Virus record (IMG/VR): IMGVR_UViG_3300002123_000001 | Source of the DNA: a virus | Direction: 5' to 3' (one strand) | Length of the DNA: 64,000 nucleotides | Position numbers and translations under genes: made by a program | Notes under the pieces: generated by a model | What the model saw: the letters and a program-made list of their open reading frames with translations, nothing else | Database searches by the model: none | What the model was told of the DNA's origin: nothing | In this document: in pieces, positions 1-64,000 of the stretch | Layout of the letters: each line of letters begins with the position of its first letter | Numbering within the stretch: position 1 is the first letter of the stretch

Positions 1-45
1 TCGGTGGGCGACGTGCTGTTGCACGTCGCCATCTCCTTCAAGTGA
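1..45 (+). CDS. 3' end of a plus-strand gene that starts left of the window (partial)
   Basis: Frame 1 reads ...SVGDVLLHVAISFK then TGA at 43-45; GC-rich third positions; followed by hairpins. Confidence 0.45.
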   Translation, partial: SVGDVLLHVAISFK

Positions 46-80
46 TGACGGGGCCTTCGGGCCCAGGCCCGTAAGGGGCC
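7..80 (+). terminator. Three tandem GC hairpins at the end of the partial gene
   Basis: GGCGACGTGC-TGTT-GCACGTCGCC (7-30), GGGCC-TTCG-GGCCC (51-64), GGCCC-GTAAG-GGGCC (66-80); no U tract. Confidence 0.5.
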
Positions 81-83
81 CTT

Positions 84-130
84 CACTAGCCACAAATATC
101 CTAGCCGATTAGGCATAAAAGCTGTGGAGG
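84..130 (+). promoter_or_regulatory. P1, cassette promoter motif
   Basis: CTAGCC 86-91, CACAAA 91-96, 17-nt spacer, CATAAA 114-119, 4 nt, GTGGAGG 124-130, ATG 137; same layout at 7 other plus-strand sites. Confidence 0.6.
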
Positions 131-136
131 TAGAAC

Positions 137-607
137 ATGAAGACGAGGCAATGGGCACACCCATTCGATAGGTCTCTGAAGGATGAGGAGGTACAGGCGC
201 TGGGGAAGGACCCCAATGCAACGTACGGGGTACAACCGTCGTCCGACGCCATCGGCGGGTACTTCGGCATGGGGTGGGTGTCGTACTTCAAAGATCACGA
301 GACGGGCGAGGTGTACGGGGTGCACTGCTCAGACGGCGTATACGGTGGTAAAGGGTCCCACCACCCCAAGCACGAGGTGTGGATGCACACCGCCTTCCAT
401 ACCATCTCCGAGGTGATGTGCGAGAAGGGAGGCAGCGATCTCTCCATGCTGGATTGGAACCTGATGTCCAACTACACGAAGATGTGGATGGACGTAGGTA
501 AGGCGGCCGGCGAAGCCCCTGGCGTGGTGGGCACATGCAAAGGCATGGAGGTCGTGGTCAAGGAGGGCATTCCACCGGTGGTTGGTGAGCCACCAAGCAT
601 AGCGTGA
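137..607 (+). CDS. hypothetical protein, 156 aa
   Basis: ATG 6 nt after GGAGG; own promoter motif and own tandem hairpins; no family recognised. Confidence 0.75.
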   Translation: MKTRQWAHPFDRSLKDEEVQALGKDPNATYGVQPSSDAIGGYFGMGWVSYFKDHETGEVYGVHCSDGVYGGKGSHHPKHEVWMHTAFHTISEVMCEKGGSDLSMLDWNLMSNYTKMWMDVGKAAGEAPGVVGTCKGMEVVVKEGIPPVVGEPPSIA

Positions 608-612
608 TTACG

Positions 613-646
613 GCGCCCTGAAGGGCGCAGGGGGCTTCAAGCCCCC
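613..646 (+). terminator. Tandem hairpins after 137..607
   Basis: GCGCCC-TGAA-GGGCGC (613-628) and GGGGGC-TTCAA-GCCCCC (630-646); no U tract. Confidence 0.55.
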
Positions 647-648
647 GT

Positions 649-701
649 CACTATCCACAAAAACGTGGTGGAATAGGGCATAAAAACAATGAAGAAGGGA
701 C
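649..701 (+). promoter_or_regulatory. P2, cassette promoter motif (long-leader variant)
   Basis: CTATCC 651-656, CACAAA 656-661, N17, CATAAA 679-684, then ATGAAGAAGGGAC variant box; real SD GGAGG 735-739. Confidence 0.55.
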
Positions 702-745
702 ACGACCTTCCTTAGAAAACCAACAACGTTCTGTGGAGGAACACC

Positions 746-1129
746 ATGTACATCCGTAAGATCGAGAACCGGTTCGAGACCAGCACCAACGGCAAGGACT
801 ACACCTCGTTGAACGAGCCGCTGCCGGCGAAGATCATGCGCTGCTTCGAGAAGACTGATGCGCGGACAGTCTACTGCGCGTCCAGCTTCTTGGGAGTGAA
901 CGAGGCCCACATGATCACCCCCCTCGATGGGAAAACGTCAGCATGGGCCACCGAAGCGCTTCCGGCGCGCACCCCCACCCGGGTGCGGTACGTGCAGGTT
1001 CGCAGCCACGCGGACACCGAGGCCGAGGTGTGGTGGCTGTGGGCCGGGTTCACCTTCGTGTGGATCTGGGTGCTGCTCATCTACGCGGCAGCGGCCGCTG
1101 GCAGCGCCAAGAGCGACACCGCGACGTGA
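746..1129 (+). CDS. hypothetical C-terminally membrane-anchored protein, 127 aa
   Basis: SD GTGGAGGAACACC 733-745 then ATG; C-terminal hydrophobic helix WWLWAGFTFVWIWVLLIYAAAAA. Confidence 0.75.
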   Translation: MYIRKIENRFETSTNGKDYTSLNEPLPAKIMRCFEKTDARTVYCASSFLGVNEAHMITPLDGKTSAWATEALPARTPTRVRYVQVRSHADTEAEVWWLWAGFTFVWIWVLLIYAAAAAGSAKSDTAT

Positions 1130-1152
1130 ACAACGACACCCGCAAGGGTGCA

Positions 1153-1166
1153 GCCCCTTCGGGGGC
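1153..1166 (+). terminator. Hairpin after 746..1129
   Basis: GCCCC-TTCG-GGGGC. Confidence 0.5.
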
Positions 1167-1172
1167 CGTTCG

Positions 1173-1231
1173 CTACCCCCATTTCAACGCCTGCAAAAGT
1201 GGGGGTAAAGAAGAGATAACAACTGTGGAGG
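1173..1231 (+). promoter_or_regulatory. P7, orphan cassette promoter with no ORF behind it
   Basis: TGCAAA 1192-1197, N17, GATAAC 1215-1220, 4 nt, GTGGAGG 1225-1231; no ATG/GTG at SD distance. Confidence 0.5.
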
Positions 1232-1269
1232 GAAAAGCCCGCGTTGTTGGTCCCCCCGGCTTGAGTCGG

Positions 1270-1304
1270 CTGCCCAGGTGTTCCTCCACCTCCTTCCTGG
1301 GCAG
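1270..1304. other. Hairpin CTGCCCAGG-N17-CCTGGGCAG whose loop carries CCTCCACCTCC
   Basis: Perfect 9-bp inverted repeat; 1277-1289 is the exact reverse complement of 733-745. Confidence 0.8.
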
Positions 1305-1311
1305 TCGGCTC

Positions 1312-1329
1312 GGCCCCTATCTAAGGGCC
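1312..1329. terminator. GC hairpin between convergent units
   Basis: GGCCC-CTATCTAA-GGGCC, 5 nt from stop of 1335..1715. Confidence 0.45.
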
Positions 1330-1334
1330 TTCTT

Positions 1335-1715
1335 CTAGCCTTCGATTTCGGTGAAGGCCAAGCCGGTGATTGCACAGACGTATGGGGCTCCAGTCGCCTC
1401 TCGGTACTGAACCAGCATGTTCTCCGTGATGGCCTGATACTCTCCCCAGTTCAGGTCCTTTGGGACTGCGCATCCATACTGCCGCAGCCCCCATAAACTC
1501 ACGGCGCAGTTTGCCTGCAGGAAGTAGAACCCGATGACGGCCATCCCCTTCCCACTACTCCAGGTGACACCTGAGAAACGCTCGTGCCCGCACCCACCAC
1601 ATAGCCACGTTGAGATGCCGTTGGGGTTGGTGAAGCAGAACTCACGGCGCCTGCAACATGGGCAGGGGTCAAGAGGTAGCCGAGGCTCTCTTTGCTCCAG
1701 GTCTGGACTGGGCAC
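1335..1715 (-). CDS. zinc-ribbon-like small protein, 126 aa
   Basis: GTG 1715 with AAGGAG upstream; CPCC...CGGC motif; good codon bias from there to stop; overlaps upstream gene by 47 nt. Confidence 0.55.
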   Translation of the reverse strand: MPSPDLEQREPRLPLDPCPCCRRREFCFTNPNGISTWLCGGCGHERFSGVTWSSGKGMAVIGFYFLQANCAVSLWGLRQYGCAVPKDLNWGEYQAITENMLVQYREATGAPYVCAITGLAFTEIEG

Positions 1716-1956
1716 GTGCCCCCTTCTCCTTGTTGACGAAGCCGCGGATGGCCTCGACGGCGTGCTTCTTGTGCTCGTAGTACCTGCCGAACCCATCCTT
1801 CCCGGAGGCGTGCTTGGTCTGGTACGCAATCCAGCGAGCGAGGAGGGGCTTTGGCATCATGCGCTCCTCCAAGTCGGCGACCACCTGCAGAGAGTAGGTG
1901 ACGTACCACATACCATCGCGCAGGTCAGGAGTCAGAGTCAAGCTTCCGATCTTCAC
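1669..1956 (-). CDS. hypothetical protein, 95 aa
   Basis: ATG ORF; N-terminal 80 aa protein-like. Confidence 0.6.
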   Translation of the reverse strand: MKIGSLTLTPDLRDGMWYVTYSLQVVADLEERMMPKPLLARWIAYQTKHASGKDGFGRYYEHKKHAVEAIRGFVNKEKGARAQSRPGAKRASATS

Positions 1957-2146
1957 GATACTTCTCCTTCAGTTCGTAGTACCTCACTGACGCGGAGTAC
2001 CCGCGGTACAGCAAGAAGCTGATGCTTGCGCCATTGACCGCGTAGATAAACCACGGCGGACTCGTAGTAGAAAGCACGATAGTCATTATCGCAATAAGCC
2101 CAGCAACAACGTACAGGACTAGCATGTTGATCAGTTCAACGAGCAT
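1925..2146 (-). CDS. small membrane protein, 73 aa, two hydrophobic helices
   Basis: Internal ATG 2146 just after stop of upstream gene; LINMLVLYVVAGLIAIMTIVL and WFIYAVNGASISFLLY. Confidence 0.6.
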   Translation of the reverse strand: MLVELINMLVLYVVAGLIAIMTIVLSTTSPPWFIYAVNGASISFLLYRGYSASVRYYELKEKYREDRKLDSDS

Positions 2147-2160
2147 ATGACCCCGTACCG

Positions 2161-2370
2161 TCACCCGGACCTCCGGATACTTTCCTTCACTGCGAAGTAC
2201 GCCGACACCACGCTGGGAGCCATGACCAGAAGGCACGCAACCACCACGGTCTTCTGGACACTCGAGGCTTTGGAAGTAATGAGCACACAGATCACCGCAA
2301 TCGATGCTACGAACCCAATGACCATGGTGGCCAAGTTCACCCACATCTCGTCTCTATCCGCCCTGTTCAT
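2161..2370 (-). CDS. small membrane protein, 69 aa, two hydrophobic helices
   Basis: WVNLATMVIGFVASIAVICVLI and VVVACLLVMAPSVVSAYFAV; ATGA overlap with upstream gene. Confidence 0.65.
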   Translation of the reverse strand: MNRADRDEMWVNLATMVIGFVASIAVICVLITSKASSVQKTVVVACLLVMAPSVVSAYFAVKESIRRSG

Positions 2371-2612
2371 CAGTTCTTCCTCTCCTTAGCCGGATTGTAG
2401 TTGCTGAAGACCACCCCGAACATCTTGTACATGTGCCGAGCTCGTTCGATAGAGCGTTGGAGCTCTTCGAGCCCCTCTTGTCGGGCTATAGCCTGTCGTA
2501 TCGCATCACTCACCAAGAGGATGGCGGCCAGGTGCTCAGCTGCATCACCCTCGGCGTTGACGATGACGTCGAGCAGCTCCTGAGCCAAGCTCGTGATTCG
2601 GTTGTTGGCCAC
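2370..2612 (-). CDS. hypothetical helical protein, 80 aa
   Basis: GTG 2612 five nt after AAGGAGG; longer ATG start would run through promoter P5. Confidence 0.55.
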   Translation of the reverse strand: MANNRITSLAQELLDVIVNAEGDAAEHLAAILLVSDAIRQAIARQEGLEELQRSIERARHMYKMFGVVFSNYNPAKERKN

Positions 2613-2636
2613 AACCACCTCCTTTGCCGCTGTTGT

Positions 2637-2681
2637 TATACCGCAAAGTAGCGAGTACTTGTGGCATAAAAGAAGTGGAGG
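2637..2681 (+). promoter_or_regulatory. P5, cassette promoter motif
   Basis: TATACC 2637-2642, CGCAAA 2642-2647, N17, CATAAA 2665-2670, 4 nt, GTGGAGG 2675-2681. Confidence 0.6.
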
Positions 2682-2688
2682 AACAACC

Positions 2689-2880
2689 ATGAGCAACAAG
2701 GCAAGAGAAGAAGCTAAGTTGGTGGATGCTGTCTTCGAAGACGGCACATGGATAGCGCGCGTCAGTCACCGCCAAGTGCGGGAGTACCTGGTGGGGATCG
2801 CCTCCACCCGGGAAGAGGCGATCAGAAACGCCTTCGCGCGCGTCACCATGCGCGCGCGAGGAGCGCAGCAGGGCTGCTGA
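2689..2880 (+). CDS. hypothetical protein, 63 aa
   Basis: ATG 2689 after GTGGAGGAACAACC; lone plus-strand gene between minus-strand genes. Confidence 0.65.
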   Translation: MSNKAREEAKLVDAVFEDGTWIARVSHRQVREYLVGIASTREEAIRNAFARVTMRARGAQQGC

Positions 2881-2884
2881 ATGG

Positions 2885-2917
2885 CGCCGCGCAAGCGGTG
2901 CGGCCCCACCCGGGGCC
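2885..2917. terminator. Tandem hairpins between convergent genes
   Basis: CGCCGC-GCAA-GCGGTG (2885-2900) and GGCCCC-ACCC-GGGGCC (2902-2917). Confidence 0.55.
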
Positions 2918-2933
2918 TTCAGCTAGCCCCACT

Positions 2934-3407
2934 TCACTCTTCTTCGAGTGACTCGAGAGAGACCATCTCTACAGAGTATTCGCTGTAGTAGGAGTTGTCG
3001 CACCCATCCTGCTTCTTGCGACGCTCCGCTGGTCTTCCCGCCATCTTGATGGCCCGTGGGGTGAACAGCTTCACCTTCTCACGAACGTAATCGGGATCGA
3101 GGTCCAGCTGCTCGCACGCGCACAGGAAGCTGGTGAGCTGCATCCCCTCTTGCTCACGCTGTATCCACCAAGGATGCCCTGGCTTCTCCTCGAACAGCCA
3201 CGTGTAGGCGTTGTTGGCCAGCTCGAGCTGCTCGAGACGGCTGCTAGAGCGGTAGAGCACCCAGTCGTGCGCAGCGCGACGAATGAGCTCAAGAAGCAGA
3301 GCTCGTGCGTGTTCAGCCTCGTAAGCTGCATCCAGCGGCTCTGGTCCCCATGAGGACTCATCTACCGCTGCGTCTTGTTCCTCTGCCAGCTCTTCCTGCG
3401 ACGGCAC
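2934..3407 (-). CDS. hypothetical protein (minimum extent; frame stays open and protein-like up to 3587)
   Basis: First canonical start after upstream stop is GTG 3407; helical C-terminal domain, acidic tail. Confidence 0.5.
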   Translation of the reverse strand: MPSQEELAEEQDAAVDESSWGPEPLDAAYEAEHARALLLELIRRAAHDWVLYRSSSRLEQLELANNAYTWLFEEKPGHPWWIQREQEGMQLTSFLCACEQLDLDPDYVREKVKLFTPRAIKMAGRPAERRKKQDGCDNSYYSEYSVEMVSLESLEEE

Positions 3408-3583
3408 CTTTACAGGAGCAGGAGTGGGCTGAGGTGTGGGGCGTGGGCCCCACAGTAGCTCCAGCGTCTCAAGTATCTCGGCCCCAAACGACTCTAAGAG
3501 GTCGTCCCTGCCTAGCCCCTTGGCTATCTTCGCGACTACCCGAAGCGCGCCGAAGGCTACTTCTTGAAGCTGTTGGTTGTGGG

Positions 3584-4480
3584 TCAGACCACGGAGATCT
3601 GAACTTCGGATCCCAAGATATACGTCACGTACGGGATCTGGACGATTGTCTTGTCTCGGCGCGACGCACGCAACGTGGTCGTTCCTGCTTTCAACCCCCG
3701 CAGCGACAACTGCGTCTGGTTTGCTGTCAACGACACCACTGTCTTGTCGCTCATCTCCCACGTCACGTCGGACAGCGCCGTCCCCTCGAGGAGGATGCCA
3801 CTCGACGTGCGGACGGATGGGGTGATCGAAAGTGTACTTCCAATCGATAGCTGAGTCGGAAGTGCCTCCAGGTAGGAAATGGAGCTCACCACTGCGAAGA
3901 GCAGATCTGGCAAGTTCACACTCGAAGAGTCCGGTACGGAAACCGTTCTCCCTTGGTCTTCCCAAGCCTCCACTGTCACTGAGTACTTCGCGCATCGGAT
4001 GAGGTCTATACAGGCGTACCCGCTGCCGTCGGTCCGAATCGCCCTCTTGTCAGGGAGGACTCCTGCCTGGTCTAGCAGAACTGGACCGAATGCTCCAGTG
4101 AAGATGATGTCCAGCCCGCTGTGCGCTTGACCCGTCACCGTCCTGAAGTATCCAGACGCCCGGCACAGCAACGGGTCCCTCGAAACAGGTCTGTTGAGCT
4201 CCTGTGCGTACACCTGAAATGAGTTGAGCAAAGGCGCCCCGTTTGGTCCCTCTTGTACAGAGATGAGCTGCGGTTGTTGTACCGATGCCTTGAACTTGTA
4301 GAACCGAAGGCTGTACTCGAGGGTGTACAAAAGGAACCCAGCCCTACCCGCAGAGTCGGTGGTCCCCTCGGTGTAGAGCATGGTCCCACCCTTGTCGTAG
4401 ACGCGTACGAGCACCCCCGACACCGGCTCCCTCGTCTCGGAGTTCAACACGTACACGTCGACTTGCTGGTAGCTGGCCAT
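3584..4480 (-). CDS. virion fibre/decoration-like protein with C-terminal Big_2-like Ig domain, 298 aa
   Basis: C-terminal LSIGSTLSITP...VTWEMSDKTVVSL...GLKAGTTTLRAS resembles bacterial Ig-like group 2; ATGA overlap upstream. Confidence 0.65.
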   Translation of the reverse strand: MASYQQVDVYVLNSETREPVSGVLVRVYDKGGTMLYTEGTTDSAGRAGFLLYTLEYSLRFYKFKASVQQPQLISVQEGPNGAPLLNSFQVYAQELNRPVSRDPLLCRASGYFRTVTGQAHSGLDIIFTGAFGPVLLDQAGVLPDKRAIRTDGSGYACIDLIRCAKYSVTVEAWEDQGRTVSVPDSSSVNLPDLLFAVVSSISYLEALPTQLSIGSTLSITPSVRTSSGILLEGTALSDVTWEMSDKTVVSLTANQTQLSLRGLKAGTTTLRASRRDKTIVQIPYVTYILGSEVQISVV

Positions 4481-5529
4481 CAGATGCTCCTGCGCTCGGC
4501 GTAGACGACGTTGGGGACCTGCACAGTGAAAACGTCGTCCATCGTACCGAAGTCATCCCCCAAAAGCGGGAAGGACTGCACCCCCTGGTCTTCAGGGGCC
4601 ACGATGTCCCTCACGATGTCCGTCCCCGAGATGGACACCGTGTACTGAACCCCCCTCACCAAGGTGAACTGCACGTTACCGTTACGGTCCGTGACCTTCG
4701 TGTCCTGGTAGCCAGTAACCAACTTGCCCTCCACCAAGCTGCCACGCGTGGGCGAATAGACGCTCACCCGGCGCCCAGTAAGGGGGCGACCGTCGGACTT
4801 TACCAGGTAGAGGTAGCCAACCACCGTGCTGGCCTGCGTGAGCCCCATGGACCCGGTGACGGGCAGCGGCAGACTGAACTCGCTCGCCGTCCCCAGCGCC
4901 TGGTTGAAGAGGCGTGTGCGGTAGTAGCTGTCCTGCGTCCCCCGCAGGTCGACGAACCGGTAGGTGGCCCTCCCGTTGATGATGTTGATCCTGGCGTCCT
5001 GCCCCACACCCTGCGAGCTGGGCAGTTCCATGGGTAGGTTGAAGAGGGCTGCAGCCTCCCCGCCCACCACCTCGAGGACTGCCCCCGTGCCCGGACGAAC
5101 ACCTTCCAGTACCAGCAGAATCTCACCGGTGGTCGCCACCTGGGCCACGTAAGCCCTGAAGCGCCCCACCCCTGCAGCTGTGAGCTCCGCCGCCGCCTCC
5201 GCGTAGGTAATGGGGTCTGGCCCCGCCAGCACCACCTCGATGTCCTCGCTGTCGTCCAGGCGAAGAAGGAAGCTGGTGCCAGCTGCAAGGACCTGCGGCC
5301 CCACCACTGGCACCGCTGGCTCATCCGGCGCGTCACGAGGCACGCGTGCCGGGCGCCAAGCATCAGAGGTGAGCTCATAGTACGGACCATTGGCAGTGGA
5401 GTCAGACCTCCACACCTGAATCTGGTCAAAGCCTTGTACTTCTTCCTCACGCACTACCACGGTGAGGGTGACGACCTCGGAGATGGCCGCTTCATCTCCT
5501 ACGATCGGCTGGATGATGATGGTGCTCAT
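4480..5529 (-). CDS. virion fibre-like protein, 349 aa, with one IN-like repeat unit
   Basis: Beta-rich; aa 85-165 match the repeat found 5x in the sheath gene. Confidence 0.7.
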   Translation of the reverse strand: MSTIIIQPIVGDEAAISEVVTLTVVVREEEVQGFDQIQVWRSDSTANGPYYELTSDAWRPARVPRDAPDEPAVPVVGPQVLAAGTSFLLRLDDSEDIEVVLAGPDPITYAEAAAELTAAGVGRFRAYVAQVATTGEILLVLEGVRPGTGAVLEVVGGEAAALFNLPMELPSSQGVGQDARINIINGRATYRFVDLRGTQDSYYRTRLFNQALGTASEFSLPLPVTGSMGLTQASTVVGYLYLVKSDGRPLTGRRVSVYSPTRGSLVEGKLVTGYQDTKVTDRNGNVQFTLVRGVQYTVSISGTDIVRDIVAPEDQGVQSFPLLGDDFGTMDDVFTVQVPNVVYAERRSI

Positions 5530-5538
5530 GCGAGTATT

Positions 5539-5760
5539 CTACTCGCTGCCGGTCAGGAATGCCTCGATTTCATCCACCAGCAAAGCGGACGCTTGCTTCG
5601 TGGTCTCATCCTGCAGCCGCTGAGGTCCATTGCGCCCCTTCAGGATGTTCTGCGCAAGCTTGACCTGGTCTTCAAGACGGCGCCGGTGCTTGTCCCGCCA
5701 TTGCTTGGTGGCCACCTCCAGCTCATCCAGAACCTCGTCCCGTCTCTGTTTGTCCGTCAT
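5539..5760 (-). CDS. small charged coiled-coil protein, 73 aa
   Basis: ATG ORF; first gene after the 242-nt non-coding gap. Confidence 0.65.
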   Translation of the reverse strand: MTDKQRRDEVLDELEVATKQWRDKHRRRLEDQVKLAQNILKGRNGPQRLQDETTKQASALLVDEIEAFLTGSE

Positions 5761-5823
5761 TTGTCACCGTAACGCTGAGCGCTGTAAGCCCGACGTTTTG
5801 CGCAGGGCCGTCGTGGTGGGCGA

Positions 5824-5849
5824 GTCTCGGAGTCAGCCGAGCCTGGTAA
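5824..5849. repeat. 26-nt hairpin element, copy 1
   Basis: GTCTCGGAGTCAGCCGAGCCTGGTAA; stem CTCGG/CCGAG. Confidence 0.85.
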
Positions 5850-5902
5850 AGATTGAAAGATTGTGAGCTGGGCGCGGCGCGCGATCGATTCCGAAGTCTG
5901 CA

Positions 5903-5927
5903 GTCCCGGAGACAGCCGGGTCTGGTA
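5903..5927. repeat. 26-nt hairpin element, copy 2
   Basis: GTCCCGGAGACAGCCGGGTCTGGTA; stem CCCGG/CCGGG (compensatory change). Confidence 0.8.
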
Positions 5928-5973
5928 TGTGCTGTGAAGTGGCGAACAAGAGCGGGCCGGGGATGTGGTTCAA

Positions 5974-5999
5974 GTCTCGGAAACAGCCGGGCCTGGTAA
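5974..5999. repeat. 26-nt hairpin element, copy 3
   Basis: GTCTCGGAAACAGCCGGGCCTGGTAA; 3 nt from the rnhB stop codon. Confidence 0.85.
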
Positions 6000-6002
6000 G
6001 TA

Positions 6003-6647
6003 TCAGCAAAACTTGTAGCTGCGGCGATGAATGGGGCACATCCCATGTAGGCGAATGCCCTCTGCGTGCTTTGGGGTACCGTAGCCCTTGTTGCTCTCCC
6101 AGTCGTACTGAGGATAGCACTTGGCGTACTCCAGCATGTACCCGTCACGAGTGGTCTTGGCTACTACGCTAGCCGCGCTCACCGCCGGAACAATAACGTC
6201 TGCCTTCGGCACCAGCACGGGCTTGATGCTGCTCCACGACGGCAAGTTCATCTTGTTGCCGTCCATCACCACCACGTAGGTGGCTTCTGGTGGGAGCGTT
6301 CCAATCAGGTGCTCTGCCACACTTTGGTTCAAGCGGCTGAGGGACACGGTCACGCTCTCCTCATCCAAGAGAGCAGCCTCACAGCTAAGAGTAAAGACGG
6401 GGATGCCTTGCTCCCGAAGGGTTACAACGGCCTTCTCCCTGCGCAGCTCCGTGAGCTTCTTGGAGTCGCGTACTCCGTCGCAGCGCCAGCCGCAGGGGGT
6501 GATGGAACCCCCCACGACTAGCGGCCCAGCCCAGGCGCCGTACCCTACCTCATCAAGCCCGATGATGACGTCTGGACGCACCTCGTGCTCGATTACGTAC
6601 AGCGCCAGGCGCGCTTGGAAGTAGTCCTTACTCGAGGGCTTGCTCAT
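6003..6647 (-). CDS. rnhB: ribonuclease HII
   Basis: GLDEVGYGAWAGPLVV, DSKKL, VVVMDGN, KADVIVPAVSAASVVAKTTRD, GYGT..H motifs of RNase HII. Confidence 0.85.
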   Translation of the reverse strand: MSKPSSKDYFQARLALYVIEHEVRPDVIIGLDEVGYGAWAGPLVVGGSITPCGWRCDGVRDSKKLTELRREKAVVTLREQGIPVFTLSCEAALLDEESVTVSLSRLNQSVAEHLIGTLPPEATYVVVMDGNKMNLPSWSSIKPVLVPKADVIVPAVSAASVVAKTTRDGYMLEYAKCYPQYDWESNKGYGTPKHAEGIRLHGMCPIHRRSYKFC

Positions 6648-7047
6648 AGAGCCACTCGTACAACCGGTTGAGACGAGGGTCCATGCTGCTCATCTCCGTG
6701 AGCGCATCGAAGGCTTCCTTCTTCGCCTTCTTGGTGAACGCCTTCGACCGCTTCCCCGTCTCCTTCCCGCTGTCCGCGCCGAACACCGTGGTCTGGGGCT
6801 GTTGAGGCTGCGCCACTCGGTAGTGAGACCCAGACCTGGACACGAGGACGAAGTTGATCTCCCCGCGCTGCTTCATACCCTTGAGCACCTCGCCCGCTGT
6901 GTCCGGAGCGGTACCCGGCACGCATGCCTTCACGTACTCCAGAAGGTCGCTCATCGTAAAGTCGACGACACCGCTGCGCAGAGCATCTTCGCAGAAACTC
7001 TTGATGACTGCAGCAATACTCGTCTCTACTTGTCCCTCATCGGCCAT
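6628..7047 (-). CDS. hypothetical protein, 139 aa
   Basis: ATG ORF, 20-nt overlap with rnhB start. Confidence 0.65.
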   Translation of the reverse strand: MADEGQVETSIAAVIKSFCEDALRSGVVDFTMSDLLEYVKACVPGTAPDTAGEVLKGMKQRGEINFVLVSRSGSHYRVAQPQQPQTTVFGADSGKETGKRSKAFTKKAKKEAFDALTEMSSMDPRLNRLYEWLYEQALE

Positions 7048-7453
7048 CTTGTAACTCCTCTCGTAGTGCGTCCAGCTTGTCCCACACGGCCCATTGGAGG
7101 CGCTTGTCCTCTCTCATAGCAGTAAACGCCAGATGTTTCACCACCTGAATGAGTGCCACCCTCTGGTCCGTGAGGAGCTTGCGAATCTGCGCACTCGCCT
7201 TTCTACGGTACAACCTCTGCACGTCCACCATCAGCTCGGGGAGTGAAAGAAGCTGCGGGCTGAGCGCTGGGTGGTGCGCGCTGTCAAGTATCTCAAGCTC
7301 ATGACATGGCCTGTCCGGCCCGCCTATGGACGCTGGTCTGAAGGGCGGCTTTGGGCACTCCTTGTCGGGCGTTACGGAGGTACGTCCGCAGTACCTGCAG
7401 ATGAACTGCGCCTTCCCGCTTGGGCTGGTGGCGAATATGTTTACCCAGCGCAT
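7037..7453 (-). CDS. hypothetical protein with N-terminal CRYC motif, 138 aa
   Basis: ATG ORF; Cys cluster then helical region. Confidence 0.6.
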   Translation of the reverse strand: MRWVNIFATSPSGKAQFICRYCGRTSVTPDKECPKPPFRPASIGGPDRPCHELEILDSAHHPALSPQLLSLPELMVDVQRLYRRKASAQIRKLLTDQRVALIQVVKHLAFTAMREDKRLQWAVWDKLDALREELQDGR

Positions 7454-8013
7454 CCGTCCACCAGCTCGTGGAGCACCTCCACAACCTCGCTATCGTCCTC
7501 TTCAACTTCCGACATGGTTACATCCCCAAGTATGAGGCCGTCCAGTTTGCCATTGATCAATACCTTGAGTGTGAAGTCCAGATCAGTATCTACTCCGTTC
7601 TCCTCCTCACTGTGGATTACCAGCGCACGTGGAACGTCGAACGATACAACCCTGGTGTAGTTGACGCGCTCAAACCCAGAGGTTCGTCTCTCAACGCGAA
7701 CGGTGTCTTGACGGAGTAGCCGAACCTTGCCGTCACGCATAAACTGCGCTACCGCTGCATCTACACACTCCTGCATCTGCACGCTATCAGGCTTGATGCC
7801 ACAAAGAAGCACGTTATGCGCGTTTTCCAGCACAGCAATGGCGTTCCGCACTTCTTCAGCGATGTGCACTTGTTCAACAAGCTCGTAGCGCGTGCCCGCT
7901 TCATCACCTTCTACCGAAGGCCGTCTTTCTTTTACGAACTTCAGGAACCTGGACTTCAGCTTCGCCAAGTCCAGCTCCTCCAGATTCTTCAGTGATTCTT
8001 CCAGGTAGTCCAT
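7441..8013 (-). CDS. hypothetical acidic protein, 190 aa
   Basis: ATG 8013; upstream part of the long ORF is Cys/Pro-rich and overlaps the next gene. Confidence 0.6.
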   Translation of the reverse strand: MDYLEESLKNLEELDLAKLKSRFLKFVKERRPSVEGDEAGTRYELVEQVHIAEEVRNAIAVLENAHNVLLCGIKPDSVQMQECVDAAVAQFMRDGKVRLLRQDTVRVERRTSGFERVNYTRVVSFDVPRALVIHSEEENGVDTDLDFTLKVLINGKLDGLILGDVTMSEVEEDDSEVVEVLHELVDGCAG

Positions 8014-8236
8014 CAAACACTCCTTGTGGTAGTTCCCCAATGTGGTCCAGCCGCTCCCCGCGGCGCAGCTGTTCCCTTGCTGCTTCCAGCACAGACTTGG
8101 AAAACAGCAGCTTGCGCTCTGCGGCGTCGGCAATGCAGGTATCGAAGGTTGTCTCTGCCCGCGCACGGTCCTTGTTCCACAGGTGCTCTAGCGCGGGCAG
8201 AAGAACGGTGAAGTCATAGCCTCTGGGGTTGCTCAT
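7904..8236 (-). CDS. hypothetical protein, 110 aa
   Basis: ATG ORF; last ~35 codons overlap 7441..8013 with poor codon bias. Confidence 0.55.
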   Translation of the reverse strand: MSNPRGYDFTVLLPALEHLWNKDRARAETTFDTCIADAAERKLLFSKSVLEAAREQLRRGERLDHIGELPQGVFDGLPGRITEESGGAGLGEAEVQVPEVRKRKTAFGRR

Positions 8237-9402
8237 TTCAGGAGAAGCCCCCCTGCCAGCTCCATCAGGTCGGACTTTCGTTCATCGTCTGTCAGCAGGT
8301 CGGCGATCTCCGCCACCGCGTTGCTGGCAAACCATAGGTTGATCACCGGAGCACCGCTGACGTCGTGCTTGATGGGAGGCAACGTGGTGGACCTCTTCCC
8401 CTCGATGACCGCTTCAATACTCAAGATCTCGTCCTGCGTGAGCTTCCCTGCGAAGTAGTTCTGCAGCCGCGGCCAGGAGATGGCTTCCGTCATCGCCTTT
8501 GCGACCACCTCCAAGAAGGTGTTGACCGAAGCCGTGCTCAACGATTCGATCACGGCGTCCTTCACTTGGCCCTTAGCGGCATCGATCATCTTCTCAATGG
8601 TCTCGTTGCTGATGGTGGAGCTCATCTCATCCAGGTCCTTGCGGGCCGCGCCGTTGTGCCGCTTGGACATGATGGGCTTCACCACGCAAAGACTCGTGCC
8701 ACCACCGTTGAGCCGCAGCACGTTCATCTTCACCTGCATCGAGCCAGCCCCGAAGTCGCTGTTGCTGAAGCTGCACCCGAGCGCAATAAACTCCCCAGCC
8801 GCTGGCTCGAACACGTGTGGCAGCGCTGAATGGAACGTGAAGCTCAGGTCAGACCCCGTAGCGGCCACAGGCATCGCCCCGAAGCTGTAGCAAGCTGTGG
8901 CGAACTCCACCAAGAGCGGCGGGGTGGCGAGGTGTATCTTGAACGATGGGCTGACGAACCCGCGCACCTCATCTGATACCGTTCGGTTGATGAAGGACGC
9001 ACGCCTACGGAACGAGCGCTGCTTGAACTGGCTCTTCTTGAAGCGCTCGTTCAGCAAGTACACCAACTCTTGCCACTCCCACGCCTCACTGGATGAGACT
9101 AGGGTGTTCACAAACGAGGCGGGGATACTCACCTCAGACGCCATCTGCCGCAGGGCATGCGCGTGAACCCGAAGGTTAATCTCGGCGCCGTTGATCGTGA
9201 CCTTGTACTTCGGGGTGGCTCCAGCCGCATCCTGCACATCGAAGTGCATGTCGTCGACGATGACGTCGTGGTCCACGATCACCATCGTTCGAACCTTGTC
9301 CCAAACCTCAGCCGCCCTCTGCTGGCTGAACTTGAACCTGTGGCTCAAGGTGTCCTGCGCTTTCCTAGCCGCTTCTGAATCTAGTGCTTTCTGATAATCC
9401 AT
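8233..9402 (-). CDS. DUF932-like protein, 389 aa
   Basis: Central FSNSDFGAGS...RLNGGG...KRHNG resembles the DUF932 signature (NSxDGSxA...R.vCsNG...rH); ATG 9402. Confidence 0.45.
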   Translation of the reverse strand: MDYQKALDSEAARKAQDTLSHRFKFSQQRAAEVWDKVRTMVIVDHDVIVDDMHFDVQDAAGATPKYKVTINGAEINLRVHAHALRQMASEVSIPASFVNTLVSSSEAWEWQELVYLLNERFKKSQFKQRSFRRRASFINRTVSDEVRGFVSPSFKIHLATPPLLVEFATACYSFGAMPVAATGSDLSFTFHSALPHVFEPAAGEFIALGCSFSNSDFGAGSMQVKMNVLRLNGGGTSLCVVKPIMSKRHNGAARKDLDEMSSTISNETIEKMIDAAKGQVKDAVIESLSTASVNTFLEVVAKAMTEAISWPRLQNYFAGKLTQDEILSIEAVIEGKRSTTLPPIKHDVSGAPVINLWFASNAVAEIADLLTDDERKSDLMELAGGLLLK

Positions 9403-9406
9403 ACGC

Positions 9407-9434
9407 AAAAAGGCGGCAAGTTGCCTCGCCGCCT
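9407..9434 (-). terminator. Intrinsic terminator after the sigma gene
   Basis: Minus strand: AGGCGGC-N10-GCCGCCT then TTTT; ends 4 nt before ATG 9402. Confidence 0.65.
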
Positions 9435-9456
9435 CTCCTCACAGGTTGTTGTTGCC

Positions 9457-10221
9457 CTACTTGTACTGCTCGTACTTCTTGATGATGCTGCCCTTCAAGC
9501 GGGACACCTTCGAAGGGCTCAAGCCCAATCGCTGAGCAAGCACCCCAGTGCTGGTGACCGGCATCCCGCCCTGTTGCGGGTACATCAAGTCGTACAGCCG
9601 CTGCTCTTCTGGCCCCAGGCTATGCCGGAGCAACCCAATCACCTCAGACTCGCGCTGCGCCGCGATCGGTACTGGGTCGCTCTCGAAGGGAGTTGATAGA
9701 ACGTCCCTCCGCTGCATCCCCTGAATCTGCTGTATCCTACGCGCCGTGAGCTGCCTTTGCTGCGGCAGCCCAATGTTCATGCGCTGGGCAATCTGCTCGT
9801 GTGAGGGCTCAGCCCCAAGCTCGTCTGACAGCTCCTCTTGTGCAGCCTGAATCTTGCCGATGTAGCCCGCTGGCGTCTCAGCAATGCGCGCCATGTTCTG
9901 ACGCTTCTTGTTCGTGCGGCTCACCCGGCGCAGCTGATTGTGCAAGTGCGTGCTGAACGTGGCCCCACGGTCTGGGTCGTACGTCTTCAACGCGTCGATG
10001 GCCAGATTCATCATGTTCCCACGAAGCCCCACCGCACTGGTCTGCGGCGCCTTGTGGACGTTCTGATGGTGCCTGAACACCGGCTCGAACTGCTGTAGCA
10101 CGGACTTCGTGTTGTCTGGACTTGGGTCCGACTTCCAACGCATCACCAGCTCGTGCTCCGCCTTCGTCCTATCGGCGGCCACCTTCTCCCTCTCTTGGAG
10201 ATATGCGTCGATCGGGTTCAT
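9457..10221 (-). CDS. sigma-70 family RNA polymerase sigma factor, group-3-like, 254 aa
   Basis: Region 2 (YDPDRGATFSTHLHNQLRRVSR), region 3 (LGAEPSHEQIAQRMNI), region 4.2 HTH (STGVLAQRLGLSPSKVSRLKGSIIKKY); ATG 10221. Confidence 0.8.
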   Translation of the reverse strand: MNPIDAYLQEREKVAADRTKAEHELVMRWKSDPSPDNTKSVLQQFEPVFRHHQNVHKAPQTSAVGLRGNMMNLAIDALKTYDPDRGATFSTHLHNQLRRVSRTNKKRQNMARIAETPAGYIGKIQAAQEELSDELGAEPSHEQIAQRMNIGLPQQRQLTARRIQQIQGMQRRDVLSTPFESDPVPIAAQRESEVIGLLRHSLGPEEQRLYDLMYPQQGGMPVTSTGVLAQRLGLSPSKVSRLKGSIIKKYEQYK

Positions 10222-10247
10222 GCTGCTCCGCTTACGAGCGCGCTTCT

Positions 10248-10754
10248 TCAGTGCTCGAGGAGGCGCTTGGTCCGGCTCAGGAGTGTCGGTGCTTCCACCG
10301 GTCTCCGGTTGGCGTTCGCCTGCGGCATCGCATGGCTTGCTTCGTAGTCGCCGGTTGCGGCATGGCTTAGCTGCCCTGCCAGCAGCTTGCGGTCCGCCTC
10401 CTGCGACGGCTTCTTGCCGTCGAAGTGCCGGTTCAGGAACTCCTCGCGCCCTCGTCGGAACTCCTCCAGAACGACGTTCGAGTGGTGTACCGCCGTCCCC
10501 GTCGGGTCGCTCGGCTTCATGTCCGGGTCCCCCCACAGTGCGTCGATGTTTCCTGACGCCCTCCCCTCCGGCTTGGGGTACTGGTCCGGGTTGGTTCCCA
10601 CGGTGCTTCGCCCGTTGTCTCCCGGTGCCTCCACCTCGGCTTGCTTCAGGAAGGCGTACAACTTGTCCGCGTCCTCCTGCGGGTCCGTGAGGGGAAGGCA
10701 GTCGCTCATGCTGCGTCCGTTGTATGCCATGCACGTAGCGTACCACGACCCCAC
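10248..10754 (-). CDS. hypothetical protein, 168 aa, directly upstream of sigma
   Basis: ATG ORF with better composition than the overlapping extension of the sigma ORF. Confidence 0.65.
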   Translation of the reverse strand: MGSWYATCMAYNGRSMSDCLPLTDPQEDADKLYAFLKQAEVEAPGDNGRSTVGTNPDQYPKPEGRASGNIDALWGDPDMKPSDPTGTAVHHSNVVLEEFRRGREEFLNRHFDGKKPSQEADRKLLAGQLSHAATGDYEASHAMPQANANRRPVEAPTLLSRTKRLLEH

Positions 10755-11156
10755 CTATTTGTGCAGCCCCAACGACGCCACGTACTCATTGAGGCTGAAG
10801 AGCTCACTGTTCAAGCTGTTCACCTGATGGTTAGCGCTGGCCAACGACTGCTGGTTGAAGGACAGCTCCGCCTTAAGCCGGTCAATCTCCAGCCGAGCCT
10901 CTTCGCTCACCACCGCTAGATTCTGCTCAGCTTGGTCCGCACGGCGGCGAGCGGCGTCAACAAGCGTGGCTGTGATCGTGCTCTTCGTGTGCACTTCCAT
11001 CCCATCCAACTTGGTGATCACGTCATCCCAAACAGCTAGGTCGTACACCGTAGCCGTCATCGTGACCTTACCAATCGCCACATGGTCTTCCCCAGCGGGT
11101 GGAGTCAACTCCTTCTCATTGATGTGGAAGATCAGACCTAGAAGTTCGTTCGCCAT
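10755..11156 (-). CDS. coiled-coil protein, 133 aa
   Basis: C-terminal heptad-like LEIDRLKAELSFNQQSLASANHQVNSLNSEL. Confidence 0.65.
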   Translation of the reverse strand: MANELLGLIFHINEKELTPPAGEDHVAIGKVTMTATVYDLAVWDDVITKLDGMEVHTKSTITATLVDAARRRADQAEQNLAVVSEEARLEIDRLKAELSFNQQSLASANHQVNSLNSELFSLNEYVASLGLHK

Positions 11157-11757
11157 ACGGATGCTCCATTGTTACGGACAGTAGTCGCCGTAGGTATTGC
11201 TGCACATCGCCGGGTGCAGTTGACGTCTCGATGAAAGCCATGCCCATCAACGACCCCAGCTTGTGGAGTGTAGATTTTAGATCTTGTATGCGAAGCGCCG
11301 TGCGGAGTATGGCGGTGCACTCGAGGCACTTCTTTATCAAGCGCTCAGGACGATCCAGCAGCTGCACCTGTTGCTGGTACCCTGCCCGCTTCCTGAGCGC
11401 CAAAGCCACCTTGTACGAAGACAGCTTCATGAGCATCGACTTCAAGTACGTGTCGATGTACGTCAGCCCGTCGATGGAGCGGATAAGAACAAGAACTCCA
11501 CTCTCGTGAAGTACGTCCTCTCTACCGGCTGTGTGCATCAGCTGTGGAATGGTGTGCTTGCAGGTCCATTCAAGGACGAAGAACGCACGAAGTATCTGCG
11601 CATCGGGGCTAGGATTGTTCTCTTGGATGAGCTCAGCCAACTCATCCCAGGCTTCGTCGTTGTCCTCGAGGACGAAGATGATGTCCTGGTTGACGGCTCC
11701 CTTAACGGACTGCATGCACGCCCAACAAACGGGGCATGCTCCTTCTGGTGTAGCCAT
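11116..11757 (-). CDS. hypothetical protein with CPVCWAC motif, 213 aa
   Basis: ATG ORF. Confidence 0.65.
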   Translation of the reverse strand: MATPEGACPVCWACMQSVKGAVNQDIIFVLEDNDEAWDELAELIQENNPSPDAQILRAFFVLEWTCKHTIPQLMHTAGREDVLHESGVLVLIRSIDGLTYIDTYLKSMLMKLSSYKVALALRKRAGYQQQVQLLDRPERLIKKCLECTAILRTALRIQDLKSTLHKLGSLMGMAFIETSTAPGDVQQYLRRLLSVTMEHPYGERTSRSDLPHQ

Positions 11758-11775
11758 GGTTTCCCATGGCTCTTA

Positions 11776-14334
11776 TCACGCGGCGCCGTCCCTATTTGCC
11801 CAGTTCTTTGCAAACAGCGGCTTGCCGAACCCTACGGGCTTCATGTCATTTCCAGCTGCCAAGCCAGGGCGACTGAGGCGACGTGCACCCTCCCTCTGCG
11901 ACGTGGAGAGCTGTGCTGCAGGCGACAGCACGTTCGCCTTCTTCTCCTTCAGCTTGTCCCCTGGAGGGCCGCCGTACTTCAGCTGCGGGTCTCTAGCTAT
12001 CGGCAGCGTGGGCGCCTCCCCAGACACTGGCAGCCGCATGGACCGGGGGCTTGGGTAAAGCTGACCGCCCGCAAAGTCTGACGTGGCAAACCCAAGCGCC
12101 AGCTTTTGAACCGACGCTATCTTCGGTGGCTGCAGCATGTTCAACGGACGAATCTTAGGACCGTTGGGGTCCTGCGGCGTACCCACCTTCTGCGCTCGCG
12201 CCAACCGCTTCTCGGGCGTCTCCAAAGAAGAGCCTATCGGCGATGGGGTGGTGGGGATCATGGCCTGCTTCACGCTGTACTTCGGGTTGGGAGGAGACAC
12301 CGAAGCCGCACGCACCTTCTCCTTGCCAATCTGACTCAAGAGATACGGGTTGCTTCCCGCGATCTTAAACATCTCGTCTAGCCACCCAGAGGAGCCCACC
12401 TTGGCGATGTAGTCGTGCAGCTTCATTGCCTTGGGGTCGATCTCCCCAGCAACAGCCGCTTGACGCATGCGCCTATGGTACTCGTTCATCCCCTGGTGCA
12501 GGGCCTCTGCCTCGCTCATGCCACCCCTCACCCGCTGCTGCACCCCGGATGAACCGCGCAACGCCTCAAGAGATTGAGTGGGCAAGTTGGGTGCAGGGAG
12601 ACTGGCCAAAGCTTGCTGCTGGGCACGGCCCACCACGGACGGTGCAGAAGGGGTCTTCACACCAACCGCTGTTCCAGCAAGCTCATGCTTGATGTAGTCG
12701 CCAAGTGGCATCTGTGCGTCAGCGGCACCCATGTGCATCAGCTGATATGCAGCATTCTCATCCATCCCCTTGCCCATCTGTGCGGCGCGCCCCCCCAGAG
12801 CACTGCGCACAGCGGGGTCTAGAGAATCCAGCCCCTTCTTCACATAGTCCGAGCTGCCCTGCGAAATCCTGGTGGCCGCGTACGGGTCTGCTGCCCGCAG
12901 CGCTGGAGCAGCATGGGCTGCTGGAGTGGCCACCTGTTTGGCCACCTGCTGCGCGGCCTGCCCAGCTCCACGCCCACGGCGAAGAAGCGTGGCACCGAGA
13001 GCTCCTGCTCCCACGCCCAGCGCTCCAATGCCGGCTCCAATGCCGGCAAGTGCACCCGCGCTCAACGGCTTGCGAACTGGTTGCGTCTCCGGCTGCCCTT
13101 GCTGAGGTGCCGTGCCTGGGTCGACCGCATCGAACCCGATCTTGAACAACTCATCAGAGAACGCCGCCGCCTTTACAGAGCCCATCGAGGGACCAAGCAA
13201 AGAACCGCCCTCTGCCCACTGCATCGTATCGGGGCTGTACCCGTCGTCCGCCGAAGACTTCTTGGACTTCATCGGGTCTTCGCCGAGCTTCTTCGCCCGC
13301 TGAGCCAGGGCTACAGCCAGCTCCTCTACAGAAGGAGTCGTCGCTGCCTTCTTCTCAGCACCCGCCTCCATATTCTTCAGGCGCGTGTAGTAGTCATCCA
13401 GCTCCACCAGATGATCCCTCACGATCTCCTTCACCTTCTCAGGGTCCTTGGTGTGCTCTTGCTCCACCTTCTTGCCCATCGCCACTTGCTTCTTGTCGAA
13501 GCCAGCGTCGGTCATGCCGTCCGCTTTGCCCCCCACCAACTGCTCGGCAGAAAGCTTGGGCAGCATCATCAAGTCGCTGAACTCATCGAAGAATGCCGAG
13601 GCAACTACCTCCTTGGCCAGCCCGCTCGCCTGATCCTTCAGTTGCTTCGCCGGGGCAACTCCCCGATGGCGGATGCCGTGAATGATCTCTCCGGTAGCCC
13701 CCAACCCATACCCGGCGGCTGCTCCAGCCAACGGGTTTATACCCAGAGCGTTGGCAGTACCAGCGCCAAGAACGGCGCCAGCTGCAGGACCCAACTCCGC
13801 CTTCATCGCCTCCAGCGTGGCGGGGCTGATTGAGAAAGCCTGCTTTCGAAGAGTGTCGTTGGCGTTGTCGGGGATCATCCCCGGGGTCTTCTCCAGCGGA
13901 CTCGCCGCCTGGTTGCCTCGGTGCCGAATAGCATGAACCACCTCGGGAATGGCACCAACCCCATACCCCGCGGCAGCACCAGCCAAGGGGTTGATGCGCA
14001 GCGCCGCACCAAGGCCAGCCCCCAGCACAGCACCAGAGGCTGGGCCCAGCTCAGCTAGAGCCGCTTCTCTGAACTTCTTCCTGGCGTCCATGGACACGAG
14101 CTCAGCCAACTTGGGGCTGTCCAGCCCGCCAGGGTTTGCCTTGGACTCGTACGACTTCTTTGGCTCGTCGTACTTCTCCTTGGCCTCCCGCTTACCCTGC
14201 GCAGTACCGTAGCTCTTCGGAGACTTACCCTGGGCGTGCGACTGCTGCGTTGCGACGGCAAAAGCCTGCGACTTCGGCATCGAGGGGCTCTTCGCCAGAA
14301 GATGTTCGGCCCTGTTATGAATCCACGCCGGCAT
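11776..14334 (-). CDS. large glycine-zipper virion protein with DUF5661-like segment, 852 aa
   Basis: ATG 14334 one nt after upstream stop; duplicated NPLAGAAAGYG(V/L)GA units; GKADG..FD..Q...G..VE.EHT.DP...EIV.DHL.E...YY..L..ME. Confidence 0.7.
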   Translation of the reverse strand: MPAWIHNRAEHLLAKSPSMPKSQAFAVATQQSHAQGKSPKSYGTAQGKREAKEKYDEPKKSYESKANPGGLDSPKLAELVSMDARKKFREAALAELGPASGAVLGAGLGAALRINPLAGAAAGYGVGAIPEVVHAIRHRGNQAASPLEKTPGMIPDNANDTLRKQAFSISPATLEAMKAELGPAAGAVLGAGTANALGINPLAGAAAGYGLGATGEIIHGIRHRGVAPAKQLKDQASGLAKEVVASAFFDEFSDLMMLPKLSAEQLVGGKADGMTDAGFDKKQVAMGKKVEQEHTKDPEKVKEIVRDHLVELDDYYTRLKNMEAGAEKKAATTPSVEELAVALAQRAKKLGEDPMKSKKSSADDGYSPDTMQWAEGGSLLGPSMGSVKAAAFSDELFKIGFDAVDPGTAPQQGQPETQPVRKPLSAGALAGIGAGIGALGVGAGALGATLLRRGRGAGQAAQQVAKQVATPAAHAAPALRAADPYAATRISQGSSDYVKKGLDSLDPAVRSALGGRAAQMGKGMDENAAYQLMHMGAADAQMPLGDYIKHELAGTAVGVKTPSAPSVVGRAQQQALASLPAPNLPTQSLEALRGSSGVQQRVRGGMSEAEALHQGMNEYHRRMRQAAVAGEIDPKAMKLHDYIAKVGSSGWLDEMFKIAGSNPYLLSQIGKEKVRAASVSPPNPKYSVKQAMIPTTPSPIGSSLETPEKRLARAQKVGTPQDPNGPKIRPLNMLQPPKIASVQKLALGFATSDFAGGQLYPSPRSMRLPVSGEAPTLPIARDPQLKYGGPPGDKLKEKKANVLSPAAQLSTSQREGARRLSRPGLAAGNDMKPVGFGKPLFAKNWANRDGAA

Positions 14335-14335
14335 A

Positions 14336-14860
14336 TCACACTCCAGTGTACTCGGTGATGCTCTGGCGAACAGGGCCACCAGCACCCTCGCCCAAGTAGC
14401 CTCGAATGCGTGCCATCTCAGCACGCTCATCCGCCATCCGCTTGGCGATGGGGGCCATCGTACCTACAACAGCTGAGCTAGCTGCGGTGCCCATCATGTT
14501 CTTTCCCATGGTGAGCGCGCCCTTGCCGATTCCAGATGCGAGCCCACCCCAGCCAGGTCGACGGTCCTTCAGCGCTGTTCTGAAGGCATCGACGGCTTTA
14601 CCACTAGCCAGCTGGTTCGTGGCGGAGGCGATAGTTCCCACACCAGACCCAATGACGCTGCCGCGCACGAGGTCACTTGCTTGGGGCTTGCTCTCCTGCA
14701 GCTGCTGAAGGCGCTGCAAGGACTTCTCTGCTGTCTCCTGCGTCACCGGAGCTGCCATCTTCTGCAGCACGCGTTCAGCGTCCGCATCAGTGAAGCCAGA
14801 CAGCTTCATGAACTCGTTGACGAACGAGCTGAAGTTAAGCTCTGGAGTACGCATCGCCAT
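14336..14860 (-). CDS. Gly-rich small virion protein, 174 aa
   Basis: ATG 14860 after GTGGAGA; N-terminal SSFVNEFMKLSG motif. Confidence 0.6.
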   Translation of the reverse strand: MAMRTPELNFSSFVNEFMKLSGFTDADAERVLQKMAAPVTQETAEKSLQRLQQLQESKPQASDLVRGSVIGSGVGTIASATNQLASGKAVDAFRTALKDRRPGWGGLASGIGKGALTMGKNMMGTAASSAVVGTMAPIAKRMADERAEMARIRGYLGEGAGGPVRQSITEYTGV

Positions 14861-15386
14861 CTGTCTCCACATCAGTGACTGGCCTTGGGTCTTCGGACAG
14901 GGCTTGGTGCCGGTAGACGTCGTGCTCCCCACCGATACGCTTGGGGCCAACAGAGTCCCCGCGGTCAGGGTGAGTGTCGGTGGGGCTCCTCACCATCCTT
15001 CCCAGCTCAGCCAGCTTCATCGCGACCTTCGGTGCGATTGAAGTCTCTGGGTGCTGCCAGTTGGGACCGCCGCGTTCTAGTCCATACTGCGAACCCTGGT
15101 CCACAGATGGAACGTCGCCCCTGGCCTTCTTCCCGATCACGGGAGTGTTGCCCATGGCGGTTTCACCTGCGGTCTGCGGAAGCTCAAGAAACTGCGTGGG
15201 CAGGTACGACAACTTCTGCGCTTCCATCGCAGCCTTGGTGAACTTGTAGAGCGAGCCTTCCTTCTCCTTGCGCAGCATCGTGTCAACGCTCATCGAGCGT
15301 CGACCCTTGCGGGACTGGGGGATGGTAAATCTCCCCTTGGAAGCTCCCAGCTTGAGGAGCTCTTCGGCGAAGGCGGAGAGGGGCAT
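14835..15386 (-). CDS. hypothetical virion protein, 183 aa
   Basis: N-terminal SAFAEELLKLGA motif. Confidence 0.65.
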   Translation of the reverse strand: MPLSAFAEELLKLGASKGRFTIPQSRKGRRSMSVDTMLRKEKEGSLYKFTKAAMEAQKLSYLPTQFLELPQTAGETAMGNTPVIGKKARGDVPSVDQGSQYGLERGGPNWQHPETSIAPKVAMKLAELGRMVRSPTDTHPDRGDSVGPKRIGGEHDVYRHQALSEDPRPVTDVETDGDAYSRA

Positions 15387-15393
15387 GCGGCTA

Positions 15394-18300
15394 TTATCCC
15401 AGAATAGCGGTGGAGAAGAGGAGCGAGGTGACGTAGCGCTCCACCTGCTGCCGCTTTTCCAGCCTAGTATCCAACTGAGCCGCTGCCGTATCGTCGCGCT
15501 TGACGCCGATGATAGTAGAGATTTCTGCGTCCACCAACCCGAACAAGTTCTGGTACGGGCCGAACGCCCTCGAGTGAAACCCCTCCACTCCAGACACTAT
15601 GACTTCCCCGTCTGCTGAGTACTCCAGGTCGTGGCTGCCGAACATGTCCAACATCGAAGCGATTGGACGCCACGTGTAGGCACCAATGAACTCATCCACG
15701 TCGATGCCAGCGCGCTTGATGTAGGAGTACAACGTGGTCAGGTACTCAGACGCGTCCTGAATGGAGGCGCCTTCATCCAGCAGAGGAAGCTGCGAAAACG
15801 ACTCATCCCCCGTGGGCCTTCCACGCTCCTCCATGTCAACCCACATGCCCTCATCGTGTAGCTGAGCATCGGTGCGCCCATAGTCCTGCACTACCTGTGG
15901 GTCCGTGATGGCCCCGGTGGATAGTAGGTCCTGGTACACGCCCCCAATCTTCTTGTTGGTCCATAGCGAGCCGTACCATCCGGGCCTGATGTACTCCTCT
16001 GCTGGTAGCTTCATTTCCTCTACGCGGTACCTGGGTATCTCTTCCGTTATCTTGTACGCGCTGAAGATGATCGACCTATCTGGGTCATCCACCACCGCCA
16101 TCACAGCTTCAGAGCCTGTCTCATTTGCGGTTGTTGGGATGCCCACAGGCACATTCGCCCTGCGCCAGATGGTTGTCTTCCTCTCGCCAGACGAGAAGTA
16201 GGGGACGTCGCTTCGCCCCATGTACTCCATTGTGGCGTCGACAACGACCACGATCTTCCCACCGTTGGGCCCCAGCGAGAACAACGCCGGCGGCGTGAAC
16301 GCGGCGATGACCGTTGTCTTCCGCGCATCTCCGCCATCAACACGACGGCGCACGCGGTCTGCCTCCGGCACAGTGCCAAGGAGCTCCACGTTCTCTTCTG
16401 GCTGACGAGGGAAGGTGATGGTGATGTTGGTGGAGCCCACCTGTTCTGGGTTGGATACCTGGTGCACCACCTGCGTGAAGTTTCCCAAGAAGCTGGTCCC
16501 CAGCGCTGCAGAGCTCTCTATGGTGGGCAGGTCCTTCCCCGTCATCTCCGCCACCTGAGCTCGAAGCTCCGCGTGCCTGGCCAGGCTTTCTTCATCTACC
16601 CACCGGTCTAGTATCAACCCCGGCATCCCTACGGCCACGTACGGGTTGAACTTGCCGTCTACAGTCATCCGGCGAGCGTTAAACCGATGCCTGAAGTACA
16701 GGAAGTTGGCCGTACGCTGCGCCAACCCCACCTTCTCTAGCCCGTCTCTCTTCTCCCCGAACGTACGAGAGGCGAAGACGTTGAACTCCCCCATCTTCTC
16801 GAACACCGGGAGGATGCCGGTGAATCGCTCGTGCATCAGCAGCCCATTCTTCAGAATGGTCTGCCACTTCAAGCGGTCCTTTGCTGTCGTGTCCCCCTTT
16901 GGAGAGAAGTAGAACTGGTCGGTGAACATGTTCTCACCAAGCAGCTCATCGTTGGTCTTGAGCATGAAGCGCGTGGGCTCCTGCAGCAGCATCCGTTGAT
17001 AGCTCAGCGTGCCGTACTGCTCTGGGAATAGCACGTTGCATCGAGGAGGCGCGCAGAACCACACGTCTGGTCGGAACAAGTGCTGAAACAGCTGAGCTGG
17101 GCGGCGGTCGGCGCCCGTGCCCATCAGCGTGGTCGACTCAAATGCTATCCGCAGCTCATCGATGGATGCCTTCAGCTCCGCCTCCGCCTCCGTAAACTTC
17201 AACTTCTGAACGGCGGTGACAGCACGACCGAACTTGGTAGCCGCCACGCTGAACTTCGATGGCATCGGCTCCGGTACGCCGCTCATCCTGGCACGAGACT
17301 GCAAGAGCTGCTTTTGCATGTCCCGGATGCTGTTCACCCAAGAGCTCATGATAGCTCTGTGCTCAGACGGTTCGAGCGGTGGCCCCACGCGAACGCCAGC
17401 AATGTCCTCCATCGTAAGTTGCGCGGCGCTGGCAATGTCCTGCGCCACCGTACAGAACTGACCGAACTGCGGGTGGTCCTTCATCGATACGCGGCGCGTA
17501 CCCGTTGGTGAGTTGTTCGAGCCGGGGCGGTACTTTGGGCACGGCTGAGGGTACATCTCGTAGAAGATGATCTTCGACAGCGACGTGATCGCCTTGCGGA
17601 TACTAGTGAGCCCTCCGCCACCGCCAAGAGAGCGGTTGAATAGCCCCGTGTACCCCTGAACTCGTAGCAGCCTCTCACTGGTTTCATCCTTGCCGGCGCA
17701 GCCAATGAGCTGCGTCAGATGCACGCGCAGCTCGTTGTAGCTGAAGAAGATGTTCTGACCCGCTACCCGCTGTGGTGCTTGCTTGCGGTCTCCACCAGGG
17801 AACACGTAGTAGCTGCCTCCCACCGCCTCCACCAAGCGGATGATGCCGGCAGCCAAGCCCTTCAGGTCTGGGTACGTGTTGCATCGCCCAGAGGATACGA
17901 TCTGCGTAATGATGTGCGACTGCCCTGGGAAGAGCATGTCGGTGAACAAGTTGGTGGAGGCGCCGCTGAATACCGCTTTGATGTCGGGGCCAAAGATGCT
18001 GGTGTTGTCCGCCTGGTACGCGGTGTCCCAGTAGTTGGACCAGTCCTCACACTGGAGGATGATAGAGCGGTTAACCGGTGTCTTCGTCCACGTCCAACCA
18101 ACGATCTCTCCTCCAAACAGCAGCTTCCACTGCGATGCTGCTGCGTCCTGTTGAGAGCCGGACATGGAGCCCTCTTGACCAGGCGTTACTGGCTCCACTT
18201 CATTCCTTGGTGAGTCGGTGGACAGCCCGCTCTGAAAGGTGGAGTCAGACCCCGTCGTGAAGATGGCCGGTGACTCCTTATAAATGTCCAAGAAGAACAC

Positions 18301-18471
18301 GTGCACCATGGTTCGCGCATGGAAGCGCGTGGCTTCAGCTAGTGGTGGTATCTGAATGGTGGCTACCGTGGGGCTGTTGGGAGCGGACTGCGTTTGGATA
18401 GCAACAACTGGTACCTCGATACCCTCAAGGAACATCCGCAGCTTCAGTACTTGTGCGTGCGCATTGCTCAC
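15394..18471 (-). CDS. large baseplate/tail-tip-like protein, 1025 aa
   Basis: Long clean ORF downstream of tape-measure-like and hub-like genes; function inferred from position only. Confidence 0.6.
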   Translation of the reverse strand: MSNAHAQVLKLRMFLEGIEVPVVAIQTQSAPNSPTVATIQIPPLAEATRFHARTMVHVFFLDIYKESPAIFTTGSDSTFQSGLSTDSPRNEVEPVTPGQEGSMSGSQQDAAASQWKLLFGGEIVGWTWTKTPVNRSIILQCEDWSNYWDTAYQADNTSIFGPDIKAVFSGASTNLFTDMLFPGQSHIITQIVSSGRCNTYPDLKGLAAGIIRLVEAVGGSYYVFPGGDRKQAPQRVAGQNIFFSYNELRVHLTQLIGCAGKDETSERLLRVQGYTGLFNRSLGGGGGLTSIRKAITSLSKIIFYEMYPQPCPKYRPGSNNSPTGTRRVSMKDHPQFGQFCTVAQDIASAAQLTMEDIAGVRVGPPLEPSEHRAIMSSWVNSIRDMQKQLLQSRARMSGVPEPMPSKFSVAATKFGRAVTAVQKLKFTEAEAELKASIDELRIAFESTTLMGTGADRRPAQLFQHLFRPDVWFCAPPRCNVLFPEQYGTLSYQRMLLQEPTRFMLKTNDELLGENMFTDQFYFSPKGDTTAKDRLKWQTILKNGLLMHERFTGILPVFEKMGEFNVFASRTFGEKRDGLEKVGLAQRTANFLYFRHRFNARRMTVDGKFNPYVAVGMPGLILDRWVDEESLARHAELRAQVAEMTGKDLPTIESSAALGTSFLGNFTQVVHQVSNPEQVGSTNITITFPRQPEENVELLGTVPEADRVRRRVDGGDARKTTVIAAFTPPALFSLGPNGGKIVVVVDATMEYMGRSDVPYFSSGERKTTIWRRANVPVGIPTTANETGSEAVMAVVDDPDRSIIFSAYKITEEIPRYRVEEMKLPAEEYIRPGWYGSLWTNKKIGGVYQDLLSTGAITDPQVVQDYGRTDAQLHDEGMWVDMEERGRPTGDESFSQLPLLDEGASIQDASEYLTTLYSYIKRAGIDVDEFIGAYTWRPIASMLDMFGSHDLEYSADGEVIVSGVEGFHSRAFGPYQNLFGLVDAEISTIIGVKRDDTAAAQLDTRLEKRQQVERYVTSLLFSTAILG

Positions 18472-20501
18472 CGTGGACGTCCTTCACTTTGACGCTGCGC
18501 TCTCCCCATATCCACTTCCCACAAGCGGCTATGGCTGATGTACACGGTGCCATCTGTAGAAGCTCTTGCCTCGTCGATCACCCACTCCTCGAGGGTGCCG
18601 CTCACAGACAACAAGGCGAAGGCGCTCTGCCTACCGCGCACGGAGATTGAACCAGATCCCGAACCGCCGTGAGCCCCCAGTTGCTCCCCACTCGTGAGCG
18701 CCGTGTTGTCTGAGCGCTGCCGCATGAACCGTGAGAACCCCTCCTCTGGGTCATCACTACTTCGAACCTGTGCCGACCGGCTGGCTATTTCCTCTGTCGT
18801 GGGGTTCCTTACCTTACGGTACGTAAACAGGTCTGGGTCGCGGAACCCCGGGTCCCCCGCCCCATTCGCGGAACCGTAGCCGTTGCCCCCGAAGTCGCCA
18901 TACCCAGCCTGCCCGAAGCCCACGCCGCCGTAGGCAGCCCACAGCCCGTAGCCGTACTCGTAGTCCCCTGTGCCCTCCAGATACCGAGGGCGGTTGGCAC
19001 TGAAGCGGTAGCGGGCGGTGTCCGAGCGGCCATACACCTGACCCAGCGGGTCGACGCCGCCATCCGCTCGAGCAACCACCCCAGCCCCCCGAAACCCGCG
19101 GCTGTCGTCCGCGTAGTAGCCGGCGCTCGCGCTGGCCGTAGCCCGCAGCCCCCCGGATGCGCTAGCCCCCAAGCCGGCTGAAGCGGAGGCGGAGGCGCCA
19201 AAGGTCACCAGGTCCGAGCTGCGCCTCCCAGCGCTGAGATTGACGCCACCCGCCCCGCCGGCGCCGCCCCCCATCGAGTACGCGTTCGACGTCGACCTCC
19301 ACGTGTCCGAGAAGTTGGGGCCCAACCCTAAACCAGCCACCACCTGCGGGTCATCGGCTCTACATCCGATGGACTCGAGCGTGTTGATACACGACTGCGT
19401 CAAGTCCTCACATTCCGTTTGCCCAAGAACGGCGGCTTCATTGCCGAGCAGCACTGGCTGCGACTGGTACGTATCCGTGGAGTACCCAGTCCCAGAGAAG
19501 TACGCGCTCAGCACAGGCTCAACCTCCGACTGGCTCACGAACTCATCGCGGTTGTCGGCAATGAGCCCACGAACAGAACCCTGGTTTTGAGCTTCAGTGC
19601 CCCACGGGTCCACGATGCCGTAAGTATCCACCAGCGTCTTCCATACCGCAGGGTCTTGAAGGAACGAGGGTGGCAGCTGCCGTACAACACCAGTGATAGT
19701 GGTTCCTGGATTACCCGGGCTGGATGGGTTGCCAACCAACGTCTTGATCCGCTGCACTTCTCGAGGTATCGCAGTTACTCCATGCGCTGTTTCAGCGGCG
19801 CCCTTGTACGCGCTTTGCAGCTGATAGAACGAGTCCGGAGCCGTCAGCTCAATGCCGTCTGGAATACGCGCTGAGGCACGAACTGGAAACTGCTCCACGC
19901 TATGCAGGCTGATGTTGGTGTACTTGGTGACGAAGAACTTGAACTGCAGCTGAATCTCAGCGGGGAGCTCAGCGTTCTCACCGCACGCGGCCTGAACGAT
20001 ATACCCCTCCACTATGACGTCGTCCCAGAACATGTAGCAGCGAGCACCTAACTCTACTAGTCGCGTGCCGCGCAGGTACTTCTCGTAGTTCTCCCACCAC
20101 TCCGCACGCCAGTTGAAGTCGTGCGTGTTGATTAGCTTGGCCTGACAATCGAGAAACCTGGGGTGCTCCCCAAAGAAGAAGATGTAGGCGTCCCCGAACG
20201 TCTCCACTATCTGGTGACGCTCCATGCGCATCTCCTGCACAGACTGCAGGATGAAGTTGGTGTACTCGCTGGCGTACCCTGTCCTAGAGCTCGAAGTGAG
20301 AAGCGGTAGGTCTCTTCCGTTCGGCAGCACAACGCGCAAGAAGGCGTACGTGTCATCCTTGACCTCGATGCCGCGCGTGGGCCGCCGAACGCTGGGCAAG
20401 CCCGCCCTAGAGCTACGTCCTCCACCAGAAGCCCGACCAGCAGCTTGACTAGCGAAGACCGAGTCGAATGCGTCTGTGACGAGCTCGATGAAAACGGTCA
20501 A
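18468..20501 (-). CDS. tail hub/baseplate-like protein with Gly/Ala/Tyr-rich C-terminal third, 677 aa
   Basis: ATGA overlaps on both sides; position after tape-measure-like gene. Confidence 0.6.
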   Translation of the reverse strand: MTVFIELVTDAFDSVFASQAAGRASGGGRSSRAGLPSVRRPTRGIEVKDDTYAFLRVVLPNGRDLPLLTSSSRTGYASEYTNFILQSVQEMRMERHQIVETFGDAYIFFFGEHPRFLDCQAKLINTHDFNWRAEWWENYEKYLRGTRLVELGARCYMFWDDVIVEGYIVQAACGENAELPAEIQLQFKFFVTKYTNISLHSVEQFPVRASARIPDGIELTAPDSFYQLQSAYKGAAETAHGVTAIPREVQRIKTLVGNPSSPGNPGTTITGVVRQLPPSFLQDPAVWKTLVDTYGIVDPWGTEAQNQGSVRGLIADNRDEFVSQSEVEPVLSAYFSGTGYSTDTYQSQPVLLGNEAAVLGQTECEDLTQSCINTLESIGCRADDPQVVAGLGLGPNFSDTWRSTSNAYSMGGGAGGAGGVNLSAGRRSSDLVTFGASASASAGLGASASGGLRATASASAGYYADDSRGFRGAGVVARADGGVDPLGQVYGRSDTARYRFSANRPRYLEGTGDYEYGYGLWAAYGGVGFGQAGYGDFGGNGYGSANGAGDPGFRDPDLFTYRKVRNPTTEEIASRSAQVRSSDDPEEGFSRFMRQRSDNTALTSGEQLGAHGGSGSGSISVRGRQSAFALLSVSGTLEEWVIDEARASTDGTVYISHSRLWEVDMGRAQRQSEGRPR

Positions 20502-20788
20502 GGCTTCTCCTTGTCGAGATCTACTGCCTGCAGGGCTGGCACAGAGTCATTGTAGTCCACCACATGCACCAGTGGGTGCTGCTGCAGAGCAAGACGGTAG
20601 TTCATCAACATCCTGCGTATCTTCTCATCAGACAGCGTACTCAAGCTGTACATGGTGACGGAGATGTGTGGCATCGGGTGCCTATCCTCATCGAGCTCCA
20701 AGGAGAGAGACTTGATGCACCCAACAATCATACCGTCCACGCTGACCGTGACGGAACCGTCGTCCTTTATGAAGATGGAGAGGGCCAT
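20498..20788 (-). CDS. hypothetical protein, 96 aa
   Basis: ATG ORF, coupled overlaps. Confidence 0.65.
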   Translation of the reverse strand: MALSIFIKDDGSVTVSVDGMIVGCIKSLSLELDEDRHPMPHISVTMYSLSTLSDEKIRRMLMNYRLALQQHPLVHVVDYNDSVPALQAVDLDKEKP

Positions 20789-21057
20789 CAGATGACCACG
20801 CTGCTCTTCAACAGGAAGTCCTTGACGGCTCGAGGCGGCGTTCTTCCTGCGTAGGGCTCTCCCTGGTCCAATGCAAAGGCGGCAGCCTTCACCAGCACGA
20901 AGTAAGGGTCCTCCGGTGCCACCTTATCGCGCGCCACGAAGCGGTAGATGCGCCCGTTCTTCTGCAGAGCGAAGCGCACCTCCGTTCTACACGGTGCAAT
21001 GGCGCACGAGGGTGGTTCAGCGAAAGGCGTGACGCCTTGAAACAAGAGTGACTTCAT
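20788..21057 (-). CDS. hypothetical protein, 89 aa
   Basis: ATG ORF. Confidence 0.6.
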   Translation of the reverse strand: MKSLLFQGVTPFAEPPSCAIAPCRTEVRFALQKNGRIYRFVARDKVAPEDPYFVLVKAAAFALDQGEPYAGRTPPRAVKDFLLKSSVVI

Positions 21058-21059
21058 GG

Positions 21060-24000
21060 CTACTCCAGCTTGATGCCCTTCTCGATCCTTTGATTCAACT
21101 GTTGCAGCTCCGAGTAGATCCCCTTGTCCTTCAAGTCAATGATGCTCTGGTTGATGGTAGTAAGCATCCGGAAGTTGGGGTCCGTCTCTTTGGCCTTGGT
21201 GTCCTGCTTCTCTTGCCCAGCTAGTGTGAGGTCCTTCGAGAAGTCGCGACGCAAGCTAGCCAGCTTCTCCGCCTTCTCTACCTCACCGCCCTTGCCGCTG
21301 AGCACCTCTTGAATGCGCGACGAGAACTCACGCTGCCGATCTCTCCCCACCTTGTCTGACGAAGATAGACCCGTCTCTTCCATCACCCGCTGCGCCAAGT
21401 CAGCAGCCGACATCTTGCCAGCATCCTTGAAGCTGACGCCAGCACCCAGCTGAGACGCAAGGTACTGCCGCTCACCCGCAGCTCCCTTCACCCGGCTGGC
21501 ACTTCTGAAGCCCATGCCGAGCGTGGCGATCTCCACATCCTCAGCTCCCTCTGTCCCAGAGAAGCCCGCTCGTATCTTCTCCTGCCCTACCTTCAGTAGG
21601 TCCTCGAGGCTGAGTCCGGCTCGCCTCTTCCTGTCCGCATCCGCATACCCCGTCGTCAGGCCAGCGTACTCTCTAATGTTGGCCTGCAGCCCTTCAGCCT
21701 CTTGACCAGCTCCCTTACCCAAAAGGGCAGCCCTTTCTTGCGCGCGCTGCCGCTGTCGACGCGCGGCTTCTTTCACCGCCGGAGAAGCATCCGACTTCTC
21801 TATCTGCTCGATTTCCTCCCCGATGTTGATCATGTCGCGCATAGCGCCTTGACTGAGCTGGTTGTGCATGTCCGACAACCGCTCCTTCTGCGCCTGCCCA
21901 ACCCCACCACCAGCCGCGCTGATCAAACCAGCTGCACTTGAACCGCTGGTGCCAAAGCGCTTGCCGAGCTTGTCCATCCAATCCGCAGGGGGCTCCTTGC
22001 CCTGATGCTTCATCTTGTAGTCCATGTACTCGCTGGTCATCAGGAGACCCTTCATGCGAGCCATCTCTATCTGATTGGATGGAAGCTTCATGTCCCCTTC
22101 ACGAAGCTTGATCATCTTGTTCAACATGTCTTCTCTGGCCACCGCTCGATCGGCAGTACTTCCCCCAACCAGACTCTGGAAGTCCTTGAACGATTCGTCA
22201 GAGCGGAACGCCGCATTGAGCTCAGAGAGTTGCCCAGACGTGGCTCCCTGCCCCAGCTGCCCATACAACTGATTAGTCAGGTCCTGCTGAGCACCGCCGA
22301 GGTAATCCTGCGCCAGTGCTCCAGCACGCCCTACTATTCCAGCGGTCATGCCGCCGGTTGCGTAGTTCAACGCCCCACCAGCAGCTCCAAGTATCGACCC
22401 AGGAGCGCCAGCAATCGACTTCGCGCTTCCGTAGGACAGCCCAGAGCCCCACCAGTTCTCAGCCCCTTGAACCCGGTCGCGCATCCCACCAAGAAGCTGG
22501 CCAGCAGCCCCCTTCCTGCCAAAGAGGAAAGCGCCCCGGTCCAAGATGGTCGACGCCGTTCTATCCGGCTGACCACCAACACCAGCCAACCCCTGCAGGT
22601 TGAGCCCAGACATCAGCTGCCTACCAACTACCGAGTCCGCCTCTTCTGAGGACCCGAAGCGCGAGGTACCAGCGCCGAACATCTGCCCTACGCCTCGAAC
22701 TCTATCTCGGTACAAGCCTGCCCCACCGCCGGCATTCATCATCCCGCGAGCTAGACCAGCGCGCTCTTCATTCGTTGCGGCGCCGGCGTAGGCAGCGCTC
22801 AATCCACCGCCTCCCTCCACGCCCTGAAGGAATGAACCGAAGTTGTTCAGGAAGTCTCCGCCAGTACCCTCCACGCCCTGAAGAGCGAGCCTTTCACGCA
22901 TGGCTCCGCGGATGCGGCTTCCATCAGCACCCATCAGTGCACCGCCAGCGACGCTGCCACCTCCAGCGAAGGCAGCTGCAGTACGGGCTGCTTCTAACTG
23001 AGCACGGCCCAAGTCTGCCACGCTGTTGACCTTGGAGAGGTCTACGCCTGCCGCTTTCAGCTCGCCGTACTTGCCGAAGATCATGCGGTCTACTTCACGC
23101 TCTCCAGGTGCCCCATACGAGGACGTTGCTTGAGCTCTGGCGATGCCAAAGGCAGCGTCCATGTTCGACCCGCCGCCGATACCCAAGTCCCTGACCATTG
23201 CGCTCTGGGCTCCCGCTCCACCACGCTCGATGGCGCGGATGGTGCTGGCCAGGTTTCGGTTGATGCGGCGCTCGTACTCCCCAGACATCTTCTTGATGGC
23301 GCCGTCCACCTGTGCAGACCAAGTCTTGTAGAGGTCGGCTCCAAAGCTTCGCAGCTCGTTGTTCACGCGCTGCCTAGCCATGTCGATATCCTTCATCAGG
23401 TCTTCGGGGCTGGCCTTCCGCTCCTGCGTCTCCACATCCTTCAGGTACTGCTGCTCCCCAGCCTGTTCCTCTCTGAAGGTTTGCATGCGGCCGAGGTTTC
23501 GGATCTTCTTCATCATGTAGTCGGCTTCTTCGCGATTCATATTGCCGATGCGCTGAAGAGCCAGTCCACCACGTCCGTCTTTATCATTTACGTCGATGCC
23601 CCTCTTCTGTAGTTCCATGGAGTAAAAGCTAGCTTCAATATTGCCCCCTCCAGCGGCCAGCGCTTGACCACGAAGCTCGCCCTCTCTACCCAAGAACCCG
23701 TACACGTTCTTGTTAACGTTCTGGCGCCCCCTAGCATAAATATCAGAGGCGGATGCGCCCCCGGATAGTATGGTCTGTAGAGCTCCTTGATCTACGTTGC
23801 CACCTTTACCTGTTGTGGCTGCCAAGAAGTAGCGGCCGTGAGTGCTCTTCAGGAAGCGGGCGTCACGCTCCATGTCCTGTTGAGCCAAAGCCATGCGCCC
23901 CTCGGCGCCGCTCATGCCAGTGACGTTGTACACGTCCTGCTCACCGATGATGCCCATGTTACGCATGACGCCGATCTGCGTCATCGTCTCCACGCCTGCC

Positions 24001-24788
24001 ATCGCACCGTGGATTCCCTTACCACCGATGCTTCTTGAGATCTGAGACCCCATGAGCGCTGCGCTGGAGAGCTCACCCATCGACATGTGCTGCCCACCAG
24101 CAAAGGCCCCGGAGGACATCCCCTTCAGAACCATCTGCTGCGTGCCCATGCCGAAGACGCCAGACCCCTTCATCGAGGTCATCATCTTCTGAGCTTCCTC
24201 GAGGGACGTGCCCAGGTCGGTGGCAACCTGCTTGACCGTCTTCAGCATCTCGCGGAACTTCTCGTTGAAGTCCTTCACCGAGCGCACGCTCTCAGACATC
24301 CCCATGCGTCCCATGTTCGACGCCAGCCGACCAAGCTCCTCAAAGGTGACCTGCTCCCCAGAGGGACCGCGCTGCATGGACATCTGCATCATGTCCCGTT
24401 GCATCCCACCCAACTGAGTGGGGGTGAACCCGGCGCCCCCGAACTGGTTCTGGTGGCGGAACGCCTGCCGCATGCTCGCGTCCATCATTTGCTGCTGCTG
24501 GACGCCGTAGGACATCTGCCCCAGCACGCCCCTGCCGATGGCGCTCACGCCGCCCATGAACCCCTGGTTCATCCCCGGCTGGGAGAAGGCGTTCATGGCC
24601 GCGTTCGTGCCGAACTGCATCATCCCCGCGGTGATGTTCTCTCCCTGGGTGGGGACGGGGTGAGTCGTTGCCCCCGGCGCGTAGCCCCCAAACTGGTTGG
24701 AGATCATGGCCGAGTGCTGCATTCCGATCATCGTCTGCTGGTTGAACCCACCAGTGAGCGCGGCAATCTCGGTTGAGGTAATCGGCAT
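21060..24788 (-). CDS. tape-measure-like / internal virion protein, 1242 aa
   Basis: Longest ORF; Gly/Met/Gln/Ala-rich low-complexity plus helical regions; followed by hub/baseplate-like genes. Confidence 0.55.
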   Translation of the reverse strand: MPITSTEIAALTGGFNQQTMIGMQHSAMISNQFGGYAPGATTHPVPTQGENITAGMMQFGTNAAMNAFSQPGMNQGFMGGVSAIGRGVLGQMSYGVQQQQMMDASMRQAFRHQNQFGGAGFTPTQLGGMQRDMMQMSMQRGPSGEQVTFEELGRLASNMGRMGMSESVRSVKDFNEKFREMLKTVKQVATDLGTSLEEAQKMMTSMKGSGVFGMGTQQMVLKGMSSGAFAGGQHMSMGELSSAALMGSQISRSIGGKGIHGAMAGVETMTQIGVMRNMGIIGEQDVYNVTGMSGAEGRMALAQQDMERDARFLKSTHGRYFLAATTGKGGNVDQGALQTILSGGASASDIYARGRQNVNKNVYGFLGREGELRGQALAAGGGNIEASFYSMELQKRGIDVNDKDGRGGLALQRIGNMNREEADYMMKKIRNLGRMQTFREEQAGEQQYLKDVETQERKASPEDLMKDIDMARQRVNNELRSFGADLYKTWSAQVDGAIKKMSGEYERRINRNLASTIRAIERGGAGAQSAMVRDLGIGGGSNMDAAFGIARAQATSSYGAPGEREVDRMIFGKYGELKAAGVDLSKVNSVADLGRAQLEAARTAAAFAGGGSVAGGALMGADGSRIRGAMRERLALQGVEGTGGDFLNNFGSFLQGVEGGGGLSAAYAGAATNEERAGLARGMMNAGGGAGLYRDRVRGVGQMFGAGTSRFGSSEEADSVVGRQLMSGLNLQGLAGVGGQPDRTASTILDRGAFLFGRKGAAGQLLGGMRDRVQGAENWWGSGLSYGSAKSIAGAPGSILGAAGGALNYATGGMTAGIVGRAGALAQDYLGGAQQDLTNQLYGQLGQGATSGQLSELNAAFRSDESFKDFQSLVGGSTADRAVAREDMLNKMIKLREGDMKLPSNQIEMARMKGLLMTSEYMDYKMKHQGKEPPADWMDKLGKRFGTSGSSAAGLISAAGGGVGQAQKERLSDMHNQLSQGAMRDMINIGEEIEQIEKSDASPAVKEAARRQRQRAQERAALLGKGAGQEAEGLQANIREYAGLTTGYADADRKRRAGLSLEDLLKVGQEKIRAGFSGTEGAEDVEIATLGMGFRSASRVKGAAGERQYLASQLGAGVSFKDAGKMSAADLAQRVMEETGLSSSDKVGRDRQREFSSRIQEVLSGKGGEVEKAEKLASLRRDFSKDLTLAGQEKQDTKAKETDPNFRMLTTINQSIIDLKDKGIYSELQQLNQRIEKGIKLE

Positions 24789-24809
24789 GGACCTACTCTA
24801 CCACGCCCC

Positions 24810-24856
24810 CACTATCCGAAAACGTTGAATGTTTTCGGGCATAAAAGCTGTGGAGG
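24810..24856 (+). promoter_or_regulatory. P3, cassette promoter motif
   Basis: CTATCC 24812-24817, CGAAAA 24817-24822, N17, CATAAA 24840-24845, 4 nt, GTGGAGG 24850-24856. Confidence 0.6.
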
Positions 24857-24865
24857 AACAACAGA

Positions 24866-24973
24866 ATGGAACTGATCTTCGCAGTGGAGACCGCTGTAAA
24901 GCTGGTCGCGTTTGCCCTTCACCTCGCCGCGGACGCGCGGGAGAAGAAGCCCGCCGCCAAGGCGGGCGCATAG
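24866..24973 (+). CDS. 35-aa hydrophobic peptide (MELIFAVETAVKLVAFALHLAADAREKKPAAKAGA)
   Basis: Below the ORF-track cutoff; ATG 9 nt after GGAGG; own promoter and hairpins. Confidence 0.5.
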   Translation: MELIFAVETAVKLVAFALHLAADAREKKPAAKAGA

Positions 24974-24985
24974 GCCCGTTGGGCC
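24949..24985 (+). terminator. Tandem hairpins at the end of the 35-aa ORF
   Basis: GCCCGCC-GCCAA-GGCGGGC (24949-24967) and GGCCC-GTT-GGGCC (24973-24985). Confidence 0.5.
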
Positions 24986-24987
24986 TT

Positions 24988-25034
24988 CTATCCCTGCAAA
25001 ACCGAGTAGATACGCGGCATAAGAGCTATGGAAG
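24988..25034 (+). promoter_or_regulatory. P4, cassette promoter motif (long-leader variant)
   Basis: CTATCC 24988-24993, TGCAAA 24995-25000, N17, CATAAG 25018-25023, 4 nt, ATGGAAG 25028-25034. Confidence 0.55.
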
Positions 25035-25074
25035 AGGGACCAACGCCCTCGCAACCTTCAAGGAGACCAACATC

Positions 25075-25398
25075 ATGCAGGCACAGCAAGCACTCGAGAC
25101 GGTGGCAGCGCAGAACGCCGGCGTCACCCCCAACAGCGTCACCCGCGCCCCCGAGGCGCCCCCGGCAGCCCCGGGGATGGTGAACCTCGCTCCGCCCACC
25201 GGGATCGCCGCGGGCGAGTCCTACGGGCTCGGACTCGGACTCGGCGAGGGGTTGGGGCGGTCGTTCAAGCCGAGTTCGTTCGGCGAGAACTACAAGACCG
25301 GCCTGAGCAGCGGACTCGGAATGGCCACGGCCGCCATCGCTGGCGGAGTCCTGTGGGTCGGGGGGAAGGCCGTCATCGGCTACTTCTTCGGCGACTAG
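25075..25398 (+). CDS. small glycine-zipper membrane protein, 107 aa
   Basis: AAGGAG 25060-25065; C-terminal GLSSGLGMATAAIAGGVLWVGGKAVIGYFFG. Confidence 0.65.
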   Translation: MQAQQALETVAAQNAGVTPNSVTRAPEAPPAAPGMVNLAPPTGIAAGESYGLGLGLGEGLGRSFKPSSFGENYKTGLSSGLGMATAAIAGGVLWVGGKAVIGYFFGD

Positions 25399-25429
25399 CG
25401 CCACCGAGGCGGCGACGGCGGAGAAGGAT

Positions 25430-25448
25430 TCCGGGTGTACAACCCGGA
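25430..25448 (+). terminator. Hairpin after 25075..25398
   Basis: TCCGGG-TGTACAA-CCCGGA. Confidence 0.45.
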
Positions 25449-25499
25449 GTTCTTCTTCGTAGCCCCTGTTTCATCTGAGTTCACTCTGAACAACCGGTA

Positions 25500-25530
25500 A
25501 GAAAAAGTTACGTGTCAGTTACCTTTTTCT
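25500..25530. promoter_or_regulatory. AT-rich inverted repeat with internal GTTAC direct repeats (operator-like)
   Basis: AGAAAAAG (25500-25507) / CTTTTTCT (25523-25530); GTTAC at 25507-25511 and 25518-25522; 6 nt before ATG 25537. Confidence 0.45.
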
Positions 25531-25536
25531 CTTGAA

Positions 25537-25845
25537 ATGGCAGATCTAAGGACGCACAACTACCTCGTGACCTCAAACCAGGTAGTACCGATGGACCGTC
25601 TCTACAACGCAGTCATTGCGCTCGAGGCGGCCCGCTCTACCCTCACCACCTACGGTGAAGATGGAGCAGCCGCCGCCCTTCGTGGGCTCGAGGTCTACTC
25701 GATCGAGTCCGCTGAAGTCGCTCTGGACGCTGTGCGTCATGCACCGGTGCGTACCCTCGAGGGTAGAATGGCGCTGGTAGATGCCGCGTACGCGCTGGAG
25801 TTTGCCGCTTCACGGCATTCCACCAAGATGCGCGCAGTAGCCTGA
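25537..25845 (+). CDS. hypothetical protein, 102 aa
   Basis: ATG ORF with good codon bias; no SD. Confidence 0.6.
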   Translation: MADLRTHNYLVTSNQVVPMDRLYNAVIALEAARSTLTTYGEDGAAAALRGLEVYSIESAEVALDAVRHAPVRTLEGRMALVDAAYALEFAASRHSTKMRAVA

Positions 25846-25851
25846 ACAGGC

Positions 25852-25908
25852 TGAAAACCTCACGTTGAACAGGGGATAAAACCTCTGGAGGGAGACGCGC
25901 CGTCTCCC
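25852..25908 (+). promoter_or_regulatory. P8, cassette promoter motif plus 5' leader hairpin
   Basis: TGAAAA 25852-25857, N17, GATAAA 25875-25880, 4 nt, CTGGAGG 25885-25891; GGGAGACG-CGC-CGTCTCCC 25890-25908. Confidence 0.55.
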
Positions 25909-25927
25909 GAACAACAGGAGGTGCATA

Positions 25928-26650
25928 GTGCGTGCATGGTACGTGACGATGGACGTCGCATCCCCGGGGATGCGGCTGAAGGAGGACGACTCGGGCGCCT
26001 GGACCATCGGTCCTGGCGTTCCAGTCGTAGGGCATGAGCACGTGCTCGAGCAGCTTCGGGAGTACCGAAGTACGCTCGAGCAGAGGGCTGCCGACTCCGT
26101 TGGCTTCATCCCCTCTCTGGATGTGAGGACCACGTCGGGGCACATTGACCCGACTCGTTGGATCTCCCCGCAGCAAGCGACCCGCATGCTGCGGGACGTC
26201 AAGATGAGAGGATGGCCGATAGGGGACGTACACCTGGACAGGAGCGACGAGGGGCGCCTGTGGGTACCGGTACACCCCATGCGGGGAAGGGACACAGGCG
26301 AGTGCCTACTCCACGTGGCCCCGGTGGCTGCAGACCCCGAATCGGTGCAGTTCTACTGCCCCGATGGTGTCTCGAAGGAGGTGCCAGACTCGAAGAATGG
26401 CGGGGTCAAAGTCATCAGGGAGTTCGACCCCGGGTTCGGGGCGGGTTGCACCGTCCTGAGCGCAACCAGCACGGCCTTCGGGCCGGAGCTGCTGGTGAAG
26501 ATGTCCCGGGGCGCCAGCTTCAGGATAACGAGGGGGTTCGACGAAACGAATCCCGAAGACCCGGTCGAGACGGTGGTGATCTGGACGGGAGGAGCCATCA
26601 AGCTCCAGCCATCCAAACGGGGTCTACCCCGCGCCTCAGCCGCCGCCTGA
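25928..26650 (+). CDS. hypothetical protein, 240 aa
   Basis: GTG 25928 six nt after AGGAGG. Confidence 0.7.
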   Translation: MRAWYVTMDVASPGMRLKEDDSGAWTIGPGVPVVGHEHVLEQLREYRSTLEQRAADSVGFIPSLDVRTTSGHIDPTRWISPQQATRMLRDVKMRGWPIGDVHLDRSDEGRLWVPVHPMRGRDTGECLLHVAPVAADPESVQFYCPDGVSKEVPDSKNGGVKVIREFDPGFGAGCTVLSATSTAFGPELLVKMSRGASFRITRGFDETNPEDPVETVVIWTGGAIKLQPSKRGLPRASAAA

Positions 26651-26944
26651 AATCCCACGGTCCCTGCCCTGCCTCTCTAGGCGGGGCGGGGGCTTGGGCG
26701 CTTCTTCAACTACCTCTGCTTTCTTCACCTTGAGGATGCTGTTGACGTAGTTCTTGACTGCCGTCGCGCACCCCTCGCACAGAACAGAGAAGGACCCGAT
26801 GCGGCTGCCGTCTGGGTCCCCAGGGTTGTCCAGATGAAGCTCCAGGCTGGGGGCAATAGGCAGCACCTGACCCTCCGTGTACTCGGCGTAGCTCACGGCG
26901 TGGCAACGATCGCACTCCACCCTGACGACCAGCTTGTTAGCCAC
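26636..26944 (-). CDS. zinc-ribbon protein, 102 aa
   Basis: GTG 26944 overlapping upstream TAA (GTGGCTAA); CDRC...CEGC. Confidence 0.6.
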   Translation of the reverse strand: MANKLVVRVECDRCHAVSYAEYTEGQVLPIAPSLELHLDNPGDPDGSRIGSFSVLCEGCATAVKNYVNSILKVKKAEVVEEAPKPPPRLERQGRDRGISGGG

Positions 26945-27185
26945 CCGAGTTCCCCTTTGCGGGCGCATTGCGTGGTCCGACGCCGAGCTTGTACGCCAGG
27001 TAGGTCTTGATGAGTGCACGCTCATGCCCTGACAGGGGTACTCCCACCATGGCGTCGTTGCCCGGATCCCAGTTCTTCAAGACGCGCTGTTGGTACGCGT
27101 CGAAGCCGTTGATGTCCGCGTCGACCGCCTGCTCCGTGGTCAGCCCTTGAGCCTTCGCTAGCTCTGAAACGTTGGTGGAGATCAT
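26937..27185 (-). CDS. hypothetical protein, 82 aa
   Basis: ATG 27185 in ATGA overlap with upstream stop. Confidence 0.6.
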   Translation of the reverse strand: MISTNVSELAKAQGLTTEQAVDADINGFDAYQQRVLKNWDPGNDAMVGVPLSGHERALIKTYLAYKLGVGPRNAPAKGNSGG

Positions 27186-27415
27186 AGCTTCTTGGTGGTG
27201 TAGGCATGCCCGCACGAGGGGCATGACATGATCTGCGTCGTCCCGTCCGCAGACACGCCAGGACGACAGATACCCCGGCAGCGTGTGCACCGAGCCTGTT
27301 GAACGGCGCCGTGAAGGACTGTGATGTCGCTACCCGGCAGCTTGTGCGCTGGCCGGTTCCTCGAGGCGCGAAGGTACTTCTCCGCTCCCGCTGGTGCGTT
27401 CCTGATCATGATCAT
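27182..27415 (-). CDS. zinc-ribbon protein, 77 aa
   Basis: ATG 27415; CTRCRGIC...CPSC. Confidence 0.55.
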   Translation of the reverse strand: MIMIRNAPAGAEKYLRASRNRPAHKLPGSDITVLHGAVQQARCTRCRGICRPGVSADGTTQIMSCPSCGHAYTTKKL

Positions 27416-27854
27416 CTTCCTTTCGGGGCGGCACATCACCGCCGAACACGAGCTCTTCTGCGTCTGCGGCGCTGATAAGCGTACCAGCTTCCTTCGCACT
27501 CGCTAGTTCCTTATCCCGCTCCTGCTGGATGAAGGCGTTGTACTGGTCGTAGTACAGCGCCCAGTGGATGCTTAGGTCCTCCAATGCCTGCGGACGTACC
27601 CTACCCCCGGTGGCGGCGCACATGTGCACGTCGTTGATCACCGCGCGCAGCACAGCCAGATGCCCATCCAGGTGGTGGATGGCGCCCGCATACACCTGGT
27701 GGTTGTGGTTGAACGCCTTCCGCATCTGCTCGTTAGCCGCCTTCAAGCCGGCCAGTTCAGCCTTCAGGGCATTGAGCTCACCCTGCGGTATGACGACCTT
27801 TCTTCCTCTTGACTCCTCGACTCGGCGCTGCTTGCGGTTGGGCTGATTGTTCAT
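27330..27854 (-). CDS. coiled-coil protein, 174 aa
   Basis: ATG 27854; LNALKAELAGLKAANEQMRKAF. Confidence 0.55.
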   Translation of the reverse strand: MNNQPNRKQRRVEESRGRKVVIPQGELNALKAELAGLKAANEQMRKAFNHNHQVYAGAIHHLDGHLAVLRAVINDVHMCAATGGRVRPQALEDLSIHWALYYDQYNAFIQQERDKELASAKEAGTLISAADAEELVFGGDVPPRKEDDHDQERTSGSGEVPSRLEEPASAQAAG

Positions 27855-28179
27855 CTTGTATCTTCGGTGGGTTGAGGACTCCAGGTAGCCGTGCAGATGG
27901 AGTGAGTACCTCCGGCCGGCGCACGAAGTCGAAGCAGTTGAGCTGGCGTTCGATGTCCAGTCGCCGTCCTTGGAGGTCTTGGATGAAGACCAAGATCTCC
28001 TCCTCCGGCACTGCAGCATCATCTCGCGGTAGGTCGTCGCTGTACATCACATCTTGCGGATCTTGAGAATCCGCTCCCAGGAAGCGCTCCTGGAGCAAGG
28101 CGATGGTGTGGGACAGTATCGCCTTGGTGCGCGCAAGATGGGCGTATGCTGGGTTTGTGCTTGTTAGACGCGTCGCCAT
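27778..28179 (-). CDS. hypothetical protein, 133 aa
   Basis: ATG 28179 in TGATG overlap. Confidence 0.55.
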   Translation of the reverse strand: MATRLTSTNPAYAHLARTKAILSHTIALLQERFLGADSQDPQDVMYSDDLPRDDAAVPEEEILVFIQDLQGRRLDIERQLNCFDFVRRPEVLTPSARLPGVLNPPKIQDEQSAQPQAAPSRGVKRKKGRHTAG

Positions 28180-28862
28180 CACATCCTCAGAAAGGCTAGG
28201 AACCTTCCGTAGAGGTCGGCTCCGTTCGATGCGTCCTTGATTATATTCCTCAAGGGGTACAAACGGGGAACCCGGCTGGATGGGCCGCGGATCTTACGAA
28301 GAACTTCTCCGCCCATGTTTCGCAGCTGCTCCTGAGCCGCGGCGTCTCTTACGTCCGCGTAGTTGTACTTCACGCGCACGTCAGCATCGTGGTCAAACTT
28401 CACGAACCAGTAGAGAAGAGCATCCGCCCAGTGCTGGATGGGCATGCGGTAGAACACCTCGGCGATCAGGTGCTCCGCCCTCCACAGCTGCTGGCAGGAG
28501 GGGCACACCACCATGTTCAACCCGTTGTAGCAATCTGGTATTGGACGCTCGCACTCGTTCACCTTGGACTTCTTGCCGGGGCAAACGTAGACCATGGCGT
28601 CCGCATCACCACCCAGCTGAGAGCCGCTCTCCCAGAAGTTGATGATGCCGTAGGTGGGGGTGTTGTCGATGTGGTGGTCCTTGCCGAAGTTGACCTCGAT
28701 CTTGTACTTCGCCTTCACCTCATCGGGGCGCTCTATCTTGTCGATCGCCTCCTTGACCTTGGCAACCTCTTGCTCCGTCAGCTTCTTCGAGACGTAATAG
28801 TCCTCGTTGATGAGACGAAACTCGTCGTCGCGGGGGCGCACCTTGGAGATTGAACCTCTCAT
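28179..28862 (-). CDS. hypothetical Cys-rich protein, 227 aa
   Basis: CPGKK..C..PIPDC...CPSC cluster. Confidence 0.7.
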   Translation of the reverse strand: MRGSISKVRPRDDEFRLINEDYYVSKKLTEQEVAKVKEAIDKIERPDEVKAKYKIEVNFGKDHHIDNTPTYGIINFWESGSQLGGDADAMVYVCPGKKSKVNECERPIPDCYNGLNMVVCPSCQQLWRAEHLIAEVFYRMPIQHWADALLYWFVKFDHDADVRVKYNYADVRDAAAQEQLRNMGGEVLRKIRGPSSRVPRLYPLRNIIKDASNGADLYGRFLAFLRM

Positions 28863-29362
28863 CGCCGAAAGAACTCCATAGCTGGGGAAGACTCGCCGCT
28901 TCCGGGTGTTGGTCGCGCTCCCTTGCCACGGGCTGCAGCTGCATTCCTTGAAGCGGTGGCGCCCGGGAGGTTCACCTCAGTGAGCTGCGCCGTAGCCTTA
29001 CGGGGAGCCTGCAGCTTAACCAGGCCCTTCAGATCAGCAAACGTCTTTGGCAGATCTCTCGACTTGAAGATCAACCTCCAGGCATACCGCATCTCTGCGT
29101 CGTCATCATCACCAAGCAAGAAGTAGAGCTTAGATGGGTCCAGGCTCCAATCAGACTTACGCTCCAACTGGCGCATCGCCTTTAGGAACTTAAGCCATTG
29201 TGCTCCGTTTGCTCCTGGGATCCTCGCCAAGATACGAACCTGGTTTCCATCAGGGCTCACGCTCACCTCTGCCGGCTCGAAACCGACAAGGGTGGACATC
29301 GCGTCGAAGAACGCCTTCATCCCATCGACGTGTGGGAACTCACCTTCTTCAGGGCTCGACAC
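28859..29362 (-). CDS. hypothetical protein, 167 aa
   Basis: ATGA overlap. Confidence 0.65.
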   Translation of the reverse strand: MSSPEEGEFPHVDGMKAFFDAMSTLVGFEPAEVSVSPDGNQVRILARIPGANGAQWLKFLKAMRQLERKSDWSLDPSKLYFLLGDDDDAEMRYAWRLIFKSRDLPKTFADLKGLVKLQAPRKATAQLTEVNLPGATASRNAAAARGKGARPTPGSGESSPAMEFFRR

Positions 29363-29858
29363 TGCCGCCTCCAGAGCTTGACGCCTCCAGGACCAGGAAC
29401 GCCTTCACGTCCCCGAAGAACAGCTCCTCGAAGGCGCTGAAGAACACCTTGGTGTTGCTGCCATCCTGCTCCTTGTAGATGAGGTAGCTCTCCCCGTTCA
29501 CCAGCAGGTCCGGGGAGTAGCTGCTCATCCATGGAAGGACGTAACGCTTGCCAAACGTGGGGCAGAAGGTGACAGACCTGCTGGCGCGGCTGCTGTCCTC
29601 CGGGTCGACAACCACTAGCCTGCCCTTCAACTGGCGCTCCGGTGTCAAATACAAACGTAGCAGGTCCAGGTCCGTCCTCTTCAGGCGCACCTGCTCTTCA
29701 CTGCTCAACGCTTCCTCGATTCCAGTCAGCGCCTCCTCCACACTTGTGTAGGGCTCCGCGTCCTCCTTGCTGCTGACGAAGCCCCAGTGATTGAGCTCAC
29801 GGAGCATCTCATCATCGATGAGTCCGGCGCGAATAGCGGCGAGTGCCACGGGTCTCAT
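29349..29858 (-). CDS. hypothetical protein, 169 aa
   Basis: ATGA overlap upstream. Confidence 0.65.
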   Translation of the reverse strand: MRPVALAAIRAGLIDDEMLRELNHWGFVSSKEDAEPYTSVEEALTGIEEALSSEEQVRLKRTDLDLLRLYLTPERQLKGRLVVVDPEDSSRASRSVTFCPTFGKRYVLPWMSSYSPDLLVNGESYLIYKEQDGSNTKVFFSAFEELFFGDVKAFLVLEASSSGGGSVEP

Positions 29859-30427
29859 AGAATCTCTACCTCCTCACCAGACAACACCTTCTGCATGGGA
29901 ATGTCAGCCTTCAACGACAGCCTTGTGTCCATGAGCGACGTGGTCCTACCCATGCCAGCGCACAGAACGATAACGGTGTCCGGAATCTGCCGGTCCGTAT
30001 AAAGCGTGAACCCCAACAGGCGGTCTCTTGTTGCTAGCTCCACGCCTGTTGAGAAGAAGTACCAAGACCACAGCGTTGTCCTTGCTCCCACCACGAATGC
30101 AATGGGGGATAGGTCTTGGTTGCACACCACATCCAGCATTCCGGTAAGCACCGTGGACGCGCTCATCCTGCTGGAGAATAGATGCTCTCGTACCATGCTG
30201 TTGCGGATTACGTGGTACGGGTGGATGTGCTCGAAGTCGACGTTGAGGTTCTTCTCCTCTTCGCCGTTGAGAACCATGCGCCTGTACGTGATCTGCCCCT
30301 GCGCGTCGATCACTATGCGCTGTACGTGTGACAGCGTAAGCAGCTCCGAGATGGCGTAGAGAAACCCGTCCTTCCCTGTGTTCTTCGGGACGGAGATGGT
30401 CCTCTGTACCTCCTTGAACTCGGCCAT
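29855..30427 (-). CDS. hypothetical protein, 190 aa
   Basis: ATG ORF; contains EHIHPYHVIRNS (only a partial JAMM-like pattern). Confidence 0.65.
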   Translation of the reverse strand: MAEFKEVQRTISVPKNTGKDGFLYAISELLTLSHVQRIVIDAQGQITYRRMVLNGEEEKNLNVDFEHIHPYHVIRNSMVREHLFSSRMSASTVLTGMLDVVCNQDLSPIAFVVGARTTLWSWYFFSTGVELATRDRLLGFTLYTDRQIPDTVIVLCAGMGRTTSLMDTRLSLKADIPMQKVLSGEEVEIL

Positions 30428-30606
30428 CAGAACTGCCTAGCCTCATGCTCCTTCTTCTCCTTCTCCAGCAGCTTGAGGAAGAAGCTGCGAACTAGACGGG
30501 ACAAGCACACGTCATTCCTCTCGGCGTACGCCTTCATTTCTTCCTTCAGCGACTCGTCGATGCGCAAGTACAACCGGTCGGTGCTAGTGCGGTTAGTCTC
30601 GGGCAT
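30427..30606 (-). CDS. ribbon-helix-helix (CopG/Arc-like) DNA-binding protein, 59 aa
   Basis: Not in ORF track; MPETNRTSTDRLYLRIDESLKEEMKAYAERNDVCLSRLVRSFFLKLLEKE = strand-helix-helix pattern. Confidence 0.6.
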   Translation of the reverse strand: MPETNRTSTDRLYLRIDESLKEEMKAYAERNDVCLSRLVRSFFLKLLEKEKKEHEARQF

Positions 30607-30856
30607 CTTTCACCGCCTGGATGGCGCACAGGTAATCCCGAAGACCCTCAATCTTGAACTCCTCTACGAGGAACAAGATGATTGCCTCGTCCACAGATTG
30701 AAGCAGCTCTTCGCTAATCGACTGCCCCACGGCGATGGGGATGATCTGCTCCTCCAGCCGCTTCTTCAACGGAGAGTTCATCCCGATGAACGTGGGCAGC
30801 CAGGTCCAGTTCAGCTCGAGAACGCCTTCACTTTCGATCCACACGACAAGATGCAT
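30593..30856 (-). CDS. hypothetical protein, 87 aa
   Basis: ATG ORF. Confidence 0.6.
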   Translation of the reverse strand: MHLVVWIESEGVLELNWTWLPTFIGMNSPLKKRLEEQIIPIAVGQSISEELLQSVDEAIILFLVEEFKIEGLRDYLCAIQAVKDARD

Positions 30857-31206
30857 CAGACAAGCTCCACTTGGGGGTCACCTTCCTCGATTACGAAGAG
30901 AATGTCACGCTCGTGAATCAGCGCATGACCGTCGGGCATGCGAGGACGAAGCGCTTCTCCTTGGCTGGTGTCCAAAACCCCAGCAGGGAAGCACACGCGC
31001 TCCCCCGGCTGAACCTGGGTACGGTAGTGCACCTGCCGATTCTCCGACGCCAGCGGCAGGATGCACCCGGGCCCCACACGAACGACGGTTCCCTTACGGA
31101 ACATCCGAGGGAGGACCACGAACAGCCCTCCCGGCGTCTGCCGCGTATCTTCGCCGTCGTCCAAGCGCACTAGGACGCGCTCACCTAGCGGCCGCACCGA
31201 CCTCAC
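30856..31206 (-). CDS. GroES-like co-chaperonin, 116 aa
   Basis: GTG 31206 six nt after GGAGG; VRPLGERVLVRLDDGEDTRQTPGGLFVV...GTVVRVGPG...VQPGERVCF follows the Cpn10 pattern. Confidence 0.6.
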   Translation of the reverse strand: MRSVRPLGERVLVRLDDGEDTRQTPGGLFVVLPRMFRKGTVVRVGPGCILPLASENRQVHYRTQVQPGERVCFPAGVLDTSQGEALRPRMPDGHALIHERDILFVIEEGDPQVELV

Positions 31207-31591
31207 TGGCGACCTCCGACGCGGCAGAGTCGAACACGTCGACCTCATCCTTCTTGGGGAGGTTCTGCTTCTTCTGCGACTCCTCGTTGATGACGTCCAT
31301 CACCAGCTTCTTGAACTGGGCACGGAACCGCTTCATCACGTCGGCAGCGAGCTGCTTCTTCACGACGCCGAAGGTCGCTGCCCACGTCTCCGAGTCCTTG
31401 GCCTGGTACACCGTGTCCCCCATGATGAAGAAGACATCGTTGTGCGCATTCCCGGATTCGTCGAACCACTGCAGCGGGCACATGAAGCCCAAAGCGCTCT
31501 GACCAACGGTCAGAGGCTCACCGCTGACGCCTTCTGGGCGCAGCTGACTGGCTGGGATACGTACTGGACCTTTTCCTCCGTAGCTCATCAC
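31181..31591 (-). CDS. hypothetical protein, 136 aa
   Basis: ATGA overlap upstream. Confidence 0.65.
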   Translation of the reverse strand: MMSYGGKGPVRIPASQLRPEGVSGEPLTVGQSALGFMCPLQWFDESGNAHNDVFFIMGDTVYQAKDSETWAATFGVVKKQLAADVMKRFRAQFKKLVMDVINEESQKKQNLPKKDEVDVFDSAASEVASEVGAAAR

Positions 31592-32316
31592 GCCTCCTTA
31601 CACGCTCGATGCTGCTGTAGCAGCCATTCCAGGTCCCCGCGGGAAATCCACGGGCCGTTGGTGTTCCACACCCGGTTCAAGAAGAACCGCTCGGCTTTGC
31701 TGTCAAGCAGGGCCTGAACGCTGATGGAGGCCCACCGCGCGAACGCCATCCTGAACGCGAGCTGTGTGCCCGCCGGGGCGTCGTCGATCAAGTCGATGGG
31801 AAGCCACCCGTCTGACTTGTTGTCGCCGGCGTTTATACGCCACCCTTGCTTCTCCCCGTACGCCAGCCCACGCCAGTCGCCAGTGATGGGATCGAGCACG
31901 TACCCGTTCTTCATGTCCAGGTACACGATCTCCCCAAACTTGCCCACCTGCCGTGCGGTCTCCTGAGAGAGCACGCGAATGACCGTGTCCCCAACCACGG
32001 GGTGTGGGTTGTAGGACATCGTCCGGTACGCGTCCAACGGGTTGTCTCGGATCAGCCTGATGAGGTCTGGCGCCAGCTGCATCGGGAGAATGTCTTCACG
32101 CTCCGTGCGCTGGAACAGCACCACCTTGATGTCCGTGTGCTCGTTCAGGACCTTGTGCAGAAGAGCCACGATGTCCTTGAACACCATCTGGATGAAGCAA
32201 ATGACCTCCTGGCCCTTGCTCTCCCCTTCCGTGAAGAGCACCAGCCTACCTTCGTAGGGGTACTCACCGCGGAGCTCTTCATGGAGTCTCTTGTAGAACA
32301 GCACCAGCTTCTTCAT
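31588..32316 (-). CDS. hypothetical protein, 242 aa
   Basis: ATG ORF. Confidence 0.7.
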   Translation of the reverse strand: MKKLVLFYKRLHEELRGEYPYEGRLVLFTEGESKGQEVICFIQMVFKDIVALLHKVLNEHTDIKVVLFQRTEREDILPMQLAPDLIRLIRDNPLDAYRTMSYNPHPVVGDTVIRVLSQETARQVGKFGEIVYLDMKNGYVLDPITGDWRGLAYGEKQGWRINAGDNKSDGWLPIDLIDDAPAGTQLAFRMAFARWASISVQALLDSKAERFFLNRVWNTNGPWISRGDLEWLLQQHRACKEA

Positions 32317-32743
32317 GATCCCTCGGTCGAGTTATGCGGTAAACGGTGACACCAAAGCCACCAGGTGCGAGGTAGAGCCGACTTCCGTCCTTGAAGGTAA
32401 CGCTCCTGAGTTCGCTATGCGGGGTGCCCGGGATGTCCGACACATCCACCGAGGACACCTCGCACGACTTGAACAGATCTCGTACTCTGGCGGCCGGGCA
32501 CTCACGCTCTTCAGCTCTCCCAAGCTGTGAAAGCATCATGTGCGCCTCATGGGGGGTCACCACTCGCGCGTTGGTGCTGGCGGCGTCTTCGACTTCCGGG
32601 CTGTGGTATCCGACCGCTCCAGTGCACCACGGGCAGTTGTAGATGGAATCCCGGTCTGGGTTGTTGGCGAAGAGATCGTCAATCTCTTTCGCAGGGCCGC
32701 GCACAAGAAGGGCCTGGCCGCATTGCTTGCACTGAATGCGCAT
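32279..32743 (-). CDS. zinc-ribbon protein, 154 aa
   Basis: CKQCG...CPWC at N-terminus. Confidence 0.65.
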   Translation of the reverse strand: MRIQCKQCGQALLVRGPAKEIDDLFANNPDRDSIYNCPWCTGAVGYHSPEVEDAASTNARVVTPHEAHMMLSQLGRAEERECPAARVRDLFKSCEVSSVDVSDIPGTPHSELRSVTFKDGSRLYLAPGGFGVTVYRITRPRDHEEAGAVLQETP

Positions 32744-33342
32744 CAGAACTGCCGGGCTCCGTCGTCATCGTCGTCATCGTCGGCTGCGGTCCGCTCTCCA
32801 GGATCTGGTTCATCCTGAGCAGCGACGTACGGGTTCCCGTGGTCATCGACGGACACGCGTGGGCCACCTGGGCTATCCACGCTCGCTGGGATGAGCTTCC
32901 CAGCCTGCTCTCTGCTGGCCTCGGTCGGTGTGCCCAACACCGTGGCCCAGTTCTCATCCGTGAACTCTCGGTCTATCCCGTCCACCAGGTTGCGCAGTAG
33001 GTGTAGCGGAAGCACGGGGTTGATGTTCCCCAGCGACTGAAGGGCGAGCTTGTAGTTGAGCGCCAGCGTCTCCTCCGGTAGGTGCATCCACTCGACCATG
33101 GTGTTCTCCTCGTCCACCTCCGGAGGCGGTTGAGGAGCCACGCGAACCGGTTCAGGTACCTCAACAGGCGGCGTAGGAGTTACATCCTGCGCAACATCCT
33201 GGATGTACTTGAGAAGCTCATCCGTGGCACCCACGTGAAACTCCAACCCGTTCGGGAGTTCGAAGGTGACAGCCTCTGGCATGTGCGTGCCAAGGCGCAG
33301 ATCGTGGATGTACGTGATCTTGGTGAGCGTCGCTTGAATCAT
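32743..33342 (-). CDS. hypothetical protein with poly-Asp tail, 199 aa
   Basis: ATG ORF. Confidence 0.7.
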   Translation of the reverse strand: MIQATLTKITYIHDLRLGTHMPEAVTFELPNGLEFHVGATDELLKYIQDVAQDVTPTPPVEVPEPVRVAPQPPPEVDEENTMVEWMHLPEETLALNYKLALQSLGNINPVLPLHLLRNLVDGIDREFTDENWATVLGTPTEASREQAGKLIPASVDSPGGPRVSVDDHGNPYVAAQDEPDPGERTAADDDDDDDGARQF

Positions 33343-33617
33343 GACTTCCCCGGAATGGCTGGGCGAGGGATGCTCGCCTCACGTGCTACGTCGGCTTCTC
33401 TGTTCCTTCTGTCAGTGAGCTCTTTGCGCACAGCCCCGCCGAGCACGACCACTCCGCGGCCGGTCTGCTCCAGGGATCGAAGCAGCACGCAATGCTGCTG
33501 AGCGGGCTCCAGGTAGGGGCTCTCCTCTTTTGGAATCCCCTGGTAGCAGATGCAGTCCCCGCTACACACGCGCCCATGATCTAGGAAGCAGAAGACCTGC
33601 TCGGACTCATCAGCCAT
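33339..33617 (-). CDS. small Cys-containing protein, 92 aa
   Basis: ATG 33617 (MADESEQ...), 8-nt overlap upstream; CSGDCIC. Confidence 0.55.
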   Translation of the reverse strand: MADESEQVFCFLDHGRVCSGDCICYQGIPKEESPYLEPAQQHCVLLRSLEQTGRGVVVLGGAVRKELTDRRNREADVAREASIPRPAIPGKS

Positions 33618-34026
33618 TGCGCTTCTCCTTGTCGAGCAGCTCGCGCTCCTCGATGACTGCCCTGAACAACCCGCGGGCCATCGCTGCGATGTATCGCGTG
33701 GCCAACTTGACGTCAGCGCGCCCGCTGTCATCCACAGGTACGAACCCCCACCTGGTGAGGAACCGAACAAGCCCTGTGGCCATCAAGGGGTTGCTGAACA
33801 GACCACGCAGGTCTGCAACCAGCGTGGCGGCTACCCCGTCGTCACCACCGAACATGTGGTCGAACGGCATGATCACGAGGCGGTCTTGAGGTCCTGCCCA
33901 GGAGCACACCCGGCACCGCGCGTCTCCCCCCTCGAGGGGAGAGAAGTCCACGGCGGAGCTCCCGCATTGAGGGCACATACGCACCCTCTTTTGCGGACTC
34001 AGGTCACCTACTTCCATCTTTTGCAT
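33610..34026 (-). CDS. zinc-ribbon protein, 138 aa
   Basis: CPQCG...CRVC. Confidence 0.65.
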   Translation of the reverse strand: MQKMEVGDLSPQKRVRMCPQCGSSAVDFSPLEGGDARCRVCSWAGPQDRLVIMPFDHMFGGDDGVAATLVADLRGLFSNPLMATGLVRFLTRWGFVPVDDSGRADVKLATRYIAAMARGLFRAVIEERELLDKEKRNG

Positions 34027-34402
34027 CCCCTAGCTTTCGGTATAGAGCGCTTGCCCTGCCACTATCAACCTCCGCCACACGGCGCACCATCTTGCTCTTG
34101 ATTCGGTGCATCTGCGCGGACGGTGTCACCTTCAATGGGCCTTGGCCGATCCATTCCTTCAAGAGCTGCTTGGTCACGTCCTCCCGCTTCTTCTTCTTCG
34201 ACTCCAGACCTGGGAAGGCCGTCTTCATGTAGTCGTCGAACGCCTTGACTCCTTCGTTCTTGGCATCAGCGCTGTCGACACCCACCGTCAGCATGATCTG
34301 AGCCAGCGCCCTGAACCGTGCGTGCTCAATGGTTTCTAGTCGGTCCAACACCAGGATGAGGACCCACTCTTGAAGGGACCCACGAGGGGGTGGTGCCTGC
34401 AT
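34004..34402 (-). CDS. hypothetical protein, 132 aa
   Basis: First ATG after upstream stop. Confidence 0.55.
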   Translation of the reverse strand: MQAPPPRGSLQEWVLILVLDRLETIEHARFRALAQIMLTVGVDSADAKNEGVKAFDDYMKTAFPGLESKKKKREDVTKQLLKEWIGQGPLKVTPSAQMHRIKSKMVRRVAEVDSGRASALYRKLGDAKDGSR

Positions 34403-34446
34403 GGTACGAAGGAGCAGCTGCGCCTTGTACCAGCCTTCAGGAGTGT

Positions 34447-35739
34447 TCAGCCATTTTTTGCTTCTTCGACTTTGAACAGACCCCTCACCCGTGCTTCGAA
34501 CCACGAGTAGTGAATGCCCAGTGAAGCCAACAAGTGCATCGGCCGCTTCGCCATCCACTTGTACTTCTCCCAGAACATGCCCTCGTTGAACTCTCCCCGC
34601 GCGTCGTACATTGAAGGGAGCCGGTTGCCGTTCAAGGCCACCACACCCGCAACCGTGTTCATGAGCGCGTACTTGTCCAACAGGTAGGCATCAGTGACGC
34701 GCACGGAGTCAGACTCCTTGGTGAGAAGCTGCTTCAGCATCATCTCCACCTCCGCCGTCTGCGACTCGAAGGTGGGCTCGAACCTGCCTGGGATCACGGG
34801 AACCCGCTGCTGAACCTTGTTGTTGGTGATGAGCTCATCAATGCTGAGAGGCTCACACCGCGCTTCCACAATCTCCCGCTGCCTGGGGTTCTTGAGGATG
34901 TCCTCCGCCATCTTCCGACGGAACATGTCAAAGTCGACATCGTCCATCTTCGAGAGAGCAGTCTTCATCTCCTCGCTCAGACGAGCTCGATCCTCTTCGG
35001 TGACCGTGGGAAGCGGAGCCATCGCCCCGGTGTTTGCAGCAGCTGCAGCACCCTCTCGAGCCGGCGCCGTCAGGGGGTGATCTACATCCCCAACATCGCG
35101 TATGGCCACTTGCTGCTGCAAAGCCGCGAGCTGGGCCAAGTCCGCCTGCGTCTCCGATGCCGACCTGCGGAGGTTCTTCCGGAAGTCATCAGGGGCAGCA
35201 GGCGCCACAGGCTGGCTGTTCACCAACATCTGAGGAGGAATGTGCTGCCCCGCGCGAATGACCCCGTACTTCGCAGCCATGTGCGGCTGGTTCATCGCCA
35301 GCTGGCTAGATGCCCCCTGGTGATAGTTCGGGTCCTTCATCGCCTCCTGTGGCAGGACATCGTTCGGAAGGATGGCCATAGCAGGCTGCCTCGTCTGGGC
35401 CCCAAGCGGAGTTCCACCCGCTGAGATGATCGACCCTGCCCTCTGCTCATGCTGCGCGAAAGCCGCTTGCTGCACCCTTCCGCTGTCCGCTCCCATCGTG
35501 CCCATCGCCTGCGCCGCCATGGGCATCCCCTCCCGGTGCGGCTGCTCCAACGCAGGGATGGGCGGTGGTGGACCACCCGCAATCGGCGTGGTGTACCGAG
35601 GAAGCGCCGACTGCTGCCGACGCACCGCAGAGGTAGCCGCCAGCGCAGCCGCCCTCGGGTTCCTAGCTGCCAGCGCAGGGTCGATGTACGCCTGATTTCT
35701 GGCGTCGTGCTGGTTCAAGTCAGTGATTCCTTTAGGCAT
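34447..35739 (-). CDS. hypothetical protein, 430 aa
   Basis: SD GAAGGAGAGG; disordered N-terminal half, folded C-terminal half. Confidence 0.75.
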   Translation of the reverse strand: MPKGITDLNQHDARNQAYIDPALAARNPRAAALAATSAVRRQQSALPRYTTPIAGGPPPPIPALEQPHREGMPMAAQAMGTMGADSGRVQQAAFAQHEQRAGSIISAGGTPLGAQTRQPAMAILPNDVLPQEAMKDPNYHQGASSQLAMNQPHMAAKYGVIRAGQHIPPQMLVNSQPVAPAAPDDFRKNLRRSASETQADLAQLAALQQQVAIRDVGDVDHPLTAPAREGAAAAANTGAMAPLPTVTEEDRARLSEEMKTALSKMDDVDFDMFRRKMAEDILKNPRQREIVEARCEPLSIDELITNNKVQQRVPVIPGRFEPTFESQTAEVEMMLKQLLTKESDSVRVTDAYLLDKYALMNTVAGVVALNGNRLPSMYDARGEFNEGMFWEKYKWMAKRPMHLLASLGIHYSWFEARVRGLFKVEEAKNG

Positions 35740-35792
35740 GCCTCTCCTTCAAGGGTGTACCATGTGCACCCATTCCAGGGCTAGAGAAAACG

Positions 35793-36224
35793 TCAGGCCG
35801 GCCGAAGTTTCCTCAGCTCAGAGAACAACTCCAACAGTTTCATGGTCTTGGGGACCTTGTGCAGAACCGCCACCTTGACCCCGCGCAAGTGGGGCCGCGG
35901 GGATGCTGCATCTCCGCATGCGGCGTCGAGGATCAGGTAGTTGGGCCCCAGCATCTCGGAGACCGGCATCCCTTGAAGCTGCTGCAGCCCGCGAGTGTGG
36001 TCCCAATAGAGCTTCTCGATCTCGAAGATGGTGACGACCACCTCCCCGTCGTGCAGCGTGCGTCGCTGCTGACGAACCCCCTCGGCTCGTGCCACGCGTT
36101 GGTTCAGCCGATAGAGTCCCCACCCGTTGGGGGTTTCCAGAAGCCGGGGTGCGGCTCTCCAGGTGATGGCGGTATTTCCGCCACTCGTTGCACTATCATG
36201 TTCGTGCGTTTGCATGCTGGGCAC
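35793..36224 (-). CDS. hypothetical protein (start uncertain: 36224, 36215 or 36095)
   Basis: ORF overlaps the 3' end of 36104..36379. Confidence 0.5.
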   Translation of the reverse strand: MPSMQTHEHDSATSGGNTAITWRAAPRLLETPNGWGLYRLNQRVARAEGVRQQRRTLHDGEVVVTIFEIEKLYWDHTRGLQQLQGMPVSEMLGPNYLILDAACGDAASPRPHLRGVKVAVLHKVPKTMKLLELFSELRKLRPA

Positions 36225-36379
36225 CTTCCAAAGTTTGGGTTTCCTGGGTCAGACCACAACTTGTCTCCGGGCTTCAAGTTGTTCCCGTACTTGAATGTGA
36301 GAATGACGACCCGCCCACAGCTGCACTTCGCCTCCAGCTCCTTGAAGAACTCCTGAAGAGGGACGCCGTTGTCGGTCAC
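36104..36379 (-). CDS. zinc-ribbon protein, 91 aa
   Basis: GTG 36379 in GTGA overlap, AAGGAG 5 nt upstream; CSCG...CPAC. Confidence 0.6.
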   Translation of the reverse strand: MTDNGVPLQEFFKELEAKCSCGRVVILTFKYGNNLKPGDKLWSDPGNPNFGRCPACKRTNMIVQRVAEIPPSPGEPHPGFWKPPTGGDSIG

Positions 36380-36690
36380 TGAATCTCCTTGCTGCTCCAC
36401 AAGCAAGTAGAGCCGCAGCTGACTTGGTCGATGATACAGAACGGCACCGACAGCAGTGAGGCGCTGATGTTCATGATCATGAGAGTTGGTTGGCTGCCCG
36501 GGGTGCGACCATTCTCTGGAAGCACTGCCTTCAGAGCCTGCAAGCTCATGTCAGGGAAGGTGTATACCGCCCCGGTGTGCGTTCGTATCTCCACAGTACC
36601 CAGGTCATCCAGCGGGTCCTTCGTCAGCCCTGGATGTCCAAATCCGATGGGGAACTCACTACTGGGTTTCGAAGAAGTAGTCATCGACAA
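36376..36690 (-). CDS. hypothetical protein, 104 aa
   Basis: ATG ORF. Confidence 0.6.
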   Translation of the reverse strand: MSMTTSSKPSSEFPIGFGHPGLTKDPLDDLGTVEIRTHTGAVYTFPDMSLQALKAVLPENGRTPGSQPTLMIMNISASLLSVPFCIIDQVSCGSTCLWSSKEIQ

Positions 36691-37042
36691 GCGTCCATCC
36701 TAGCCGCATCCCGCGGTCGTTGGTGACCATGACACTGGTGGGGTTACTGGCTTTAGAAGCCAGCAGTGTGTCGACGTCAGCACGAGCTATTGGCCGGGTG
36801 ATGAGCTCGATCGCGTCGCTCAACGAAGGAGGCCAACTGTCTGGGAAGCGAACGCCGGGAGGGAGCGGGGCGTTCATCTCCTGCCAACGGATGGCTAAAA
36901 AATGGCGCGTGATGCCATTCTTCGTTTCTATCATCGAGAGGTACGCTGCCAGTTCCCTGGCGTGGTTGGGTTTTCCCTCTACCCCAACGCGCGCCAGGGC
37001 TACTAGGGCCTCATACTCTTCTTGGGTCAGAGTGATGTCCAT
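36659..37042 (-). CDS. hypothetical protein, 127 aa
   Basis: ATG 37042 after the kinase stop. Confidence 0.6.
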   Translation of the reverse strand: MDITLTQEEYEALVALARVGVEGKPNHARELAAYLSMIETKNGITRHFLAIRWQEMNAPLPPGVRFPDSWPPSLSDAIELITRPIARADVDTLLASKASNPTSVMVTNDRGMRLGWTLVDDYFFETQ

Positions 37043-37059
37043 ACCGGCAGCGTACCACA

Positions 37060-38004
37060 CTACTTATTGCGCATGAACGGAGGAACGTACTCCAACTCCG
37101 GGTTGTACGGGCGAATCTTCCCAGCCCTGACGTCTTCCTCGCGCTTCTTCAGCAGGTCAGCTGGGAGCTTCACCCCCAACGCTGGGAAGTCCAGCATCAT
37201 GAGACGGGTCTTGTTCTGCAGGTCAGGAACATCCTTGGACTTGCCCTCGATGACGTAGTCGAAGGCGGAGTCAGGGACATCCACCAGGTCGTTCTCCGAC
37301 TGATGCTCAGAGCCTACGGAGATCTCCGGCACTGGCCTCTTGATCCTGACGATGTAGCCGCCCCCATCCTGCACGTAGTTCATCTCTGTCTTGAAGCGCA
37401 GGTCGTTGATGACCACGTTGACCTTCGGCCGCATCATGCTGTCCTGCACCACGTGGCTGGACACCGTTGATGAGAACTGCAGCCCACGCTTCTGGTCGTA
37501 GTGACAACCGCCTTCCTGCAGGCAAGCTGCTACGCGCATCAAGTACGCTGCCCACACGTTCTCATAACAGGCTCTAGCCCATTCCGTACCCAGTGTTTGA
37601 AGGGCGTAGCGCGGGGTAAGGTACTCGACGAATACTCTCTCGTACTCCGCCGCGATGGACGCCTCAATCTCTTCTTTGGTGGGATAACGACTCTCCACCG
37701 CGGCGTTAAGATAGGCGAGGCAACGTCCATCCTCGTAAGCCATGCCGTCTTCTACGCCGTGCGGCGCCCTCCGACGACGGATGTAGCGCTTATCGGGATC
37801 GTTACGGTACTTCGACTCACCCCACACCTGGTCGTCGCTGAAGTTGAACACGTCCTGCACGAAGCGCTTCATCGGATCGGCGAACCCGATCTTCACGAAG
37901 CTGAAATGCTCCAGCAGAACGTTCGCCACGGTGTCCTTACCGGCACCGGCGCTGCACTTGTTGCCTTGCGGGTCGTAGCAGAGACCGCTGAGTGCGATGA
38001 TCAT
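37060..38004 (-). CDS. deoxynucleoside monophosphate kinase (T4 gp1-like), 314 aa
   Basis: GAGKDT P-loop, TPRYALQTLGTEWAR, VINDLRFKTE, IVRIKRP, SEHQSEN - same order as T4 dNMP kinase. Confidence 0.7.
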   Translation of the reverse strand: MIIALSGLCYDPQGNKCSAGAGKDTVANVLLEHFSFVKIGFADPMKRFVQDVFNFSDDQVWGESKYRNDPDKRYIRRRRAPHGVEDGMAYEDGRCLAYLNAAVESRYPTKEEIEASIAAEYERVFVEYLTPRYALQTLGTEWARACYENVWAAYLMRVAACLQEGGCHYDQKRGLQFSSTVSSHVVQDSMMRPKVNVVINDLRFKTEMNYVQDGGGYIVRIKRPVPEISVGSEHQSENDLVDVPDSAFDYVIEGKSKDVPDLQNKTRLMMLDFPALGVKLPADLLKKREEDVRAGKIRPYNPELEYVPPFMRNK

Positions 38005-38417
38005 GAAACCTCCTCGCAGAAAACGTCGATGCCCATATCCTGTAGGGTTTGAAGACTGTCCCTTATCCGGTACTCACGGGCGTAGTAGAGGCGTTCTACC
38101 CCACCCAAGTTGATGAGGCGCTTGGCGCACATCGGGCAGGGAATATCGGTGACGAACACCACCTTCGGCACATACCTCGGCGTCGAGCAGTTGATGATGG
38201 CGTTCTCTTCAGCGTGCAGGTCCCCGCAGTCACCTGGTGTTGTTCGGTCACACCGGTTTGGAAGACCAGCGGCGTTGCCGTTGTAGCCGACTCCATAGAC
38301 GTACCGGTAGTCGTTACTAGTGATGACGCACCCAACCTGAAGTCGGGAGCACGTGCTTCGCTCAGCCAGCATGAAGGCCAAGCGCATGTAGATGCTTTGA
38401 AAGGTGGGTCTGCTCAC
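38001..38417 (-). CDS. dCMP deaminase, 138 aa
   Basis: HAEENAI and PCPMCAKRLI zinc-binding motifs; ATGA overlap with kinase. Confidence 0.88.
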   Translation of the reverse strand: MSRPTFQSIYMRLAFMLAERSTCSRLQVGCVITSNDYRYVYGVGYNGNAAGLPNRCDRTTPGDCGDLHAEENAIINCSTPRYVPKVVFVTDIPCPMCAKRLINLGGVERLYYAREYRIRDSLQTLQDMGIDVFCEEVS

Positions 38418-38929
38418 TGGTTTGGCTCCCCCATGTCATACAGGCGGTGAGACAAGATCATCTTTGTGGTTTCGGCAACGGTGCCACCAAACATCCCGGT
38501 TTGATGGAACGAGAGCAAGCGCTGAAATGCCAGTGGTTCAAGCGTGACCGTCACCGTCCACTCCAAGTCCTTGGGTTCTGCAGTAGGAAGGGCGCCGACC
38601 TTATCTAGATCTGTGAACACCGCGTCCAACTCACGAAGGTACCGAGCGTCGTGTGGCTTCAGCTCCAACTTATTGGAGAACCGATGGTGGTGATGGTACG
38701 GAGATTCATGAGTCGTGTTGAAGGCCGCTCCTATCTCTGTGTACCCCAGGGCTGTGCGCTCTCTGGCGTAGTACATGATGAGGGACCTGGACAACAGCAC
38801 GAGACGCTGACGCGCGTTAGAAAAGGCATCCTCTACGCGCATATGCAGGTGGTTACACACCACCATGGCGATCGGCATCAGCATCTCCCGGTAGTGCGCC
38901 TGCCGCTCTTCTGCTAGCTTACTGGGCAT
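38414..38929 (-). CDS. DnaA domain-IV-like DNA-binding protein, 171 aa
   Basis: RQRLVLLSRSLIMYYARERTALGYTEIGAAFNTTHESPYHHHHRF resembles the DnaA C-terminal HTH. Confidence 0.45.
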   Translation of the reverse strand: MPSKLAEERQAHYREMLMPIAMVVCNHLHMRVEDAFSNARQRLVLLSRSLIMYYARERTALGYTEIGAAFNTTHESPYHHHHRFSNKLELKPHDARYLRELDAVFTDLDKVGALPTAEPKDLEWTVTVTLEPLAFQRLLSFHQTGMFGGTVAETTKMILSHRLYDMGEPNQ

Positions 38930-39365
38930 GAACGACCTGACGGTGCAGGGTCATGAGTATGTCCTGCGGGACGCCCGTGAGACACTTCCCGCGTTGTACG
39001 ATGTGTGGAAGAAGGAGGGGCGCATCGACTCCTTCGTCCTGATCTGGCCGCGCAAGCGGGTCCAGTGGCTGGGGATGAACACCAACCAGTCCGTTGGCTT
39101 CGACATGCCAAAGGAACGAGGCGAGTGGGCCAAGTTCCTGGCGGAGAAGGCTCTGCAGAACGCAGCCTTCGCTCTTCTCCTGGTCGAGCAACGGGATCAT
39201 GAAGTAGTGGCCATAATGGAATCGAGGGCAGGCGCCAACAGCTGGCACCTGCCCATCGAAAACCATGGCGACGTCGCCATACTCGGAGCGCCCGAGGAGA
39301 AGGCCGACGCCGATCACATCGGCTTGCTGTGGTCGCCTACCGCACCGGCAGCCCGGGGAGCGTAG
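38928..39365 (+). CDS. hypothetical protein, 145 aa
   Basis: High third-position GC in this frame; start codon shares CATG with the divergent gene. Confidence 0.6.
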   Translation: MNDLTVQGHEYVLRDARETLPALYDVWKKEGRIDSFVLIWPRKRVQWLGMNTNQSVGFDMPKERGEWAKFLAEKALQNAAFALLLVEQRDHEVVAIMESRAGANSWHLPIENHGDVAILGAPEEKADADHIGLLWSPTAPAARGA

Positions 39366-40005
39366 ACGGCATTCCAGGCATCGCCGACTGCAGACCCTGC
39401 GGAGCCGTAGTCTCCGAGACCCCGTTCCCGCTCGAGGCCGCGTTGGCCACCGCGGTGTTGAGGTCGGTCTTCAGCGCACCCATGCCACCCACGATCTCGA
39501 GCAGCCGAGCTGACGCCGCGGCGGACAACTGCTCGTAGATGGTGTTGCTGTTGCCAAACACCTGCGCGGCGCTCCTGGACTCGTTCACGGCCCGGAGCAG
39601 AAGGTCCGCCTGAACACCGGCGCTGTTCACTGCGTCCACACCGGCCTGCACCACAGGGTCGACGCCCTCGGTGGTGGCCGCCCGCTTGGCCGCCGGACCA
39701 GGCTTCGACGCCGCCTTCTTCTTCCGACCACGACCCGGCCCCGGACCGGCCGCAGTTGCCGCCGCTGCCTTCGGCTCCGCCACCGGGGCCGCCTTCTTCG
39801 CGGCCTTCTTGGCCACCTTCTTCGCGGCCGCCTTCGGCGCCGCCGCAGCCGCCGGCTCCGCACCGAAATGCTTGTCCGCGATCTTGCGGGCCGCGTTCTT
39901 CTCTTCCTCGGTCATGTCCTTGAACTTGCCAATGCCCCGACGGGCACCGGTGACGCTCTCGTACTTGCCGTTCTTCAGGTTGTCCTTGAACTGTGCAAAA
40001 CTCAT
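39337..40005 (-). CDS. histone H1/AlgP-like Lys-Ala-rich DNA-binding protein, 222 aa
   Basis: AAPKAAAKKVAKKAAKKAAPVAEPKAAA...GRGRKKKAASKPGPAAKR. Confidence 0.6.
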   Translation of the reverse strand: MSFAQFKDNLKNGKYESVTGARRGIGKFKDMTEEEKNAARKIADKHFGAEPAAAAAPKAAAKKVAKKAAKKAAPVAEPKAAAATAAGPGPGRGRKKKAASKPGPAAKRAATTEGVDPVVQAGVDAVNSAGVQADLLLRAVNESRSAAQVFGNSNTIYEQLSAAASARLLEIVGGMGALKTDLNTAVANAASSGNGVSETTAPQGLQSAMPGMPSTLPGLPVR

Positions 40006-40241
40006 CTGTTCATCTCCTCGAGCAGTTCCTGATAGGCGAAAGAGGCCGCCTTTTCGCCTTGTTCCAGCGCCTCAATGATATGGCGCAACTTGTTGCGGGG
40101 TAGCGGCATCGTGCGGTTCCCAATGCGTAGCGCCACCCCAATCACGGTACGGTCCTGATAGTCCGTTCGGGTAACCAGAACTGCCCCGCTGTTCTTTCTG
40201 TCGTCGCTGAGAAACGGGATGGTCGTGAGTACCTTGTTCAT
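40002..40241 (-). CDS. hypothetical protein, 79 aa
   Basis: ATG ORF behind a sigma70-like promoter. Confidence 0.65.
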   Translation of the reverse strand: MNKVLTTIPFLSDDRKNSGAVLVTRTDYQDRTVIGVALRIGNRTMPLPRNKLRHIIEALEQGEKAASFAYQELLEEMNR

Positions 40242-40261
40242 GGTTCCACGGCCGAGGCTTT

Positions 40262-40290
40262 GGTATAAGTCCGCCGGCCCTATTGTTCAA
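40262..40290 (-). promoter_or_regulatory. sigma70-like promoter for 40002..40241
   Basis: Minus strand TTGAAC (40290-40285), 17 nt, TATACC (40267-40262). Confidence 0.4.
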
Positions 40291-40293
40291 CAG

Positions 40294-40315
40294 AAAAAGA
40301 AGAGCTTTACTCTTC
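40294..40315 (-). terminator. Intrinsic terminator
   Basis: Minus strand GAAGAG-TAAAG-CTCTTC followed by TTTTT. Confidence 0.6.
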
Positions 40316-40353
40316 CCCGGATGTTTTACCGTACTTTGGCTGGTTGTTTCAAC

Positions 40354-40389
40354 AAGTGGGCCGAGGCCCCGAAGGACCCCGGCCCACTT
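40354..40389. terminator. Long GC hairpin after 40418..41446
   Basis: AAGTGGGCCG (40354-40363) pairs with CGGCCCACTT (40380-40389), plus inner G-C pairs. Confidence 0.55.
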
Positions 40390-40417
40390 GTGCCGCTTTC
40401 TACGCGGAGGGCTCAGG

Positions 40418-41446
40418 TCAGGCCGCCACGCTCTCGTAGTAGATGGCGTAGTCCTGAGTGCCGTTCGGAGCCGAGTTCGGCCAGTACGAGCCGTACTGGC
40501 CGTTCCCCTCACCCTCGGTAACCGCTGCGGTCAGCCCGAGGATGGCGAGGGAAGTACTGGACGCCTTGATGTCGATCTTGCTGGTCGGCCCCGTCGTTGG
40601 GCTGGTCAACATCAAGTAGTTGGTGCTGGCCGTGGCGAACCCAGCTCCGCACACCGCGTTGATCGCCACCAGGATGGCAGCCAGGTCCGCCGGAGTGGCG
40701 AAAGTAACGGTGAGATCCGCCCCACCGTCGATCGCCACCACCAGCGTCTCCGTGGTCGGCATCGCCGGGACCGGGGTGACGAGGTCCACCGTGCCCGTGA
40801 CGGAAGCTGCCGTGCCCGCCGCCGCCGCCAAGAACGTACCGTTGGTGACCACGGAGCCAACCGCAATCTCCTTGATGGCCGTAGTCAGACCAGCTCGGGT
40901 CTTGATGGGCTGGCTGAGTCCGATCTTGCTCCCGAGACCGATGGCCAGCGTGGCACCCACGCCCTGACCGACGGTGAGCGTGATGCTGTCGATGTCGGTG
41001 AAGAAGTTGACGGTGTGCACCGCGCCCGCCGTCTGCATCAGCGTTCGAACCTCCGTCAGTGGCTCTCCCCGAAGACCCTTCCCCACAACAGTGGCCTGCG
41101 CCGGCTGATGTGCCGCAGTACCACCTGCTGTGGTGAACACGATCTGACGCGGGGCCGCCTGCAGGTTGGTGATGGTCGCCTGCGTGAGAACTCCCACCGC
41201 CGGCGTGACGCCGGGGAGCAGAGTCCGCGCCGCGGCCTGCGACGCGGTAGCTGCCATCATGTTGTTGGCTGCGGCTGCCAGCGCGTTGGTGAACTCCTCT
41301 ACCACGATGGAAGCAAGCGGAGCCAACGCGAGCGCGATGTCCCTTCGAAGGTCACCTACTTCACCCGGAAGACCCGACTTGCCCGGAGCGGCATAGCTCG
41401 GGTTCACGGCACGTGCATTGCTGAAAAGACCAGATCCGACTGTCAT
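40418..41446 (-). CDS. virion structural protein with one IN-like repeat unit, 342 aa
   Basis: ATG 41446 after AGGAGGAGCAAC; monocistronic between divergent promoter region and double terminator; aa 249-322 of the ORF match the sheath repeat. Confidence 0.7.
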   Translation of the reverse strand: MTVGSGLFSNARAVNPSYAAPGKSGLPGEVGDLRRDIALALAPLASIVVEEFTNALAAAANNMMAATASQAAARTLLPGVTPAVGVLTQATITNLQAAPRQIVFTTAGGTAAHQPAQATVVGKGLRGEPLTEVRTLMQTAGAVHTVNFFTDIDSITLTVGQGVGATLAIGLGSKIGLSQPIKTRAGLTTAIKEIAVGSVVTNGTFLAAAAGTAASVTGTVDLVTPVPAMPTTETLVVAIDGGADLTVTFATPADLAAILVAINAVCGAGFATASTNYLMLTSPTTGPTSKIDIKASSTSLAILGLTAAVTEGEGNGQYGSYWPNSAPNGTQDYAIYYESVAA

Positions 41447-41481
41447 GTTGCTCCTCCTGCTGGTGCAGCTTAGCTCGAGTA

Positions 41482-41534
41482 CACAGTTTCCCACCGGAAC
41501 CCGGCATAAGAGAATCGAGGGAAGAATAAGGAGG
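41482..41534 (+). promoter_or_regulatory. P6, weaker cassette promoter motif plus SD
   Basis: CACAGT 41482-41487, N17, CATAAG 41505-41510; AAGGAGG 41528-41534. Confidence 0.45.
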
Positions 41535-41538
41535 CTCT

Positions 41539-41790
41539 GTGGATCCCAACGAACTACTTCTTCGGCTGCTCACCAACTGCAAGGCCATGCGGGTCACGCT
41601 CGATAGAACGGACGACCCGGTGGCCGAGTTCGAAAGGCAGATGGAAAACGGCATCGTGGAGGACGTCGACCAGATTGTGGAAGACGTGCTCAACCTTACA
41701 ACTTGGCTTTCCAACGGCGGCTTCGCCCCCGACTGGGCAGCCCACCATGACACCCTGCCACCAGCTGCGGAGAGAGACGATGTCTACTAG
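41539..41790 (+). CDS. hypothetical acidic protein, 83 aa
   Basis: GTG start 4 nt after AAGGAGG. Confidence 0.65.
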   Translation: MDPNELLLRLLTNCKAMRVTLDRTDDPVAEFERQMENGIVEDVDQIVEDVLNLTTWLSNGGFAPDWAAHHDTLPPAAERDDVY

Positions 41791-42124
41791 AGCGAAGTAC
41801 GTCGCAAACGTTGAAGCCCTCAACGACAAGCATGAACCCACGCACGTCAGCAAGGTCGAGTTCACTACTTCGGAGTTCAGCACCAGAGACATGGTTGAGA
41901 TTGGACACCCGCTGATAGTCATCCTTACGAATGGAAGCGCGCGAAAACTTTACGTGTACGCGCTGAGCAGCGGGCATCAGAGCGTGGCCTTGTCAGATAT
42001 CGCCAGGGAGAACAGCGACAAGAAAAACAGAGGAGGGGGATACTCCCCGTTCAAGGTGGTTGGCTTCGTCCACGTCGAAGAAGACTTGTGGCAGAAGCAA
42101 GCCTGGGTCATCCTACCCGGGTGA
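41780..42124 (+). CDS. hypothetical protein, 114 aa
   Basis: ATG 41780 (MSTRAKYVANVEAL), 11-nt overlap upstream. Confidence 0.6.
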   Translation: MSTRAKYVANVEALNDKHEPTHVSKVEFTTSEFSTRDMVEIGHPLIVILTNGSARKLYVYALSSGHQSVALSDIARENSDKKNRGGGYSPFKVVGFVHVEEDLWQKQAWVILPG

Positions 42125-42711
42125 GCCGAATCCTACGCGTGTACAAGTTGCGCATGTCGGCCGAGCGCGTTTGGCGCTTGGTCGACATGTACGCGCAGAT
42201 TCTCTCTTACTACCGGATTCGAGACGATGAGCTACAAGTTACCGTCGGTCAGGTTGTCGCCGCCATCATTGAAGACTTCGTCGAGCAACACGAAAAGTGG
42301 ATCGTGGCCGAGCACGCCAGATGCACTCAGCGTTTTGCCGAGGCTGGAGTCGCCGCAGTTCTTGCAGATCCCTCCCTTGCAACCGCCGCTACCACCGGAA
42401 CCCCCGCGTTTTCCTACATTCAACGAGCTGCTTTCGCCGCCGGCTCCCGCGGTGCGAAAGCGGCAAGAAGGGCTTTTCACATCCTTGATAAGAGATCCCG
42501 CCATCCTCTATCAGGAATACCTGGAACAGCCGGATATGTTCGAGGAGGAGACGGGACACCTCCTCCTGAAACTCGTTGGCCAACAGAAGAAGCTGGAGGA
42601 CCTGACGGACGACGAGATGAAGAAGCTGGACGAGGCCGTCGTCTCCTTCATCCAGTACACCCCCAAGAAGCCCGAGCCGAAGGAGCTCCCCAAACCCCTG
42701 GAGCTCGATGA
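42121..42711 (+). CDS. hypothetical protein, frame A (only about the first 75-110 codons look coding)
   Basis: GTG in GTGA overlap with upstream stop; third-position GC collapses after about 42470. Confidence 0.4.
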   Translation: MSRILRVYKLRMSAERVWRLVDMYAQILSYYRIRDDELQVTVGQVVAAIIEDFVEQHEKWIVAEHARCTQRFAEAGVAAVLADPSLATAATTGTPAFSYIQRAAFAAGSRGAKAARRAFHILDKRSRHPLSGIPGTAGYVRGGDGTPPPETRWPTEEAGGPDGRRDEEAGRGRRLLHPVHPQEARAEGAPQTPGAR

Positions 42712-42817
42712 CGAGGAAGACGAAGAGGAAGTCCCGTGGGGCCACAACGGGCCGTCGCGCGGCTCCCTGTCCTTCGAACCCCCAGAGGACGTCTCCAGCT
42801 TCTGGTGGAAGGGCTAG
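42227..42817 (+). CDS. Pro-rich then acidic protein, frame B (start uncertain; may continue frame A)
   Basis: Strong codon bias from about 42335 to TAG 42817; in-frame TTG 42335 and GTG 42452 lack SD. Confidence 0.5.
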   Translation: MSYKLPSVRLSPPSLKTSSSNTKSGSWPSTPDALSVLPRLESPQFLQIPPLQPPLPPEPPRFPTFNELLSPPAPAVRKRQEGLFTSLIRDPAILYQEYLEQPDMFEEETGHLLLKLVGQQKKLEDLTDDEMKKLDEAVVSFIQYTPKKPEPKELPKPLELDDEEDEEEVPWGHNGPSRGSLSFEPPEDVSSFWWKG

Positions 42818-43638
42818 TAGCCGCCCCCACCAATGGCAATCCCGTACTCGTTGACGTTCGCTGCCGGGTGAATGCCCGCCCCCCAACGAACCGTGGGCTG
42901 CACCTCGCCCTGCATGAAGTCCTCAACACCGCGCCCAAAGCCGCCAAACAGACGGCCTGGAATGCCAGCAGCCCGCTGCAGAACCCCAGGCTGTCGAGCG
43001 CGCGCCTGAAGACGCCCTCCCAAGGCAACCGCTGTGTCTCCCATCCGGGCCCCGATGCGCCCCGACGACGACCCCAAAGCGTGCCCAGCACCCACAGCCG
43101 TCTGCCCCACTGCCTCCCCGACGTGCTGCCTGGCCGCTTGAAGATGCGGGGCAGCCATGTTGCGGGGCATCGCCCCACCGGCGTCTGGTTGAACCTCCGG
43201 CAGCTCAGGTAGGTTGTGGTAGGCGAGTTTGGCCATCGCGGCCCCACACCGGCGAGCCGAGGCCGTGACCACCTGCTCCCCCTCAATCCCCTGAAGGGCT
43301 GCCCCGGCCATCATGGGATGGACCATGTAGGGCTGGGACATCATCAGACGCTGGTAGCGGGCCCGCACCGTGCCGGGGCCGCCAAAGCGCTCGTTGGTCT
43401 CCTGCATCCGTGCCGCCTCGAGCTCACGGAACTGAAGGTTCAGCGCCTGCGCGTGGAGGCGCTGCCGGTCGACCTTCTCCTGCGTCCCCTTGGCTGTCAG
43501 CAGCCTACCCCACTCACCAGCGGTGGCTGCCGCCATCGGGATGGAGAACTGCGTGTCGGCTCTCTTCTCCAGGTTCTCGAAGTAGAGCTCGTTCGTCCCG
43601 TAGGCTTCCAGCAGCCGCGGGTCAGGACCACTTGTCAT
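42814..43638 (-). CDS. Gly-rich virion protein, 274 aa
   Basis: ATGA overlap upstream; stop shares CTAG with the convergent plus gene. Confidence 0.65.
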   Translation of the reverse strand: MTSGPDPRLLEAYGTNELYFENLEKRADTQFSIPMAAATAGEWGRLLTAKGTQEKVDRQRLHAQALNLQFRELEAARMQETNERFGGPGTVRARYQRLMMSQPYMVHPMMAGAALQGIEGEQVVTASARRCGAAMAKLAYHNLPELPEVQPDAGGAMPRNMAAPHLQAARQHVGEAVGQTAVGAGHALGSSSGRIGARMGDTAVALGGRLQARARQPGVLQRAAGIPGRLFGGFGRGVEDFMQGEVQPTVRWGAGIHPAANVNEYGIAIGGGGY

Positions 43639-44234
43639 GGCACCCTGCGGGGGATTGGAATCTCGGCCATGGCCGGTGCGTCTGCCGCAGGCGAGGGCAG
43701 CAGCGGCACACGGCTGAACACGGAGTCCCCGCTGGAGGATGGAGCAGCGCTGGGCGCGGCGTTCGTCACGCGTAGCTTCATCGGCGCAGATACCGCCTTC
43801 ACCGGGTCGGTCTCAGCCACGAGCTCCAACTTCGGTCGGTCTTCTTCCGCCTGCTTCACCTGCTTGACCGCCGCTTCCGTGTTGCTGGCAGTGCTCTTCA
43901 GCTCCCGCAGCTCGGACAGAGTACTGGCCAACCCGATGTCCAGCTGATGCATCTTGAGCGCGCTGGCGTCCATCTGGACGCGCGTACGGTCCATCACATG
44001 AATCGCCCATCCCACAGCAAGCAAGCTGACTACGCTGAGGGCCAGCAGCAAGAACTGCAGACGCAAGATCGAGCGCATCTGGGCGCCCGAACGGTCCCAG
44101 CGCGCGTTGAGCCCCTTCATGTGGTCGAGCACCCCAGACAACGGGGTCAACGCCTTCCTGAAGGCTTCACCCAGGTCTCGAAGGTCACGCCTTCGAATGG
44201 TCTGCTCGCTCTCTGCGCCCGCTACATCAACCAT
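43635..44234 (-). CDS. single-pass membrane coiled-coil protein, 199 aa
   Basis: LQFLLLALSVVSLLAVGWAI helix followed by heptad-like region. Confidence 0.65.
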   Translation of the reverse strand: MVDVAGAESEQTIRRRDLRDLGEAFRKALTPLSGVLDHMKGLNARWDRSGAQMRSILRLQFLLLALSVVSLLAVGWAIHVMDRTRVQMDASALKMHQLDIGLASTLSELRELKSTASNTEAAVKQVKQAEEDRPKLELVAETDPVKAVSAPMKLRVTNAAPSAAPSSSGDSVFSRVPLLPSPAADAPAMAEIPIPRRVP

Positions 44235-44436
44235 GGTTCACACCCTCCGGTGGCAGGGACATCTGTATACTATGCCGGTCCACCTCGTAAAGGATGTCGT
44301 CCAACTCTGCCCCCAACCTGTCTAGGTCGTGGTTGTTCGTTTCCATCCCGCTGAGATTGCGATGCAGGCGCGCTTCTTCAGCTGTCGTTGCCGCGTCTGT
44401 ACCCATGAGCCGCCTGTACAACGCGACTAGAGACAT
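44227..44436 (-). CDS. hypothetical protein, 69 aa
   Basis: ATG 44436 in TGATG overlap. Confidence 0.55.
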   Translation of the reverse strand: MSLVALYRRLMGTDAATTAEEARLHRNLSGMETNNHDLDRLGAELDDILYEVDRHSIQMSLPPEGVNHG

Positions 44437-44882
44437 CAAGCACCTCCCTTTGGTGGCGCAGACGTCGTTGTAGAAGAGGTCCTTCTGTACCCCGCGGCGT
44501 GCGCAGCGGTTCGTGCATGCTCACGAATCACTGAGTCCAAAGTGCTCTCCACTTTGCTCACCGCCTGCGTGTTCCTGGACAGCGCCTCCACTTGGTCTTC
44601 GCCCGTATCCTTCAACGCATCAAGCGAAGACTTCACCTGCTGGAACGTCTCGGTCATCTTCTCAACCAAGCGCCGCGTACTGTCCTCACGGGCTTCTACC
44701 CGCTCGTTCAGTTTCTGCAGGTCCGTAACGCGCTTGTCCTGGACCTTCAGCAGCTGCTGGACCAGTAGATAGAGCGCGGCTATGGCCACGACAAGTAGCG
44801 CCCCGAAGGCGCTATCCCGCACGATCACGTAAACAGCAGTCTCGGTGACCGACTTCACGTCCGAGACCGCTGCCAGCGTCAT
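44436..44882 (-). CDS. membrane coiled-coil protein, 148 aa
   Basis: ATG 44882 in ATGA overlap; SAFGALLVVAIAALYLLV helix then coiled coil. Confidence 0.6.
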   Translation of the reverse strand: MTLAAVSDVKSVTETAVYVIVRDSAFGALLVVAIAALYLLVQQLLKVQDKRVTDLQKLNERVEAREDSTRRLVEKMTETFQQVKSSLDALKDTGEDQVEALSRNTQAVSKVESTLDSVIREHARTAAHAAGYRRTSSTTTSAPPKGGA

Positions 44883-45268
44883 CCGTAGGCCCAAACCCAA
44901 AGGGATACGTTGGACGCGTGCGAGAACGTGAGCGCCGTGATGCCAACCGCAGGACGTGGGCTTCCCAAGGCGAGGAACCCACCCTGGGATATCTCGATGT
45001 CGTCCGTTCCACCGTTGGTTTGGACCTGAATCGGCAGCGCAGAAAGGCTGCTGTCCGGGTCGACCTGCACCACCACCAGCTTGGCGCCTTCAGCAGGCAG
45101 GTTGGAGAGGTCCACGGCATCCGTGCCCACCCCCGTCTTCTCGAATCGCTGTATGGTCTTCCGCGTGTACTGCGATGTGAAGTTGACGGGGATGGGGCAC
45201 TCAGGCTGCCCCGTGTAGGGCGGCGTCTGGAAGGTGCCGGAGAACTGAACGGTGAATAGAAGGGCCAT
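44879..45268 (-). CDS. small beta-rich tail protein, 129 aa
   Basis: Follows tube-like gene. Confidence 0.6.
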   Translation of the reverse strand: MALLFTVQFSGTFQTPPYTGQPECPIPVNFTSQYTRKTIQRFEKTGVGTDAVDLSNLPAEGAKLVVVQVDPDSSLSALPIQVQTNGGTDDIEISQGGFLALGSPRPAVGITALTFSHASNVSLWVWAYG

Positions 45269-45271
45269 TCA

Positions 45272-46030
45272 TTACCCCGGTAGGTTGGCGCCACGAACCG
45301 CGCGAGTGGAGTGAGCTGGAGCTTCTGGGATGCCCAAGAACGCGCTGCTCTGGTTGGCCCCACCGGCATTGGCGGAGTTGGAACTGATCAGGGTCAGCTG
45401 GCTGATGGACACCGGCACCATCCGCTCGAACTGCACGCTGACGTTCTCCTGCAGGAGCACGCCCTGTGCGTCCGTCGCCATGGCGTGGTTCGGCAGGTAG
45501 CACGCTTCGAAGTACCCGGCGCCGAGAGCATCGAGGTTGATGTCCCGGATGTACATCAAGAGCCCTATGGGCTGCGCGAAGAGGTCGGACGCCAGGTTGT
45601 AGAAGATGTTCTCGTACCCCGGCGGGATGATCACGTCGTGCTGGTTCACCATGTTCTGCGGTGACGAGCCGAGGTTCGGCCACATCGGAGCGACGATGGT
45701 GGGGCTGATCGTGTCGTTGTAGTAGGCGTACAGGATGCGCAGCAAGCTCGCACCGTGGTAGTAGACCCGCCCCAGGCTGAGCTGCCCCACAGTACGACCC
45801 GAGATGAAGTAGCTGCGCTCCGAGCCCAGCTCGAAGATGCGGCTGAACTGCCGGGTGTGCGTCACGTTGAAGTTCTGCAGCACCCCGATGGGGAGCACGA
45901 TCTGATTCGCGTTCTCACCCGTGCCGCTCAGCGCCTGCCCGAAGAAGGTGGCACCGCCGATGTTCGCGATGCGCGGAGGACCCGCGGCAATCATCAAGAA
46001 GCCGGCGTTGACGTACTGCCCGTCCACCAT
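45272..46030 (-). CDS. putative tail tube protein, 252 aa
   Basis: First structural gene after the sheath; beta-rich; assignment by synteny only. Confidence 0.45.
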   Translation of the reverse strand: MVDGQYVNAGFLMIAAGPPRIANIGGATFFGQALSGTGENANQIVLPIGVLQNFNVTHTRQFSRIFELGSERSYFISGRTVGQLSLGRVYYHGASLLRILYAYYNDTISPTIVAPMWPNLGSSPQNMVNQHDVIIPPGYENIFYNLASDLFAQPIGLLMYIRDINLDALGAGYFEACYLPNHAMATDAQGVLLQENVSVQFERMVPVSISQLTLISSNSANAGGANQSSAFLGIPEAPAHSTRAVRGANLPG

Positions 46031-46803
46031 CCCCGACTGAACGTAGTTGGTGTACGGTGCCCAGTCACTGAAGTTGCCGCTAATGTTCCTTACCTCCGGC
46101 TAGACGCCCTTCGGAGCGTCCGTCTCACTGTAATGAGGCTAACGTGAAACTGCGCGGCGAGGTCGGGGTGAGACAACCCGCCTAGCTGATACAGTTCCTT
46201 CATCCTCTGCTTCTCTGAGGGCAGCAGAAACACTTTACCGGTAGTAGCAGCTCTACCCTTACCGGCCATGTCGGCCATGTTGTCCGCATGCGTGCCCAGA
46301 AATAAGTGGTCCACTCTTACACACTTGCGGTTGTCACAGGTGTGAAGTACGAACAAGTTGTCCGGCACCAAGCCGTTGATCAACTCGTAGGAGAACACGT
46401 GCGCTCTGACGGTCTTGCCCAGCACCTTGAGAATACCGTATCCCTCATCGTGCAGAGCTCCAGTCCATTCCCAACAACCATCGCTGGACCCTGGGATGTA
46501 TACCTTCTCCCAAAAGCGACACAGGGGTTTACCACACGTGAAGAACTTACCGTGCCGCAGCTGATTAGCGCGTACTAGCTTCGTCTCCCCGCATTGGCAC
46601 GTGCAGTTCCAATAGATGGTGCCGAACTTATCGTTCGGCGCGCGTGAGACCGCCGTAAGAAGACCAAAGGTCTCCCCCGTAATGTCTCGCGTCGTTCCAT
46701 CCTCGTTACGCACTTACCGGTATCCTTCTACCTTGTAGTCTACCAGATGCCCGGGCATCCTCAGTCCCAGAGGCAGCTGGGCCTGGCGAGTATTGTGAAA
46801 TCA
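46031..46803 (-). mobile_element. Free-standing homing-endonuclease insertion between sheath and tube genes
   Basis: HNH gene with its own flanking non-coding DNA and palindrome GATGCCCGGGCATC upstream. Confidence 0.4.
46090..46713 (-). CDS. HNH homing endonuclease with C-terminal HTH, 207 aa
   Basis: CWEWTG...GYG...AHVFSYEL...VLHTCDNRKCVRVDHLFLGTHADN; GTG start. Confidence 0.8.
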   Translation of the reverse strand: MRNEDGTTRDITGETFGLLTAVSRAPNDKFGTIYWNCTCQCGETKLVRANQLRHGKFFTCGKPLCRFWEKVYIPGSSDGCWEWTGALHDEGYGILKVLGKTVRAHVFSYELINGLVPDNLFVLHTCDNRKCVRVDHLFLGTHADNMADMAGKGRAATTGKVFLLPSEKQRMKELYQLGGLSHPDLAAQFHVSLITVRRTLRRASSRR

Positions 46804-47049
46804 TTAGAAACCGCCCCAGTCCACTGCGTCAGGCGACATCTTTCCACCGCCAATCGCCGGGTGTGCCATGCCACCCAAACTCTTGGGCTGGATCAGCTTC
46901 TTTGCCGCTGAAGCCGCCGGCTTGCCCGCCCTCTCCGACCGCACGAGCGTGTCGGCCACGCCATGAAGGCGGGCCAACACCTCGGGTGGAAGGCCGGCGG
47001 CCTTCATCATCTCGTCACGCATCGCGAACATCATTGCGCTAGTGATCAT
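46804..47049 (-). CDS. small protein with N-terminal FAMRDEMMKAAG motif, 81 aa
   Basis: ATG 47049 after AGGAG. Confidence 0.55.
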   Translation of the reverse strand: MITSAMMFAMRDEMMKAAGLPPEVLARLHGVADTLVRSERAGKPAASAAKKLIQPKSLGGMAHPAIGGGKMSPDAVDWGGF

Positions 47050-47095
47050 GGCGGCTCCTGGCATCGATAGCGAGTCAACTCACTGCGCATCACAC

Positions 47096-48187
47096 TCATA
47101 CAAGTAAAGTCAACTTGACGTAGTTGCATGGAATCGGGACATCCAGCGTGGTGTCGATGAGCACCGTGTCCCGGTTGTTCTCGTCCTGGATGATGTTGTC
47201 GAGGTTGCCACCGATGAGCACGCCGTGCTCCACGAGGAATCCGAACATGCCCTGCACCGTGGTGCCGAGCGAGTCCAAGAACCCCTGGGTGATGTTGAAC
47301 CGGCCGATGAAGTTTCGAATCCCCTTGCGGAGGAACTTCGCCGTGAAGTCCACCACCTTCGTCACCGAGTCCGTGCGGGTCTCGATGCTGGTCTGGTCCG
47401 TGGTCACCGCCATGCGGGCGAAGATGGGGGTCCCGGTGCCTTCCTGGATGAAGATCCAAGTCCCGCCACCTGCCATGATGTCCAGCTGAGCTTCGCTGAA
47501 CGAGTCGTTCGAGCCGACCACCCCAGTGAACCCCGCGACCGGGAAGTTCGTGAACGACTGCTGCGGAGGCTGCTGCCCGATGCAGCCAACCACCGCCGCG
47601 TTCATGTAGTAGCCGTCGATCAGCTGCTCGAGACCTTCGATGCTGGCTCGGCACTTGTCGGGGAAGGTCATCCAGAACCGGCGGTTCGAGTACCCCTGTC
47701 CCATCTTGTTCATGGTCTCGGCGATGGCCTGCTTGTCGCGCGTGCCATCCACCGTCACCAGCTCACGGCCGCGGATGCGGATCGAGAACAACTCGCCCAC
47801 CAGCGGCAGAGGAAGTACATCCTCGGCGTAGAAGTCGTCGTCGTTCTCGCCGCTTAGGAACTCCGCTGGGGTGATGCGGACCGTGATCTGCTGACCACTC
47901 ACCGACTTGATGGAGTAACGCTTGTCGTCCGCCGACACGTCGAGGAACAACCCAGAGCTGACGGCAATCACCGGCTGCATCGGGTCGATTCCCGCGTTCT
48001 GCAACAGCGCCGCCAGGTTCCCGACCCCGGTGTTGAATGTGAACGTGTTGGTGGCTTCACCAACCGAACCGCTCGCTACCAGGGTGTCGATGTCCCGGGT
48101 GGGAACCGACGGGTTCCACATGACGATGCGCTCACCGCGCTGCGTCGGCTCGGACATGAAGTTGACGTGGGTGTTGAACACCTGCAC
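47096..48187 (-). CDS. tail sheath protein, C-terminal part (continues 48132..50900 after a +1 frame change; GTG 48187 only if independent)
   Basis: ERIVMWNP..., RRFWMTFPD, AGFTGVVG, and C-terminus NNRDTVLIDTTLDVPIPCNYVKLTLLV follow the conserved sheath layout. Confidence 0.65.
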   Translation of the reverse strand: MQVFNTHVNFMSEPTQRGERIVMWNPSVPTRDIDTLVASGSVGEATNTFTFNTGVGNLAALLQNAGIDPMQPVIAVSSGLFLDVSADDKRYSIKSVSGQQITVRITPAEFLSGENDDDFYAEDVLPLPLVGELFSIRIRGRELVTVDGTRDKQAIAETMNKMGQGYSNRRFWMTFPDKCRASIEGLEQLIDGYYMNAAVVGCIGQQPPQQSFTNFPVAGFTGVVGSNDSFSEAQLDIMAGGGTWIFIQEGTGTPIFARMAVTTDQTSIETRTDSVTKVVDFTAKFLRKGIRNFIGRFNITQGFLDSLGTTVQGMFGFLVEHGVLIGGNLDNIIQDENNRDTVLIDTTLDVPIPCNYVKLTLLV

Positions 48188-50900
48188 AACCGATCTCGTC
48201 GTGGGTGAGCGGCGCGATGGCGTACACCTCGTAAGCCTCGATGAACTCCGCCGCCCGAACGTACGCCTCCAACGTGCCATCCGGCATGTCGGCACTGATG
48301 GCGTCCACGCCAAGCCCCGTCACCTGTGCGGACGGAGCATTGATGAGAGCGTAGAACAACCCCAGCGCCAGCGGGTTGGATGCGCTGACCGGGGAGAGCG
48401 CATTGTCGAGCGCCACCGTGTCATCGAACCGAAGAAGCCCCTGCTGCGCCGCCAGTGCCGTCACGTCACGACGCAGGGCGGTGTAGCTGATGTACATCGA
48501 GGAGTTCACCGTGATGCGGGCGCCGCTCACCGCGTCGCGGACGATGCCGTCCTTGACCGTAACGTTGTTGTTCAGGTCGAGAATCATCTCCGGGAAGGGG
48601 CGGGTGAGGTTCGACACCGCATCCGTCAGGTTCATCGCCTGAATCCAGAAGCGGGCGCCCACATCCCCAATGACCACCGACTTGTCGATCTTCAGCACCG
48701 AGTTGACCCCCGTGGGGTTCACCTTCAGCACCGTGCCGTACTGCACGCCGTCGATGTAGAGAATATCCCCAGGGAGAGGGGGATGCGACACGCCAGTACC
48801 GACGGCGCCAGCGTAGATGGTACTGGCACCCGTTCGGGTATGCTCGAACAGTCCGAGCACGTTCATGGCGGTGCCGCCAACAATGCGAACGCTGGCGCCC
48901 TGACCAGTGGCCGTCGTGGTGAAGATGAGACCCAGCAAGCCGGACTGGCTGGCAGTAGTGCCGAGGATGGCCGCGTTGATCTCCCCCAAGAACGTCGCGA
49001 CGCTGACTGAGGCCGCCGTGAAGGTACATGTCTGAACAGCGCCGCCATCCACCGACACCTGCAGGGTCAAGCCCTGCACATCGGCAGGGAGCGTGATGCC
49101 GTCGAGGTCGACCGAGCCGATGATGGACACCGCTGCCGTGCCCGGGTCGATCTCCGCGAGAGCAGTGCCGCCGAGGATAGCGAAGTACCCGTCCTCTCCA
49201 TACTCGGTGTGCTGCAGGGTGACGACGCCAGCGTTCTGCGTGGCCGTAAGCTTGCCACCCGCGGCTGCACCCATGACGGCGTTGATCTGATCTACCGTCA
49301 ACGCTGGCGTGGTCGCCCCGTCAAACACCACAGTCTGCACCTGCCCACCGTCCGTCAGGATGAGCGTGGCGCCGTCCGTGACGCTCGTCATCACCGAAGA
49401 ACCGACCAGGCTGGGGCGAGTGGCGGCGGCCGTGAAGTTGTTGCCGGGGAAAGAGAGGAGCGGGGTAACCGCATCGCCATTCCCATCGTCGATGGCTTCG
49501 ATGGCCACGCCATCGTCGAACGGGCTGGTGCCTACTTCGAGATCACCCACCGTCAGCCCGAGCAGGGCAAGAGCAGTACCCCCGATCACGGAGATGCTGG
49601 CGTTCTCGCCAAGTGCGTTCGACGTCAGTACCAGAAGGTTCGTCACCGCCTGGAGACTGGCCGTCACGCCGGTGATACCAGACGTGATTTCCCCAGCCGC
49701 TGCCGCTGCACTGATCACGTCCGTGAACGTCACGGTCTGTGAGGCGCCGCTGTCGATGGACAAGATGAGCGTCAACCCCAACAGGTCAGCACCAGGGGCG
49801 TAGCCCAGCGTGGTCAGGTCCACCGTGCCGACCATGGCAGCGGCACCAGCGCTAAACGGGATGATGGGAACAGCCACCGTGCCCATCAGCGTGCCGCCAG
49901 TGATCTCCACCCGAGACGACCCACCCGGGGTAGAGCTGGTGATCCGAAGCTTGCCGAGATCACCACCAGCCACCGTGACGATGTCGACCGTGGCCCCCAC
50001 GATGCCGGCGTCGAGCTCCGCCGCCAGCTGGGCAGCCGTCAACACGTTCGAAGAAACCAGCACCGACTGCTCTTCACCACCATCGATTCGGACGAACAGC
50101 GTCTCCCCCTGAACATCGGTTGGGAAGACCACCGTACCGTCGATGATGCTCGCGTCGCTCAGAAGAACGGCCTGGCCACCGGTCACCGTTCCGTACCGAA
50201 GCAACGCCGAAGTACGGCTTGCCTCACGCACGCTCGTGCCCGTACCCATCGACATCCACACCCGCAAGCTGTCCTGCTCGAACGCCAGCTCGCTCAGGTT
50301 TCCGCGGGGGTCTGGGAAAGCCACCGGGGGGATGACCGTGTCGTACTGGTTGTACGCATCCAGCCCGTAGTACAACCTGCCGACGCCGACAGCGAAGGTA
50401 CTCGCCACCACAGCGTCCGTACCAGGTTGAACCTGGATGGTCTGAAAGATGCCGGTGCCGACCGTCTTCAGCCAGAACTTGTCGGACCCCACCACCTCCG
50501 CCCGAGCAGCCGTCATCGCCACCAACGCAAACGCGGCGTTGATCTGCCCGACCACCGAGGATGGAAGAAGCCCGCCACCGGCGGGGTCGCTGAACGTGAT
50601 CGTGATGTCGGGGGAGTTGTTGACGCTCACCACAAGGTCGAGCCCGTTCAACCCCATGTACTTCTTCACCACCGCGCCGGTGCCCGCCTTGGCGAGGAAG
50701 AACGCCGGGAGGGAGATGAGCGCATCCGTGTTCAAGAGCTGCCCGCCGGCGCCGTCGCTCTCCAGAAGTTCCACGATCTGCTTGCACACGCCGATGACGC
50801 AGGGAACCAGCGTAGGCGTGATGACCGTTGCAGTGACAGCACGGAACGCCTGGATGACCTGAACGCCTGGGCGCGGGAGGGTGTTTAGAGCAGTAGCCAT
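48132..50900 (-). CDS. tail sheath protein, N-terminal part with five inserted repeats, 922 codons
   Basis: N-terminus PGVQVIQ...TPTLVPCVIGV and ...EVYAIAPLTHDE match sheath motifs; the last 20 codons look out of frame. Confidence 0.7.
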   Translation of the reverse strand: MATALNTLPRPGVQVIQAFRAVTATVITPTLVPCVIGVCKQIVELLESDGAGGQLLNTDALISLPAFFLAKAGTGAVVKKYMGLNGLDLVVSVNNSPDITITFSDPAGGGLLPSSVVGQINAAFALVAMTAARAEVVGSDKFWLKTVGTGIFQTIQVQPGTDAVVASTFAVGVGRLYYGLDAYNQYDTVIPPVAFPDPRGNLSELAFEQDSLRVWMSMGTGTSVREASRTSALLRYGTVTGGQAVLLSDASIIDGTVVFPTDVQGETLFVRIDGGEEQSVLVSSNVLTAAQLAAELDAGIVGATVDIVTVAGGDLGKLRITSSTPGGSSRVEITGGTLMGTVAVPIIPFSAGAAAMVGTVDLTTLGYAPGADLLGLTLILSIDSGASQTVTFTDVISAAAAAGEITSGITGVTASLQAVTNLLVLTSNALGENASISVIGGTALALLGLTVGDLEVGTSPFDDGVAIEAIDDGNGDAVTPLLSFPGNNFTAAATRPSLVGSSVMTSVTDGATLILTDGGQVQTVVFDGATTPALTVDQINAVMGAAAGGKLTATQNAGVVTLQHTEYGEDGYFAILGGTALAEIDPGTAAVSIIGSVDLDGITLPADVQGLTLQVSVDGGAVQTCTFTAASVSVATFLGEINAAILGTTASQSGLLGLIFTTTATGQGASVRIVGGTAMNVLGLFEHTRTGASTIYAGAVGTGVSHPPLPGDILYIDGVQYGTVLKVNPTGVNSVLKIDKSVVIGDVGARFWIQAMNLTDAVSNLTRPFPEMILDLNNNVTVKDGIVRDAVSGARITVNSSMYISYTALRRDVTALAAQQGLLRFDDTVALDNALSPVSASNPLALGLFYALINAPSAQVTGLGVDAISADMPDGTLEAYVRAAEFIEAYEVYAIAPLTHDEIGCAGVQHPRQLHVRADAAR
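48843..50651 (-). repeat. Five tandem ~80-aa protein repeats (flagellin-IN-motif-like) inside the sheath gene
   Basis: Units near aa 84-176, 262-345, 371-452, 505-585, 605-686 share L.L.vDGG..QTvtF....t...v..IN......A.....L.LtS...G..s.i.i.GGTA...LGL. Confidence 0.6.
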
Positions 50901-50928
50901 TGACGCGCTCCTGTTGAAACCGCGGTTA

Positions 50929-51852
50929 CTAAGCAGATTCTTTCACGCAGGGGTCCGTTATGGGAACTCCCGGCACTCCCCGGAACCCAGGCCGGAAGGG
51001 ACGGGCAGATCTCACCGTCACTTCAACAGCAGGGTTTAGGGGATGTGGTTGCTTGGGCAGGAAGTAAGATCTCCTACCTCCTGGGTCTGGTGTTCTTCCA
51101 TACGCGTCACTAGCCGTTGTAAACGCGGCAGGTGGGCACGTCTGGACCAACAATGGAACAGACCCCTCATGCTCGTGCGACAAGTCTGGGGGGCCAGAAC
51201 TGTGCACGGATGAAAGCCTAGAGGATACGCGCGCCTCGATGCTCTGCACGATGCGCATGCCCAGCGGAGTAAAGGCTGAGGTGCGGATGAACTGGAACGG
51301 AAAGGACACTGATGTGCAGATCCACTCTCGTCCCTTGTCGTCCGCAACAATGCTGCCCGCTGGAGAGGGCGCGCTCATCTGCGGGCGCATCCCAGTGTCG
51401 AACAACAGGCTGTTGGAAATCAGGAGGTCTCTAAGTAGCCAGGTGTACTCCATCACCACCCAAGCCACGCTCTCACTCTCGATGGACTCCCGACTGCAGC
51501 AGTTCATCGTCATCGTACCCGCGACGAGAACCCCCTTGGTCTTTCTCCCAGTGTCCGCCTCGTACTGCATCATGTCGTCAAGGCCCAGCGTGGCGAACTG
51601 AATGGGACCTCGTGTCAGCGTCACCAACGGGCGCTTGGCGATCACCTCTTCCTTCACCGTTGCTTCGTCCCGAACAACTATCTCCGCGACGCTGTCGTCC
51701 TCATCCCAGTGCCAGCACCCAACACCCGGAGGAGCTGCACTGAACAACCCTTGAAGAAACCCCACGAAGGTCTCTCGAAGAGCGACCATCGGGTTGTACT
51801 TGAAGCTACCTGGGAACTGCCCAAGATGGGCTTCAGGTACCTTCGCCGACAT
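50929..51852 (-). CDS. hypothetical tail/neck protein, 307 aa
   Basis: ATG 51852 after AGGAGG. Confidence 0.65.
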   Translation of the reverse strand: MSAKVPEAHLGQFPGSFKYNPMVALRETFVGFLQGLFSAAPPGVGCWHWDEDDSVAEIVVRDEATVKEEVIAKRPLVTLTRGPIQFATLGLDDMMQYEADTGRKTKGVLVAGTMTMNCCSRESIESESVAWVVMEYTWLLRDLLISNSLLFDTGMRPQMSAPSPAGSIVADDKGREWICTSVSFPFQFIRTSAFTPLGMRIVQSIEARVSSRLSSVHSSGPPDLSHEHEGSVPLLVQTCPPAAFTTASDAYGRTPDPGGRRSYFLPKQPHPLNPAVEVTVRSARPFRPGFRGVPGVPITDPCVKESA

Positions 51853-52168
51853 TGGCCGCCTCCTGCTCTCGCGCAGCCCAGTTCTCCCGAGCCTTACCCA
51901 GCATGTGCTCCTGCAGCCCAGAGGCCGCCAGCCCAGCAATCCCTCCAGCGATGGGCACCCCGTAGTTCAACCAGGCGGGACTGCTGGCTCTGCCCTTCAA
52001 CGCGTAGCGGTTCAAGGCTTCCATCCCGGCGTACCCAAGCCCAGACCCAATCGCCATGCCAGCCACGCCCTTCACGTAGGGCATGATGGGATGCTCAGCG
52101 CGCGGAGGAACTTCTCCCTCCGCGATCTTCAACATCTCATCGGCAAAGCTTCGAAATGAAGGCGTCAT
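51833..52168 (-). CDS. small glycine-zipper protein, 111 aa
   Basis: N-terminal SFADEMLKIAEG; GVAGMAIGSGLGYAG and IAGGIAGLAASG. Confidence 0.65.
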   Translation of the reverse strand: MTPSFRSFADEMLKIAEGEVPPRAEHPIMPYVKGVAGMAIGSGLGYAGMEALNRYALKGRASSPAWLNYGVPIAGGIAGLAASGLQEHMLGKARENWAAREQEAANVGEGT

Positions 52169-53109
52169 GGGTTTCTCGGGTAGCCCCCAGGGTACAGCTG
52201 AAAGATGAAGGGGAAGTCGGCCTCTCGAACGGTGTCGTTGGTCAGGTTCTGCGGGTTGATGTAGTTGCGCTTCGGGTTGAACGAGATGTTCTTCAGGTCG
52301 TCGTCGAAGATCAGAGGTATCAGGTACTCGATATCCGTCGTTGGTAACAAGTGTAGCCCCAGATTCTGAAGAATCGGAGCTCGCCCTTGTTCGGTCTCAT
52401 CCACGGTACGAACTACCCACCGCTTGTTCTCACCCTCGATCACGAGATCATCCGGCTTCACGGGTGGGAATGCCCCCATCCTGGCCGTCGTACTCGTCTG
52501 CTGTAGCCGCCCCTGTGTAGAAGCCTGCTCGTTCTTCGCCGTGGGGTCGAACTGCACCCATGCCTCGATGGGGTGGTGGTACCCACGGATGAACCCAGTG
52601 TCGTAGCAAGTACGGCAACCGGATATCGTGCGCTTCTGCAGCTTGGGGTTCCAGCACTCCGAGCACCGCTGGCCCATGGTGCGCGCCGGCAAAACCCAGC
52701 ATCGTCGGCCGTTGAACTCGCTGAACAGCAATCCCAGATGCCTCCGCAGCTCCTCTGCCACCAAGTCTGGTACGGGCTCCTTCTGTTCCGGGCCAAAGTC
52801 GAAGGTGTTCCCCGTCTCCTTGTGCTTCACCCGGAGCAAGTAGAACCACTTGCGGTAGATGTTGCCGACCTTGACCCGGTTGTCGACGAACATGTACCGG
52901 TCTTCTAGCTCCGGTGACAACTCCTCCCACGGCCCCATCGGGGCCTCGCTGCGCAGCACCTGGAACGTGAAGTCCAACACGTCCGTCATCGTGTCGGCGA
53001 GGTCCCAGTAGACCTCGTTGTAATCGATGCTCAAGGACAGAATGCGCAGCCGTACAATGCGCAGGGGGCAGCGCGCAGGGCCTTTGATGTAAAGCCCATC
53101 ACCACTCAT
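52165..53109 (-). CDS. hypothetical virion protein with CSEC...CRTC motif, 314 aa
   Basis: ATGA overlaps on both sides. Confidence 0.7.
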   Translation of the reverse strand: MSGDGLYIKGPARCPLRIVRLRILSLSIDYNEVYWDLADTMTDVLDFTFQVLRSEAPMGPWEELSPELEDRYMFVDNRVKVGNIYRKWFYLLRVKHKETGNTFDFGPEQKEPVPDLVAEELRRHLGLLFSEFNGRRCWVLPARTMGQRCSECWNPKLQKRTISGCRTCYDTGFIRGYHHPIEAWVQFDPTAKNEQASTQGRLQQTSTTARMGAFPPVKPDDLVIEGENKRWVVRTVDETEQGRAPILQNLGLHLLPTTDIEYLIPLIFDDDLKNISFNPKRNYINPQNLTNDTVREADFPFIFQLYPGGYPRNP

Positions 53110-54011
53110 CGGACGGCAGCCATCCTCGCACCAGCTGATGCAATGGGCGGAGTGTTGGGCATCGGAGCTCCTGTCTCAGCAGACTCCGATCGCATCTTTT
53201 CCATCTGCTCCTTGTAGCCCTTCATCCCGCCGCCGATGACGCCAGTGAGCATCCCCGTCGCACCTCCCATGGCGGCACCTGGGGCTGCACCTACTCCGCC
53301 GAACAGTGCGCCTCCCGCGGCGCCACCTGCAGCCCCAACACCGGTCTCGTAGGCTCCGCCCTTCAGGGCCCCCTTGGTAGCCCCGATTGCACCTTGCCGG
53401 GCACCCTCCAGCCCCCCTTGGCGATACCCAGCCAGTCCACCGGCTGCAGCTGGAAGAAGAACAGGGAGAAGGGCCACCTTCTGAAGGAAGGCCACCTTTT
53501 CTCCTCGCCACCACTTGTTCGCGTCTTGCAGACCACTCTGTACGTCATCAGAAGACAAAGATCTAAGAGAGGACCCAATACCCTCCGCGTCCTGACGAAG
53601 CTTACCAGCAGTGGGGCTAGCAAGAGCTCCTGTAATAGCTCCTGCGCCTGCTCCGACACCCGCTCCAAGCGCGGTGCCAATGCCCGGCTTACCTAAGAAC
53701 ATCCCTGCTCCTCTACCAATCACCCCACCAGCGATTCCACCAGGTATGCCAAGAGCTAGAGCATTAGGGGCTCTGTAAAGAAACGGATGCTTCTCCGCAT
53801 AGTCTGCGGAACGCGCCTTCGACTCCTGCACCTGCTGAGCACTAAGACGAAACGCCCTCTCTGCAGCCGACAGCTGTTCCGGCGTGATACTTCCTTCCAT
53901 AGGAAGGAGCTCACTGGCCTCCCACATATCTGGTGTCTTCGCTACCTTCTCAGCGTTCACGGCGTTCGAGCTCAACGCAGAAGGCTTGGGCGCAGGCTTG
54001 TTAGCCTGCAT
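53106..54011 (-). CDS. glycine-zipper protein, 301 aa
   Basis: GIPGGIAGGVIGRGAGMFLGKPGIGTALGAGVGAGAGAITGA and a second Gly-rich block. Confidence 0.7.
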   Translation of the reverse strand: MQANKPAPKPSALSSNAVNAEKVAKTPDMWEASELLPMEGSITPEQLSAAERAFRLSAQQVQESKARSADYAEKHPFLYRAPNALALGIPGGIAGGVIGRGAGMFLGKPGIGTALGAGVGAGAGAITGALASPTAGKLRQDAEGIGSSLRSLSSDDVQSGLQDANKWWRGEKVAFLQKVALLPVLLPAAAGGLAGYRQGGLEGARQGAIGATKGALKGGAYETGVGAAGGAAGGALFGGVGAAPGAAMGGATGMLTGVIGGGMKGYKEQMEKMRSESAETGAPMPNTPPIASAGARMAAVR

Positions 54012-54082
54012 GGAAGACTGCTGCTGTACGAGCTGGGCTACTGCCTGCTCGCCACCCGCTACTCCTGAGACGGCGGCGAGCT

Positions 54083-54589
54083 TCAGGCTTTTGGGAGGAT
54101 CTCTGCAGCCGCCTTCCTCATCGCGGAGGCAGCCTTCTCGCTCACAGGCTCTGCAGTGGTGGGAGGCTCCTTCATTTCACCCGCGGATTCTTCTGTGTGA
54201 TCCTCCCCGGGTTCCTTCACCGGCTCCTCTGCCGCCTTTCCTCCGTGAGACATGGCCAGCTGAAGCTCCAACAGCTTCTTCTTTAGCCGGATCTTGTCCT
54301 TCTGGTCGTAGGTGTCGTCCCGCTCGGACGTGATTCGCTTCTCCAGCTCTGCAGCCTCCGCTTGAAGCAGCTCCTTCTCCAGGGCAACCGCCTGGTTGTA
54401 CAACGGGGTTCCCTCGAACTGGGTCAGCCACTTCGGGTCCCCGTCGTAGTACGACAGCTTGATCTTCCCGGAGGCGATCTTCTGAATCTCCTCCAGCGGA
54501 AGGTCCTTCATCACCGCAGTCAGCTCATCGACTGAAGAGGCGGTCTTCTCACGCTCGGCCAACACGTCCAGGAAGGTGTCCAACATCAC
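54083..54589 (-). CDS. coiled-coil acidic protein, 168 aa
   Basis: GTG 54589 or ATG 54586 overlapping the upstream stop. Confidence 0.65.
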   Translation of the reverse strand: MMLDTFLDVLAEREKTASSVDELTAVMKDLPLEEIQKIASGKIKLSYYDGDPKWLTQFEGTPLYNQAVALEKELLQAEAAELEKRITSERDDTYDQKDKIRLKKKLLELQLAMSHGGKAAEEPVKEPGEDHTEESAGEMKEPPTTAEPVSEKAASAMRKAAAEILPKA

Positions 54590-56010
54590 GCTCTCCCAAG
54601 TCGACGAATGCTCCCCTCGATGCCTGCACCGCGCAGACCAAAGTTGAGAGCTGTCCCTGCTGCACGGCGAGCAGCTACCTGCGTGGGAAACTGCTGCGCC
54701 ATCTGCGTGTCCACGATCTGCTTCTGCAGACGAGCTGATGCCGCCGCCTGCGCGTAGCTGCCATCAGTTGTTCGCTGCAGCTCGCTGAGACGCTCCTGCA
54801 TCTCACCAACGTTCTTCCCGCGGTCGACAGCCACCGAGCCAGCGCCAACCGCTGCCCCGAGGGCTGCCCCGCCAAGGGCTCCGTAGAACGCGGTCTTCAC
54901 CGAGCTCGTCTTCTCCCCCATGGGAGGAACGCCCCCGGCCGGGTGCGCCGTCGAGGTGGGTGGTCCAGGAGGCCCCCCGGCCGGGGCGTTCATGTCTTTT
55001 GCCCCCGCCGGCGGCGAAGCCCCAGGAGCCGTCTTCTGGTCCGGGGCTTTCCCAGCCCCAGGAGCACCGCCCTCCGGCGCCATCGCCTGCCCTTCCATCG
55101 GCGGTTCAGCAGGCGGTGCCGGGGGCAAAGCCCCGCCGAGAGAGCCACCCAGAGCCCCCGCAGCGTCCGCCGCCGGGTCCTGCGAAGCCACCTCCATCAT
55201 CATCTGCCGCTGCTTCTGCATCGCCATCCGCAGATTGGCGGCAATCTCCGTCTGCTGCAGCGCCTCATCCCGGGCCTTCATCGCCTCCTGCAAAGACGCC
55301 TGAATGCGCTGAGCAGTGCTATCAGCCTCCGCTTGAAGCTGCTCCGTGCCAGCCGACATCTGAAGCGCTTGATCTTGAGCCTGCTGAACAGCTTGCTCCG
55401 CATCCCGCGCCTTGCTCTTGAAGTAGTCGGCCTCATTGGAGTTCTGCGCCTCCTGCCCCATCGCCTCAGCCTGCAGGTAGTTCGCGGGCATGAGCTCTGG
55501 CTTGTCCGTCGGAGCCGTCATCTGGGCCTCTGGACCTCCCTGCGCCAAGGCTGGTTCATCAGCAGCCGACTTCACCCAAGCAGCCATCCTGGCAGCCGCC
55601 GTCTTCAGTACGGCATCCACCGGAGATGCAGCAGAAGCAGACCGAGCAATGTCGACCTCCGTCCCCAGCTCCCCACCAAGGCTTCTTCCAGCCAGCCCCC
55701 CAATGGCAGCTCCCCCCAATGCACCCATCGGGCCCCCAACGAGACTGCGCCCAAGAGCTCCGCCAGCGGCCAGCCCACCGATTGCCCCAAGAGCCTTTCC
55801 GGTGCGCTCACCACGGCGAGACTTGTCCCGCTCATGTTCGGCTGCCGTAGAAGAAACCCCGCGCTGACGACCAGTCTCCTTGAGCTCGTCGTCCGTGGGC
55901 GTCTCCTTTGCGGCCGTCTTCGGAAACTCACGAAGCTCGAGGAAGTACTCACTCGCCTCCGACAGCGGGATGGTACGAGCCTCGAGCAGCAACTTCTCTA
56001 GTGAGCTCAT
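54586..56010 (-). CDS. glycine-zipper / Ala-Gln-rich virion protein, 474 aa
   Basis: ATGA overlap; GKALGAIGGLAAGGALGRSLVGGPMGALGGAAIGGLAG. Confidence 0.7.
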   Translation of the reverse strand: MSSLEKLLLEARTIPLSEASEYFLELREFPKTAAKETPTDDELKETGRQRGVSSTAAEHERDKSRRGERTGKALGAIGGLAAGGALGRSLVGGPMGALGGAAIGGLAGRSLGGELGTEVDIARSASAASPVDAVLKTAAARMAAWVKSAADEPALAQGGPEAQMTAPTDKPELMPANYLQAEAMGQEAQNSNEADYFKSKARDAEQAVQQAQDQALQMSAGTEQLQAEADSTAQRIQASLQEAMKARDEALQQTEIAANLRMAMQKQRQMMMEVASQDPAADAAGALGGSLGGALPPAPPAEPPMEGQAMAPEGGAPGAGKAPDQKTAPGASPPAGAKDMNAPAGGPPGPPTSTAHPAGGVPPMGEKTSSVKTAFYGALGGAALGAAVGAGSVAVDRGKNVGEMQERLSELQRTTDGSYAQAAASARLQKQIVDTQMAQQFPTQVAARRAAGTALNFGLRGAGIEGSIRRLGRA

Positions 56011-56453
56011 GTCACCTCCACCACAGCAACGAAGCCGTCCATCCGGGGGCTGATACTGAAGTCGATCAGGCGTGGGGCAGCCCCATCCGGTGGGTTGTAT
56101 ACGGTCCCCGAGATGTCCTTGGCCTTGCTGAACCCAAAGTACGCATTGGCCGTGCCATCCTTGTCCAGCACCACCGCGGACGAAACGTCCGTGTCCCGGA
56201 TGCGCAAGGACCCTTCGTAGAACTGCACCGTGAGCGTTGCGTGCACAGCCACGATCTGATCTTTGATGTCCCCGACGGACAACCCCTCCCCCGTTGGGTC
56301 GTTGAACGTCACCGTCCCAGCAGGCGTGCCGAAGATGAGTGTGAGACCATGCAGCCCCAGCAGCTTACCGCTCATCTGCTTGCCGCTGACGATGCCACCG
56401 TTGAGGGTGTGCTCTGCAGCGTCCGTGTCGCCAAACCGTAGAATCTTCAACAT
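56007..56453 (-). CDS. small beta protein with one IN-like repeat unit, 148 aa
   Basis: aa 34-108 match the sheath repeat. Confidence 0.65.
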   Translation of the reverse strand: MLKILRFGDTDAAEHTLNGGIVSGKQMSGKLLGLHGLTLIFGTPAGTVTFNDPTGEGLSVGDIKDQIVAVHATLTVQFYEGSLRIRDTDVSSAVVLDKDGTANAYFGFSKAKDISGTVYNPPDGAAPRLIDFSISPRMDGFVAVVEVT

Positions 56454-56463
56454 CTTTTGGCCC

Positions 56464-56970
56464 CTAGTAGCTGAGATAGGACGCGTTCACGGCAAAGAGT
56501 TCCGAGTGCACCCCAACATTTCCGGGGCCGAGGATACCCTCGATGTTCGCGGCCACCTTGACCTTTTGCTTCATCTGGTCAGTGCTGCTCTTGAAGTACT
56601 GCAGCCAGTTCATGATCAACGGGGTCTTGTCATTGACACCCACGTTGATGCCGCCGTTCGAGTAGTTGATGTGGTTCCTCGTCTGAAGTAGACCCACCGA
56701 CTCGAGCAGCGTGATGACCGTCATGCGAAGAAGAAGAGCTTGCTGGCTCTTCCCAAGAAACGTACTGATGTCCCAGTTGCCAATCCATGGAGGCGTCCCG
56801 TTGAAGTCCGCCATCGCATCCATCACCGCCCAGGCAATGATGCGATCGTTGGACTCCTCACCAGCTATGAGCCGGTTGAGCTGCGCGAAGTCACGCGTGT
56901 ACAAGCGTACCGTCTGAACGAACGCCTGCATCGCGGGGCTCAGCCCCTGAACGCCTTCTAGAACGGCCAT
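56464..56970 (-). CDS. hypothetical head-tail joining region protein, 168 aa
   Basis: ATGA overlap; position after capsid genes. Confidence 0.6.
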   Translation of the reverse strand: MAVLEGVQGLSPAMQAFVQTVRLYTRDFAQLNRLIAGEESNDRIIAWAVMDAMADFNGTPPWIGNWDISTFLGKSQQALLLRMTVITLLESVGLLQTRNHINYSNGGINVGVNDKTPLIMNWLQYFKSSTDQMKQKVKVAANIEGILGPGNVGVHSELFAVNASYLSY

Positions 56971-57572
56971 CAGTGCCTACGGTGCTTGGAGTGCGACCGC
57001 TGAAACGACGGGCGGTCATCCTTGGTGTCAGCCGGCGCTTCCGCGGGAACCAACTCGTCCAAGAACGGGTTCTCCTCGATCAACATCGGGGATTCGACCA
57101 CCTCTTCCACAGGCGGTAGCTCTGGTTCGGGCACTGCCTCCGGAGCTGGCTCTGCCACGGGTTCCACCACCGGCTCCTCGACCGTCGGCTCAGGTGGAAC
57201 TGGCGGCTCTTCCTTCTTCTCCTCTTCCTTCTTCTCTGGTTCTCCACCTCCCGCTGGGTCTGGTGTCCCCGTGGGGGCAACGGAAGGAGCTGCGGGCAGA
57301 GCGGCCGCAACCACCGCGGGGGCGAAGTCGCTCATGAGCACGCGCCGACGGCTGTTGTTCGTTATCTCCACCAGCCCCTTGACCTCCAGGTCCAGCAGCT
57401 GTGCGTAGTTGCGCCGCAGAAAGTTCTCGCTGACTTCGACTGGCTGCCCTCGTACGACGCGAATGGAGCCTCCGATGAACAGGTTCTTGGTGCTGTTCAT
57501 GGGGCCGGCTTTTGCGGACCGTGTAGCCCGGGTGTGGGGGGAACGTGTGGTGTTGTGAATGATGTAGGTCAT
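56970..57572 (-). CDS. protein with Pro/Glu-rich C-terminal half, 200 aa
   Basis: ATG ORF; weak SD, alternative ATG at 57500. Confidence 0.6.
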   Translation of the reverse strand: MTYIIHNTTRSPHTRATRSAKAGPMNSTKNLFIGGSIRVVRGQPVEVSENFLRRNYAQLLDLEVKGLVEITNNSRRRVLMSDFAPAVVAAALPAAPSVAPTGTPDPAGGGEPEKKEEEKKEEPPVPPEPTVEEPVVEPVAEPAPEAVPEPELPPVEEVVESPMLIEENPFLDELVPAEAPADTKDDRPSFQRSHSKHRRH

Positions 57573-57647
57573 CGTGGATACATCCTACCGCAGATACACG
57601 AAAAGGGCACCAGCCACCCAGGGCCGGCGCCCTCTTCGGGCCGACGA

Positions 57648-57673
57648 GTCTCGGAGACAGCCGAGCCTGGTAA
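57648..57673. repeat. 26-nt hairpin element, copy 4
   Basis: GTCTCGGAGACAGCCGAGCCTGGTAA, 15 nt after the capsid gene stop. Confidence 0.85.
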
Positions 57674-57688
57674 TCAAGCAACCGGAGA

Positions 57689-58810
57689 TCAGTTGCTGAC
57701 GACCTGCGGGAACTTCAGCCCCTGGTCGACTCGGTTGTTCACCGCGCCCAGAGCCTCCTCATCCACCGGGATGAAGCTGGCACGGAGACCCTCGTTGTCG
57801 TGCTCGGTGGCGTCCGCCGAGTAGAGCTCGACCTTCCGGACCGCGGCGATGTTGATCACCGACATGGCGATGTCCTCCCACGACTGGAAGGTGATCATGT
57901 TCGCCACCTTGTCGATGTAGAACTTCGTCTGGTTCAGGACGTAGAACTTGCCGAAGAACTCGGGCGACGTGAAGAAGTACATGTTGCCTGGGCGCAAGAT
58001 GTCTGTCTTCACCGTGCGGACGAACGGGCGCCCCAGCAGGGTGTTGTACTTGTACCCGTCGACCGTGGTCTCCGACTGGATGCGGTCGCCCTGGTCCTCC
58101 ACCGTCCAAGACAGCTGGTCGTCCCAGTCCACTTCGGTTACGAGCCACCGCTCACAGCGGAGCCGGTTGCCGTCCAGGAGCTTGAACCCCGAGACGATGT
58201 CCCGCCTCTGCAGCGGACGAACCACGGCGTCATCCGTGAGAGCCACGCGCGCCAGCTCGCCCTTGCGAACGCTGAACTCCACGAGGCCGCCCGCGCCGAT
58301 CGAGGTGGCGTTGAGAATCGGCGCCGCAGCGACGCCGTTCGCTTCCGCCTGAAGCGCCTGGCACGCCGCCTCGATGTGGAACGTGAACTCCCGGTCCTCG
58401 ATCTCCTGGATGTCCTTCACCGAGTTCTCCTCGATGACCTTGGTGATGGGCATATCGTAGGCGAGGAGCTCCTGCTCGGTCTTCTGGAAGACCTCGCTGG
58501 AGATCGTGAAGAACGCCACCTCGGCACGCGGCCCGCGGATGAACCGCGCCGTGGGCTGGCCACGGAAGGAAAGCGCCATCGCCCGGCTCCGGGGCTCGAC
58601 GTTCACGATCTTGACCAGAGTGTCGTGCCGCGTGCTGACCTGGCAGTCTGCACGCGTCACCTGCTCCGGCGGGACCAGCTTGCGCACGTAGCAGACCTCA
58701 CGGAGCTTGTCGCGGATGTACGACCCTCCGAACTGCGCCAGCTTCTCCTTGCCACCCGGCTCACTCAGCCGAGTGTTGAACAGCTCATTGACCTGTCGGC
58801 CGCTTGCCAT
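57689..58810 (-). CDS. major capsid protein (HK97-fold-like), 373 aa
   Basis: Size, position after scaffold- and decoration-like genes, strong SD GAGGAG, C-terminal LLGRPFV...MYFFTSPEFFGKFYVL...ITFQSWEDIAMSV pattern. Confidence 0.6.
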   Translation of the reverse strand: MASGRQVNELFNTRLSEPGGKEKLAQFGGSYIRDKLREVCYVRKLVPPEQVTRADCQVSTRHDTLVKIVNVEPRSRAMALSFRGQPTARFIRGPRAEVAFFTISSEVFQKTEQELLAYDMPITKVIEENSVKDIQEIEDREFTFHIEAACQALQAEANGVAAAPILNATSIGAGGLVEFSVRKGELARVALTDDAVVRPLQRRDIVSGFKLLDGNRLRCERWLVTEVDWDDQLSWTVEDQGDRIQSETTVDGYKYNTLLGRPFVRTVKTDILRPGNMYFFTSPEFFGKFYVLNQTKFYIDKVANMITFQSWEDIAMSVINIAAVRKVELYSADATEHDNEGLRASFIPVDEEALGAVNNRVDQGLKFPQVVSN

Positions 58811-58861
58811 GTCGTTCTCCTCTTCTCGTCGTCGTCAGTTGATTGTACCGCCTCGAACGGA

Positions 58862-59398
58862 TCAGCCGAAGCCGCCGCGAATGCGGAGCCAACCACCGTT
58901 GCTCGTGTGTAGGCGCTCCACGTACGCCACGATCAGAACCGTGTCGGCCGCACCAGCGCCCACGAGGCCGCTGACGATCTTGCCGTCGATGCTGATGCTC
59001 GCCACCTTCAGCGGCTGGTGAACATCCGTGATGGCAGCTCCGGCTCCGATGACGGCCGCTGCGTCGAAGATGCGGGTCTCGAACTCCCACTGGTTCGCCC
59101 ACAGCAGCGGGCACTTCCGCTCGAACATCGCCTGAACGTCGTACCGCCCAGACTCCCCCCACAGCGGGTACAGCCGCTTCAGGTAGCCGTTGGGGGTGGT
59201 CGCCGGTGCGTTGCCAGCAGCCGCGATGTCGACGGCGCGCTCCAGCTTGTTCGACTGGTTCACCGTCATCCACTCGCCGTCCACGAGGAACGTCAAGCTG
59301 CGGGGGTTCGCGAGAGTCTTGTCTGCGAGTCCAATATCCCGGCGAACCACGGGCAGGACATCTCCGACTGGTCGGAAGTTCTCGATTTCGATGGTCAT
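58862..59398 (-). CDS. putative head decoration / capsid-associated protein, 178 aa
   Basis: Between scaffold-like and capsid genes. Confidence 0.35.
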   Translation of the reverse strand: MTIEIENFRPVGDVLPVVRRDIGLADKTLANPRSLTFLVDGEWMTVNQSNKLERAVDIAAAGNAPATTPNGYLKRLYPLWGESGRYDVQAMFERKCPLLWANQWEFETRIFDAAAVIGAGAAITDVHQPLKVASISIDGKIVSGLVGAGAADTVLIVAYVERLHTSNGGWLRIRGGFG

Positions 59399-59431
59399 GA
59401 TGTTGTTCCTGTTGCTGCGGTTCTAGCCGGG

Positions 59432-59803
59432 TTAGCCGACCGTTCCCAGAATGAAGTTCTCGAAGTCTGAGCCGGACTGCGATGCCATGCCGTCGGACAG
59501 CCGAGCGCCATTCATCATGTCGCCCGGTTGCATCTGCAGCGCGGCCTTGATGATCTCGAGCCGCGAGTCGTCCTCCTGCTCGAGCGCCGCGGCCAGCTTG
59601 TCGAAGCTGGTGTCCAGGTTGACGCCCTTGTCGTGCATGGCAGCGGCGATCTTCTCCGCCTCCATGCGCTTCAGAAGTAGCGCGTTGTTCGCCTCGGCCT
59701 GCGCCAGCTTCACAGCCAGCCCATCACGCTCCGAAGCAACCTTTTGCAGCGCATGCCCAGCGTCAACGAGCACCGCTGCAGCCTTCTCCATATCCAGGTT
59801 CAT
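59432..59803 (-). CDS. putative scaffolding protein, 123 aa
   Basis: Helical, Ala/Lys/Glu-rich; immediately upstream of the capsid module. Confidence 0.45.
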   Translation of the reverse strand: MNLDMEKAAAVLVDAGHALQKVASERDGLAVKLAQAEANNALLLKRMEAEKIAAAMHDKGVNLDTSFDKLAAALEQEDDSRLEIIKAALQMQPGDMMNGARLSDGMASQSGSDFENFILGTVG

Positions 59804-59818
59804 CGTGATGCCTTTCCG

Positions 59819-61861
59819 TCAGACGTTGGTCTTGGCTGCTTGCTGCCCGTTCATCGCCGCTGTCGGTGCCGGTGGGGTCACTCCCATCTGCGCCTTCTTG
59901 GTCTTCTTGTCACTGGCGCAATCGGCCGCCGCCATCTTCGAGATGATGGCACGGGCTGAAGCCAGCTTCACACTGTTCGAAGGCTCCTCATTCGCAGCCG
60001 GGGCCTTGAGAGCCTTGAGCACGCTCGAGATCTTGGACCCCGCCTCGTTGTTGTGAGACAACGTCTGCTGAAGAACCGTGTCAGTGCCGGCGTTGAGCGC
60101 TGGCTCGTGCAGGATGTCCTTCAGGTCCGACTTCGGGTCGCCCTTGGCATCCCGCCGGGTGAAGTTGATGGCAGCCTCGTTCGAGGCGAGCATCTTCCGC
60201 TTCTGCGCCTGTACGTCCGAAGGCTCCGAGGGGACACCCTCTTCACTCGGGGCCGCACCCTGCGGAGGAGTGGCGCCGAACTGCGTGCGGCCAGCCGACA
60301 CCTGCGCCGGGTTGATGGCATCCTCAGCCGCCTTGAGAAGACCAACCGTCGTCCGGTTCTTCTCGTAGAGGTCTTCGGCGGACGCCTGCTTGACCCCGCC
60401 GCCCATGCGCTGACCGATGGCACCACCAATGGAACGACCGGCGAGAATGCCCACGGGACCTGCCGGGATACCGGCTACGGCACCCGCGATACGACCTGCG
60501 TTGCGACCCGGAGGAGCCACGGCCGGAGTGGGCGCACCGGGAGAGGGGAGAGCCGCCGCCGCAGTGACCTGCATCTCTTCCTGTGGCGCTTGCTGCGCAG
60601 CAGCTTGCTGACGAAGGTCCTTGATCTCGCGGTACGGCCGCATCGCCGCTTCGTACCCCTTCTGTCGGCCGTAAAGCCCGCCGCCGATGGCTCCGCCCGT
60701 GGCACCAAGGCTGGCACCGGTGAGCGCGCCGAGACCGCCGCCTATTAGCGGAGCGCCGGCGAAACCACCAGCCAGGGTTCCGATGGCACCACCGGCAAGT
60801 CCGCCGAGGCCAGCACCCATGGCACCACCACCGATGCCACCGGCAAGCCCACCAAGCTGAGTTCCTGCTTCGCCGGCACCAGCACCACGCATGCGGTAAC
60901 CAGCCGGAGATTCTGCAGCACCCATGGCGCCACCGATGAGGGCAATCTTCTCCACGCCGTCCGCTGGTACAACCACCACGGACCCATCCTCGGCCATCGC
61001 CACCTTGGCCAACCCGCAGGCGACCAAGTTGGTGAGGTAGGCCGAGCTCGCCTTGACGTTCTCGTTGGTGAGCGTGGTCTTCTCGTTGGCGATGGGCTCC
61101 ACCGGCTGCGAAGGATGCTGCATCTTGTCGTTGGTCTGCAGCTGGTTCGAAGGTCCAGGCCGCGTTGGGTCACTCTGCATCGGCGGATTGAGTGGCGGCT
61201 GATTCGCGGGAGTGGCCTTGCCCGACTGCCCGGCTTCCAGCGACCCGTCGCCGTCGGCCTTCGCTGGAGTCACGGGAAGTGCGCCCGGACCAGATCCGGG
61301 GCCCACCCCGTTCGAAGAACCCGCGGCGAGGTCAATGTTCGCGAGCTTCGGGTTCAGCTCCTTCGCCATGAAGTACATCGCCGAGGCGAGCTTCGACGTG
61401 AGCTCAGTGGGGATGGAATCGATTGTCTCCGCTGCCGCAGCTGTCTTCACAACGGCGGGTGGAGTATGGCCATCGCTAGCCATTTGAAGAGCCGCTTCGA
61501 GCGAAAGGTCGATCTTCGCCGCGGACCCTTCCATCGCGACCTTGATCAGGTCTTGGAGGCTAGGCTGCCGCATGTAGGTAGAAGAGGTCATGGGGATCTC
61601 CGCTTGGGCCATCTTCAGAGACTCCATCCCGCGAGGCGGTTGAGACTTCTGGGAAGCGGCGCCAGCATCGGGGGTGGGAGGGGTTCCGGTGTTCACGCGA
61701 GAGTACGTCGTTCGTCCGTGCATGCCTCGAGGGCCTATTTGACCTGGGGCGGGCTTGTTCTCGATTCCGATCTGAGGGACCGGTGCCGAAATGTTGGACT
61801 GTGCCACAGGGTCTGGAACCCCTGACCCCACGGCTACAGCCTCTTTCAGCCACAAGCTCAC
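59819..61861 (-). CDS. large glycine-zipper virion protein, 680 aa
   Basis: GTG 61861 after GGGAGAA; LGGLAGGIGGGAMGAGLGGLAGGAIGTLAGGFAGAPLIGGGLGALTGASLGATGGAIGGG. Confidence 0.7.
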   Translation of the reverse strand: MSLWLKEAVAVGSGVPDPVAQSNISAPVPQIGIENKPAPGQIGPRGMHGRTTYSRVNTGTPPTPDAGAASQKSQPPRGMESLKMAQAEIPMTSSTYMRQPSLQDLIKVAMEGSAAKIDLSLEAALQMASDGHTPPAVVKTAAAAETIDSIPTELTSKLASAMYFMAKELNPKLANIDLAAGSSNGVGPGSGPGALPVTPAKADGDGSLEAGQSGKATPANQPPLNPPMQSDPTRPGPSNQLQTNDKMQHPSQPVEPIANEKTTLTNENVKASSAYLTNLVACGLAKVAMAEDGSVVVVPADGVEKIALIGGAMGAAESPAGYRMRGAGAGEAGTQLGGLAGGIGGGAMGAGLGGLAGGAIGTLAGGFAGAPLIGGGLGALTGASLGATGGAIGGGLYGRQKGYEAAMRPYREIKDLRQQAAAQQAPQEEMQVTAAAALPSPGAPTPAVAPPGRNAGRIAGAVAGIPAGPVGILAGRSIGGAIGQRMGGGVKQASAEDLYEKNRTTVGLLKAAEDAINPAQVSAGRTQFGATPPQGAAPSEEGVPSEPSDVQAQKRKMLASNEAAINFTRRDAKGDPKSDLKDILHEPALNAGTDTVLQQTLSHNNEAGSKISSVLKALKAPAANEEPSNSVKLASARAIISKMAAADCASDKKTKKAQMGVTPPAPTAAMNGQQAAKTNV

Positions 61862-61873
61862 CTGTTCTCCCGC

Positions 61874-62740
61874 TCAGCCGAGGATGTCGTCCCACGCGAT
61901 GGGGTACCCCGCCGCCTCGAGCAGTTCGAGTCCTCGAAGATTGAGTGCCGTGGCGTAGTCGCCCTTGGCGTGCGCGATCTTCTCCGACTCCGCCGGGCCG
62001 AGGGTGAGAACCGCGTTCAGCCTCTCCGTAGCCTGGTCACCGTCGTAGCCGTACTCCATCGCGATCTTGACGCCCTGCTCGGCCGCCGCGAGGTCGAGCG
62101 CGCTCGCACTCTTGTCCTTTTCCTTGTCCTTCTTCGCCCGCGAGGCCAGCGCAGCGCCCACGGCACCAGCCGCCACACCACCTCCGACCAGAGCTGCCTT
62201 GCCCTTGTTCTTGTCGGCGGTCTCACCCACCTTCTTGGCGCCCTCACCAAGACGCTTGCCCACGGCACGGGCAGCCTCACCAGCCTTGGCGACAACCGAC
62301 GCCTTCGCTTCCTTCTCGATCTCGCTCTTCTCCGCCATGAAGGCGTGCGCCATCTGGCGCCCGAGGAAGTCGGCCTCGGCAGTCTTCTGCTGCCACTCAG
62401 CCTGCGCAAGGAACTCGGCGCGAGCAGCCGCTTCCTTCGCTTCCTTGTCGTCCTCCTTCTTCTCTTCCTTCTTCTCTCCCTTGTCCTCCTTCTTCATGAA
62501 CGGAGGAGCCTTGTCCTTGTCGCCGCCCTTGTCGTCGGCATCCTTGTCGTCGCTGGCGAGCTTCTCGCAGAAGTTCTCGAAGAGCTGAGCACGCACATCC
62601 TCGGTCATCGTCGAGAGGTCGATGCCCTCGGCAGCTGCAGCCTTGCAGAACAAGTCCACATGGGCGATCTTGGTCTGCTCGGCTTGCACTGCTTCTCCGT
62701 AGCCGTTCGTGTTGTACATGGCGGCGAGGTGGGGGTTCAT
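61874..62740 (-). CDS. Lys/Glu-rich protein with Gly-rich segment, 288 aa
   Basis: ATG 62740 after AGGAGAAACC. Confidence 0.65.
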   Translation of the reverse strand: MNPHLAAMYNTNGYGEAVQAEQTKIAHVDLFCKAAAAEGIDLSTMTEDVRAQLFENFCEKLASDDKDADDKGGDKDKAPPFMKKEDKGEKKEEKKEDDKEAKEAAARAEFLAQAEWQQKTAEADFLGRQMAHAFMAEKSEIEKEAKASVVAKAGEAARAVGKRLGEGAKKVGETADKNKGKAALVGGGVAAGAVGAALASRAKKDKEKDKSASALDLAAAEQGVKIAMEYGYDGDQATERLNAVLTLGPAESEKIAHAKGDYATALNLRGLELLEAAGYPIAWDDILG

Positions 62741-62831
62741 GGTTTCTCCTGATCGGTTCTTCCAGTCGGTGTCGGTTCTTACCACGCTTCCTCGAGGGGA
62801 ATCCCCTCTCCGCGCCGGCTTGCGCCTGTCA

Positions 62832-64000
62832 CTACGGTTCTACCACTACCTTCCCGCTCATGGGAACGCCAAGCTCATCTAGAAAGGCGTCCCGCAAATA
62901 GCAGTAAGACAGCGGCGTGAACGTGTCTTCGGGTGTCGCGCTGGACAGCTTGTCGAAGTCCTCCCCCGTGGAGGCAACCTTCTGCAGGCAATCCTTCGTG
63001 TGCGCGACGTATTCCATGAGCTGAGCTCGGTACCCGTTGTATGCAGCTCCAATCTTACGGAGTAGCGGAGAGCTATGGGAAGTAGGGGGGTTTTTCTTCA
63101 CAGAAGGCGACATGGAGATCATTACAATCCGGCGTTCTATCACCGGACCCAGCATTGAGCGGTCGCCCATCATCGGCTCCAACGCCTTTGCCAGCGCTGG
63201 AGAGAACTTCTCTGGTCCCAGCTTCGTACTCCTGTCGACTTCATCTACCTTTGGGAAGGTTACTCCAGCATCCTCTAGCCCGTGCGCCAGTGGAGAGTGC
63301 CCCATCCGGATGAGAGTGATCTTCTGAAACTCGCGCGGCCTCAAGATGATGCCCAGCGCCCCTGATGTGCTCAGCGCCTCATCCTCGGGACGTGAAGCAA
63401 GTGCGCGCAAAAGGTCCGAGGGCAAGTCCGGCTCGCTACGGTTCAACACGGGGATGGCTTTGCCCGCCATCTGGCTCGGCACCACATCCTTGTCGATCTC
63501 CGCCCGCTTCAACTCCGCGCTCTTGAGACCAAACGCCTCCGCCAACACATCATCCGCACTGGCTTCCTTCATCAGCTGAAAGTACTTCAGGGGAACGTCA
63601 GTATGCCCGTAAGTACCTTCTTCAGGCGTTCCTTTAGCAGCCAGCGCTCCTTCTCTAGTGACCATAGTGACGGGAAGAAGAATCCCAGCCTTAGCCGCGG
63701 CTTGTGCCCTACTACCCCCGTCTAGTATCTGTACCTTTCCCTCAACAGGATACCCCACGGTTGGCGGCTTCTCTGGGTCATATCCGCTCCTCACGAATGC
63801 GTCGGATAGCTGCTGCACCTTTTTGGCTGAAGCGCTGCGAGGGTCTTTGGAGTACTCGTGCGGCAGGAATACCTCATTGGGGTTTACAAGGCGATACTCC
63901 TTGCTACTAGCACTCGCTTCCTTCGTATCCTTGGCCAGCTCCTGCTTCAGCTCCTCTTTGCTGTCGACGTAGATTATGCGATCGGAGACTTCCTTGGGAG
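62832..64000 (-). CDS. ParB-like nuclease-domain protein (5' end beyond the window)
   Basis: Frame has no stop from 63819 to 64000; LVNPNEVFLPHEY...VQQLSDAFVRSGYDPEKPP.V......VQILDGGSRAQAAAKAG follows the ParB N-terminal domain pattern. Confidence 0.5.
   Translation of the reverse strand, partial: PKEVSDRIIYVDSKEELKQELAKDTKEASASSKEYRLVNPNEVFLPHEYSKDPRSASAKKVQQLSDAFVRSGYDPEKPPTVGYPVEGKVQILDGGSRAQAAAKAGILLPVTMVTREGALAAKGTPEEGTYGHTDVPLKYFQLMKEASADDVLAEAFGLKSAELKRAEIDKDVVPSQMAGKAIPVLNRSEPDLPSDLLRALASRPEDEALSTSGALGIILRPREFQKITLIRMGHSPLAHGLEDAGVTFPKVDEVDRSTKLGPEKFSPALAKALEPMMGDRSMLGPVIERRIVMISMSPSVKKNPPTSHSSPLLRKIGAAYNGYRAQLMEYVAHTKDCLQKVASTGEDFDKLSSATPEDTFTPLSYCYLRDAFLDELGVPMSGKVVVEP

Follow-up and report, generated by a model that had tools for sequence, protein, structure and literature searches.

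A recurrent promoter-like motif at gene starts in an uncultivated phage family and a phage sigma factor as its candidate reader

The window, a stretch of 64,000 nucleotides of viral DNA (IMG/VR record IMGVR_UViG_3300002123_000001), carries an element of about 50 nt that recurs on the plus strand. What is this element, which genes does it serve, and what would read it? The first-pass annotation listed eight copies, P1 to P8, and interpreted them as promoters of a separately regulated, monocistronic, moron-like gene class on the minority strand. All the boxes that it listed are present, and the element is promoter-like, lies at gene starts and has the same orientation as the gene that follows.

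Three copies are located at the left end of the plus strand. P1 (84..130) is composed of a CTAGCC box, the -35 element CACAAA (91-96), the -10 element GGCATAAA (112-119) and GTGGAGG (124-130); the last of these serves gene 137-607 as its Shine-Dalgarno sequence. P2 (649..695) has CACTATCC, the -35 element CACAAA (656-661) and the -10 element GGCATAAA (677-684). Behind it come a leader predicted at 55 nt, which has a hairpin near its 5' end, and gene 746-1129, with a ribosome-binding site of its own, GTGGAGGAACACC. P7 (1192..1231) shows TGCAAA, GATAAC and GTGGAGG, with no ORF downstream. The other plus-strand copies are more scattered. P5 (2642..2681) consists of CGCAAA, GGCATAAA and a GTGGAGG that is the Shine-Dalgarno sequence of gene 2689-2880. 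In P3 (24810..24856), CACTATCC, CGAAAA and GGCATAAA precede GTGGAGG, again the Shine-Dalgarno sequence, here of a 35-aa ORF (24866-24973). P4 (24988..25034; CTATCC, TGCAAA, GGCATAAG and ATGGAAG) is separated from gene 25075-25398 by a 45-nt leader with a 5' hairpin. The leader behind P8 (25852..25891; TGAAAA, GGGATAAA and CTGGAGG) opens with the hairpin GGGAGACG/CGUCUCCC, and gene 25928-26650 has its own AGGAGG. The weak copy P6 (41482..41520), with a good -10 element GGCATAAGA and a poor -35 element CACAGT, heads the operon 41539-42817.

G[CG]ATAA[AGC]A has eight matches on the plus strand and none on the minus strand, and seven of these eight are sites listed by the first-pass annotation. 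The pattern GSATAAVANNNNTGRRRG was found five times against 0.02 expected. With the Shine-Dalgarno part excluded, AAA-N15-GGSATAAV still has six matches (0.05 expected), all on the plus strand and all at listed sites. The first-pass annotation had proposed a position weight matrix scan of both strands. In leave-one-out scans with such matrices, seven of the eight sites were recovered at rank 8 or better among 127,908 positions; P6 reached only rank 161. The 7-site matrix predicted three new sites in the 10-kb left flank of the window, at -1820, -1462 and -577, and a fourth, weak one at -7537; a called plus-strand gene begins just downstream of each. No site was predicted by the matrix in the right flank. 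There are 12 motif copies in the 82.6 kb scanned of the 191-kb genome, most with GC hairpins directly on their 5' side. The family consensus is c-TGCAAA, 15 nt, GG(C/G)ATAA(G/C/A)A, 4 nt, TGGAGG, and it is partly circular, as the 38 sites across which it was drawn were collected with the matrix itself.

The hexamer CTA(G/T)CC, considered as an integral promoter box, was downgraded. Only about half of the sites have it, it is also found 3' of promoterless hairpins (2923 and -775), and the bare hexamer is common, with 29 copies on the plus strand and 27 on the minus strand. TAGC(C) recurs upstream of the -35 element in relatives.

The element had been described as preceding almost every plus-strand gene. 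The link with gene starts is clear, but P7 has no ORF and five genes have no copy of their own, namely 25537, 41780, 42227 and two on the plus strand of the right flank. The units are not all monocistronic, either: P6 and the -577 site head operons of two to four genes.

Nor is the element a device of the minority strand. M1, a ninth and weaker copy (2624..2663, minus strand; -35 CACAAG at 2663-2658, -10 GGTATAAC at 2642-2635 with TATAAC at 2640-2635) stands back-to-back with P5, upstream of the AAGGAGG-GTG start at 2612 of an operon of small genes (2612-1335), which it probably drives. Its matrix score, 13.6-15.4, makes it the sole minus-strand match above 10. The match at 40351 on that strand, with a score of 8.5, lies between a hairpin and a U-tract terminator. 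A GATAAG "site" at 11800 (minus strand) was rejected; the letters belong to a TGATAA double stop, behind which a conserved hairpin lies. The counterpart of M1 in the related locus L112 reads GGCATAAG. The distant relative L119 has nine copies on both strands, including a divergent pair like P5/M1 at 9883/9908. For most minus-strand genes the distinction between the two strands stands: extended -10 sites, TGGTAnnnT, were found before some of these genes, three of them exactly 6 nt before ATG. They look like a separate promoter class, resembling promoters of primary sigma factors.

By analogy with solved sigma-28 promoter complexes, in which the -10 element spans -15 to -8, the predicted transcription start is base 3 of the downstream box. 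This box is present as the first-pass annotation described, and its role would differ between sites. At five sites it is the Shine-Dalgarno sequence itself, so that the mRNA would begin with its own GGAGG and have a leader of 11-15 nt. Elsewhere it would supply the first bases of a longer leader: 41-55 nt and opening with a presumably protective 5' hairpin at P2, P4 and P8, or 22-28 nt with a separate ribosome-binding site at -577 and P6.

Promoter-gene-hairpin units are indeed formed. As the first-pass annotation had noted, GC hairpins without a U tract follow the plus-strand genes, with UUCG, GNRA or UGAA loops, and canonical U-tract terminators are present on the minus strand. Paired plus-strand hairpins are located at 46..84 (UUCG and GUAAG loops), closing the upstream plus-strand gene, at 610..648 (UGAA and UCA loops), 3' of gene 137-607, and at 1134..1170 (GCAA and UUCG loops), 3' of gene 746-1129. 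Another pair (2882..2930), 3' of gene 2689-2880, is followed by TTCAGCTAGCC and has no promoter behind it. A single hairpin (24972..24990) is 3' of the 35-aa ORF and directly abuts P4. The long hairpin 3' of gene 25928-26650 (26651..26700, plus strand) has four G.U pairs in the plus sense only, with a stability of -38.9 kcal/mol as plus-strand RNA vs -26.7 as minus-strand RNA. Nine of the ten 3' hairpins are more stable as plus-strand RNA (totals of -282 vs -236 kcal/mol), and their G.U pairs number 17 in the plus sense vs 6 in the minus sense. This bias supports the plus-strand direction of transcription. In the systems that have been tested, intrinsic termination is poor at hairpins that lack a U tract. 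The hairpins may end the units as terminators or as 3' stabilisers, in either case acting on plus-strand RNA. Hairpin, promoter and ribosome-binding site together would constitute a composite cassette flanking orphan genes in a hyperplastic genome region.

The left end had been read as three successive units, each with a gene. The third is an exception: P7 is predicted to drive a structured small RNA, not a protein gene. The predicted RNA of ~115 nt (1227..1345, plus strand) was recognized from its fold, its terminator-like tail, which was flagged by the scan, and its position in relatives. It has a 16-bp stem (1263-1278/1296-1311) closing a 17-nt loop, UGUUCCUCCACCUCCUU, then a second hairpin and UUCUUCUAGCC. 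The fold has -56.6 kcal/mol (z -3.6), and the two plus-sense G.U pairs become C.A mismatches on the minus strand. In L112 a unit without an ORF occupies the corresponding position; its stem differs, and the core of the loop is identical. L129 also has an ORF-less unit there. Nothing in the window passed the Rfam gathering thresholds, and only a chance-level match was obtained in 1100-1400; the tRNA scan found nothing. A small ORF opposite the small-RNA hairpin was rejected since it is seen in L112 only and is absent from the window.

The loop of the P7 RNA is complementary to GUGGAGGAACA, the ribosome-binding site shared by the cassettes. Among ~95 genes, the best predicted targets are cassette genes, with 11-nt perfect matches. 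Pairing between loop and ribosome-binding site may damp translation of the cassettes. In L129, the complementarity between small RNA and leaders is reached by 12.5% of shuffles, which is not above chance, and the idea that the small RNA and the leaders co-vary in L129 was dropped as not significant.

The motif is conserved among relatives while the genes behind it are not. L129 has 8-9 copies on one strand and L112 has 4-5. A start codon is found within ~100 nt of each of the L119 copies, and most of these starts match a listed ORF; other relatives have further copies near the capsid gene. None of the 14 plus-strand proteins compared has a homologue in the motif-bearing loci of relatives, whereas neighboring genes of the minus-strand operon do have homologues there. 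Ten of ten plus-strand proteins tested had no Pfam match, and nine of ten had no match in PHROGs (eight proteins were shared by the two sets); the exception was the 83-aa protein behind P6. L112 lacks the P5 cassette of the window, a cassette-sized indel. Relatives with only 40% protein identity retain the spacing of the motif, which argues for selection rather than recent copying. The GC content of the cassette genes, 0.60-0.62, is that of the genome.

The family itself is poorly charted. Megablast of 1-8000 against GenBank phages gave no match, and the closest capsids from GenBank phages, those of Vibrio phages D69, D181 and D148 and Salmonella phage Arash, are 26-28% identical. IMG/VR contains more than 250 capsid relatives, from uncultivated phages of ~185-195 kb in soil and sediment with almost nothing annotated. 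No IMG/VR relatives were found for the 240-aa plus-strand protein, the tape-measure N-terminus or the 298-aa protein. An exact 19-mer of the motif had no match in IMG/VR, a collection that does not include this part of the genome. Neither integrase nor repressor was seen in a limited Pfam and PHROGs search of ~26 proteins and in the precomputed Pfam matches of the flanks.

A candidate reader is encoded in the window. Gene 9457..10221 (minus strand) encodes a 254-aa sigma-70-family factor with regions 2-4 and a Pfam Sigma70_r3 match. Its best NCBIfam match is FliA_WhiG (TIGR02479), at 2.7e-7 and 30.5 bits against a cut-off of 189.6. PDB profiles matched both SigA and FliA, with SigA better over regions 2-3. 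The sequence of the factor shows nothing that points to the cassette motif in particular. The motif lies directly upstream of the sigma orthologues in L112, L119/L122, L120 and L121. The sigma gene in the window (9457-10221) has no motif in front, and the L114 locus, whose sigma is 26% identical, has none. For the over-long 429-aa sigma ORF, no IMG/VR relatives were found.

With moderate confidence, we regard the element as a family-specific promoter class of these phages that has the two-box geometry of sigma-type promoters, is built into composite cassettes and is probably read by the phage sigma factor. The most likely reader would be the host core RNA polymerase carrying the phage sigma. 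The same promoter on the sigma gene in most relatives would then generate positive feedback. A more ambitious version is speculative and unlikely to hold in full: a self-contained circuit that joins a sigma-28-like phage sigma, sigma autoregulation in most relatives and class-wide translational feedback by the small RNA. In such a circuit, cassette mRNAs would start exactly at the Shine-Dalgarno sequence, and the P7 loop would mimic an extended anti-Shine-Dalgarno sequence matching GUGGAGGAACA. A gene dropped between two cassettes would thereby inherit its transcription, translation and repression signals together.

The strongest competitor, which we regard as possible though on balance rather unlikely, assigns the motif to early promoters of the unmodified host holoenzyme, with a primary or a FliA/WhiG-type sigma factor, and leaves a different, later class to the phage sigma. 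The boxes are 17-18 nt apart, compatible with the sigma-70 class, and the -35 region is loosely similar to TTGACA (CTGACA at -577, CTGCAA elsewhere). The -10 element tells against this assignment. Primary sigma factors require its final base to be T. In all 38 sites this base is A, C or G and never T, so the motif is not a sigma-70 consensus; a sigma-70 consensus scan of 1-3000 returned no site. The TGGTAnnnT sites, moreover, form a separate canonical extended -10 set in the same genome. Host assignments from metagenome-assembled-genome bins are inconsistent (Deltaproteobacteria vs Acidobacteria vs Chloroflexi), and as these bins settle on no host, one with an unusual primary sigma factor is possible. 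The nature of the genes also suits early expression, because a small orphan gene that has a strong promoter and a terminator to itself is typically an early or host-takeover gene. The promoters of PeSLs, the promoter-early stem-loop cassettes of T4-like phages (PMC2839356, PMC4122927), are likewise early. In SPO1, according to PMC13401047, early genes are transcribed with host sigma-A before the switch to phage sigma factors. If the phage sigma were expressed early, this would explain the motif before its gene in four relatives. The position of the motif there fits equally well with a sigma that is an early gene read by the host polymerase.

It is improbable that GG(C/G)ATAAxAxxxxTGGAGG, ~20 bp spanning the start, is the promoter of a sigma-independent phage RNA polymerase with the AAA box as a secondary feature. 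T7-type promoters run through +1 into a G-rich start, and here too the bulk of the motif information is contiguous, lying between about -15 and +5. The part of the genome inspected amounts to 43%, with several large proteins lacking annotation. Nevertheless, nine large proteins tested in the 82.6 kb have no DxDGD, none of the proteins compared with Pfam or PHROGs matched a polymerase, an upstream box at a constant distance of 17 nt is a usual mark of sigma factors, and a sigma gene is both present and linked to the motif. The least probable reading takes the repeat not primarily as a promoter but as a protein operator, an mRNA translational operator over the ribosome-binding site or a recombination linker; the block does contain the ribosome-binding site and is complementary to the small RNA, cassettes are gained or lost at their junctions (P5 in the window, not in L112) and PeSLs have been proposed as recombination sites, but an AT-rich ATAA core in a 60%-GC genome, an upstream box at fixed spacing and strict co-orientation with genes are features of promoters, the motifs of P2, P4, P8 and P7 have no adjacent Shine-Dalgarno function, and the spacing retained at 40% protein identity points to selection.

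The proposed family-specific promoter class, with the phage sigma as its probable reader, can be compared with several known systems. The sigma-28 promoter is (-36)TCTAAAG(-30), (-15)GCCGATAA(-8) (PMC12784957). The motif partly resembles it, in the A-rich -35 element (AAA), the ~15-nt spacer, the 8-nt -10 element that ends with ATAA after four G/C bases and the lack of T at the position where primary sigma factors require it. ATAA is invariant, two of the four positions in front of it are always or almost always G, and nGG(C/G)ATAA shares five or six of eight bases with GCCGATAA. The best family match of the phage sigma is likewise FliA/WhiG, though far below the cut-off. The two differ in the bases before ATAA (GG(C/G) here, GCCG there) and in the -35 element, TGCAAA here vs TAAA(G), with C or G where sigma-28 promoters have T. 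At most sites here AAA is followed by a 14-nt gap to the octamer, a spacer 1 nt shorter, and the genes controlled are phage orphan genes.

SPO1 gp28 and gp34 and T4 gp55 are phage sigma factors that each define a temporal promoter class. The phage described here similarly has a sigma-family protein of its own and a promoter consensus unlike the host type, and the candidate sigma-promoter pairing can be tested with purified components. In contrast to those phages, the sigma gene often has the motif in front of it, which suggests that the sigma regulates itself and is not one step of a simple early-to-middle relay, and the pairing of sigma and promoter here is putative. The SPO1 factors are summarized in PMC13401047. 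The promoter class as defined provides a handle for sorting the genomes of the family into regulatory classes.

For the small RNA, c4 RNA of P1/P7 offers a parallel, as it is a phage antisense RNA that masks ribosome-binding sites. Both are small structured phage RNAs, and in each an exposed stretch is the complement of a ribosome-binding region in phage genes, the function here being putative. The P7 loop differs in matching a site common to several separately transcribed cassettes, and the RNA would be made from the same promoter class as its putative targets. If the pairing is real, a single RNA would control an entire class of phage genes that are transcribed separately, a compact form of regulation.

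Morons, foreign genes of atypical composition that are expressed from lambdoid prophages, are single genes with their own promoter and terminator, inserted against the flow of the neighboring operon. Cassette genes with their own promoter and hairpin, set against the neighboring operon, recall this arrangement. Morons are described as having no conserved flanking sequences (PMC2839356), whereas one conserved module is common to all cassettes here. Because the GC content is that of the genome, the limited searches found no lysogeny genes and the cargo is fully swapped, "moron-like" is a poor description of this class.

Judged from sequence organization, the closest known analogue is the PeSL cassette. 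In both cases an intergenic module composed of stop codon, GC stem-loop, promoter, Shine-Dalgarno sequence and ATG is repeated many times upstream of small orphan genes in variable regions, and the regulatory module is kept among related phages while genes are swapped, inserted and deleted. PeSLs contain a strong sigma-70-like early promoter and belong to T4-like phages; the promoter here is not sigma-70-like and belongs to a GC-rich uncultivated family distant from GenBank phages in its capsid. The stem-loops here lie upstream of the -35 element instead of overlapping the promoter boxes, and one cassette encodes a putative small RNA. For PeSLs, recombination between cassettes is marked by mini-circles and indels; here it is suggested by one cassette-sized indel and the complete turnover of cargo. 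The cassettes would represent a second, independent case beyond T4-like phages, built around another promoter type, in which conserved cassettes of terminator, promoter and ribosome-binding site allow orphan genes to be exchanged while their neighbors stay undisturbed.

The eight plus-strand sites proposed by the first-pass annotation (P1 to P8), laid out as a -35-like box, a spacer, an ATAA -10-like box and a TGGA(G/A)G downstream box (given for all but P2 and P6), were all recovered in place (8/8). G[CG]ATAA[AGC]A shows eight matches on the plus strand against none on the minus strand. GSATAAVANNNNTGRRRG has five matches versus 0.02 expected, and AAA-N15-GGSATAAV, which excludes the Shine-Dalgarno part, has six versus 0.05 expected, all of them at listed sites. 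With leave-one-out matrices, seven of the eight sites come within the top 8 of 127,908 positions; P6 (41482-41520), already called weaker, ranks 161.

The strongest test of the motif is the prediction of unseen sites. The window lies in a 191-kb metagenomic contig (JGI 3300025322 Ga0209641_10000005; Logan SRR3990168_10907), and the sequence analysed here was 82.6 kb, the window plus a 10-kb flank on either side. A matrix built from seven window sites found new sites in the left flank at -1820, -1462 and -577 (negative coordinates lie left of the window start) and a weak one at -7537. In every case a plus-strand gene, called independently in the database, begins a short way downstream. The matrix scan of the 10-kb right flank gave no site. 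Scanning both strands of the 82.6 kb, a check suggested for the complete genome in the first-pass annotation, yielded 12 sites (11 plus-strand, one minus-strand) scoring at least 13.6, and the next matches score at most 8.5. The family consensus, c-TGCAAA, N15, GG(C/G)ATAA(G/C/A)A, N4, TGGAGG, draws on 38 sites (this phage contributed 12, and eleven loci of relatives the other 26) and is partly circular because sites were gathered with the matrix itself. The motif is very probably a promoter.

The window is phage-like, ~60% GC, with nearly all genes on the minus strand. There is no close match to it among GenBank phages, and the nearest isolated phages have a capsid protein only 26-28% identical. 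Relatives of the capsid protein are found in more than 250 IMG/VR contigs, the best 80 of which are 63-100% identical; many of the contigs are 185-195 kb. Capsid relatives are also observed inside metagenome-assembled genomes labelled Deltaproteobacteria, Edaphobacter, Anaerolineales and Desulfatibacillum (L123-L128, some contigs 170-176 kb). These are probably whole phage genomes grouped with unrelated hosts.

The single minus-strand copy, M1, was overlooked in the first-pass annotation, which saw none in the minus-strand intergenic gaps it inspected. With a -35 at 2663-2658 and a -10, GGTATAAC, at 2642-2635, it heads a small-gene operon (2612-1335, minus). M1 and P5 (2642-2681) are back-to-back, each -35 lying within the spacer of the other. 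The M1 counterpart in the related locus L112 reads GGCATAAG, and the same divergent pair is present in locus L119. Another motif-like match on the minus strand, 11716-11775, was rejected as a mimic. It consists of a TGATAA double stop, a perfect hairpin AGCCATGG-GAAA-CCATGGCT and the Shine-Dalgarno sequence of the next gene, an arrangement kept in L112 (131-200), a relative with 76% sigma identity.

The downstream box proved to have two roles. It serves as the Shine-Dalgarno sequence at P1, P5, P3, -1462 and -1820, where the ATG follows at 6-10 nt. At P2, P4 and P8 it opens the leader, with a predicted hairpin 3-4 nt from the leader start, and the true Shine-Dalgarno sequence is ~25-45 nt beyond. 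The proposed upstream box CTA(G/T)CC is present at about half of the sites, but it also follows promoterless hairpins, at 2923 and -775; in relatives, TAGC(C) recurs immediately before the -35. Genes 25537, 41780 and 42227 and two right-flank plus-strand genes lack their own copy of the motif. Gene 25537, which may start at ATG 25537 or GTG 25567, has a 9-bp inverted repeat AAGAAAAAG...CTTTTTCTT upstream (25500-25536) and no clear Shine-Dalgarno sequence. One promoter per gene does not hold throughout; P6 heads an operon of 3-4 genes and -577 heads two genes.

No site was found in the primary-sigma consensus scan of 1-3000, and none of the 38 sites has T at the final -10 position. The motif is thus not a primary-sigma promoter. 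A second set of sites on the minus strand carries a primary-sigma-like extended -10, TGGTAnnnT. For three minus-strand genes this element is placed exactly 6 nt ahead of the ATG (three versus 0.12 expected), at 24786-24803 (a 1242-aa tape-measure-like gene), 10728-10745 and 37040-37057, which implies leaderless mRNAs. Other intergenic TGGTA/CGGTA sites on this strand are seen before the capsid gene (58850) and genes 35762 and 46745.

The motif, written as AAA, 14 nt, nGG(C/G)ATAA, resembles the layout of group-3 sigma promoters. The Pseudomonas sigma-28 open complex contains (-36)TCTAAAG(-30) and (-15)GCCGATAA(-8), with A-11 flipped out (PMC12784957). If the motif octamer is set at -15 to -8, +1 would fall on the third base of the downstream box and five mRNAs would start with GGAGG, with 11-15-nt leaders. 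Such a placement would explain the fixed ATAA-GGAGG distance, which is rigid and held in relatives whose proteins are only ~40% identical.

The phage encodes a candidate reader. The long ORF at 9457-10746 (minus, 429 aa) was rejected as the sigma gene because it is over-extended; the sigma gene is 9457-10221 (minus, 254 aa), and a separate gene in another frame, 10248-10730 (minus), covers the remainder. The 254-aa product belongs to the sigma-70 family, contains regions 2, 3 and 4 and matches Sigma70_r3 in Pfam. A profile search of solved structures indicated SigA (6e-12), followed by FliA (6pmi, 1rp3), sigma-F and other small sigmas (~1e-6). The best NCBIfam match, FliA_WhiG (2.7e-7, model positions 34-218/224), is far below the curated cut-off. 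Homologues of this protein are rare. The motif is immediately upstream of the sigma gene in four relatives, L112 (76% identity), L119/L122 (40%), L120 (43%) and L121 (33%); it is absent upstream of the sigma gene of the window phage. The preferred reading of this link is that the sigma recognises the promoter class of its own gene. In the main rival reading, host polymerase transcribes the sigma gene as an early gene, and the non-primary -10 and the separate primary-like class shift the balance toward the phage sigma only modestly. That the phage sigma reads the motif class is plausible, with about even odds.

As the first-pass annotation described for the left end, one or two GC hairpins without a U tract come within a few bases after every cassette gene, with loops such as UUCG, GCAA, UGAA and CUCG. 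RNA folding showed 9 of 10 hairpin regions more stable in the plus than in the minus sense (in total -282 versus -236 kcal/mol), with 17 versus 6 G.U pairs. This bias marks selection acting on the plus-strand transcript, in support of the direction of transcription implied by the motif. The hairpins may terminate transcription or may stabilise 3' ends. On the minus strand, canonical terminators, each a hairpin with a U tract, are present at 9380-9415, after the sigma gene, and at 40290-40316, after gene 40418-41446 and a large GC hairpin (40345-40392), confirming the contrast drawn earlier. A second repeat, (TA)CCAGRYYCRGCTGNCTCYGRGACT, is observed on the minus strand in five copies versus 0.02 expected (5823-5846, 5902-5925, 5973-5996, 46763-46786 and 57647-57670). 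The repeat folds into a 5-bp hairpin, with co-variation in the stem (CTCGG/CCGAG, CCCGG/CCGGG, CCCAG/CTGGG). Three tandem copies ~75 nt apart follow the RNase HII gene, and one is just past the capsid gene stop.

The most novel element, missed in the first-pass annotation, is a predicted small RNA whose position is conserved and whose promoter is one of the motif copies, P7 (1192-1231). P7 is not the promoter of a protein gene; it is followed by ~115 nt without a credible ORF. The predicted fold (-56.6 kcal/mol, z -3.6) has a perfect 16-bp stem capped by a 17-nt loop, UGUUCCUCCACCUCCUU; behind it come a second hairpin and the tail UUCUUCUAGCC, which a scanner flagged as terminator-like. The two G.U pairs of the stem would become C.A mismatches on the opposite strand. 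In L112, an ORF-less motif copy occupies the P7 position: it follows the last cassette gene and is convergent with the small-gene operon, at the operon's end. The 20-bp hairpin behind this copy has a stem sequence wholly unlike that in the window, the loop again starts UGUUCCUCC and the unit ends AUUUUUUAGCC. An ORF-less, highly structured unit occupies the equivalent position in locus L129. It is well supported that the P7 RNA is a conserved structured element.

The loop of the window RNA is perfectly complementary to GUGGAGGAACA, a ribosome-binding site that four cassette genes have in common. In duplex prediction over ~95 gene starts these four genes are the best, and six of the top eight are motif-driven. 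A 5' segment of the L112 RNA, GUUGUUGUUCCUCC, is a 14-nt complement of the L112 cassette leader GGAGGAACAACAAC; RNA-leader complementarity in L129 is only 8-9 nt, not above chance. Our hypothesis is that the P7 RNA represses the ribosome-binding site. L129 also has a second ORF-less motif copy (4750-4885, minus) followed by a ~100-nt structured RNA, with a terminal hairpin GGGGGCUCCC-GAAA-GGGAGCCCC and a CCCUUCCCUCCUC stretch, which may be another small RNA.

Relatives retain motif copies: L129 has 8-9, most just upstream of a called gene and every one on the strand that corresponds to the window plus strand, L112 has 4-5, and L119 has nine, on both strands. None of the 14 plus-strand proteins of this phage has a homologue in these loci (0/14); proteins of the neighbouring minus-strand operon do. 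The P5 cassette is absent at the equivalent L112 junction. The plus-strand proteins tested show no Pfam match, and the sole cassette protein with a PHROGs match is the first of the P6 operon (41539-41790, 83 aa; phrog_865, annotated HNH endonuclease, 2.4e-9). By eye, the proteins of L104 8452-9039 and window 746-1129, 24866-24973 and 25075-25398 look membrane or exported, with a lipoprotein-like signal ending LTAC and C-terminal hydrophobic helices. The earlier view of a monocistronic, moron-like class on the minority strand is partly right, but M1 is on the minus strand, P6 and -577 head multigene units, and cassette GC equals genome GC. The PeSL elements of T4-like phages are composite modules of stem-loop, promoter and Shine-Dalgarno sequence that border the orphan genes of hyperplastic regions and through which modules are shuffled (PMC2839356, PMC4122927). 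Because of differences from these elements the cassettes are not placed in the PeSL family; the pattern of conserved module and exchangeable cargo is the same.

Follow-up and report, generated by a model that had tools for sequence, protein, structure and literature searches.

The orphan unit at positions 1191-1340 of the 64,000-nt stretch of phage DNA analysed here (the window) reads as a complete cassette, with a promoter, ~80 nt of cargo and a terminator in the layout of its neighbours, only without a gene. Our preferred reading, to which we assign a probability of roughly 0.4, is that its plus strand would specify a ~110-nt RNA able to pair with the leader shared by the cassettes. We favour a plus-strand RNA because the plus strand carries the promoter and terminator motifs and folds better by 9 kcal/mol, the leader-complementary motif lies in the open loop of the strongest local hairpin, and no coding signal is present.

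Results

Phage and cassette array

The window belongs to a metagenomic contig of ~191 kb (L001; JGI 3300025322 Ga0209641_10000005) from an uncultured phage, and window positions equal L001 positions minus 4255. The same ~191-kb contig was independently assembled from SRR3990168 and from ENA samples. Two contigs break off within the orphan unit, at 1281 and 1298. No sequenced phage among 50,697 phage records matches the contig, and almost all large proteins of the phage are without a Pfam or PHROG match, the exceptions being a weak major-head-protein match, a sigma-70-like protein (9457..10746), and DUF5661, of unknown function, in an 884-aa protein. Because there is no sequenced-phage or gathering-level Rfam match and Pfam and PHROG matches are few, we treat the source phage as very divergent. 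Two relatives were found, L006 and L007, which are described below.

Most genes of the window are carried by the minus strand. The plus-strand units form a 3.1-kb island (L001 2440-5593, corresponding to window -1815 to 1338), and the orphan unit, whose promoter motif we call P7, is the right-hand end of this island and the last unit in the array, with a minus-strand operon converging from beyond. The sequence CTAGCC directly precedes both array ends.

The plus-strand units share a promoter-like motif, CYGCAA-18 nt-CATAAA-4 nt-(G/A)TGGAGG. The strict pattern CYRMAA-17/18-[CG]ATAA[ACG] occurs at eight sites, all on the plus strand, compared with 0.2 expected; promoter-like motifs number ten in total, on the plus strand only. 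A matrix derived from the other nine cassettes, with P7 held out, gives P7 a score of 39.1 bits, compared with 15.2 bits for the best non-family site in 136 kb of strand, bearing out the promoter geometry that an earlier note had read from the DNA. The -10-like hexamer of P7 differs from CATAAA at two positions, lacks the preceding GG of the nine other members, and departs from the E. coli consensus. A sigma-70 consensus scan of positions 1-3000 yielded no site, and the reader of the motif may be a host sigma factor or the phage's own sigma-like protein at 9457..10746.

The family terminator is a single or double GC hairpin with TTC-NN-CTAGCC or CTATCC behind it (hairpin plus TTCNNCTAGCC), and is found at eight sites, on the plus strand only, each 3′ of a plus-strand cassette gene. 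The hairpin at 1312-1329 with the following TTCTTCT, put forward in the earlier note as the end of the RNA, carries this family motif and is the sole plus-strand terminator-like site in 1-3000. It is weak, with a 5-bp stem of -10 kcal/mol (z = -1.95) and the tail UUCUUCU.

The cassette proteins have no PHROG function, and cassette G (2640-2930) is missing from L006 at the same junction. The array shares with the PeSLs of T4-type phages a repeated combination of promoter, stem-loop and SD, of which P7 has the promoter-like motif and the hairpin-plus-TTCNNCTAGCC terminator, as well as orphan genes and indels between related phages at the motifs.

Hairpin and loop of the orphan unit

The cargo of the unit contains a perfect 9-bp stem (1270-1278/1296-1304) closing a 17-nt loop (1279-1295, TGTTCCTCCACCTCCTT), just as the earlier note had described, and on the plus strand the stem further extends to 16 bp (1263-1278/1296-1311; Table 1). 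When folded, the plus-strand hairpin reaches -31.1 kcal/mol with a loop predicted to be open, whereas the minus-strand version reaches -21.8 kcal/mol (z = -2.5), with the G-U pairs turned into A-C mismatches and the loop partly self-paired. For the 116-nt stretch as a whole, z is -4.0 on the plus strand and -2.8 on the minus strand. Among CCTCC-loop hairpins in 68 kb, that of the orphan unit is the strongest, and every other stem has at most 9 bp. In the folding model, it is possible that the RNA's own 5′ end masks the loop.

Two other readings of the stem were rejected. Specifically, the stem sequence is found nowhere else, which disposes of a repeated palindromic element, and the 7-nt direct repeat GTCGGCT around the stem, considered as a target-site duplication, is accounted for by the G-U stem extension. 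None of the 4227 Rfam families, including c4 (RF01695) and tsRNA (RF02278), has a gathering-level match in the window. A permissive scan of 1000-1500 returned only RF02278 on the plus strand, which at 13 bits falls far short of its gathering score of 50 (E = 7), and RF01080, an unrelated pseudoknot model, on the minus strand.

Table 1. Features of the orphan unit, its surroundings and its candidate partners, in window coordinates
Feature	Position	Strand	Basis or remark
ACCAACAACG in cassette E leader	719..728	+	complements 1242-1251; modest significance; 12-nt match in L007
Leader/SD box GTGGAGGAACACC of cassette E (gene 746..1129)	733..745	+	directly 5′ of ATG 746; 13-nt partner of 1277-1289
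70-aa ORF from annotation pipelines	1126..1338	+	rejected as gene
Tandem terminator hairpins of gene 746..1129	1137..1178 (1137-1150, 1153-1166)	+	followed by family tail CGTTCGCTACCC
-35-like hexamer CTGCAA of orphan promoter P7	1191..1196	+	family matrix and pattern
-10-like hexamer GATAAC of P7	1215..1220	+	18 nt past -35-like hexamer, 4 nt before GTGGAGG
GTGGAGG box of orphan unit	1225..1231	+	
5′ SD-like box GUGGAGGGAA	1225..1234	+	predicted to pair own loop (9 bp, -15.2 kcal/mol) or CCCCCC 1253-1258
Candidate non-coding RNA, ~110 nt	1225..1336	+	MFE -53 to -55 kcal/mol, z = -4.0; start placed by promoter geometry, end by terminator
Second segment CGTTGTTGGT	1242..1251	+	complements E leader 719-728
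TTG mini-ORF, six codons LLVPPA (TTG TTG GTC CCC CCG GCT TGA)	1244..1264	+	stop at hairpin base; SD spacing 12 nt
Main hairpin, 16-bp stem (two G-U pairs) and 17-nt loop	1263..1311	+	-31.1 kcal/mol, z = -6.0
Loop UGUUCCUCCACCUCCUU with two CCUCC anti-SD cores	1279..1295	+	unpaired probability 0.72 at 1280, at least 0.86 at the other 16 positions
Family terminator of orphan unit, GGCCC-N8-GGGCC then TTCTTCTAGCC	1312..1340	+	hairpin 1312-1329, terminator scan
Convergent 126-aa gene	1335..1715	-	stop codon overlaps CTAG of orphan terminator tail
Cassette G leader GTGGAGGAACA (gene 2689..2880)	2675..2685	+	11-nt loop partner
Cassette H leader GTGGAGGAACA (ORF of ~35 aa from 24866)	24850..24860	+	11-nt loop partner
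Loop-only duplex, leader B			-21.4 kcal/mol
Loop-only duplex, leader G			-21.4 kcal/mol
Loop-only duplex, leader H			-20.0 kcal/mol
Loop-only duplex, leader E (gene 746)			-19.7 kcal/mol
Loop-only duplex, leader A			-17.9 kcal/mol

Complementarity of the loop to the cassette leaders

The segment GGTGTTCCTCCAC (1277-1289) is the exact reverse complement of GTGGAGGAACACC (733-745), the match from which the earlier note had started. Positions 1277-1278 sit in the stem, and the loop proper supplies 11 of the 13 complementary nucleotides. The corresponding 11-mer, GTGGAGGAACA, also heads cassettes B (L001 2826), G (2675) and H (24850); the cassette A leader (L001 2469) has 10 of the 11 nt. Duplex calculations give -18 to -21 kcal/mol for the loop with leaders A, B, E, G and H (Table 1), compared with -13.7 kcal/mol for leader D, -8 kcal/mol for leaders C and H2 (AAGGAGA type), and a mean of -9.8 kcal/mol for 40 minus-strand gene starts.

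The unit has the makings of a small RNA, namely, at the motif level, its own promoter and terminator and a non-coding cargo, and a predicted open seed with 11-13 nt of complementarity to these five leaders. The trans-acting anti-SD layout proposed in the earlier note stands in this respect, but the predicted partner is the consensus leader GUGGAGGAACA and not gene 746 alone. B, G and H have more favourable predicted duplexes than gene 746, and the gene 746 leader of L007 has lost two of the 13 nt.

Duplex energy alone does not single out targets, because many purine-rich coding sites reach comparable energies in a raw duplex scan of the whole window. An exact 13-mer shared between the 216-nt region and 68 kb of double-stranded DNA is likewise not rare per se (BLAST E = 0.18). 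The best 13-mer match, however, links a hairpin loop to a cassette leader, and cassette leaders account for five of the top matches. No other inverted copy of the leader motif exists. We estimate the probability that the 11-mer family motif arose by chance within 205 nt at ~1e-4 and take it not to be a chance match; the inverted motif was either kept by selection or left by recombination.

A second segment of the unit complements the E leader further upstream (Table 1). In cassette B, codons 1-4 are complemented by 1243-1252, and both segments are correctly ordered for a two-helix clamp on the initiation region. Beyond the loop match, the unit has complementarity to two more E-leader segments, one of 10 nt and one of 8 nt; two or more such extra segments have p = 0.002-0.006. 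The 8-mer is accounted for by family motifs, and the one 10-mer that is left has modest weight.

Another explanation is action in cis, which we consider improbable and which takes two forms. In one, transcription would read through from gene 746 and the loop, now in the 3′ UTR, would fold back on the gene's own SD, a behaviour with a precedent in the fbi element of hok mRNA; in the other, the short plus-strand RNA would be antisense over its full length to the 3′ UTR of the convergent minus-strand operon and would destabilise it. The sole 13/13 match does belong to the nearest gene, on the same strand and 540 nt upstream, and the two extra E-leader segments fit the fold-back. The best minus-strand terminator-like structure lies at 1170-1130 (-23.4 kcal/mol, z = -3.2, followed by UCGUUGU), and the minus-strand operon therefore probably transcribes through the unit. 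Set against the fold-back are the tandem terminator that gene 746 has of its own (1137-1166), the shrinkage of the E-specific match to 11 nt in L007, the identity of the 8-mer as the family terminator tail pairing with a purine-rich start region, and the position of the 10-mer, which is out of order for a continuous helix. The antisense form, acting in the manner of OOP, requires no anti-SD loop.

Minus-strand transcription would also be the starting point for a function of the hairpin on that strand, where the loop reads AAGGAGGUGGAGGAACA and, lying in the 126-aa operon's 3′ UTR, would act as an SD decoy for 30S or for a RegB-like GGAG nuclease and would stabilise or process the mRNA. The region is probably transcribed on the minus strand, and the loop bears two GGAG motifs and a perfect AAGGAGGUG. 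We give this explanation very little credence: the minus-strand hairpin is 9 kcal/mol weaker, its loop is partly self-paired, and the family promoter and terminator on the plus strand are left unexplained. We know of no precedent for an SD decoy in a 3′ UTR.

Coding potential

No ATG or GTG occurs between the SD box and position 1278, and the only frame that follows the GTGGAGG box is a TTG ORF of six codons (1244-1264), in agreement with the earlier note. This mini-ORF is probably untranslated. We scored the longer frames with a three-periodic Markov coding model trained on 19 long genes of the window, on which genuine in-frame sequences have means of about +10 bits per 105 nt and about +20 bits per 210 nt. 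The 70-aa plus-strand ORF scores -10 bits, and the minus-strand ORFs of 34, 38 and 63 codons score -12 to -28 bits.

A protein-coding role would fall to the 70-aa ORF or to the 34-aa minus-strand ORF that starts at CTG 1277. The former is called by three annotation pipelines, is open in L007 too, and has a start that overlaps the stop codon of gene 746; the latter is preceded by AAGGAGGTGGAGG, a very strong SD correctly spaced (five nt) from the CTG. Every frame, however, scores negative for coding, and a search of 1.8 billion representative proteins with the 70-aa ORF recovered only the ORF itself, of which two sequence variants exist. The 70-aa ORF spans the gene 746 terminator, the promoter motif and both hairpins of the unit, so that translation would have to pass a promoter motif and two terminator hairpins; of the four substitutions in 1170-1192, three are non-synonymous in its frame, and an NTGA start/stop overlap is expected by chance three times in four. 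The 34-aa ORF has its SD in the loop and its start codon within the stem, and CTG start codons are rare. We rule out the 70-aa ORF as a gene on its negative coding score and absent homologues, no ORF in 1130-1335 looks coding, and a protein product of the region is highly unlikely.

Relatives and cassette shuffling

L006 has the 126-aa gene at 50% identity, a different gene at the site of the orphan unit, and no cassette G, differences which show that cassettes are gained and lost. In L007 (3.7 kb), the array recurs with an identity of 89.8% overall; cassette genes D and E reach 60-85% when compared in 60-nt bins, and from 1137 to its end, including the adjoining minus-strand gene, L007 is ~99-100% identical to the source. 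The orphan unit (1190-1352) is 100% identical in L007, the sole relative carrying it. The flanks are equally conserved (~99%), so this identity reflects a recently shared block and not measurable selection.

The E leader of L007 reads GTGGAGGAACA-ATG, which brings the 13-nt match down to 11 nt, and its distal match lengthens to 12 nt, as against 10 nt in the source. Leaders A, B and E have an identical 11-mer in the source and L007, with differences in the spacer before the ATG in A and E.

Searches for further relatives gave nothing related in IMG/VR, whether with the 127-aa and 349-aa proteins, a 298-aa protein alignment, the promoter-plus-SD pattern or the loop 17-mer; the 18 matches of the 17-mer lie in unrelated, mostly AT-rich contexts with no flanking hairpin. 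A single scan of JGI metagenomes with a 19-nt loop pattern gave 14 unrelated matches and missed the source contig itself, marking the collection as incomplete for such a search. GTDB genome scans with the protein alignment and the promoter pattern gave chance matches only, and protein searches that started from the 70-aa ORF and from both flanking genes each led to one relative (L006, L007) and to no others.

The same comparisons bear on the possibility that the unit is a functionless by-product of cassette shuffling, a gene-less terminal junction whose hairpins merely stop transcription at the convergent boundary and whose 13-mer is a reversed scrap of a leader. We regard this as a possible though doubtful account. 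The cassettes fit the published PeSL description, with promoter, stem-loop and SD beside ORFans in plastic regions (PMC2839356), and shuffling of this kind predicts orphan promoter/terminator junctions without function. It is also in keeping with the absence of cassette G at the same site in L006, the terminal position of P7, the stop of both array ends just past CTAGCC, the mosaic structure of the source and L007 with a breakpoint at the end of gene 746, and the short contigs L004 and L005, which both stop at ~1368.

On the minus strand, the sequence near the 13-mer bears a loose resemblance to the G leader, with which it agrees at 23 of 27 positions if two gaps are allowed. A minus-strand cassette was rejected, as that strand has no promoter motif and homology past the 13-mer is not significant (p = 0.19). 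The earlier note's alternative, a decayed inverted copy of a leader, is possible yet unsupported by extended homology, and would leave the hairpin unexplained. Further points speak against a neutral origin: a scrap is unlikely to fall exactly in the loop of the region's strongest hairpin, a fold 9 kcal/mol better on the promoter/terminator strand would be unexpected, and the unit holds 80 nt of cargo between two junctions and is no bare junction.

Discussion

In our preferred reading, a leader-pairing small RNA, the cargo of the 1191-1340 cassette would be a non-coding RNA in place of a protein gene. Transcription would start at or near G1225 and stop past the 1312-1329 hairpin, yielding the ~110-nt RNA. 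The 16-bp hairpin would display the 17-nt unpaired loop, the first 11 bases of which, UGUUCCUCCAC, are the exact complement of GUGGAGGAACA, the SD-containing consensus leader common to cassettes B, E, G and H and present at 10 of 11 nt in A. Pairing of loop and leader would cover the SD and block 30S binding, and translation of the whole set of orphan genes, not of gene 746 alone, would be lowered jointly. The segment 1242-1252 could add a helix, placed beside the SD for cassette E or across codons 1-4 for cassette B. In short-leader cassettes, the -10 spacing suggests a transcript start that probably falls within GTGGAGG and would leave ~9 nt for pairing.

Several features count against a small RNA, namely the weak terminator, the off-consensus -10-like hexamer, and the expected co-expression of the RNA with its targets from one promoter type, a puzzling logic for a regulator. 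The more far-reaching proposal, that a small RNA carried on a mobile cassette switches off translation of the whole orphan early-gene set as an RNA counterpart of T4 RegA/RegB, is one we hold only with clear reserve. Selection and recombination are compatible as origins, as an antisense RNA could plausibly have begun as a scrap of inverted leader.

If true, the leader-pairing reading would mean coordinated translational control of mobile orphan genes through a shared leader, and promoter/terminator cassettes could carry regulatory RNAs between phages, not genes alone. It would be unusual in that the target set is a family of mobile cassettes and the carrier is itself a cassette. Few phage small RNAs are known, most of them from prophages (PMC4933390), and the sequence by itself seldom reveals what they target. 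At this locus, the candidate RNA, promoter, terminator and at least five candidate targets can all be read from the DNA, so that a test would cost little. Even if the idea fails, the locus offers a clean case of PeSL-like modular shuffling in a phage outside the T4 group, and still shows gene callers putting a 70-aa protein on regulatory DNA.

Comparison with known systems

The PeSLs of T4-type phages are composite motifs of promoter and terminator, and recombination between them reshuffles orphan genes (Arbiol et al. 2010, PMC2839356; PMC4122927). The array resembles these in repeating a terminator stem-loop, promoter and SD between small orphan genes, in plastic regions with indels at the motifs. 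It differs in its host genome, a very divergent, uncultured phage of ~60% GC that is not related to T4; in its promoter consensus, CYGCAA-18-CATAAA, which is unlike the E. coli sigma-70 consensus; in its stem-loops, which lie upstream of the -35 in tandem pairs; and in the structured non-coding cargo of one cassette, which is undescribed for PeSLs.

The c4 RNA of phages P1 and P7 blocks the RBS through loop sequences (PMC12197685). Like c4 (RF01695), the proposed RNA would be a phage-encoded, non-overlapping antisense RNA whose exposed loops pair around the RBS in the same genome, with a promoter of the same class as that of the target. It has no sequence or structure match to c4 in Rfam; moreover, c4 is cut out of the transcript of the operon that also holds its target, and serves immunity by controlling a single gene (icd/ant), whereas the RNA here would be a separate unit acting on a leader family.

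Expression of RF02278, a Betaproteobacteria toxic small RNA family, has been confirmed in Burkholderia (PMC4603805). The match of the unit to this family is weak (13 bits vs 50, E = 7), and its origin is a phage. With anti-SD-loop bacterial small RNAs in general, the unit would have in common a short terminated RNA with a CCUCC-type hairpin loop able to pair with the SDs of several mRNAs; the loop here differs from them in complementing 11 nt of one specific leader, beyond the SD core. C-rich loops are also carried by RsaE/RoxS and by S. aureus RNAIII.

Lambda OOP overlaps the coding end of cII as a full antisense RNA and acts with RNase III, and has neither an anti-SD loop nor a trans target. 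As with OOP, the candidate RNA would be short, with a promoter and a terminator to itself, and would run convergently right up to where an opposite-strand operon has its 3′ end; it differs in its anti-SD loop and candidate trans targets. The T4 proteins RegA and RegB shut off many early phage mRNAs through their ribosome-binding regions, RegB by cutting within GGAG; the likeness would lie in a coordinated shut-off of early genes at the RBS, and the difference in the proposed effector, an RNA and not a protein. By analogy, the unit would act most like c4 RNA and like anti-SD-loop small RNAs such as RF02278, while belonging to neither family.

Gain, loss and cargo of the cassettes

Cassette G (window 2640-2930, + strand), which comprises a promoter, a 63-aa gene (2689..2880) and a terminator, is missing from the relative L006, in which the two - strand genes at the corresponding site (L006 1295-1352) are separated by about 55 nt. 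The -35-like box of cassette G sits within a stretch that L006 also has (CTTTGCGGTATAAC on the - strand). Cassette H (+ strand) contains as its sole cargo a ~35-codon ORF (window 24866-24973, MELIFAVETAVKLV...), followed by the next terminator/promoter junction, indicating that cassettes can hold very small cargos.

The + strand array is interrupted by a 310-nt gap (window -825 to -515, corresponding to 3430-3740 of L001, the longer contig holding the window), which opens with a family terminator tail, TCATCACTAGCC, and contains no + strand gene. Inspection by eye shows, on the - strand of the gap, an ORF of ~57 codons that contains CxxC motifs and likewise ends in CTAG.

The gene of cassette E (746..1129) has a homologue in L007 (positions 2722-3234), a 3.7-kb relative with the same array. 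Compared with the window, the L007 homologue lacks 2 nt between the SD and the ATG and 1 nt in codon 8, which breaks the ATG frame, and the gene caller places the start 131 nt upstream (170 aa). The L007 version is either a pseudogene or the product of an assembly error. On the - strand, the E leader hairpin and the complement of the -10 box of E (CATTGTTTTT) form an intrinsic-terminator-like site at window 682-712; the cassette junction may therefore terminate transcription in both directions.

Contig ends and an inverted repeat around the orphan unit

In sample ERZ27254843, contig L003 ends at window 1281 and contig L044 begins at 1298, such that only the loop core of the orphan hairpin (1282-1297) is absent. 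The break may reflect loop variants in the population, even an inverted loop, or a drop in coverage at the hairpin. Contigs L004 and L005, each of 1.5 kb and assembled from other samples, both end at window ~1368, suggesting a strain breakpoint at that position.

In the orphan promoter, the -35-like box is flanked by a perfect 8-bp inverted repeat, TACCCCCA / TGGGGGTA (window 1174-1181 / 1200-1207), which may act as an operator or fold as an RNA hairpin. The left arm of the repeat carries C1176 -> T in L007, by which a G-U pair is retained on the + strand only.

Large proteins and the promoter-like motif family

Among the ten largest proteins scanned, two gave functionally informative matches, and the other eight had no such match in Pfam or PHROG; the only match of the 884-aa protein is DUF5661, a domain of unknown function.

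Features of the phage genome
Feature	Position	Strand	Match
429-aa protein	window 9457-10746	-	sigma-70 region 3
373-aa protein	window 57689-58810	-	major head protein (weak)
Promoter-like motif copies	window 90-130, 655-700, 1191-1231, 2641-2681, 24816-24856, 24994-25034, 25851-25891	+	
Promoter-like motif copies	L001 2436-2475, 2793-2832, 3678-3717	+	

The ten promoter-like motifs, CYGCAA-18-CATAAA-4-RTGGAGG, occur exclusively on the + strand and are arranged as two islands, while the rest of the genome is encoded on the - strand. Position 41505 holds a weaker candidate copy. The motif differs from the E. coli sigma-70 consensus.

What the first reader, a model, noticed from the sequence alone, without database searches (positions are those of the whole stretch)
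5824..5999. Three tandem copies of a 26-nt hairpin element with compensatory stem changes, in the largest non-coding gap of the window
The consensus GTCTCGGAGACAGCCGAGCCTGGTAA occurs at 5824-5849, 5903-5927 and 5974-5999. A fourth copy lies at 57648-57673. The core is a 5-bp stem with a 6-nt A(G/A)(A/T)CAG loop. The stem reads CTCGG/CCGAG in copies 1 and 4 and CCCGG/CCGGG in copy 2, which is a double compensatory change. In copy 3 it reads CTCGG/CCGGG, which is a T-G pair on the plus strand and a C-A mismatch on the minus strand. That pattern argues for selection on a folded nucleic acid. Copy spacing is 79 and 71 nt. The 242-nt gap lies between rnhB and the fibre-gene block.

Possible roles are a phage-specific promoter cluster, a 3'-end or processing signal, protein-binding iterons (an origin or packaging site), or an RNA hairpin operator. 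I cannot choose among these from sequence alone.
Basis: seen in the sequence. Interest (0 to 1): 0.7.

Follow-up and report, generated by a model that had tools for sequence, protein, structure and literature searches.

The report
Orphan CRISPR-type repeats in a phage
The repeated hairpin is the repeat unit of a miniature CRISPR-like system (a small TnpB-like nuclease followed by repeat-spacer arrays) carried by other, unrelated phages. This 191-kb phage has recently acquired a three-repeat mini-array and two single repeats with no nuclease gene in view, so they are guide- or decoy-RNA modules, not promoters, terminators or an origin.

Summary
A covariance model finds exactly five copies in the window, all on the + strand: the four reported and a fifth at 46764-46789.

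The element is not a regulatory signal of this phage. Near-identical 36-nt units form regular arrays in at least 12 metagenomic phage contigs. These arrays have 2 to about 14 repeats, a median period of 73 nt and unique 35-41 nt spacers. They lie directly beside a 441-580 aa TnpB-family (Cas12-like) nuclease gene.

Read on the gene strand (window minus strand), the repeat ends in an H-type pseudoknot, CAG-G-CCCGG-CUG-UCU-CCGGG-AC. Five of its eight pairs show changes on both sides. This is the layout of a type V crRNA handle.

The window phage belongs to a large family of ~190-kb phages. Relatives lack the element at the two sites that could be compared, where it sits as an insertion into a short intergenic linker.

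No TnpB-like gene occurs in the 82 kb of this genome that I could read.

Best reading: recently acquired CRISPR-type repeat units whose RNA engages such a nuclease. Whether that nuclease is encoded elsewhere in the genome, or comes from a competitor phage (decoy or hijack), is unresolved.

The parts
5974..6009 (-). The conserved part is 5974-6002, and the 36-nt frame overlaps the RNase HII stop codon at 6003-6005. Pseudoknot: CAG-G-CCCGG-CUG-UUU-CCGAG-AC, with one C-A mismatch in the 5-bp helix.
   Evidence: (41.6 bits).
5939..5973 (-). Spacer 1 (35 nt): TTGAACCACATCCCCGGCCCGCTCTTGTTCGCCAC.
   Evidence: No exact 20-nt match in IMG/VR and no match in any fetched locus.
5903..5938 (-).
   Evidence: (48.3 bits).
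5860..5902 (-). Spacer 2 (43 nt): TGCAGACTTCGGAATCGATCGCGCGCCGCGCCCAGCTCACAAT.
   Evidence: No exact 20-nt match in IMG/VR.
5824..5859 (-). It is followed by 63 nt up to the ATG of the 73-aa ORF at 5760.
   Evidence: (44.1 bits).
5761..6002 (-). The whole 242-nt block that holds the mini-array. It is an insertion specific to this lineage, lying between RNase HII (6003-6647) and the 73-aa ORF (5539-5760).
   Evidence: In relatives L146 and L147 the homologue of the 73-aa ORF follows RNase HII directly and no repeat is present.
46764..46799 (-). It lies 14 nt after the stop of ORF 46804-47064 and 50 nt before the HNH endonuclease gene 46090-46713.
   Evidence: (43.3 bits).
57648..57683 (-). It has been inserted between the major-capsid-gene stop (57689-57691) and that gene's conserved terminator.
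   Evidence: 39.3 bits. Alignment with 7 relatives.
57601..57632 (-). Terminator-like hairpin plus U-run that follows the solitary repeat. It is conserved across the phage family and belongs to the capsid gene, not to the repeat. It would give any repeat-derived RNA a defined 3' end.

Best explanation
**What it is.** The five copies are CRISPR-type repeat units: a three-repeat mini-array (spacers 35 and 43 nt) and two solitary repeats. They belong to a repeat family that elsewhere forms arrays beside a small phage-borne TnpB-like (Cas12-like, RuvC-intact) nuclease gene.

**How it most likely works.**
1. The copies are transcribed on the minus strand as parts of the surrounding operons. One sits in the 3' UTR of the capsid mRNA. 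(Inferred.)
2. The last 22 nt of each unit fold into an H-type pseudoknot. It has a 3-bp helix CAG/CUG and a 5-bp helix CCCGG/CCGGG, with loops of 1 and 3 nt, followed by AC. This is the layout of a type V crRNA 5' handle. (Shown by covariation.)
3. The handle is bound, and probably cut out, by a nuclease of that family. The sequence 3' of the handle then sits where a guide would be. (Inferred.)

**History.** The units were inserted recently into this one lineage of a large ~190-kb phage family. (Shown at two of the three sites.)

**Open question: where the nuclease comes from.** My rough split is:
- encoded in the unread 109 kb of this genome: about 0.4;
- supplied by a co-infecting phage, with the units acting as decoys or hijacking guides: about 0.35;
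- none, so the units are inert: about 0.2.

**What the confidence covers.** The figure of 0.7 is for identity plus the RNA-handle mechanism. Identity alone, as a member of this CRISPR-type repeat family, I put at about 0.9.
For: **Identity.**
- The same 25-36 nt unit occurs in an IMG/VR contig and many metagenome contigs.
- In L003, L010 (twice), L021, L030, L031/L008, L039, L057, L058, L062, L063 and L065 it forms arrays of 2 to about 14 repeats. These arrays start a few nt after a 441-580 aa protein, or lie beside it.
- That protein matches Pfam PF07282 (Cas12f1-like TNB) and HTH_OrfB_IS605.
- The median period is 73 nt, 39 of 46 intervals fall within 71-77 nt, and spacers are unique. The window's intervals are 71 and 79 nt.
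- The nuclease keeps the RuvC motifs GIDVG, AVEDL and D-NAARN. It is a divergent TnpB-family member below every curated cut-off.

**Structure.**
- On 52 distinct gene-strand copies, 98.3% of cells pair, and 5 of 8 pairs (31 cells) change on both sides. No shuffle out of 500 reaches the observed score. Controls with the partner slid by 1-3 columns pair at 53% or less.
- The gene strand has 8 G-U cells. About 3 cells would be wobble pairs only on the other strand.
- Divergent nucleases carry covarying repeats: AAG/CUU, GAG/CUC, CUG/CAG and CCUGG/CCAGG.
- All five window copies keep the 3-bp helix. Four keep all five pairs of the other helix.

**Recent insertion.**
- Of 80 loci from relatives (capsid protein 70-100% identical, 1.14 Mb), only L066, whose capsid protein is identical, has the copy after the capsid gene. 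The alignment shows it lodged between the stop codon and a conserved terminator.
- Relatives L146 and L147 lack the 240-nt mini-array block.

**Precedents.**
- Viral solitary repeat units and mini-arrays are described in PMC10651486.
Against: - No nuclease gene of this or the canonical TnpB family is present in the window, in the 10 kb to its left or in the 8 kb to its right. None of the 36 family members found by word search, or of 30 family representatives checked, lies on a ~191-kb contig.
- Neither spacer matches anything I could search. No protospacer was found for two array spacers of other phages. A guide function is therefore undemonstrated for the whole family.
- The three window repeats differ from each other more than repeats of a working array usually do.
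- Copy 3 has a C-A mismatch. The sibling genome L066 has a G-to-A change in an otherwise invariant pseudoknot base, which hints at relaxed constraint.
- No promoter is predicted next to the units.
- Folding energy is not better than shuffles.
- There are no RNA data.
Confidence: 0.7

Rival explanations
1. RNA anti-CRISPR or hijacking version. The phage has no nuclease of its own. Its repeat RNAs soak up, or re-direct, the TnpB-like nuclease of a co-infecting phage that carries the full system. This would be the phage-against-phage counterpart of solitary-repeat RNA anti-CRISPRs.
For: - No nuclease gene in the 82 kb examined, nor among the database family members checked.
- The full systems are phage-borne. 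Among 185,579 reference genomes the only array found was on a 2.4-kb contig binned into a MAG, which also carries the nuclease gene.
- The units are solitary, intergenic and not next to cas genes, as defined for such units in PMC10651486.
- Copy 4 sits in the 3' UTR of the capsid mRNA, just before a terminator, which suits making an abundant small RNA.
- Each copy keeps its pairing through compensatory changes despite sequence drift.
Against: - 109 kb of the genome is unread.
- No evidence that the two kinds of phage share a host or a sample.
- Phages that do carry the nuclease also have dispersed solitary units, so solitary units do not imply a decoy.
- No promoter lies directly upstream.
Confidence: 0.3
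2. Inert remnants. The units arrived by recombination with, or were inserted by the machinery of, a phage that carries the nuclease. They have no present function in this phage.
For: - The insertions are recent and lineage-specific.
- Copy 3 has a mismatch, and L066 has a substitution in an invariant base.
- The spacers have no matches.
Against: - Copies 1, 4 and 5 differ from the consensus by paired, compensatory changes, which argues for continued selection on the fold.
- All five keep the 3-bp helix, the AC tail and the upstream CAAY motif.
- All five lie in the transcribed orientation.
Confidence: 0.15
3. Transcription signals: promoters for a phage RNA polymerase or for the phage sigma factor (9457-10746), including an N4-type template-strand hairpin promoter, or terminators or 3'-end signals.
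For: - The units are co-oriented with the genes and are intergenic.
- Three copies lie at a module boundary.
- The phage encodes a sigma-70-family protein.
- In L029 one copy ends 14 nt before a start codon.
- The two wobble pairs seen early on lay on the template strand.
Against: - Close and distant relatives with the same gene order, and the same sigma factor, lack the element at the same sites.
- There are only five copies in 64 kb.
- No -35/-10 match was found, and no U-run follows the element itself.
- A promoter does not explain regular arrays with unique spacers beside a TnpB-like gene.
- With more copies the wobble count favours the gene strand, and the pseudoknot is sterically feasible only on that strand.
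- No giant virion RNA polymerase is present.
Confidence: 0.04
4. DNA-level repeats: iterons of an origin, a packaging or partition site, or ends of an IS200/IS605-type transposon or its miniature derivatives.
For: - Tandem copies lie in a non-coding gap.
- The associated protein is TnpB-like, and IS200/IS605 elements use DNA hairpins at their ends.
- The copies behave as insertions.
Against: - Three separate loci in one genome do not fit an origin or a packaging site.
- Covariation in two interleaved helices points to a folded single strand, not to duplex recognition.
- No TnpA gene lies near any array.
- Transposon ends do not form arrays of up to about 14 units with a 73-nt period and unique spacers.
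Confidence: 0.04

Closest known systems
Type V CRISPR repeats and crRNA 5' handles (Cas12a pseudoknot handle; Cas12j/CasPhi repeats ending in hairpin plus AC) - comparison from my own knowledge
   Same: - A repeat of about 36 nt whose 3' end folds into a short stem or pseudoknot directly before the spacer.
- The array is co-oriented with a RuvC nuclease of TnpB ancestry.
- No adaptation genes lie nearby in the phage-borne versions.
   Different: - The nuclease here is much smaller (441-580 aa) and is not assignable to any named Cas12 subtype.
- The repeat sequence is in no Rfam family and in no paper of the searched library.
- Many units are dispersed singly through the genomes.
Cas12r of Thermus 'Lalka' phages (bioRxiv 10.64898/2026.04.20.719267)
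   Same: A phage-encoded TnpB-like nuclease followed directly by a short array of partly degenerate repeats. It works with crRNA only and is thought to serve conflicts between mobile elements.
   Different: - That system has a 564-aa protein and 29-bp repeats and comes from thermophiles.
- I found no sign of homology beyond the shared TnpB fold.
- No dispersed solitary repeats are reported there.
Viral solitary repeat units / RNA anti-CRISPRs and virus-borne mini-arrays (PMC10651486)
   Same: - Copies 4 and 5 are intergenic single repeats that match a CRISPR repeat and have no cas gene nearby.
- Copies 1-3 form a mini-array.
- The carrier is a virus.
   Different: - Known units mimic the repeats of the host's own CRISPR system and often sit just after a promoter.
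- Here the matching system is itself phage-borne.
- No promoter is seen, and the units sit inside operons.
- Inhibition is untested.
TnpB omega-RNA (right-end RNA) of IS200/IS605 elements - from my own knowledge
   Same: A TnpB-family nuclease whose guide lies directly 3' of a structured RNA. Dispersal as insertions is reminiscent of transposon-linked homing.
   Different: - An omega RNA is a long scaffold (about 100-250 nt) overlapping the 3' end of tnpB, with one copy per element.
- Here short 36-nt units are repeated with unique spacers.
- No TnpA gene is present.

Membership tests
This repeat family (model R1 / alignment A4) | Matches the covariance model and keeps both helices and the AC tail | tested here: met
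   - The five window copies score 39.3-48.3 bits (E 7e-12 to 3e-9); the next hit scores 12.8 bits.
- The 3-bp helix is intact in 5 of 5 copies, the 5-bp helix in 4 of 5, and the AC tail in 5 of 5.
CRISPR array | Three or more direct repeats of 23-50 nt at regular spacing, with unique spacers of similar length | tested here: met
   - The window has three repeats at 71 and 79 nt, with unique spacers of 35 and 43 nt.
- The family norm is a median period of 73 nt and spacers of 35-41 nt.
- The window array is at the minimum size, and its repeats are more divergent from each other than usual.
CRISPR array | An associated cas or effector gene | tested here: not met
   - None in the window, L051 or L055, 82 kb in all.
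- Met in at least 12 other contigs that carry the same repeat.
- The remaining 109 kb of the genome could not be read.
CRISPR array | Spacers match foreign DNA next to a consistent PAM | tested here: inconclusive
   - No exact 20-nt hits in IMG/VR for the two window spacers or for two spacers of other arrays.
- Two partial matches of array spacers to their own genome were seen in L008 and L001.
- Only exact-match searches of one collection were possible.
Type V (Cas12/TnpB-derived) system | The effector has a RuvC domain with D/E/D and a zinc ribbon of the TnpB/Cas12 type | tested here: met
   This was tested on the nucleases of other contigs, not on any window protein.
- Pfam PF07282, E 1.5e-13.
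- NCBIfam guided_TnpB, 70-97 bits, below the cut-off of 100.
- PDB matches to TnpB and Cas12f, E 1e-5 to 1e-7, with GIDVG, AVEDL and D-NAARN aligned.
Solitary repeat unit / RNA anti-CRISPR (PMC10651486) | An intergenic match to a CRISPR repeat, with no other repeat within 100 bp and no cas gene nearby | tested here: met
   Copies 4 and 5 meet this. Copies 1-3 would be classed as a mini-array.
Solitary repeat unit / RNA anti-CRISPR (PMC10651486) | Expressed as a small RNA that binds Cas proteins and inhibits interference, with the matching system present in the host or a competitor | not testable with these tools
   There are no RNA data, no host assignment and no co-occurrence data. No sigma-70-type promoter is predicted upstream.
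Sigma-70-type or phage-polymerase promoter | Conserved -35/-10 or a polymerase-specific box upstream of genes, kept in relatives that share the transcription machinery | tested here: not met
   - No consensus match.
- Absent at the same sites in relatives that share the gene order and the sigma gene.
Intrinsic terminator | A G+C-rich hairpin directly followed by a U-run | tested here: not met
   No T-run follows any copy. The terminator after copy 4 is a separate hairpin conserved across the family.
N4-type hairpin promoter | A template-strand hairpin with a 3-nt loop, used by a giant virion RNA polymerase | tested here: not met
   - The loop is 6 nt.
- The largest ORF is 1242 aa and has no polymerase signature.
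- Wobble pairs and pseudoknot geometry favour the other strand.
TnpB omega RNA / IS200-IS605 end | One long scaffold overlapping the 3' end of tnpB, with a TnpA gene or transposon ends nearby | tested here: not met
   There is no tnpB in the window. Elsewhere the units are short, arrayed and separated by unique spacers. No TnpA domain appears in the gene tables of the loci.

The most novel reading that the evidence does not exclude
A large phage with no nuclease of its own has picked up CRISPR-type repeat units that mimic the guide-RNA handle of a miniature TnpB-like CRISPR system carried by rival phages. It expresses them from its own operons, one in the capsid mRNA 3' UTR, to disarm or re-direct the rival's nuclease. 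That would be an RNA anti-CRISPR used in phage-against-phage conflict. A related possibility is that the solitary units spread as guide-encoding homing modules.
Probability: 0.3. Interest if true: 0.8.

Novelty: new variant of a known kind. Interest (0 to 1): 0.65.

Why it matters
- It turns an unexplained hairpin into a pointer to an apparently undescribed phage-borne RNA-guided nuclease family. The nucleases are mostly 441-470 aa. At least 57 clusters at 50% identity score E 1e-30 or better, and all are metagenomic. They have a short pseudoknotted repeat and possibly no tracrRNA, which is of interest as a very compact editor.
- Such repeats also occur singly and as mini-arrays, inserted into operons of unrelated phages. 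That makes two questions testable:
  - how CRISPR-type repeats disperse within and between phage genomes;
  - whether phages use RNA mimics against other phages' CRISPR systems.
- For annotation, intergenic hairpin repeats with covariation in a phage need not be promoters or terminators.

Tried and rejected
**Readings I pursued and dropped.**
- Promoter readings (T7-like, ECF-like AAC-N16-TCT, sigma-54 spacing, N4-type template-strand hairpin). I pursued these through. I dropped them once the TnpB-like gene beside the arrays appeared and relatives proved to lack the element.
- tRNA-like, ribozyme or known RNA family: ARAGORN found none, and Rfam found none at the gathering or at the E-value threshold.
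- Coding repeat: the periods are not multiples of 3.

**Searches for the nuclease in this phage.**
- tblastn and family or canonical TnpB HMMs over the window, L051 and L055 found nothing. A crude RuvC motif scan of the large ORFs found nothing.
- The large window proteins have no Pfam, PHROG or PDB sequence match.

**Searches for targets and relatives.**
- Protospacer searches for four spacers in IMG/VR found nothing.
- No cultured phage in the GenBank collection holds the repeat. Four Gordonia hits at E 0.2 are chance.
- The single match in a Burkholderiales MAG (L037) lies inside a GC3-rich ORF and is chance. Loci L004-L007 and most genome hits are also chance.
- No window protein has a homologue in the loci that carry the nuclease.
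- A search for RNase HII relatives in IMG/VR failed. I replaced it with the protein database route.

**Limit.** I could not reach the other 109 kb of the 191-kb genome.

Full report
**1. The observation**

- The 26-nt consensus, with up to 3 mismatches, hits 5824-5849, 5974-5999 and 57648-57673. Shuffled sequence gives 0.00 expected hits.
- A looser scan adds 5903-5928 and a fifth copy at 46764-46789, with stem CCCAG/CTGGG.
- I built a covariance model from 46 copies and ran it over the whole window with filters off. It finds exactly these five, all on the + strand, at 39-48 bits. The next hit scores 12.8 bits.
- Nearly all genes in the window are on the minus strand. On the gene strand the element therefore reads ...TACCAGGCYCGGCTGNCTCCGRGAC.
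- The flanking genes are:
  - RNase HII (6003-6647, Pfam E 3e-28) and a 73-aa ORF (5539-5760) around the triple copy;
  - a capsid-like gene (57689-58810) before copy 4;
  - an HNH endonuclease gene (46090-46713) after copy 5.
- There are no tRNA genes and no Rfam matches.

**2. The same element elsewhere**

A degenerate pattern search found 11 or more copies in one 44.8-kb IMG/VR contig and copies in about 20 metagenome contigs.
- The extended consensus on the gene strand is CCAACAACACCTACCAGGCCCGGCTGTCTCCGGGAC, 36 nt.
- It recurs in contigs of 59-73% G+C.
- It often forms arrays of 2 to about 14 units.

For some 50 calls I treated it as a possible promoter. I considered a T7-like box, an ECF-like AAC-N16-TCT pattern, and an N4-type hairpin on the template strand. 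That last idea came from two G-T wobble copies on the plus strand.

The turning point was a Pfam scan of neighbouring ORFs. The 496-aa protein that ends 4 nt before a three-repeat array in L010 is a TnpB/Cas12f-type protein (PF07282, E 1.5e-13, plus HTH_OrfB_IS605).

**3. A nuclease-plus-array module**

Homologues of that protein (62-100% identity) lie directly upstream of the arrays in L003, L010 (twice), L021, L030, L031 (whose array continues into L008) and L039. More distant homologues (35-60% identity) sit beside arrays in L057, L058, L062, L063 and L065. L063 has 11 repeats after the gene and L065 has 13.
- Over 46 repeat-to-repeat intervals in these arrays the median is 73 nt, and 39 fall within 71-77 nt.
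- Spacers are unique and 35-41 nt long.
- The window's intervals, 71 and 79 nt, fit this pattern.
- The protein keeps the RuvC motifs (GIDVG, AVEDL, D-NAARN) and the zinc ribbon.
- It falls below every curated cut-off:
  - NCBIfam guided_TnpB scores 70-97 bits against a cut-off of 100.
  - PADLOC gives only weak Cas12f/Cas12u hits.
  - The best PDB matches are TnpB and Cas12f at E 1e-5 to 1e-7.
- An exhaustive HMMER search finds 57 representative clusters at E 1e-30 or better, all metagenomic.
- The repeat sequence appears in no paper of the searched library and in no cultured phage record.
- A still more distant nuclease (L061, 35% identity) has a different 25-nt repeat at the same 74-nt spacing, as expected if protein and repeat co-evolve.
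- There is a published precedent for this architecture. [quoted passage not shown]

**4. The structure**

Variant repeats showed that the loop triplet CAG pairs with the CTG that follows the stem. The observed versions are CTG/CAG (L002, L058), AAG/CTT (L057, L062), GAG/CTC and GAG/CTT (L062).

On the gene strand the order is CAG - G - CCCGG - CUG - UCU - CCGGG - AC. That is an H-type pseudoknot with helices of 3 and 5 bp and loops of 1, 0 and 3 nt.

On a gapless alignment of 52 distinct copies:
- 98.3% of cells pair;
- 5 of 8 pairs (31 cells) change on both sides;
- none of 500 shuffles reaches the observed covariation score;
- versions with the 3' partner slid by 1-3 columns pair at 53% or less.

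Three arguments place the fold on the gene-strand RNA.
- The arrays are co-oriented with the nuclease genes in nearly all loci. The upstream array of L057 is the exception.
- The gene strand has 8 G-U cells. About 3 cells would be wobble pairs only on the other strand.
- By the usual stereochemical rules for pseudoknots (my own knowledge), a 1-nt loop can cross the deep groove of the 5-bp helix. It cannot cross its shallow groove, which the opposite strand would require.

A structured 3' end of the repeat directly before the spacer is the layout of type V crRNAs (my own knowledge). Thermodynamics alone does not single the hairpins out.

All five window copies keep the 3-bp helix and the AC tail. 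Copies 1, 2, 4 and 5 keep all five pairs of the other helix. Copy 3 has one C-A mismatch.

**5. The window phage and its relatives**

Exact-protein look-ups place the window in a ~191-kb genome assembled in four samples. The window is roughly 83,946-147,945 of Logan SRR3990168_10907.

The capsid protein has 250 relatives in IMG/VR, at 70-100% identity among the 80 loci kept. Many are on contigs of 184-196 kb.

*The copy after the capsid gene.*
- The model was run over 80 such loci, 1.14 Mb in all. It finds the element in only one, L066, whose capsid protein is identical.
- The alignment shows that all relatives share a terminator hairpin after the capsid gene. Only the window and L066 carry the block of about 40 nt with the repeat, which lies between the stop codon and that terminator.
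- L066 has a G-to-A change in an otherwise invariant pseudoknot base.

*The triple copy.*
- Two relatives with conserved gene order were examined: L146 (RNase HII 64% identical) and L147 (41% identical, on a 190-kb contig, with the same sigma-factor gene upstream).
- Neither has a repeat.
- In both, the homologue of the 73-aa ORF follows RNase HII directly. The ~240-nt block is unique to the window lineage.

The units are therefore recent insertions, not core signals of this phage family. That excludes promoter, terminator, origin and packaging-site readings more firmly than the lack of consensus matches does.

**6. Is there a nuclease in this phage?**

I found none, but the search was incomplete.
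- No ORF of the window, of the 10 kb to its left (L051) or of the 8 kb to its right (L055) matches the family HMM or a canonical TnpB HMM.
- A crude RuvC motif scan is negative.
- None of the 36 family members found by word-indexed search, and none of the 30 representatives checked from the exhaustive search, sits on a contig longer than 71 kb.
- The 1.14 Mb of sequence from relatives has no TnpB-like gene.
- No window protein has a homologue in the loci that carry the nuclease.

These checks are not exhaustive: 109 kb of the genome is unread, and the representative library hides members of clusters.

Phages that do carry the nuclease also hold dispersed solitary units. Examples are the IMG/VR contig and L063 at about 792 and 7391. 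The window's pattern alone therefore does not show that the nuclease is absent.

**7. Mechanism and alternatives**

*Shown.*
- Membership in the family.
- The covarying pseudoknot.
- The array architecture next to a RuvC-intact TnpB-like gene in other phages.
- Lineage-specific insertion at two of the three window sites.
- Absence of the nuclease from 82 kb of the genome.

*Inferred.*
- The units are transcribed with the surrounding operons.
- The handle is bound and cut out by a family nuclease.
- The 3' flank then sits in the guide position. For copy 4 this would give a small RNA that ends at the capsid terminator.

*Unresolved.* The source of the nuclease. My estimates are:
- in the same genome but unread: about 0.4;
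- in trans from another phage, with the units acting as decoy or hijacker as solitary repeat units do in PMC10651486: about 0.35;
- none, so the units are inert: about 0.2.

Compensatory changes within the window copies argue for continued selection on the fold. Copy 3 and the L066 substitution argue for some relaxation. No protospacer was found for any spacer tested, so guide function is unproven for the whole family.

**8. Verdict**

The functional options offered are mostly wrong, and the correct class was not considered.
- The element is a new variant of a known kind: virus-borne CRISPR-type repeats, mini-arrays and solitary units. It is tied to an apparently undescribed compact TnpB-like nuclease family.

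Noticed in passing
window 9457-10746 (-): A 429-aa ORF with a sigma-70 region 3 domain above Pfam's threshold (31.7 bits against 25.3), so the phage encodes a sigma factor. A homologue sits in the same position in relative L147.
   Followed up: partly
window 46090-46713 (-): An HNH_3 endonuclease with a C-terminal helix-turn-helix, like a free-standing homing endonuclease. It starts 50 nt downstream of solitary repeat copy 5. I could not test whether the two arrived together.
   Followed up: no
window as a whole; L051, L055, L066-L145: The window is part of a ~191-kb phage genome seen in four assemblies. It belongs to a large, widespread family (250 IMG/VR loci with capsid relatives; 70-100% identity in the 80 kept; contigs up to 196 kb). 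Most of its proteins have no Pfam, PHROG or PDB match. The capsid protein is 26-28% identical to those of Salmonella phage Arash and Vibrio phages D69/D181/D148.
   Followed up: partly
L055 5362-9030: Just right of the window, a 1222-aa ORF next to the terminase gene has a faint LAGLIDADG hit. It may be an intein-containing portal or other structural gene.
   Followed up: no
L008 227-262 versus L008 413-437; L001 2239-2270 versus L001 2059-2088: Two array spacers of nuclease-bearing phages partly match their own genome.
- One matches 25 of 25 nt inside the gene just downstream of the array, but the 11 nt next to the repeat do not match.
- One matches 27 of 30 nt on the opposite strand, and that spacer is duplicated in the array.
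This could reflect targeting of a relative's version of the gene, or recombination.
   Followed up: partly
L008 1806-1830: One copy of the repeat lies inside the 3' part of a 1498-aa ORF with a tyrosine-integrase domain, and it is antisense to that ORF. The codon-position G+C signal continues through the copy. No reading I considered explains it.
   Followed up: partly
L008 1200-1340: A run of GGGACACC-like short repeats lies in a non-coding stretch between a rho-independent terminator and an FmdB-type zinc-ribbon ORF. It looks like a protein-binding array.
   Followed up: no
L002 3614, L002 7423, L010 365, L012 4129: The last repeat of several arrays, and some solitary units, are followed directly by CGGGAC. 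This is a second copy of the repeat's last six bases.
   Followed up: no
L061 5266-5365: A more distant nuclease (35% identity) is followed by a different 25-nt repeat, AGATAGAAACGACGGTGCTCGGACC, at 74-nt spacing. This suggests a sister system with its own repeat.
   Followed up: no
L003 3210-3633 and L001 2214-2914 (IMG/VR contig 3300037504_000456): In this phage the array after the nuclease gene has irregular, very short spacers (8-58 nt). A second cluster has duplicated spacers. These arrays look degenerate or rearranged compared with the regular arrays of other contigs.
   Followed up: partly
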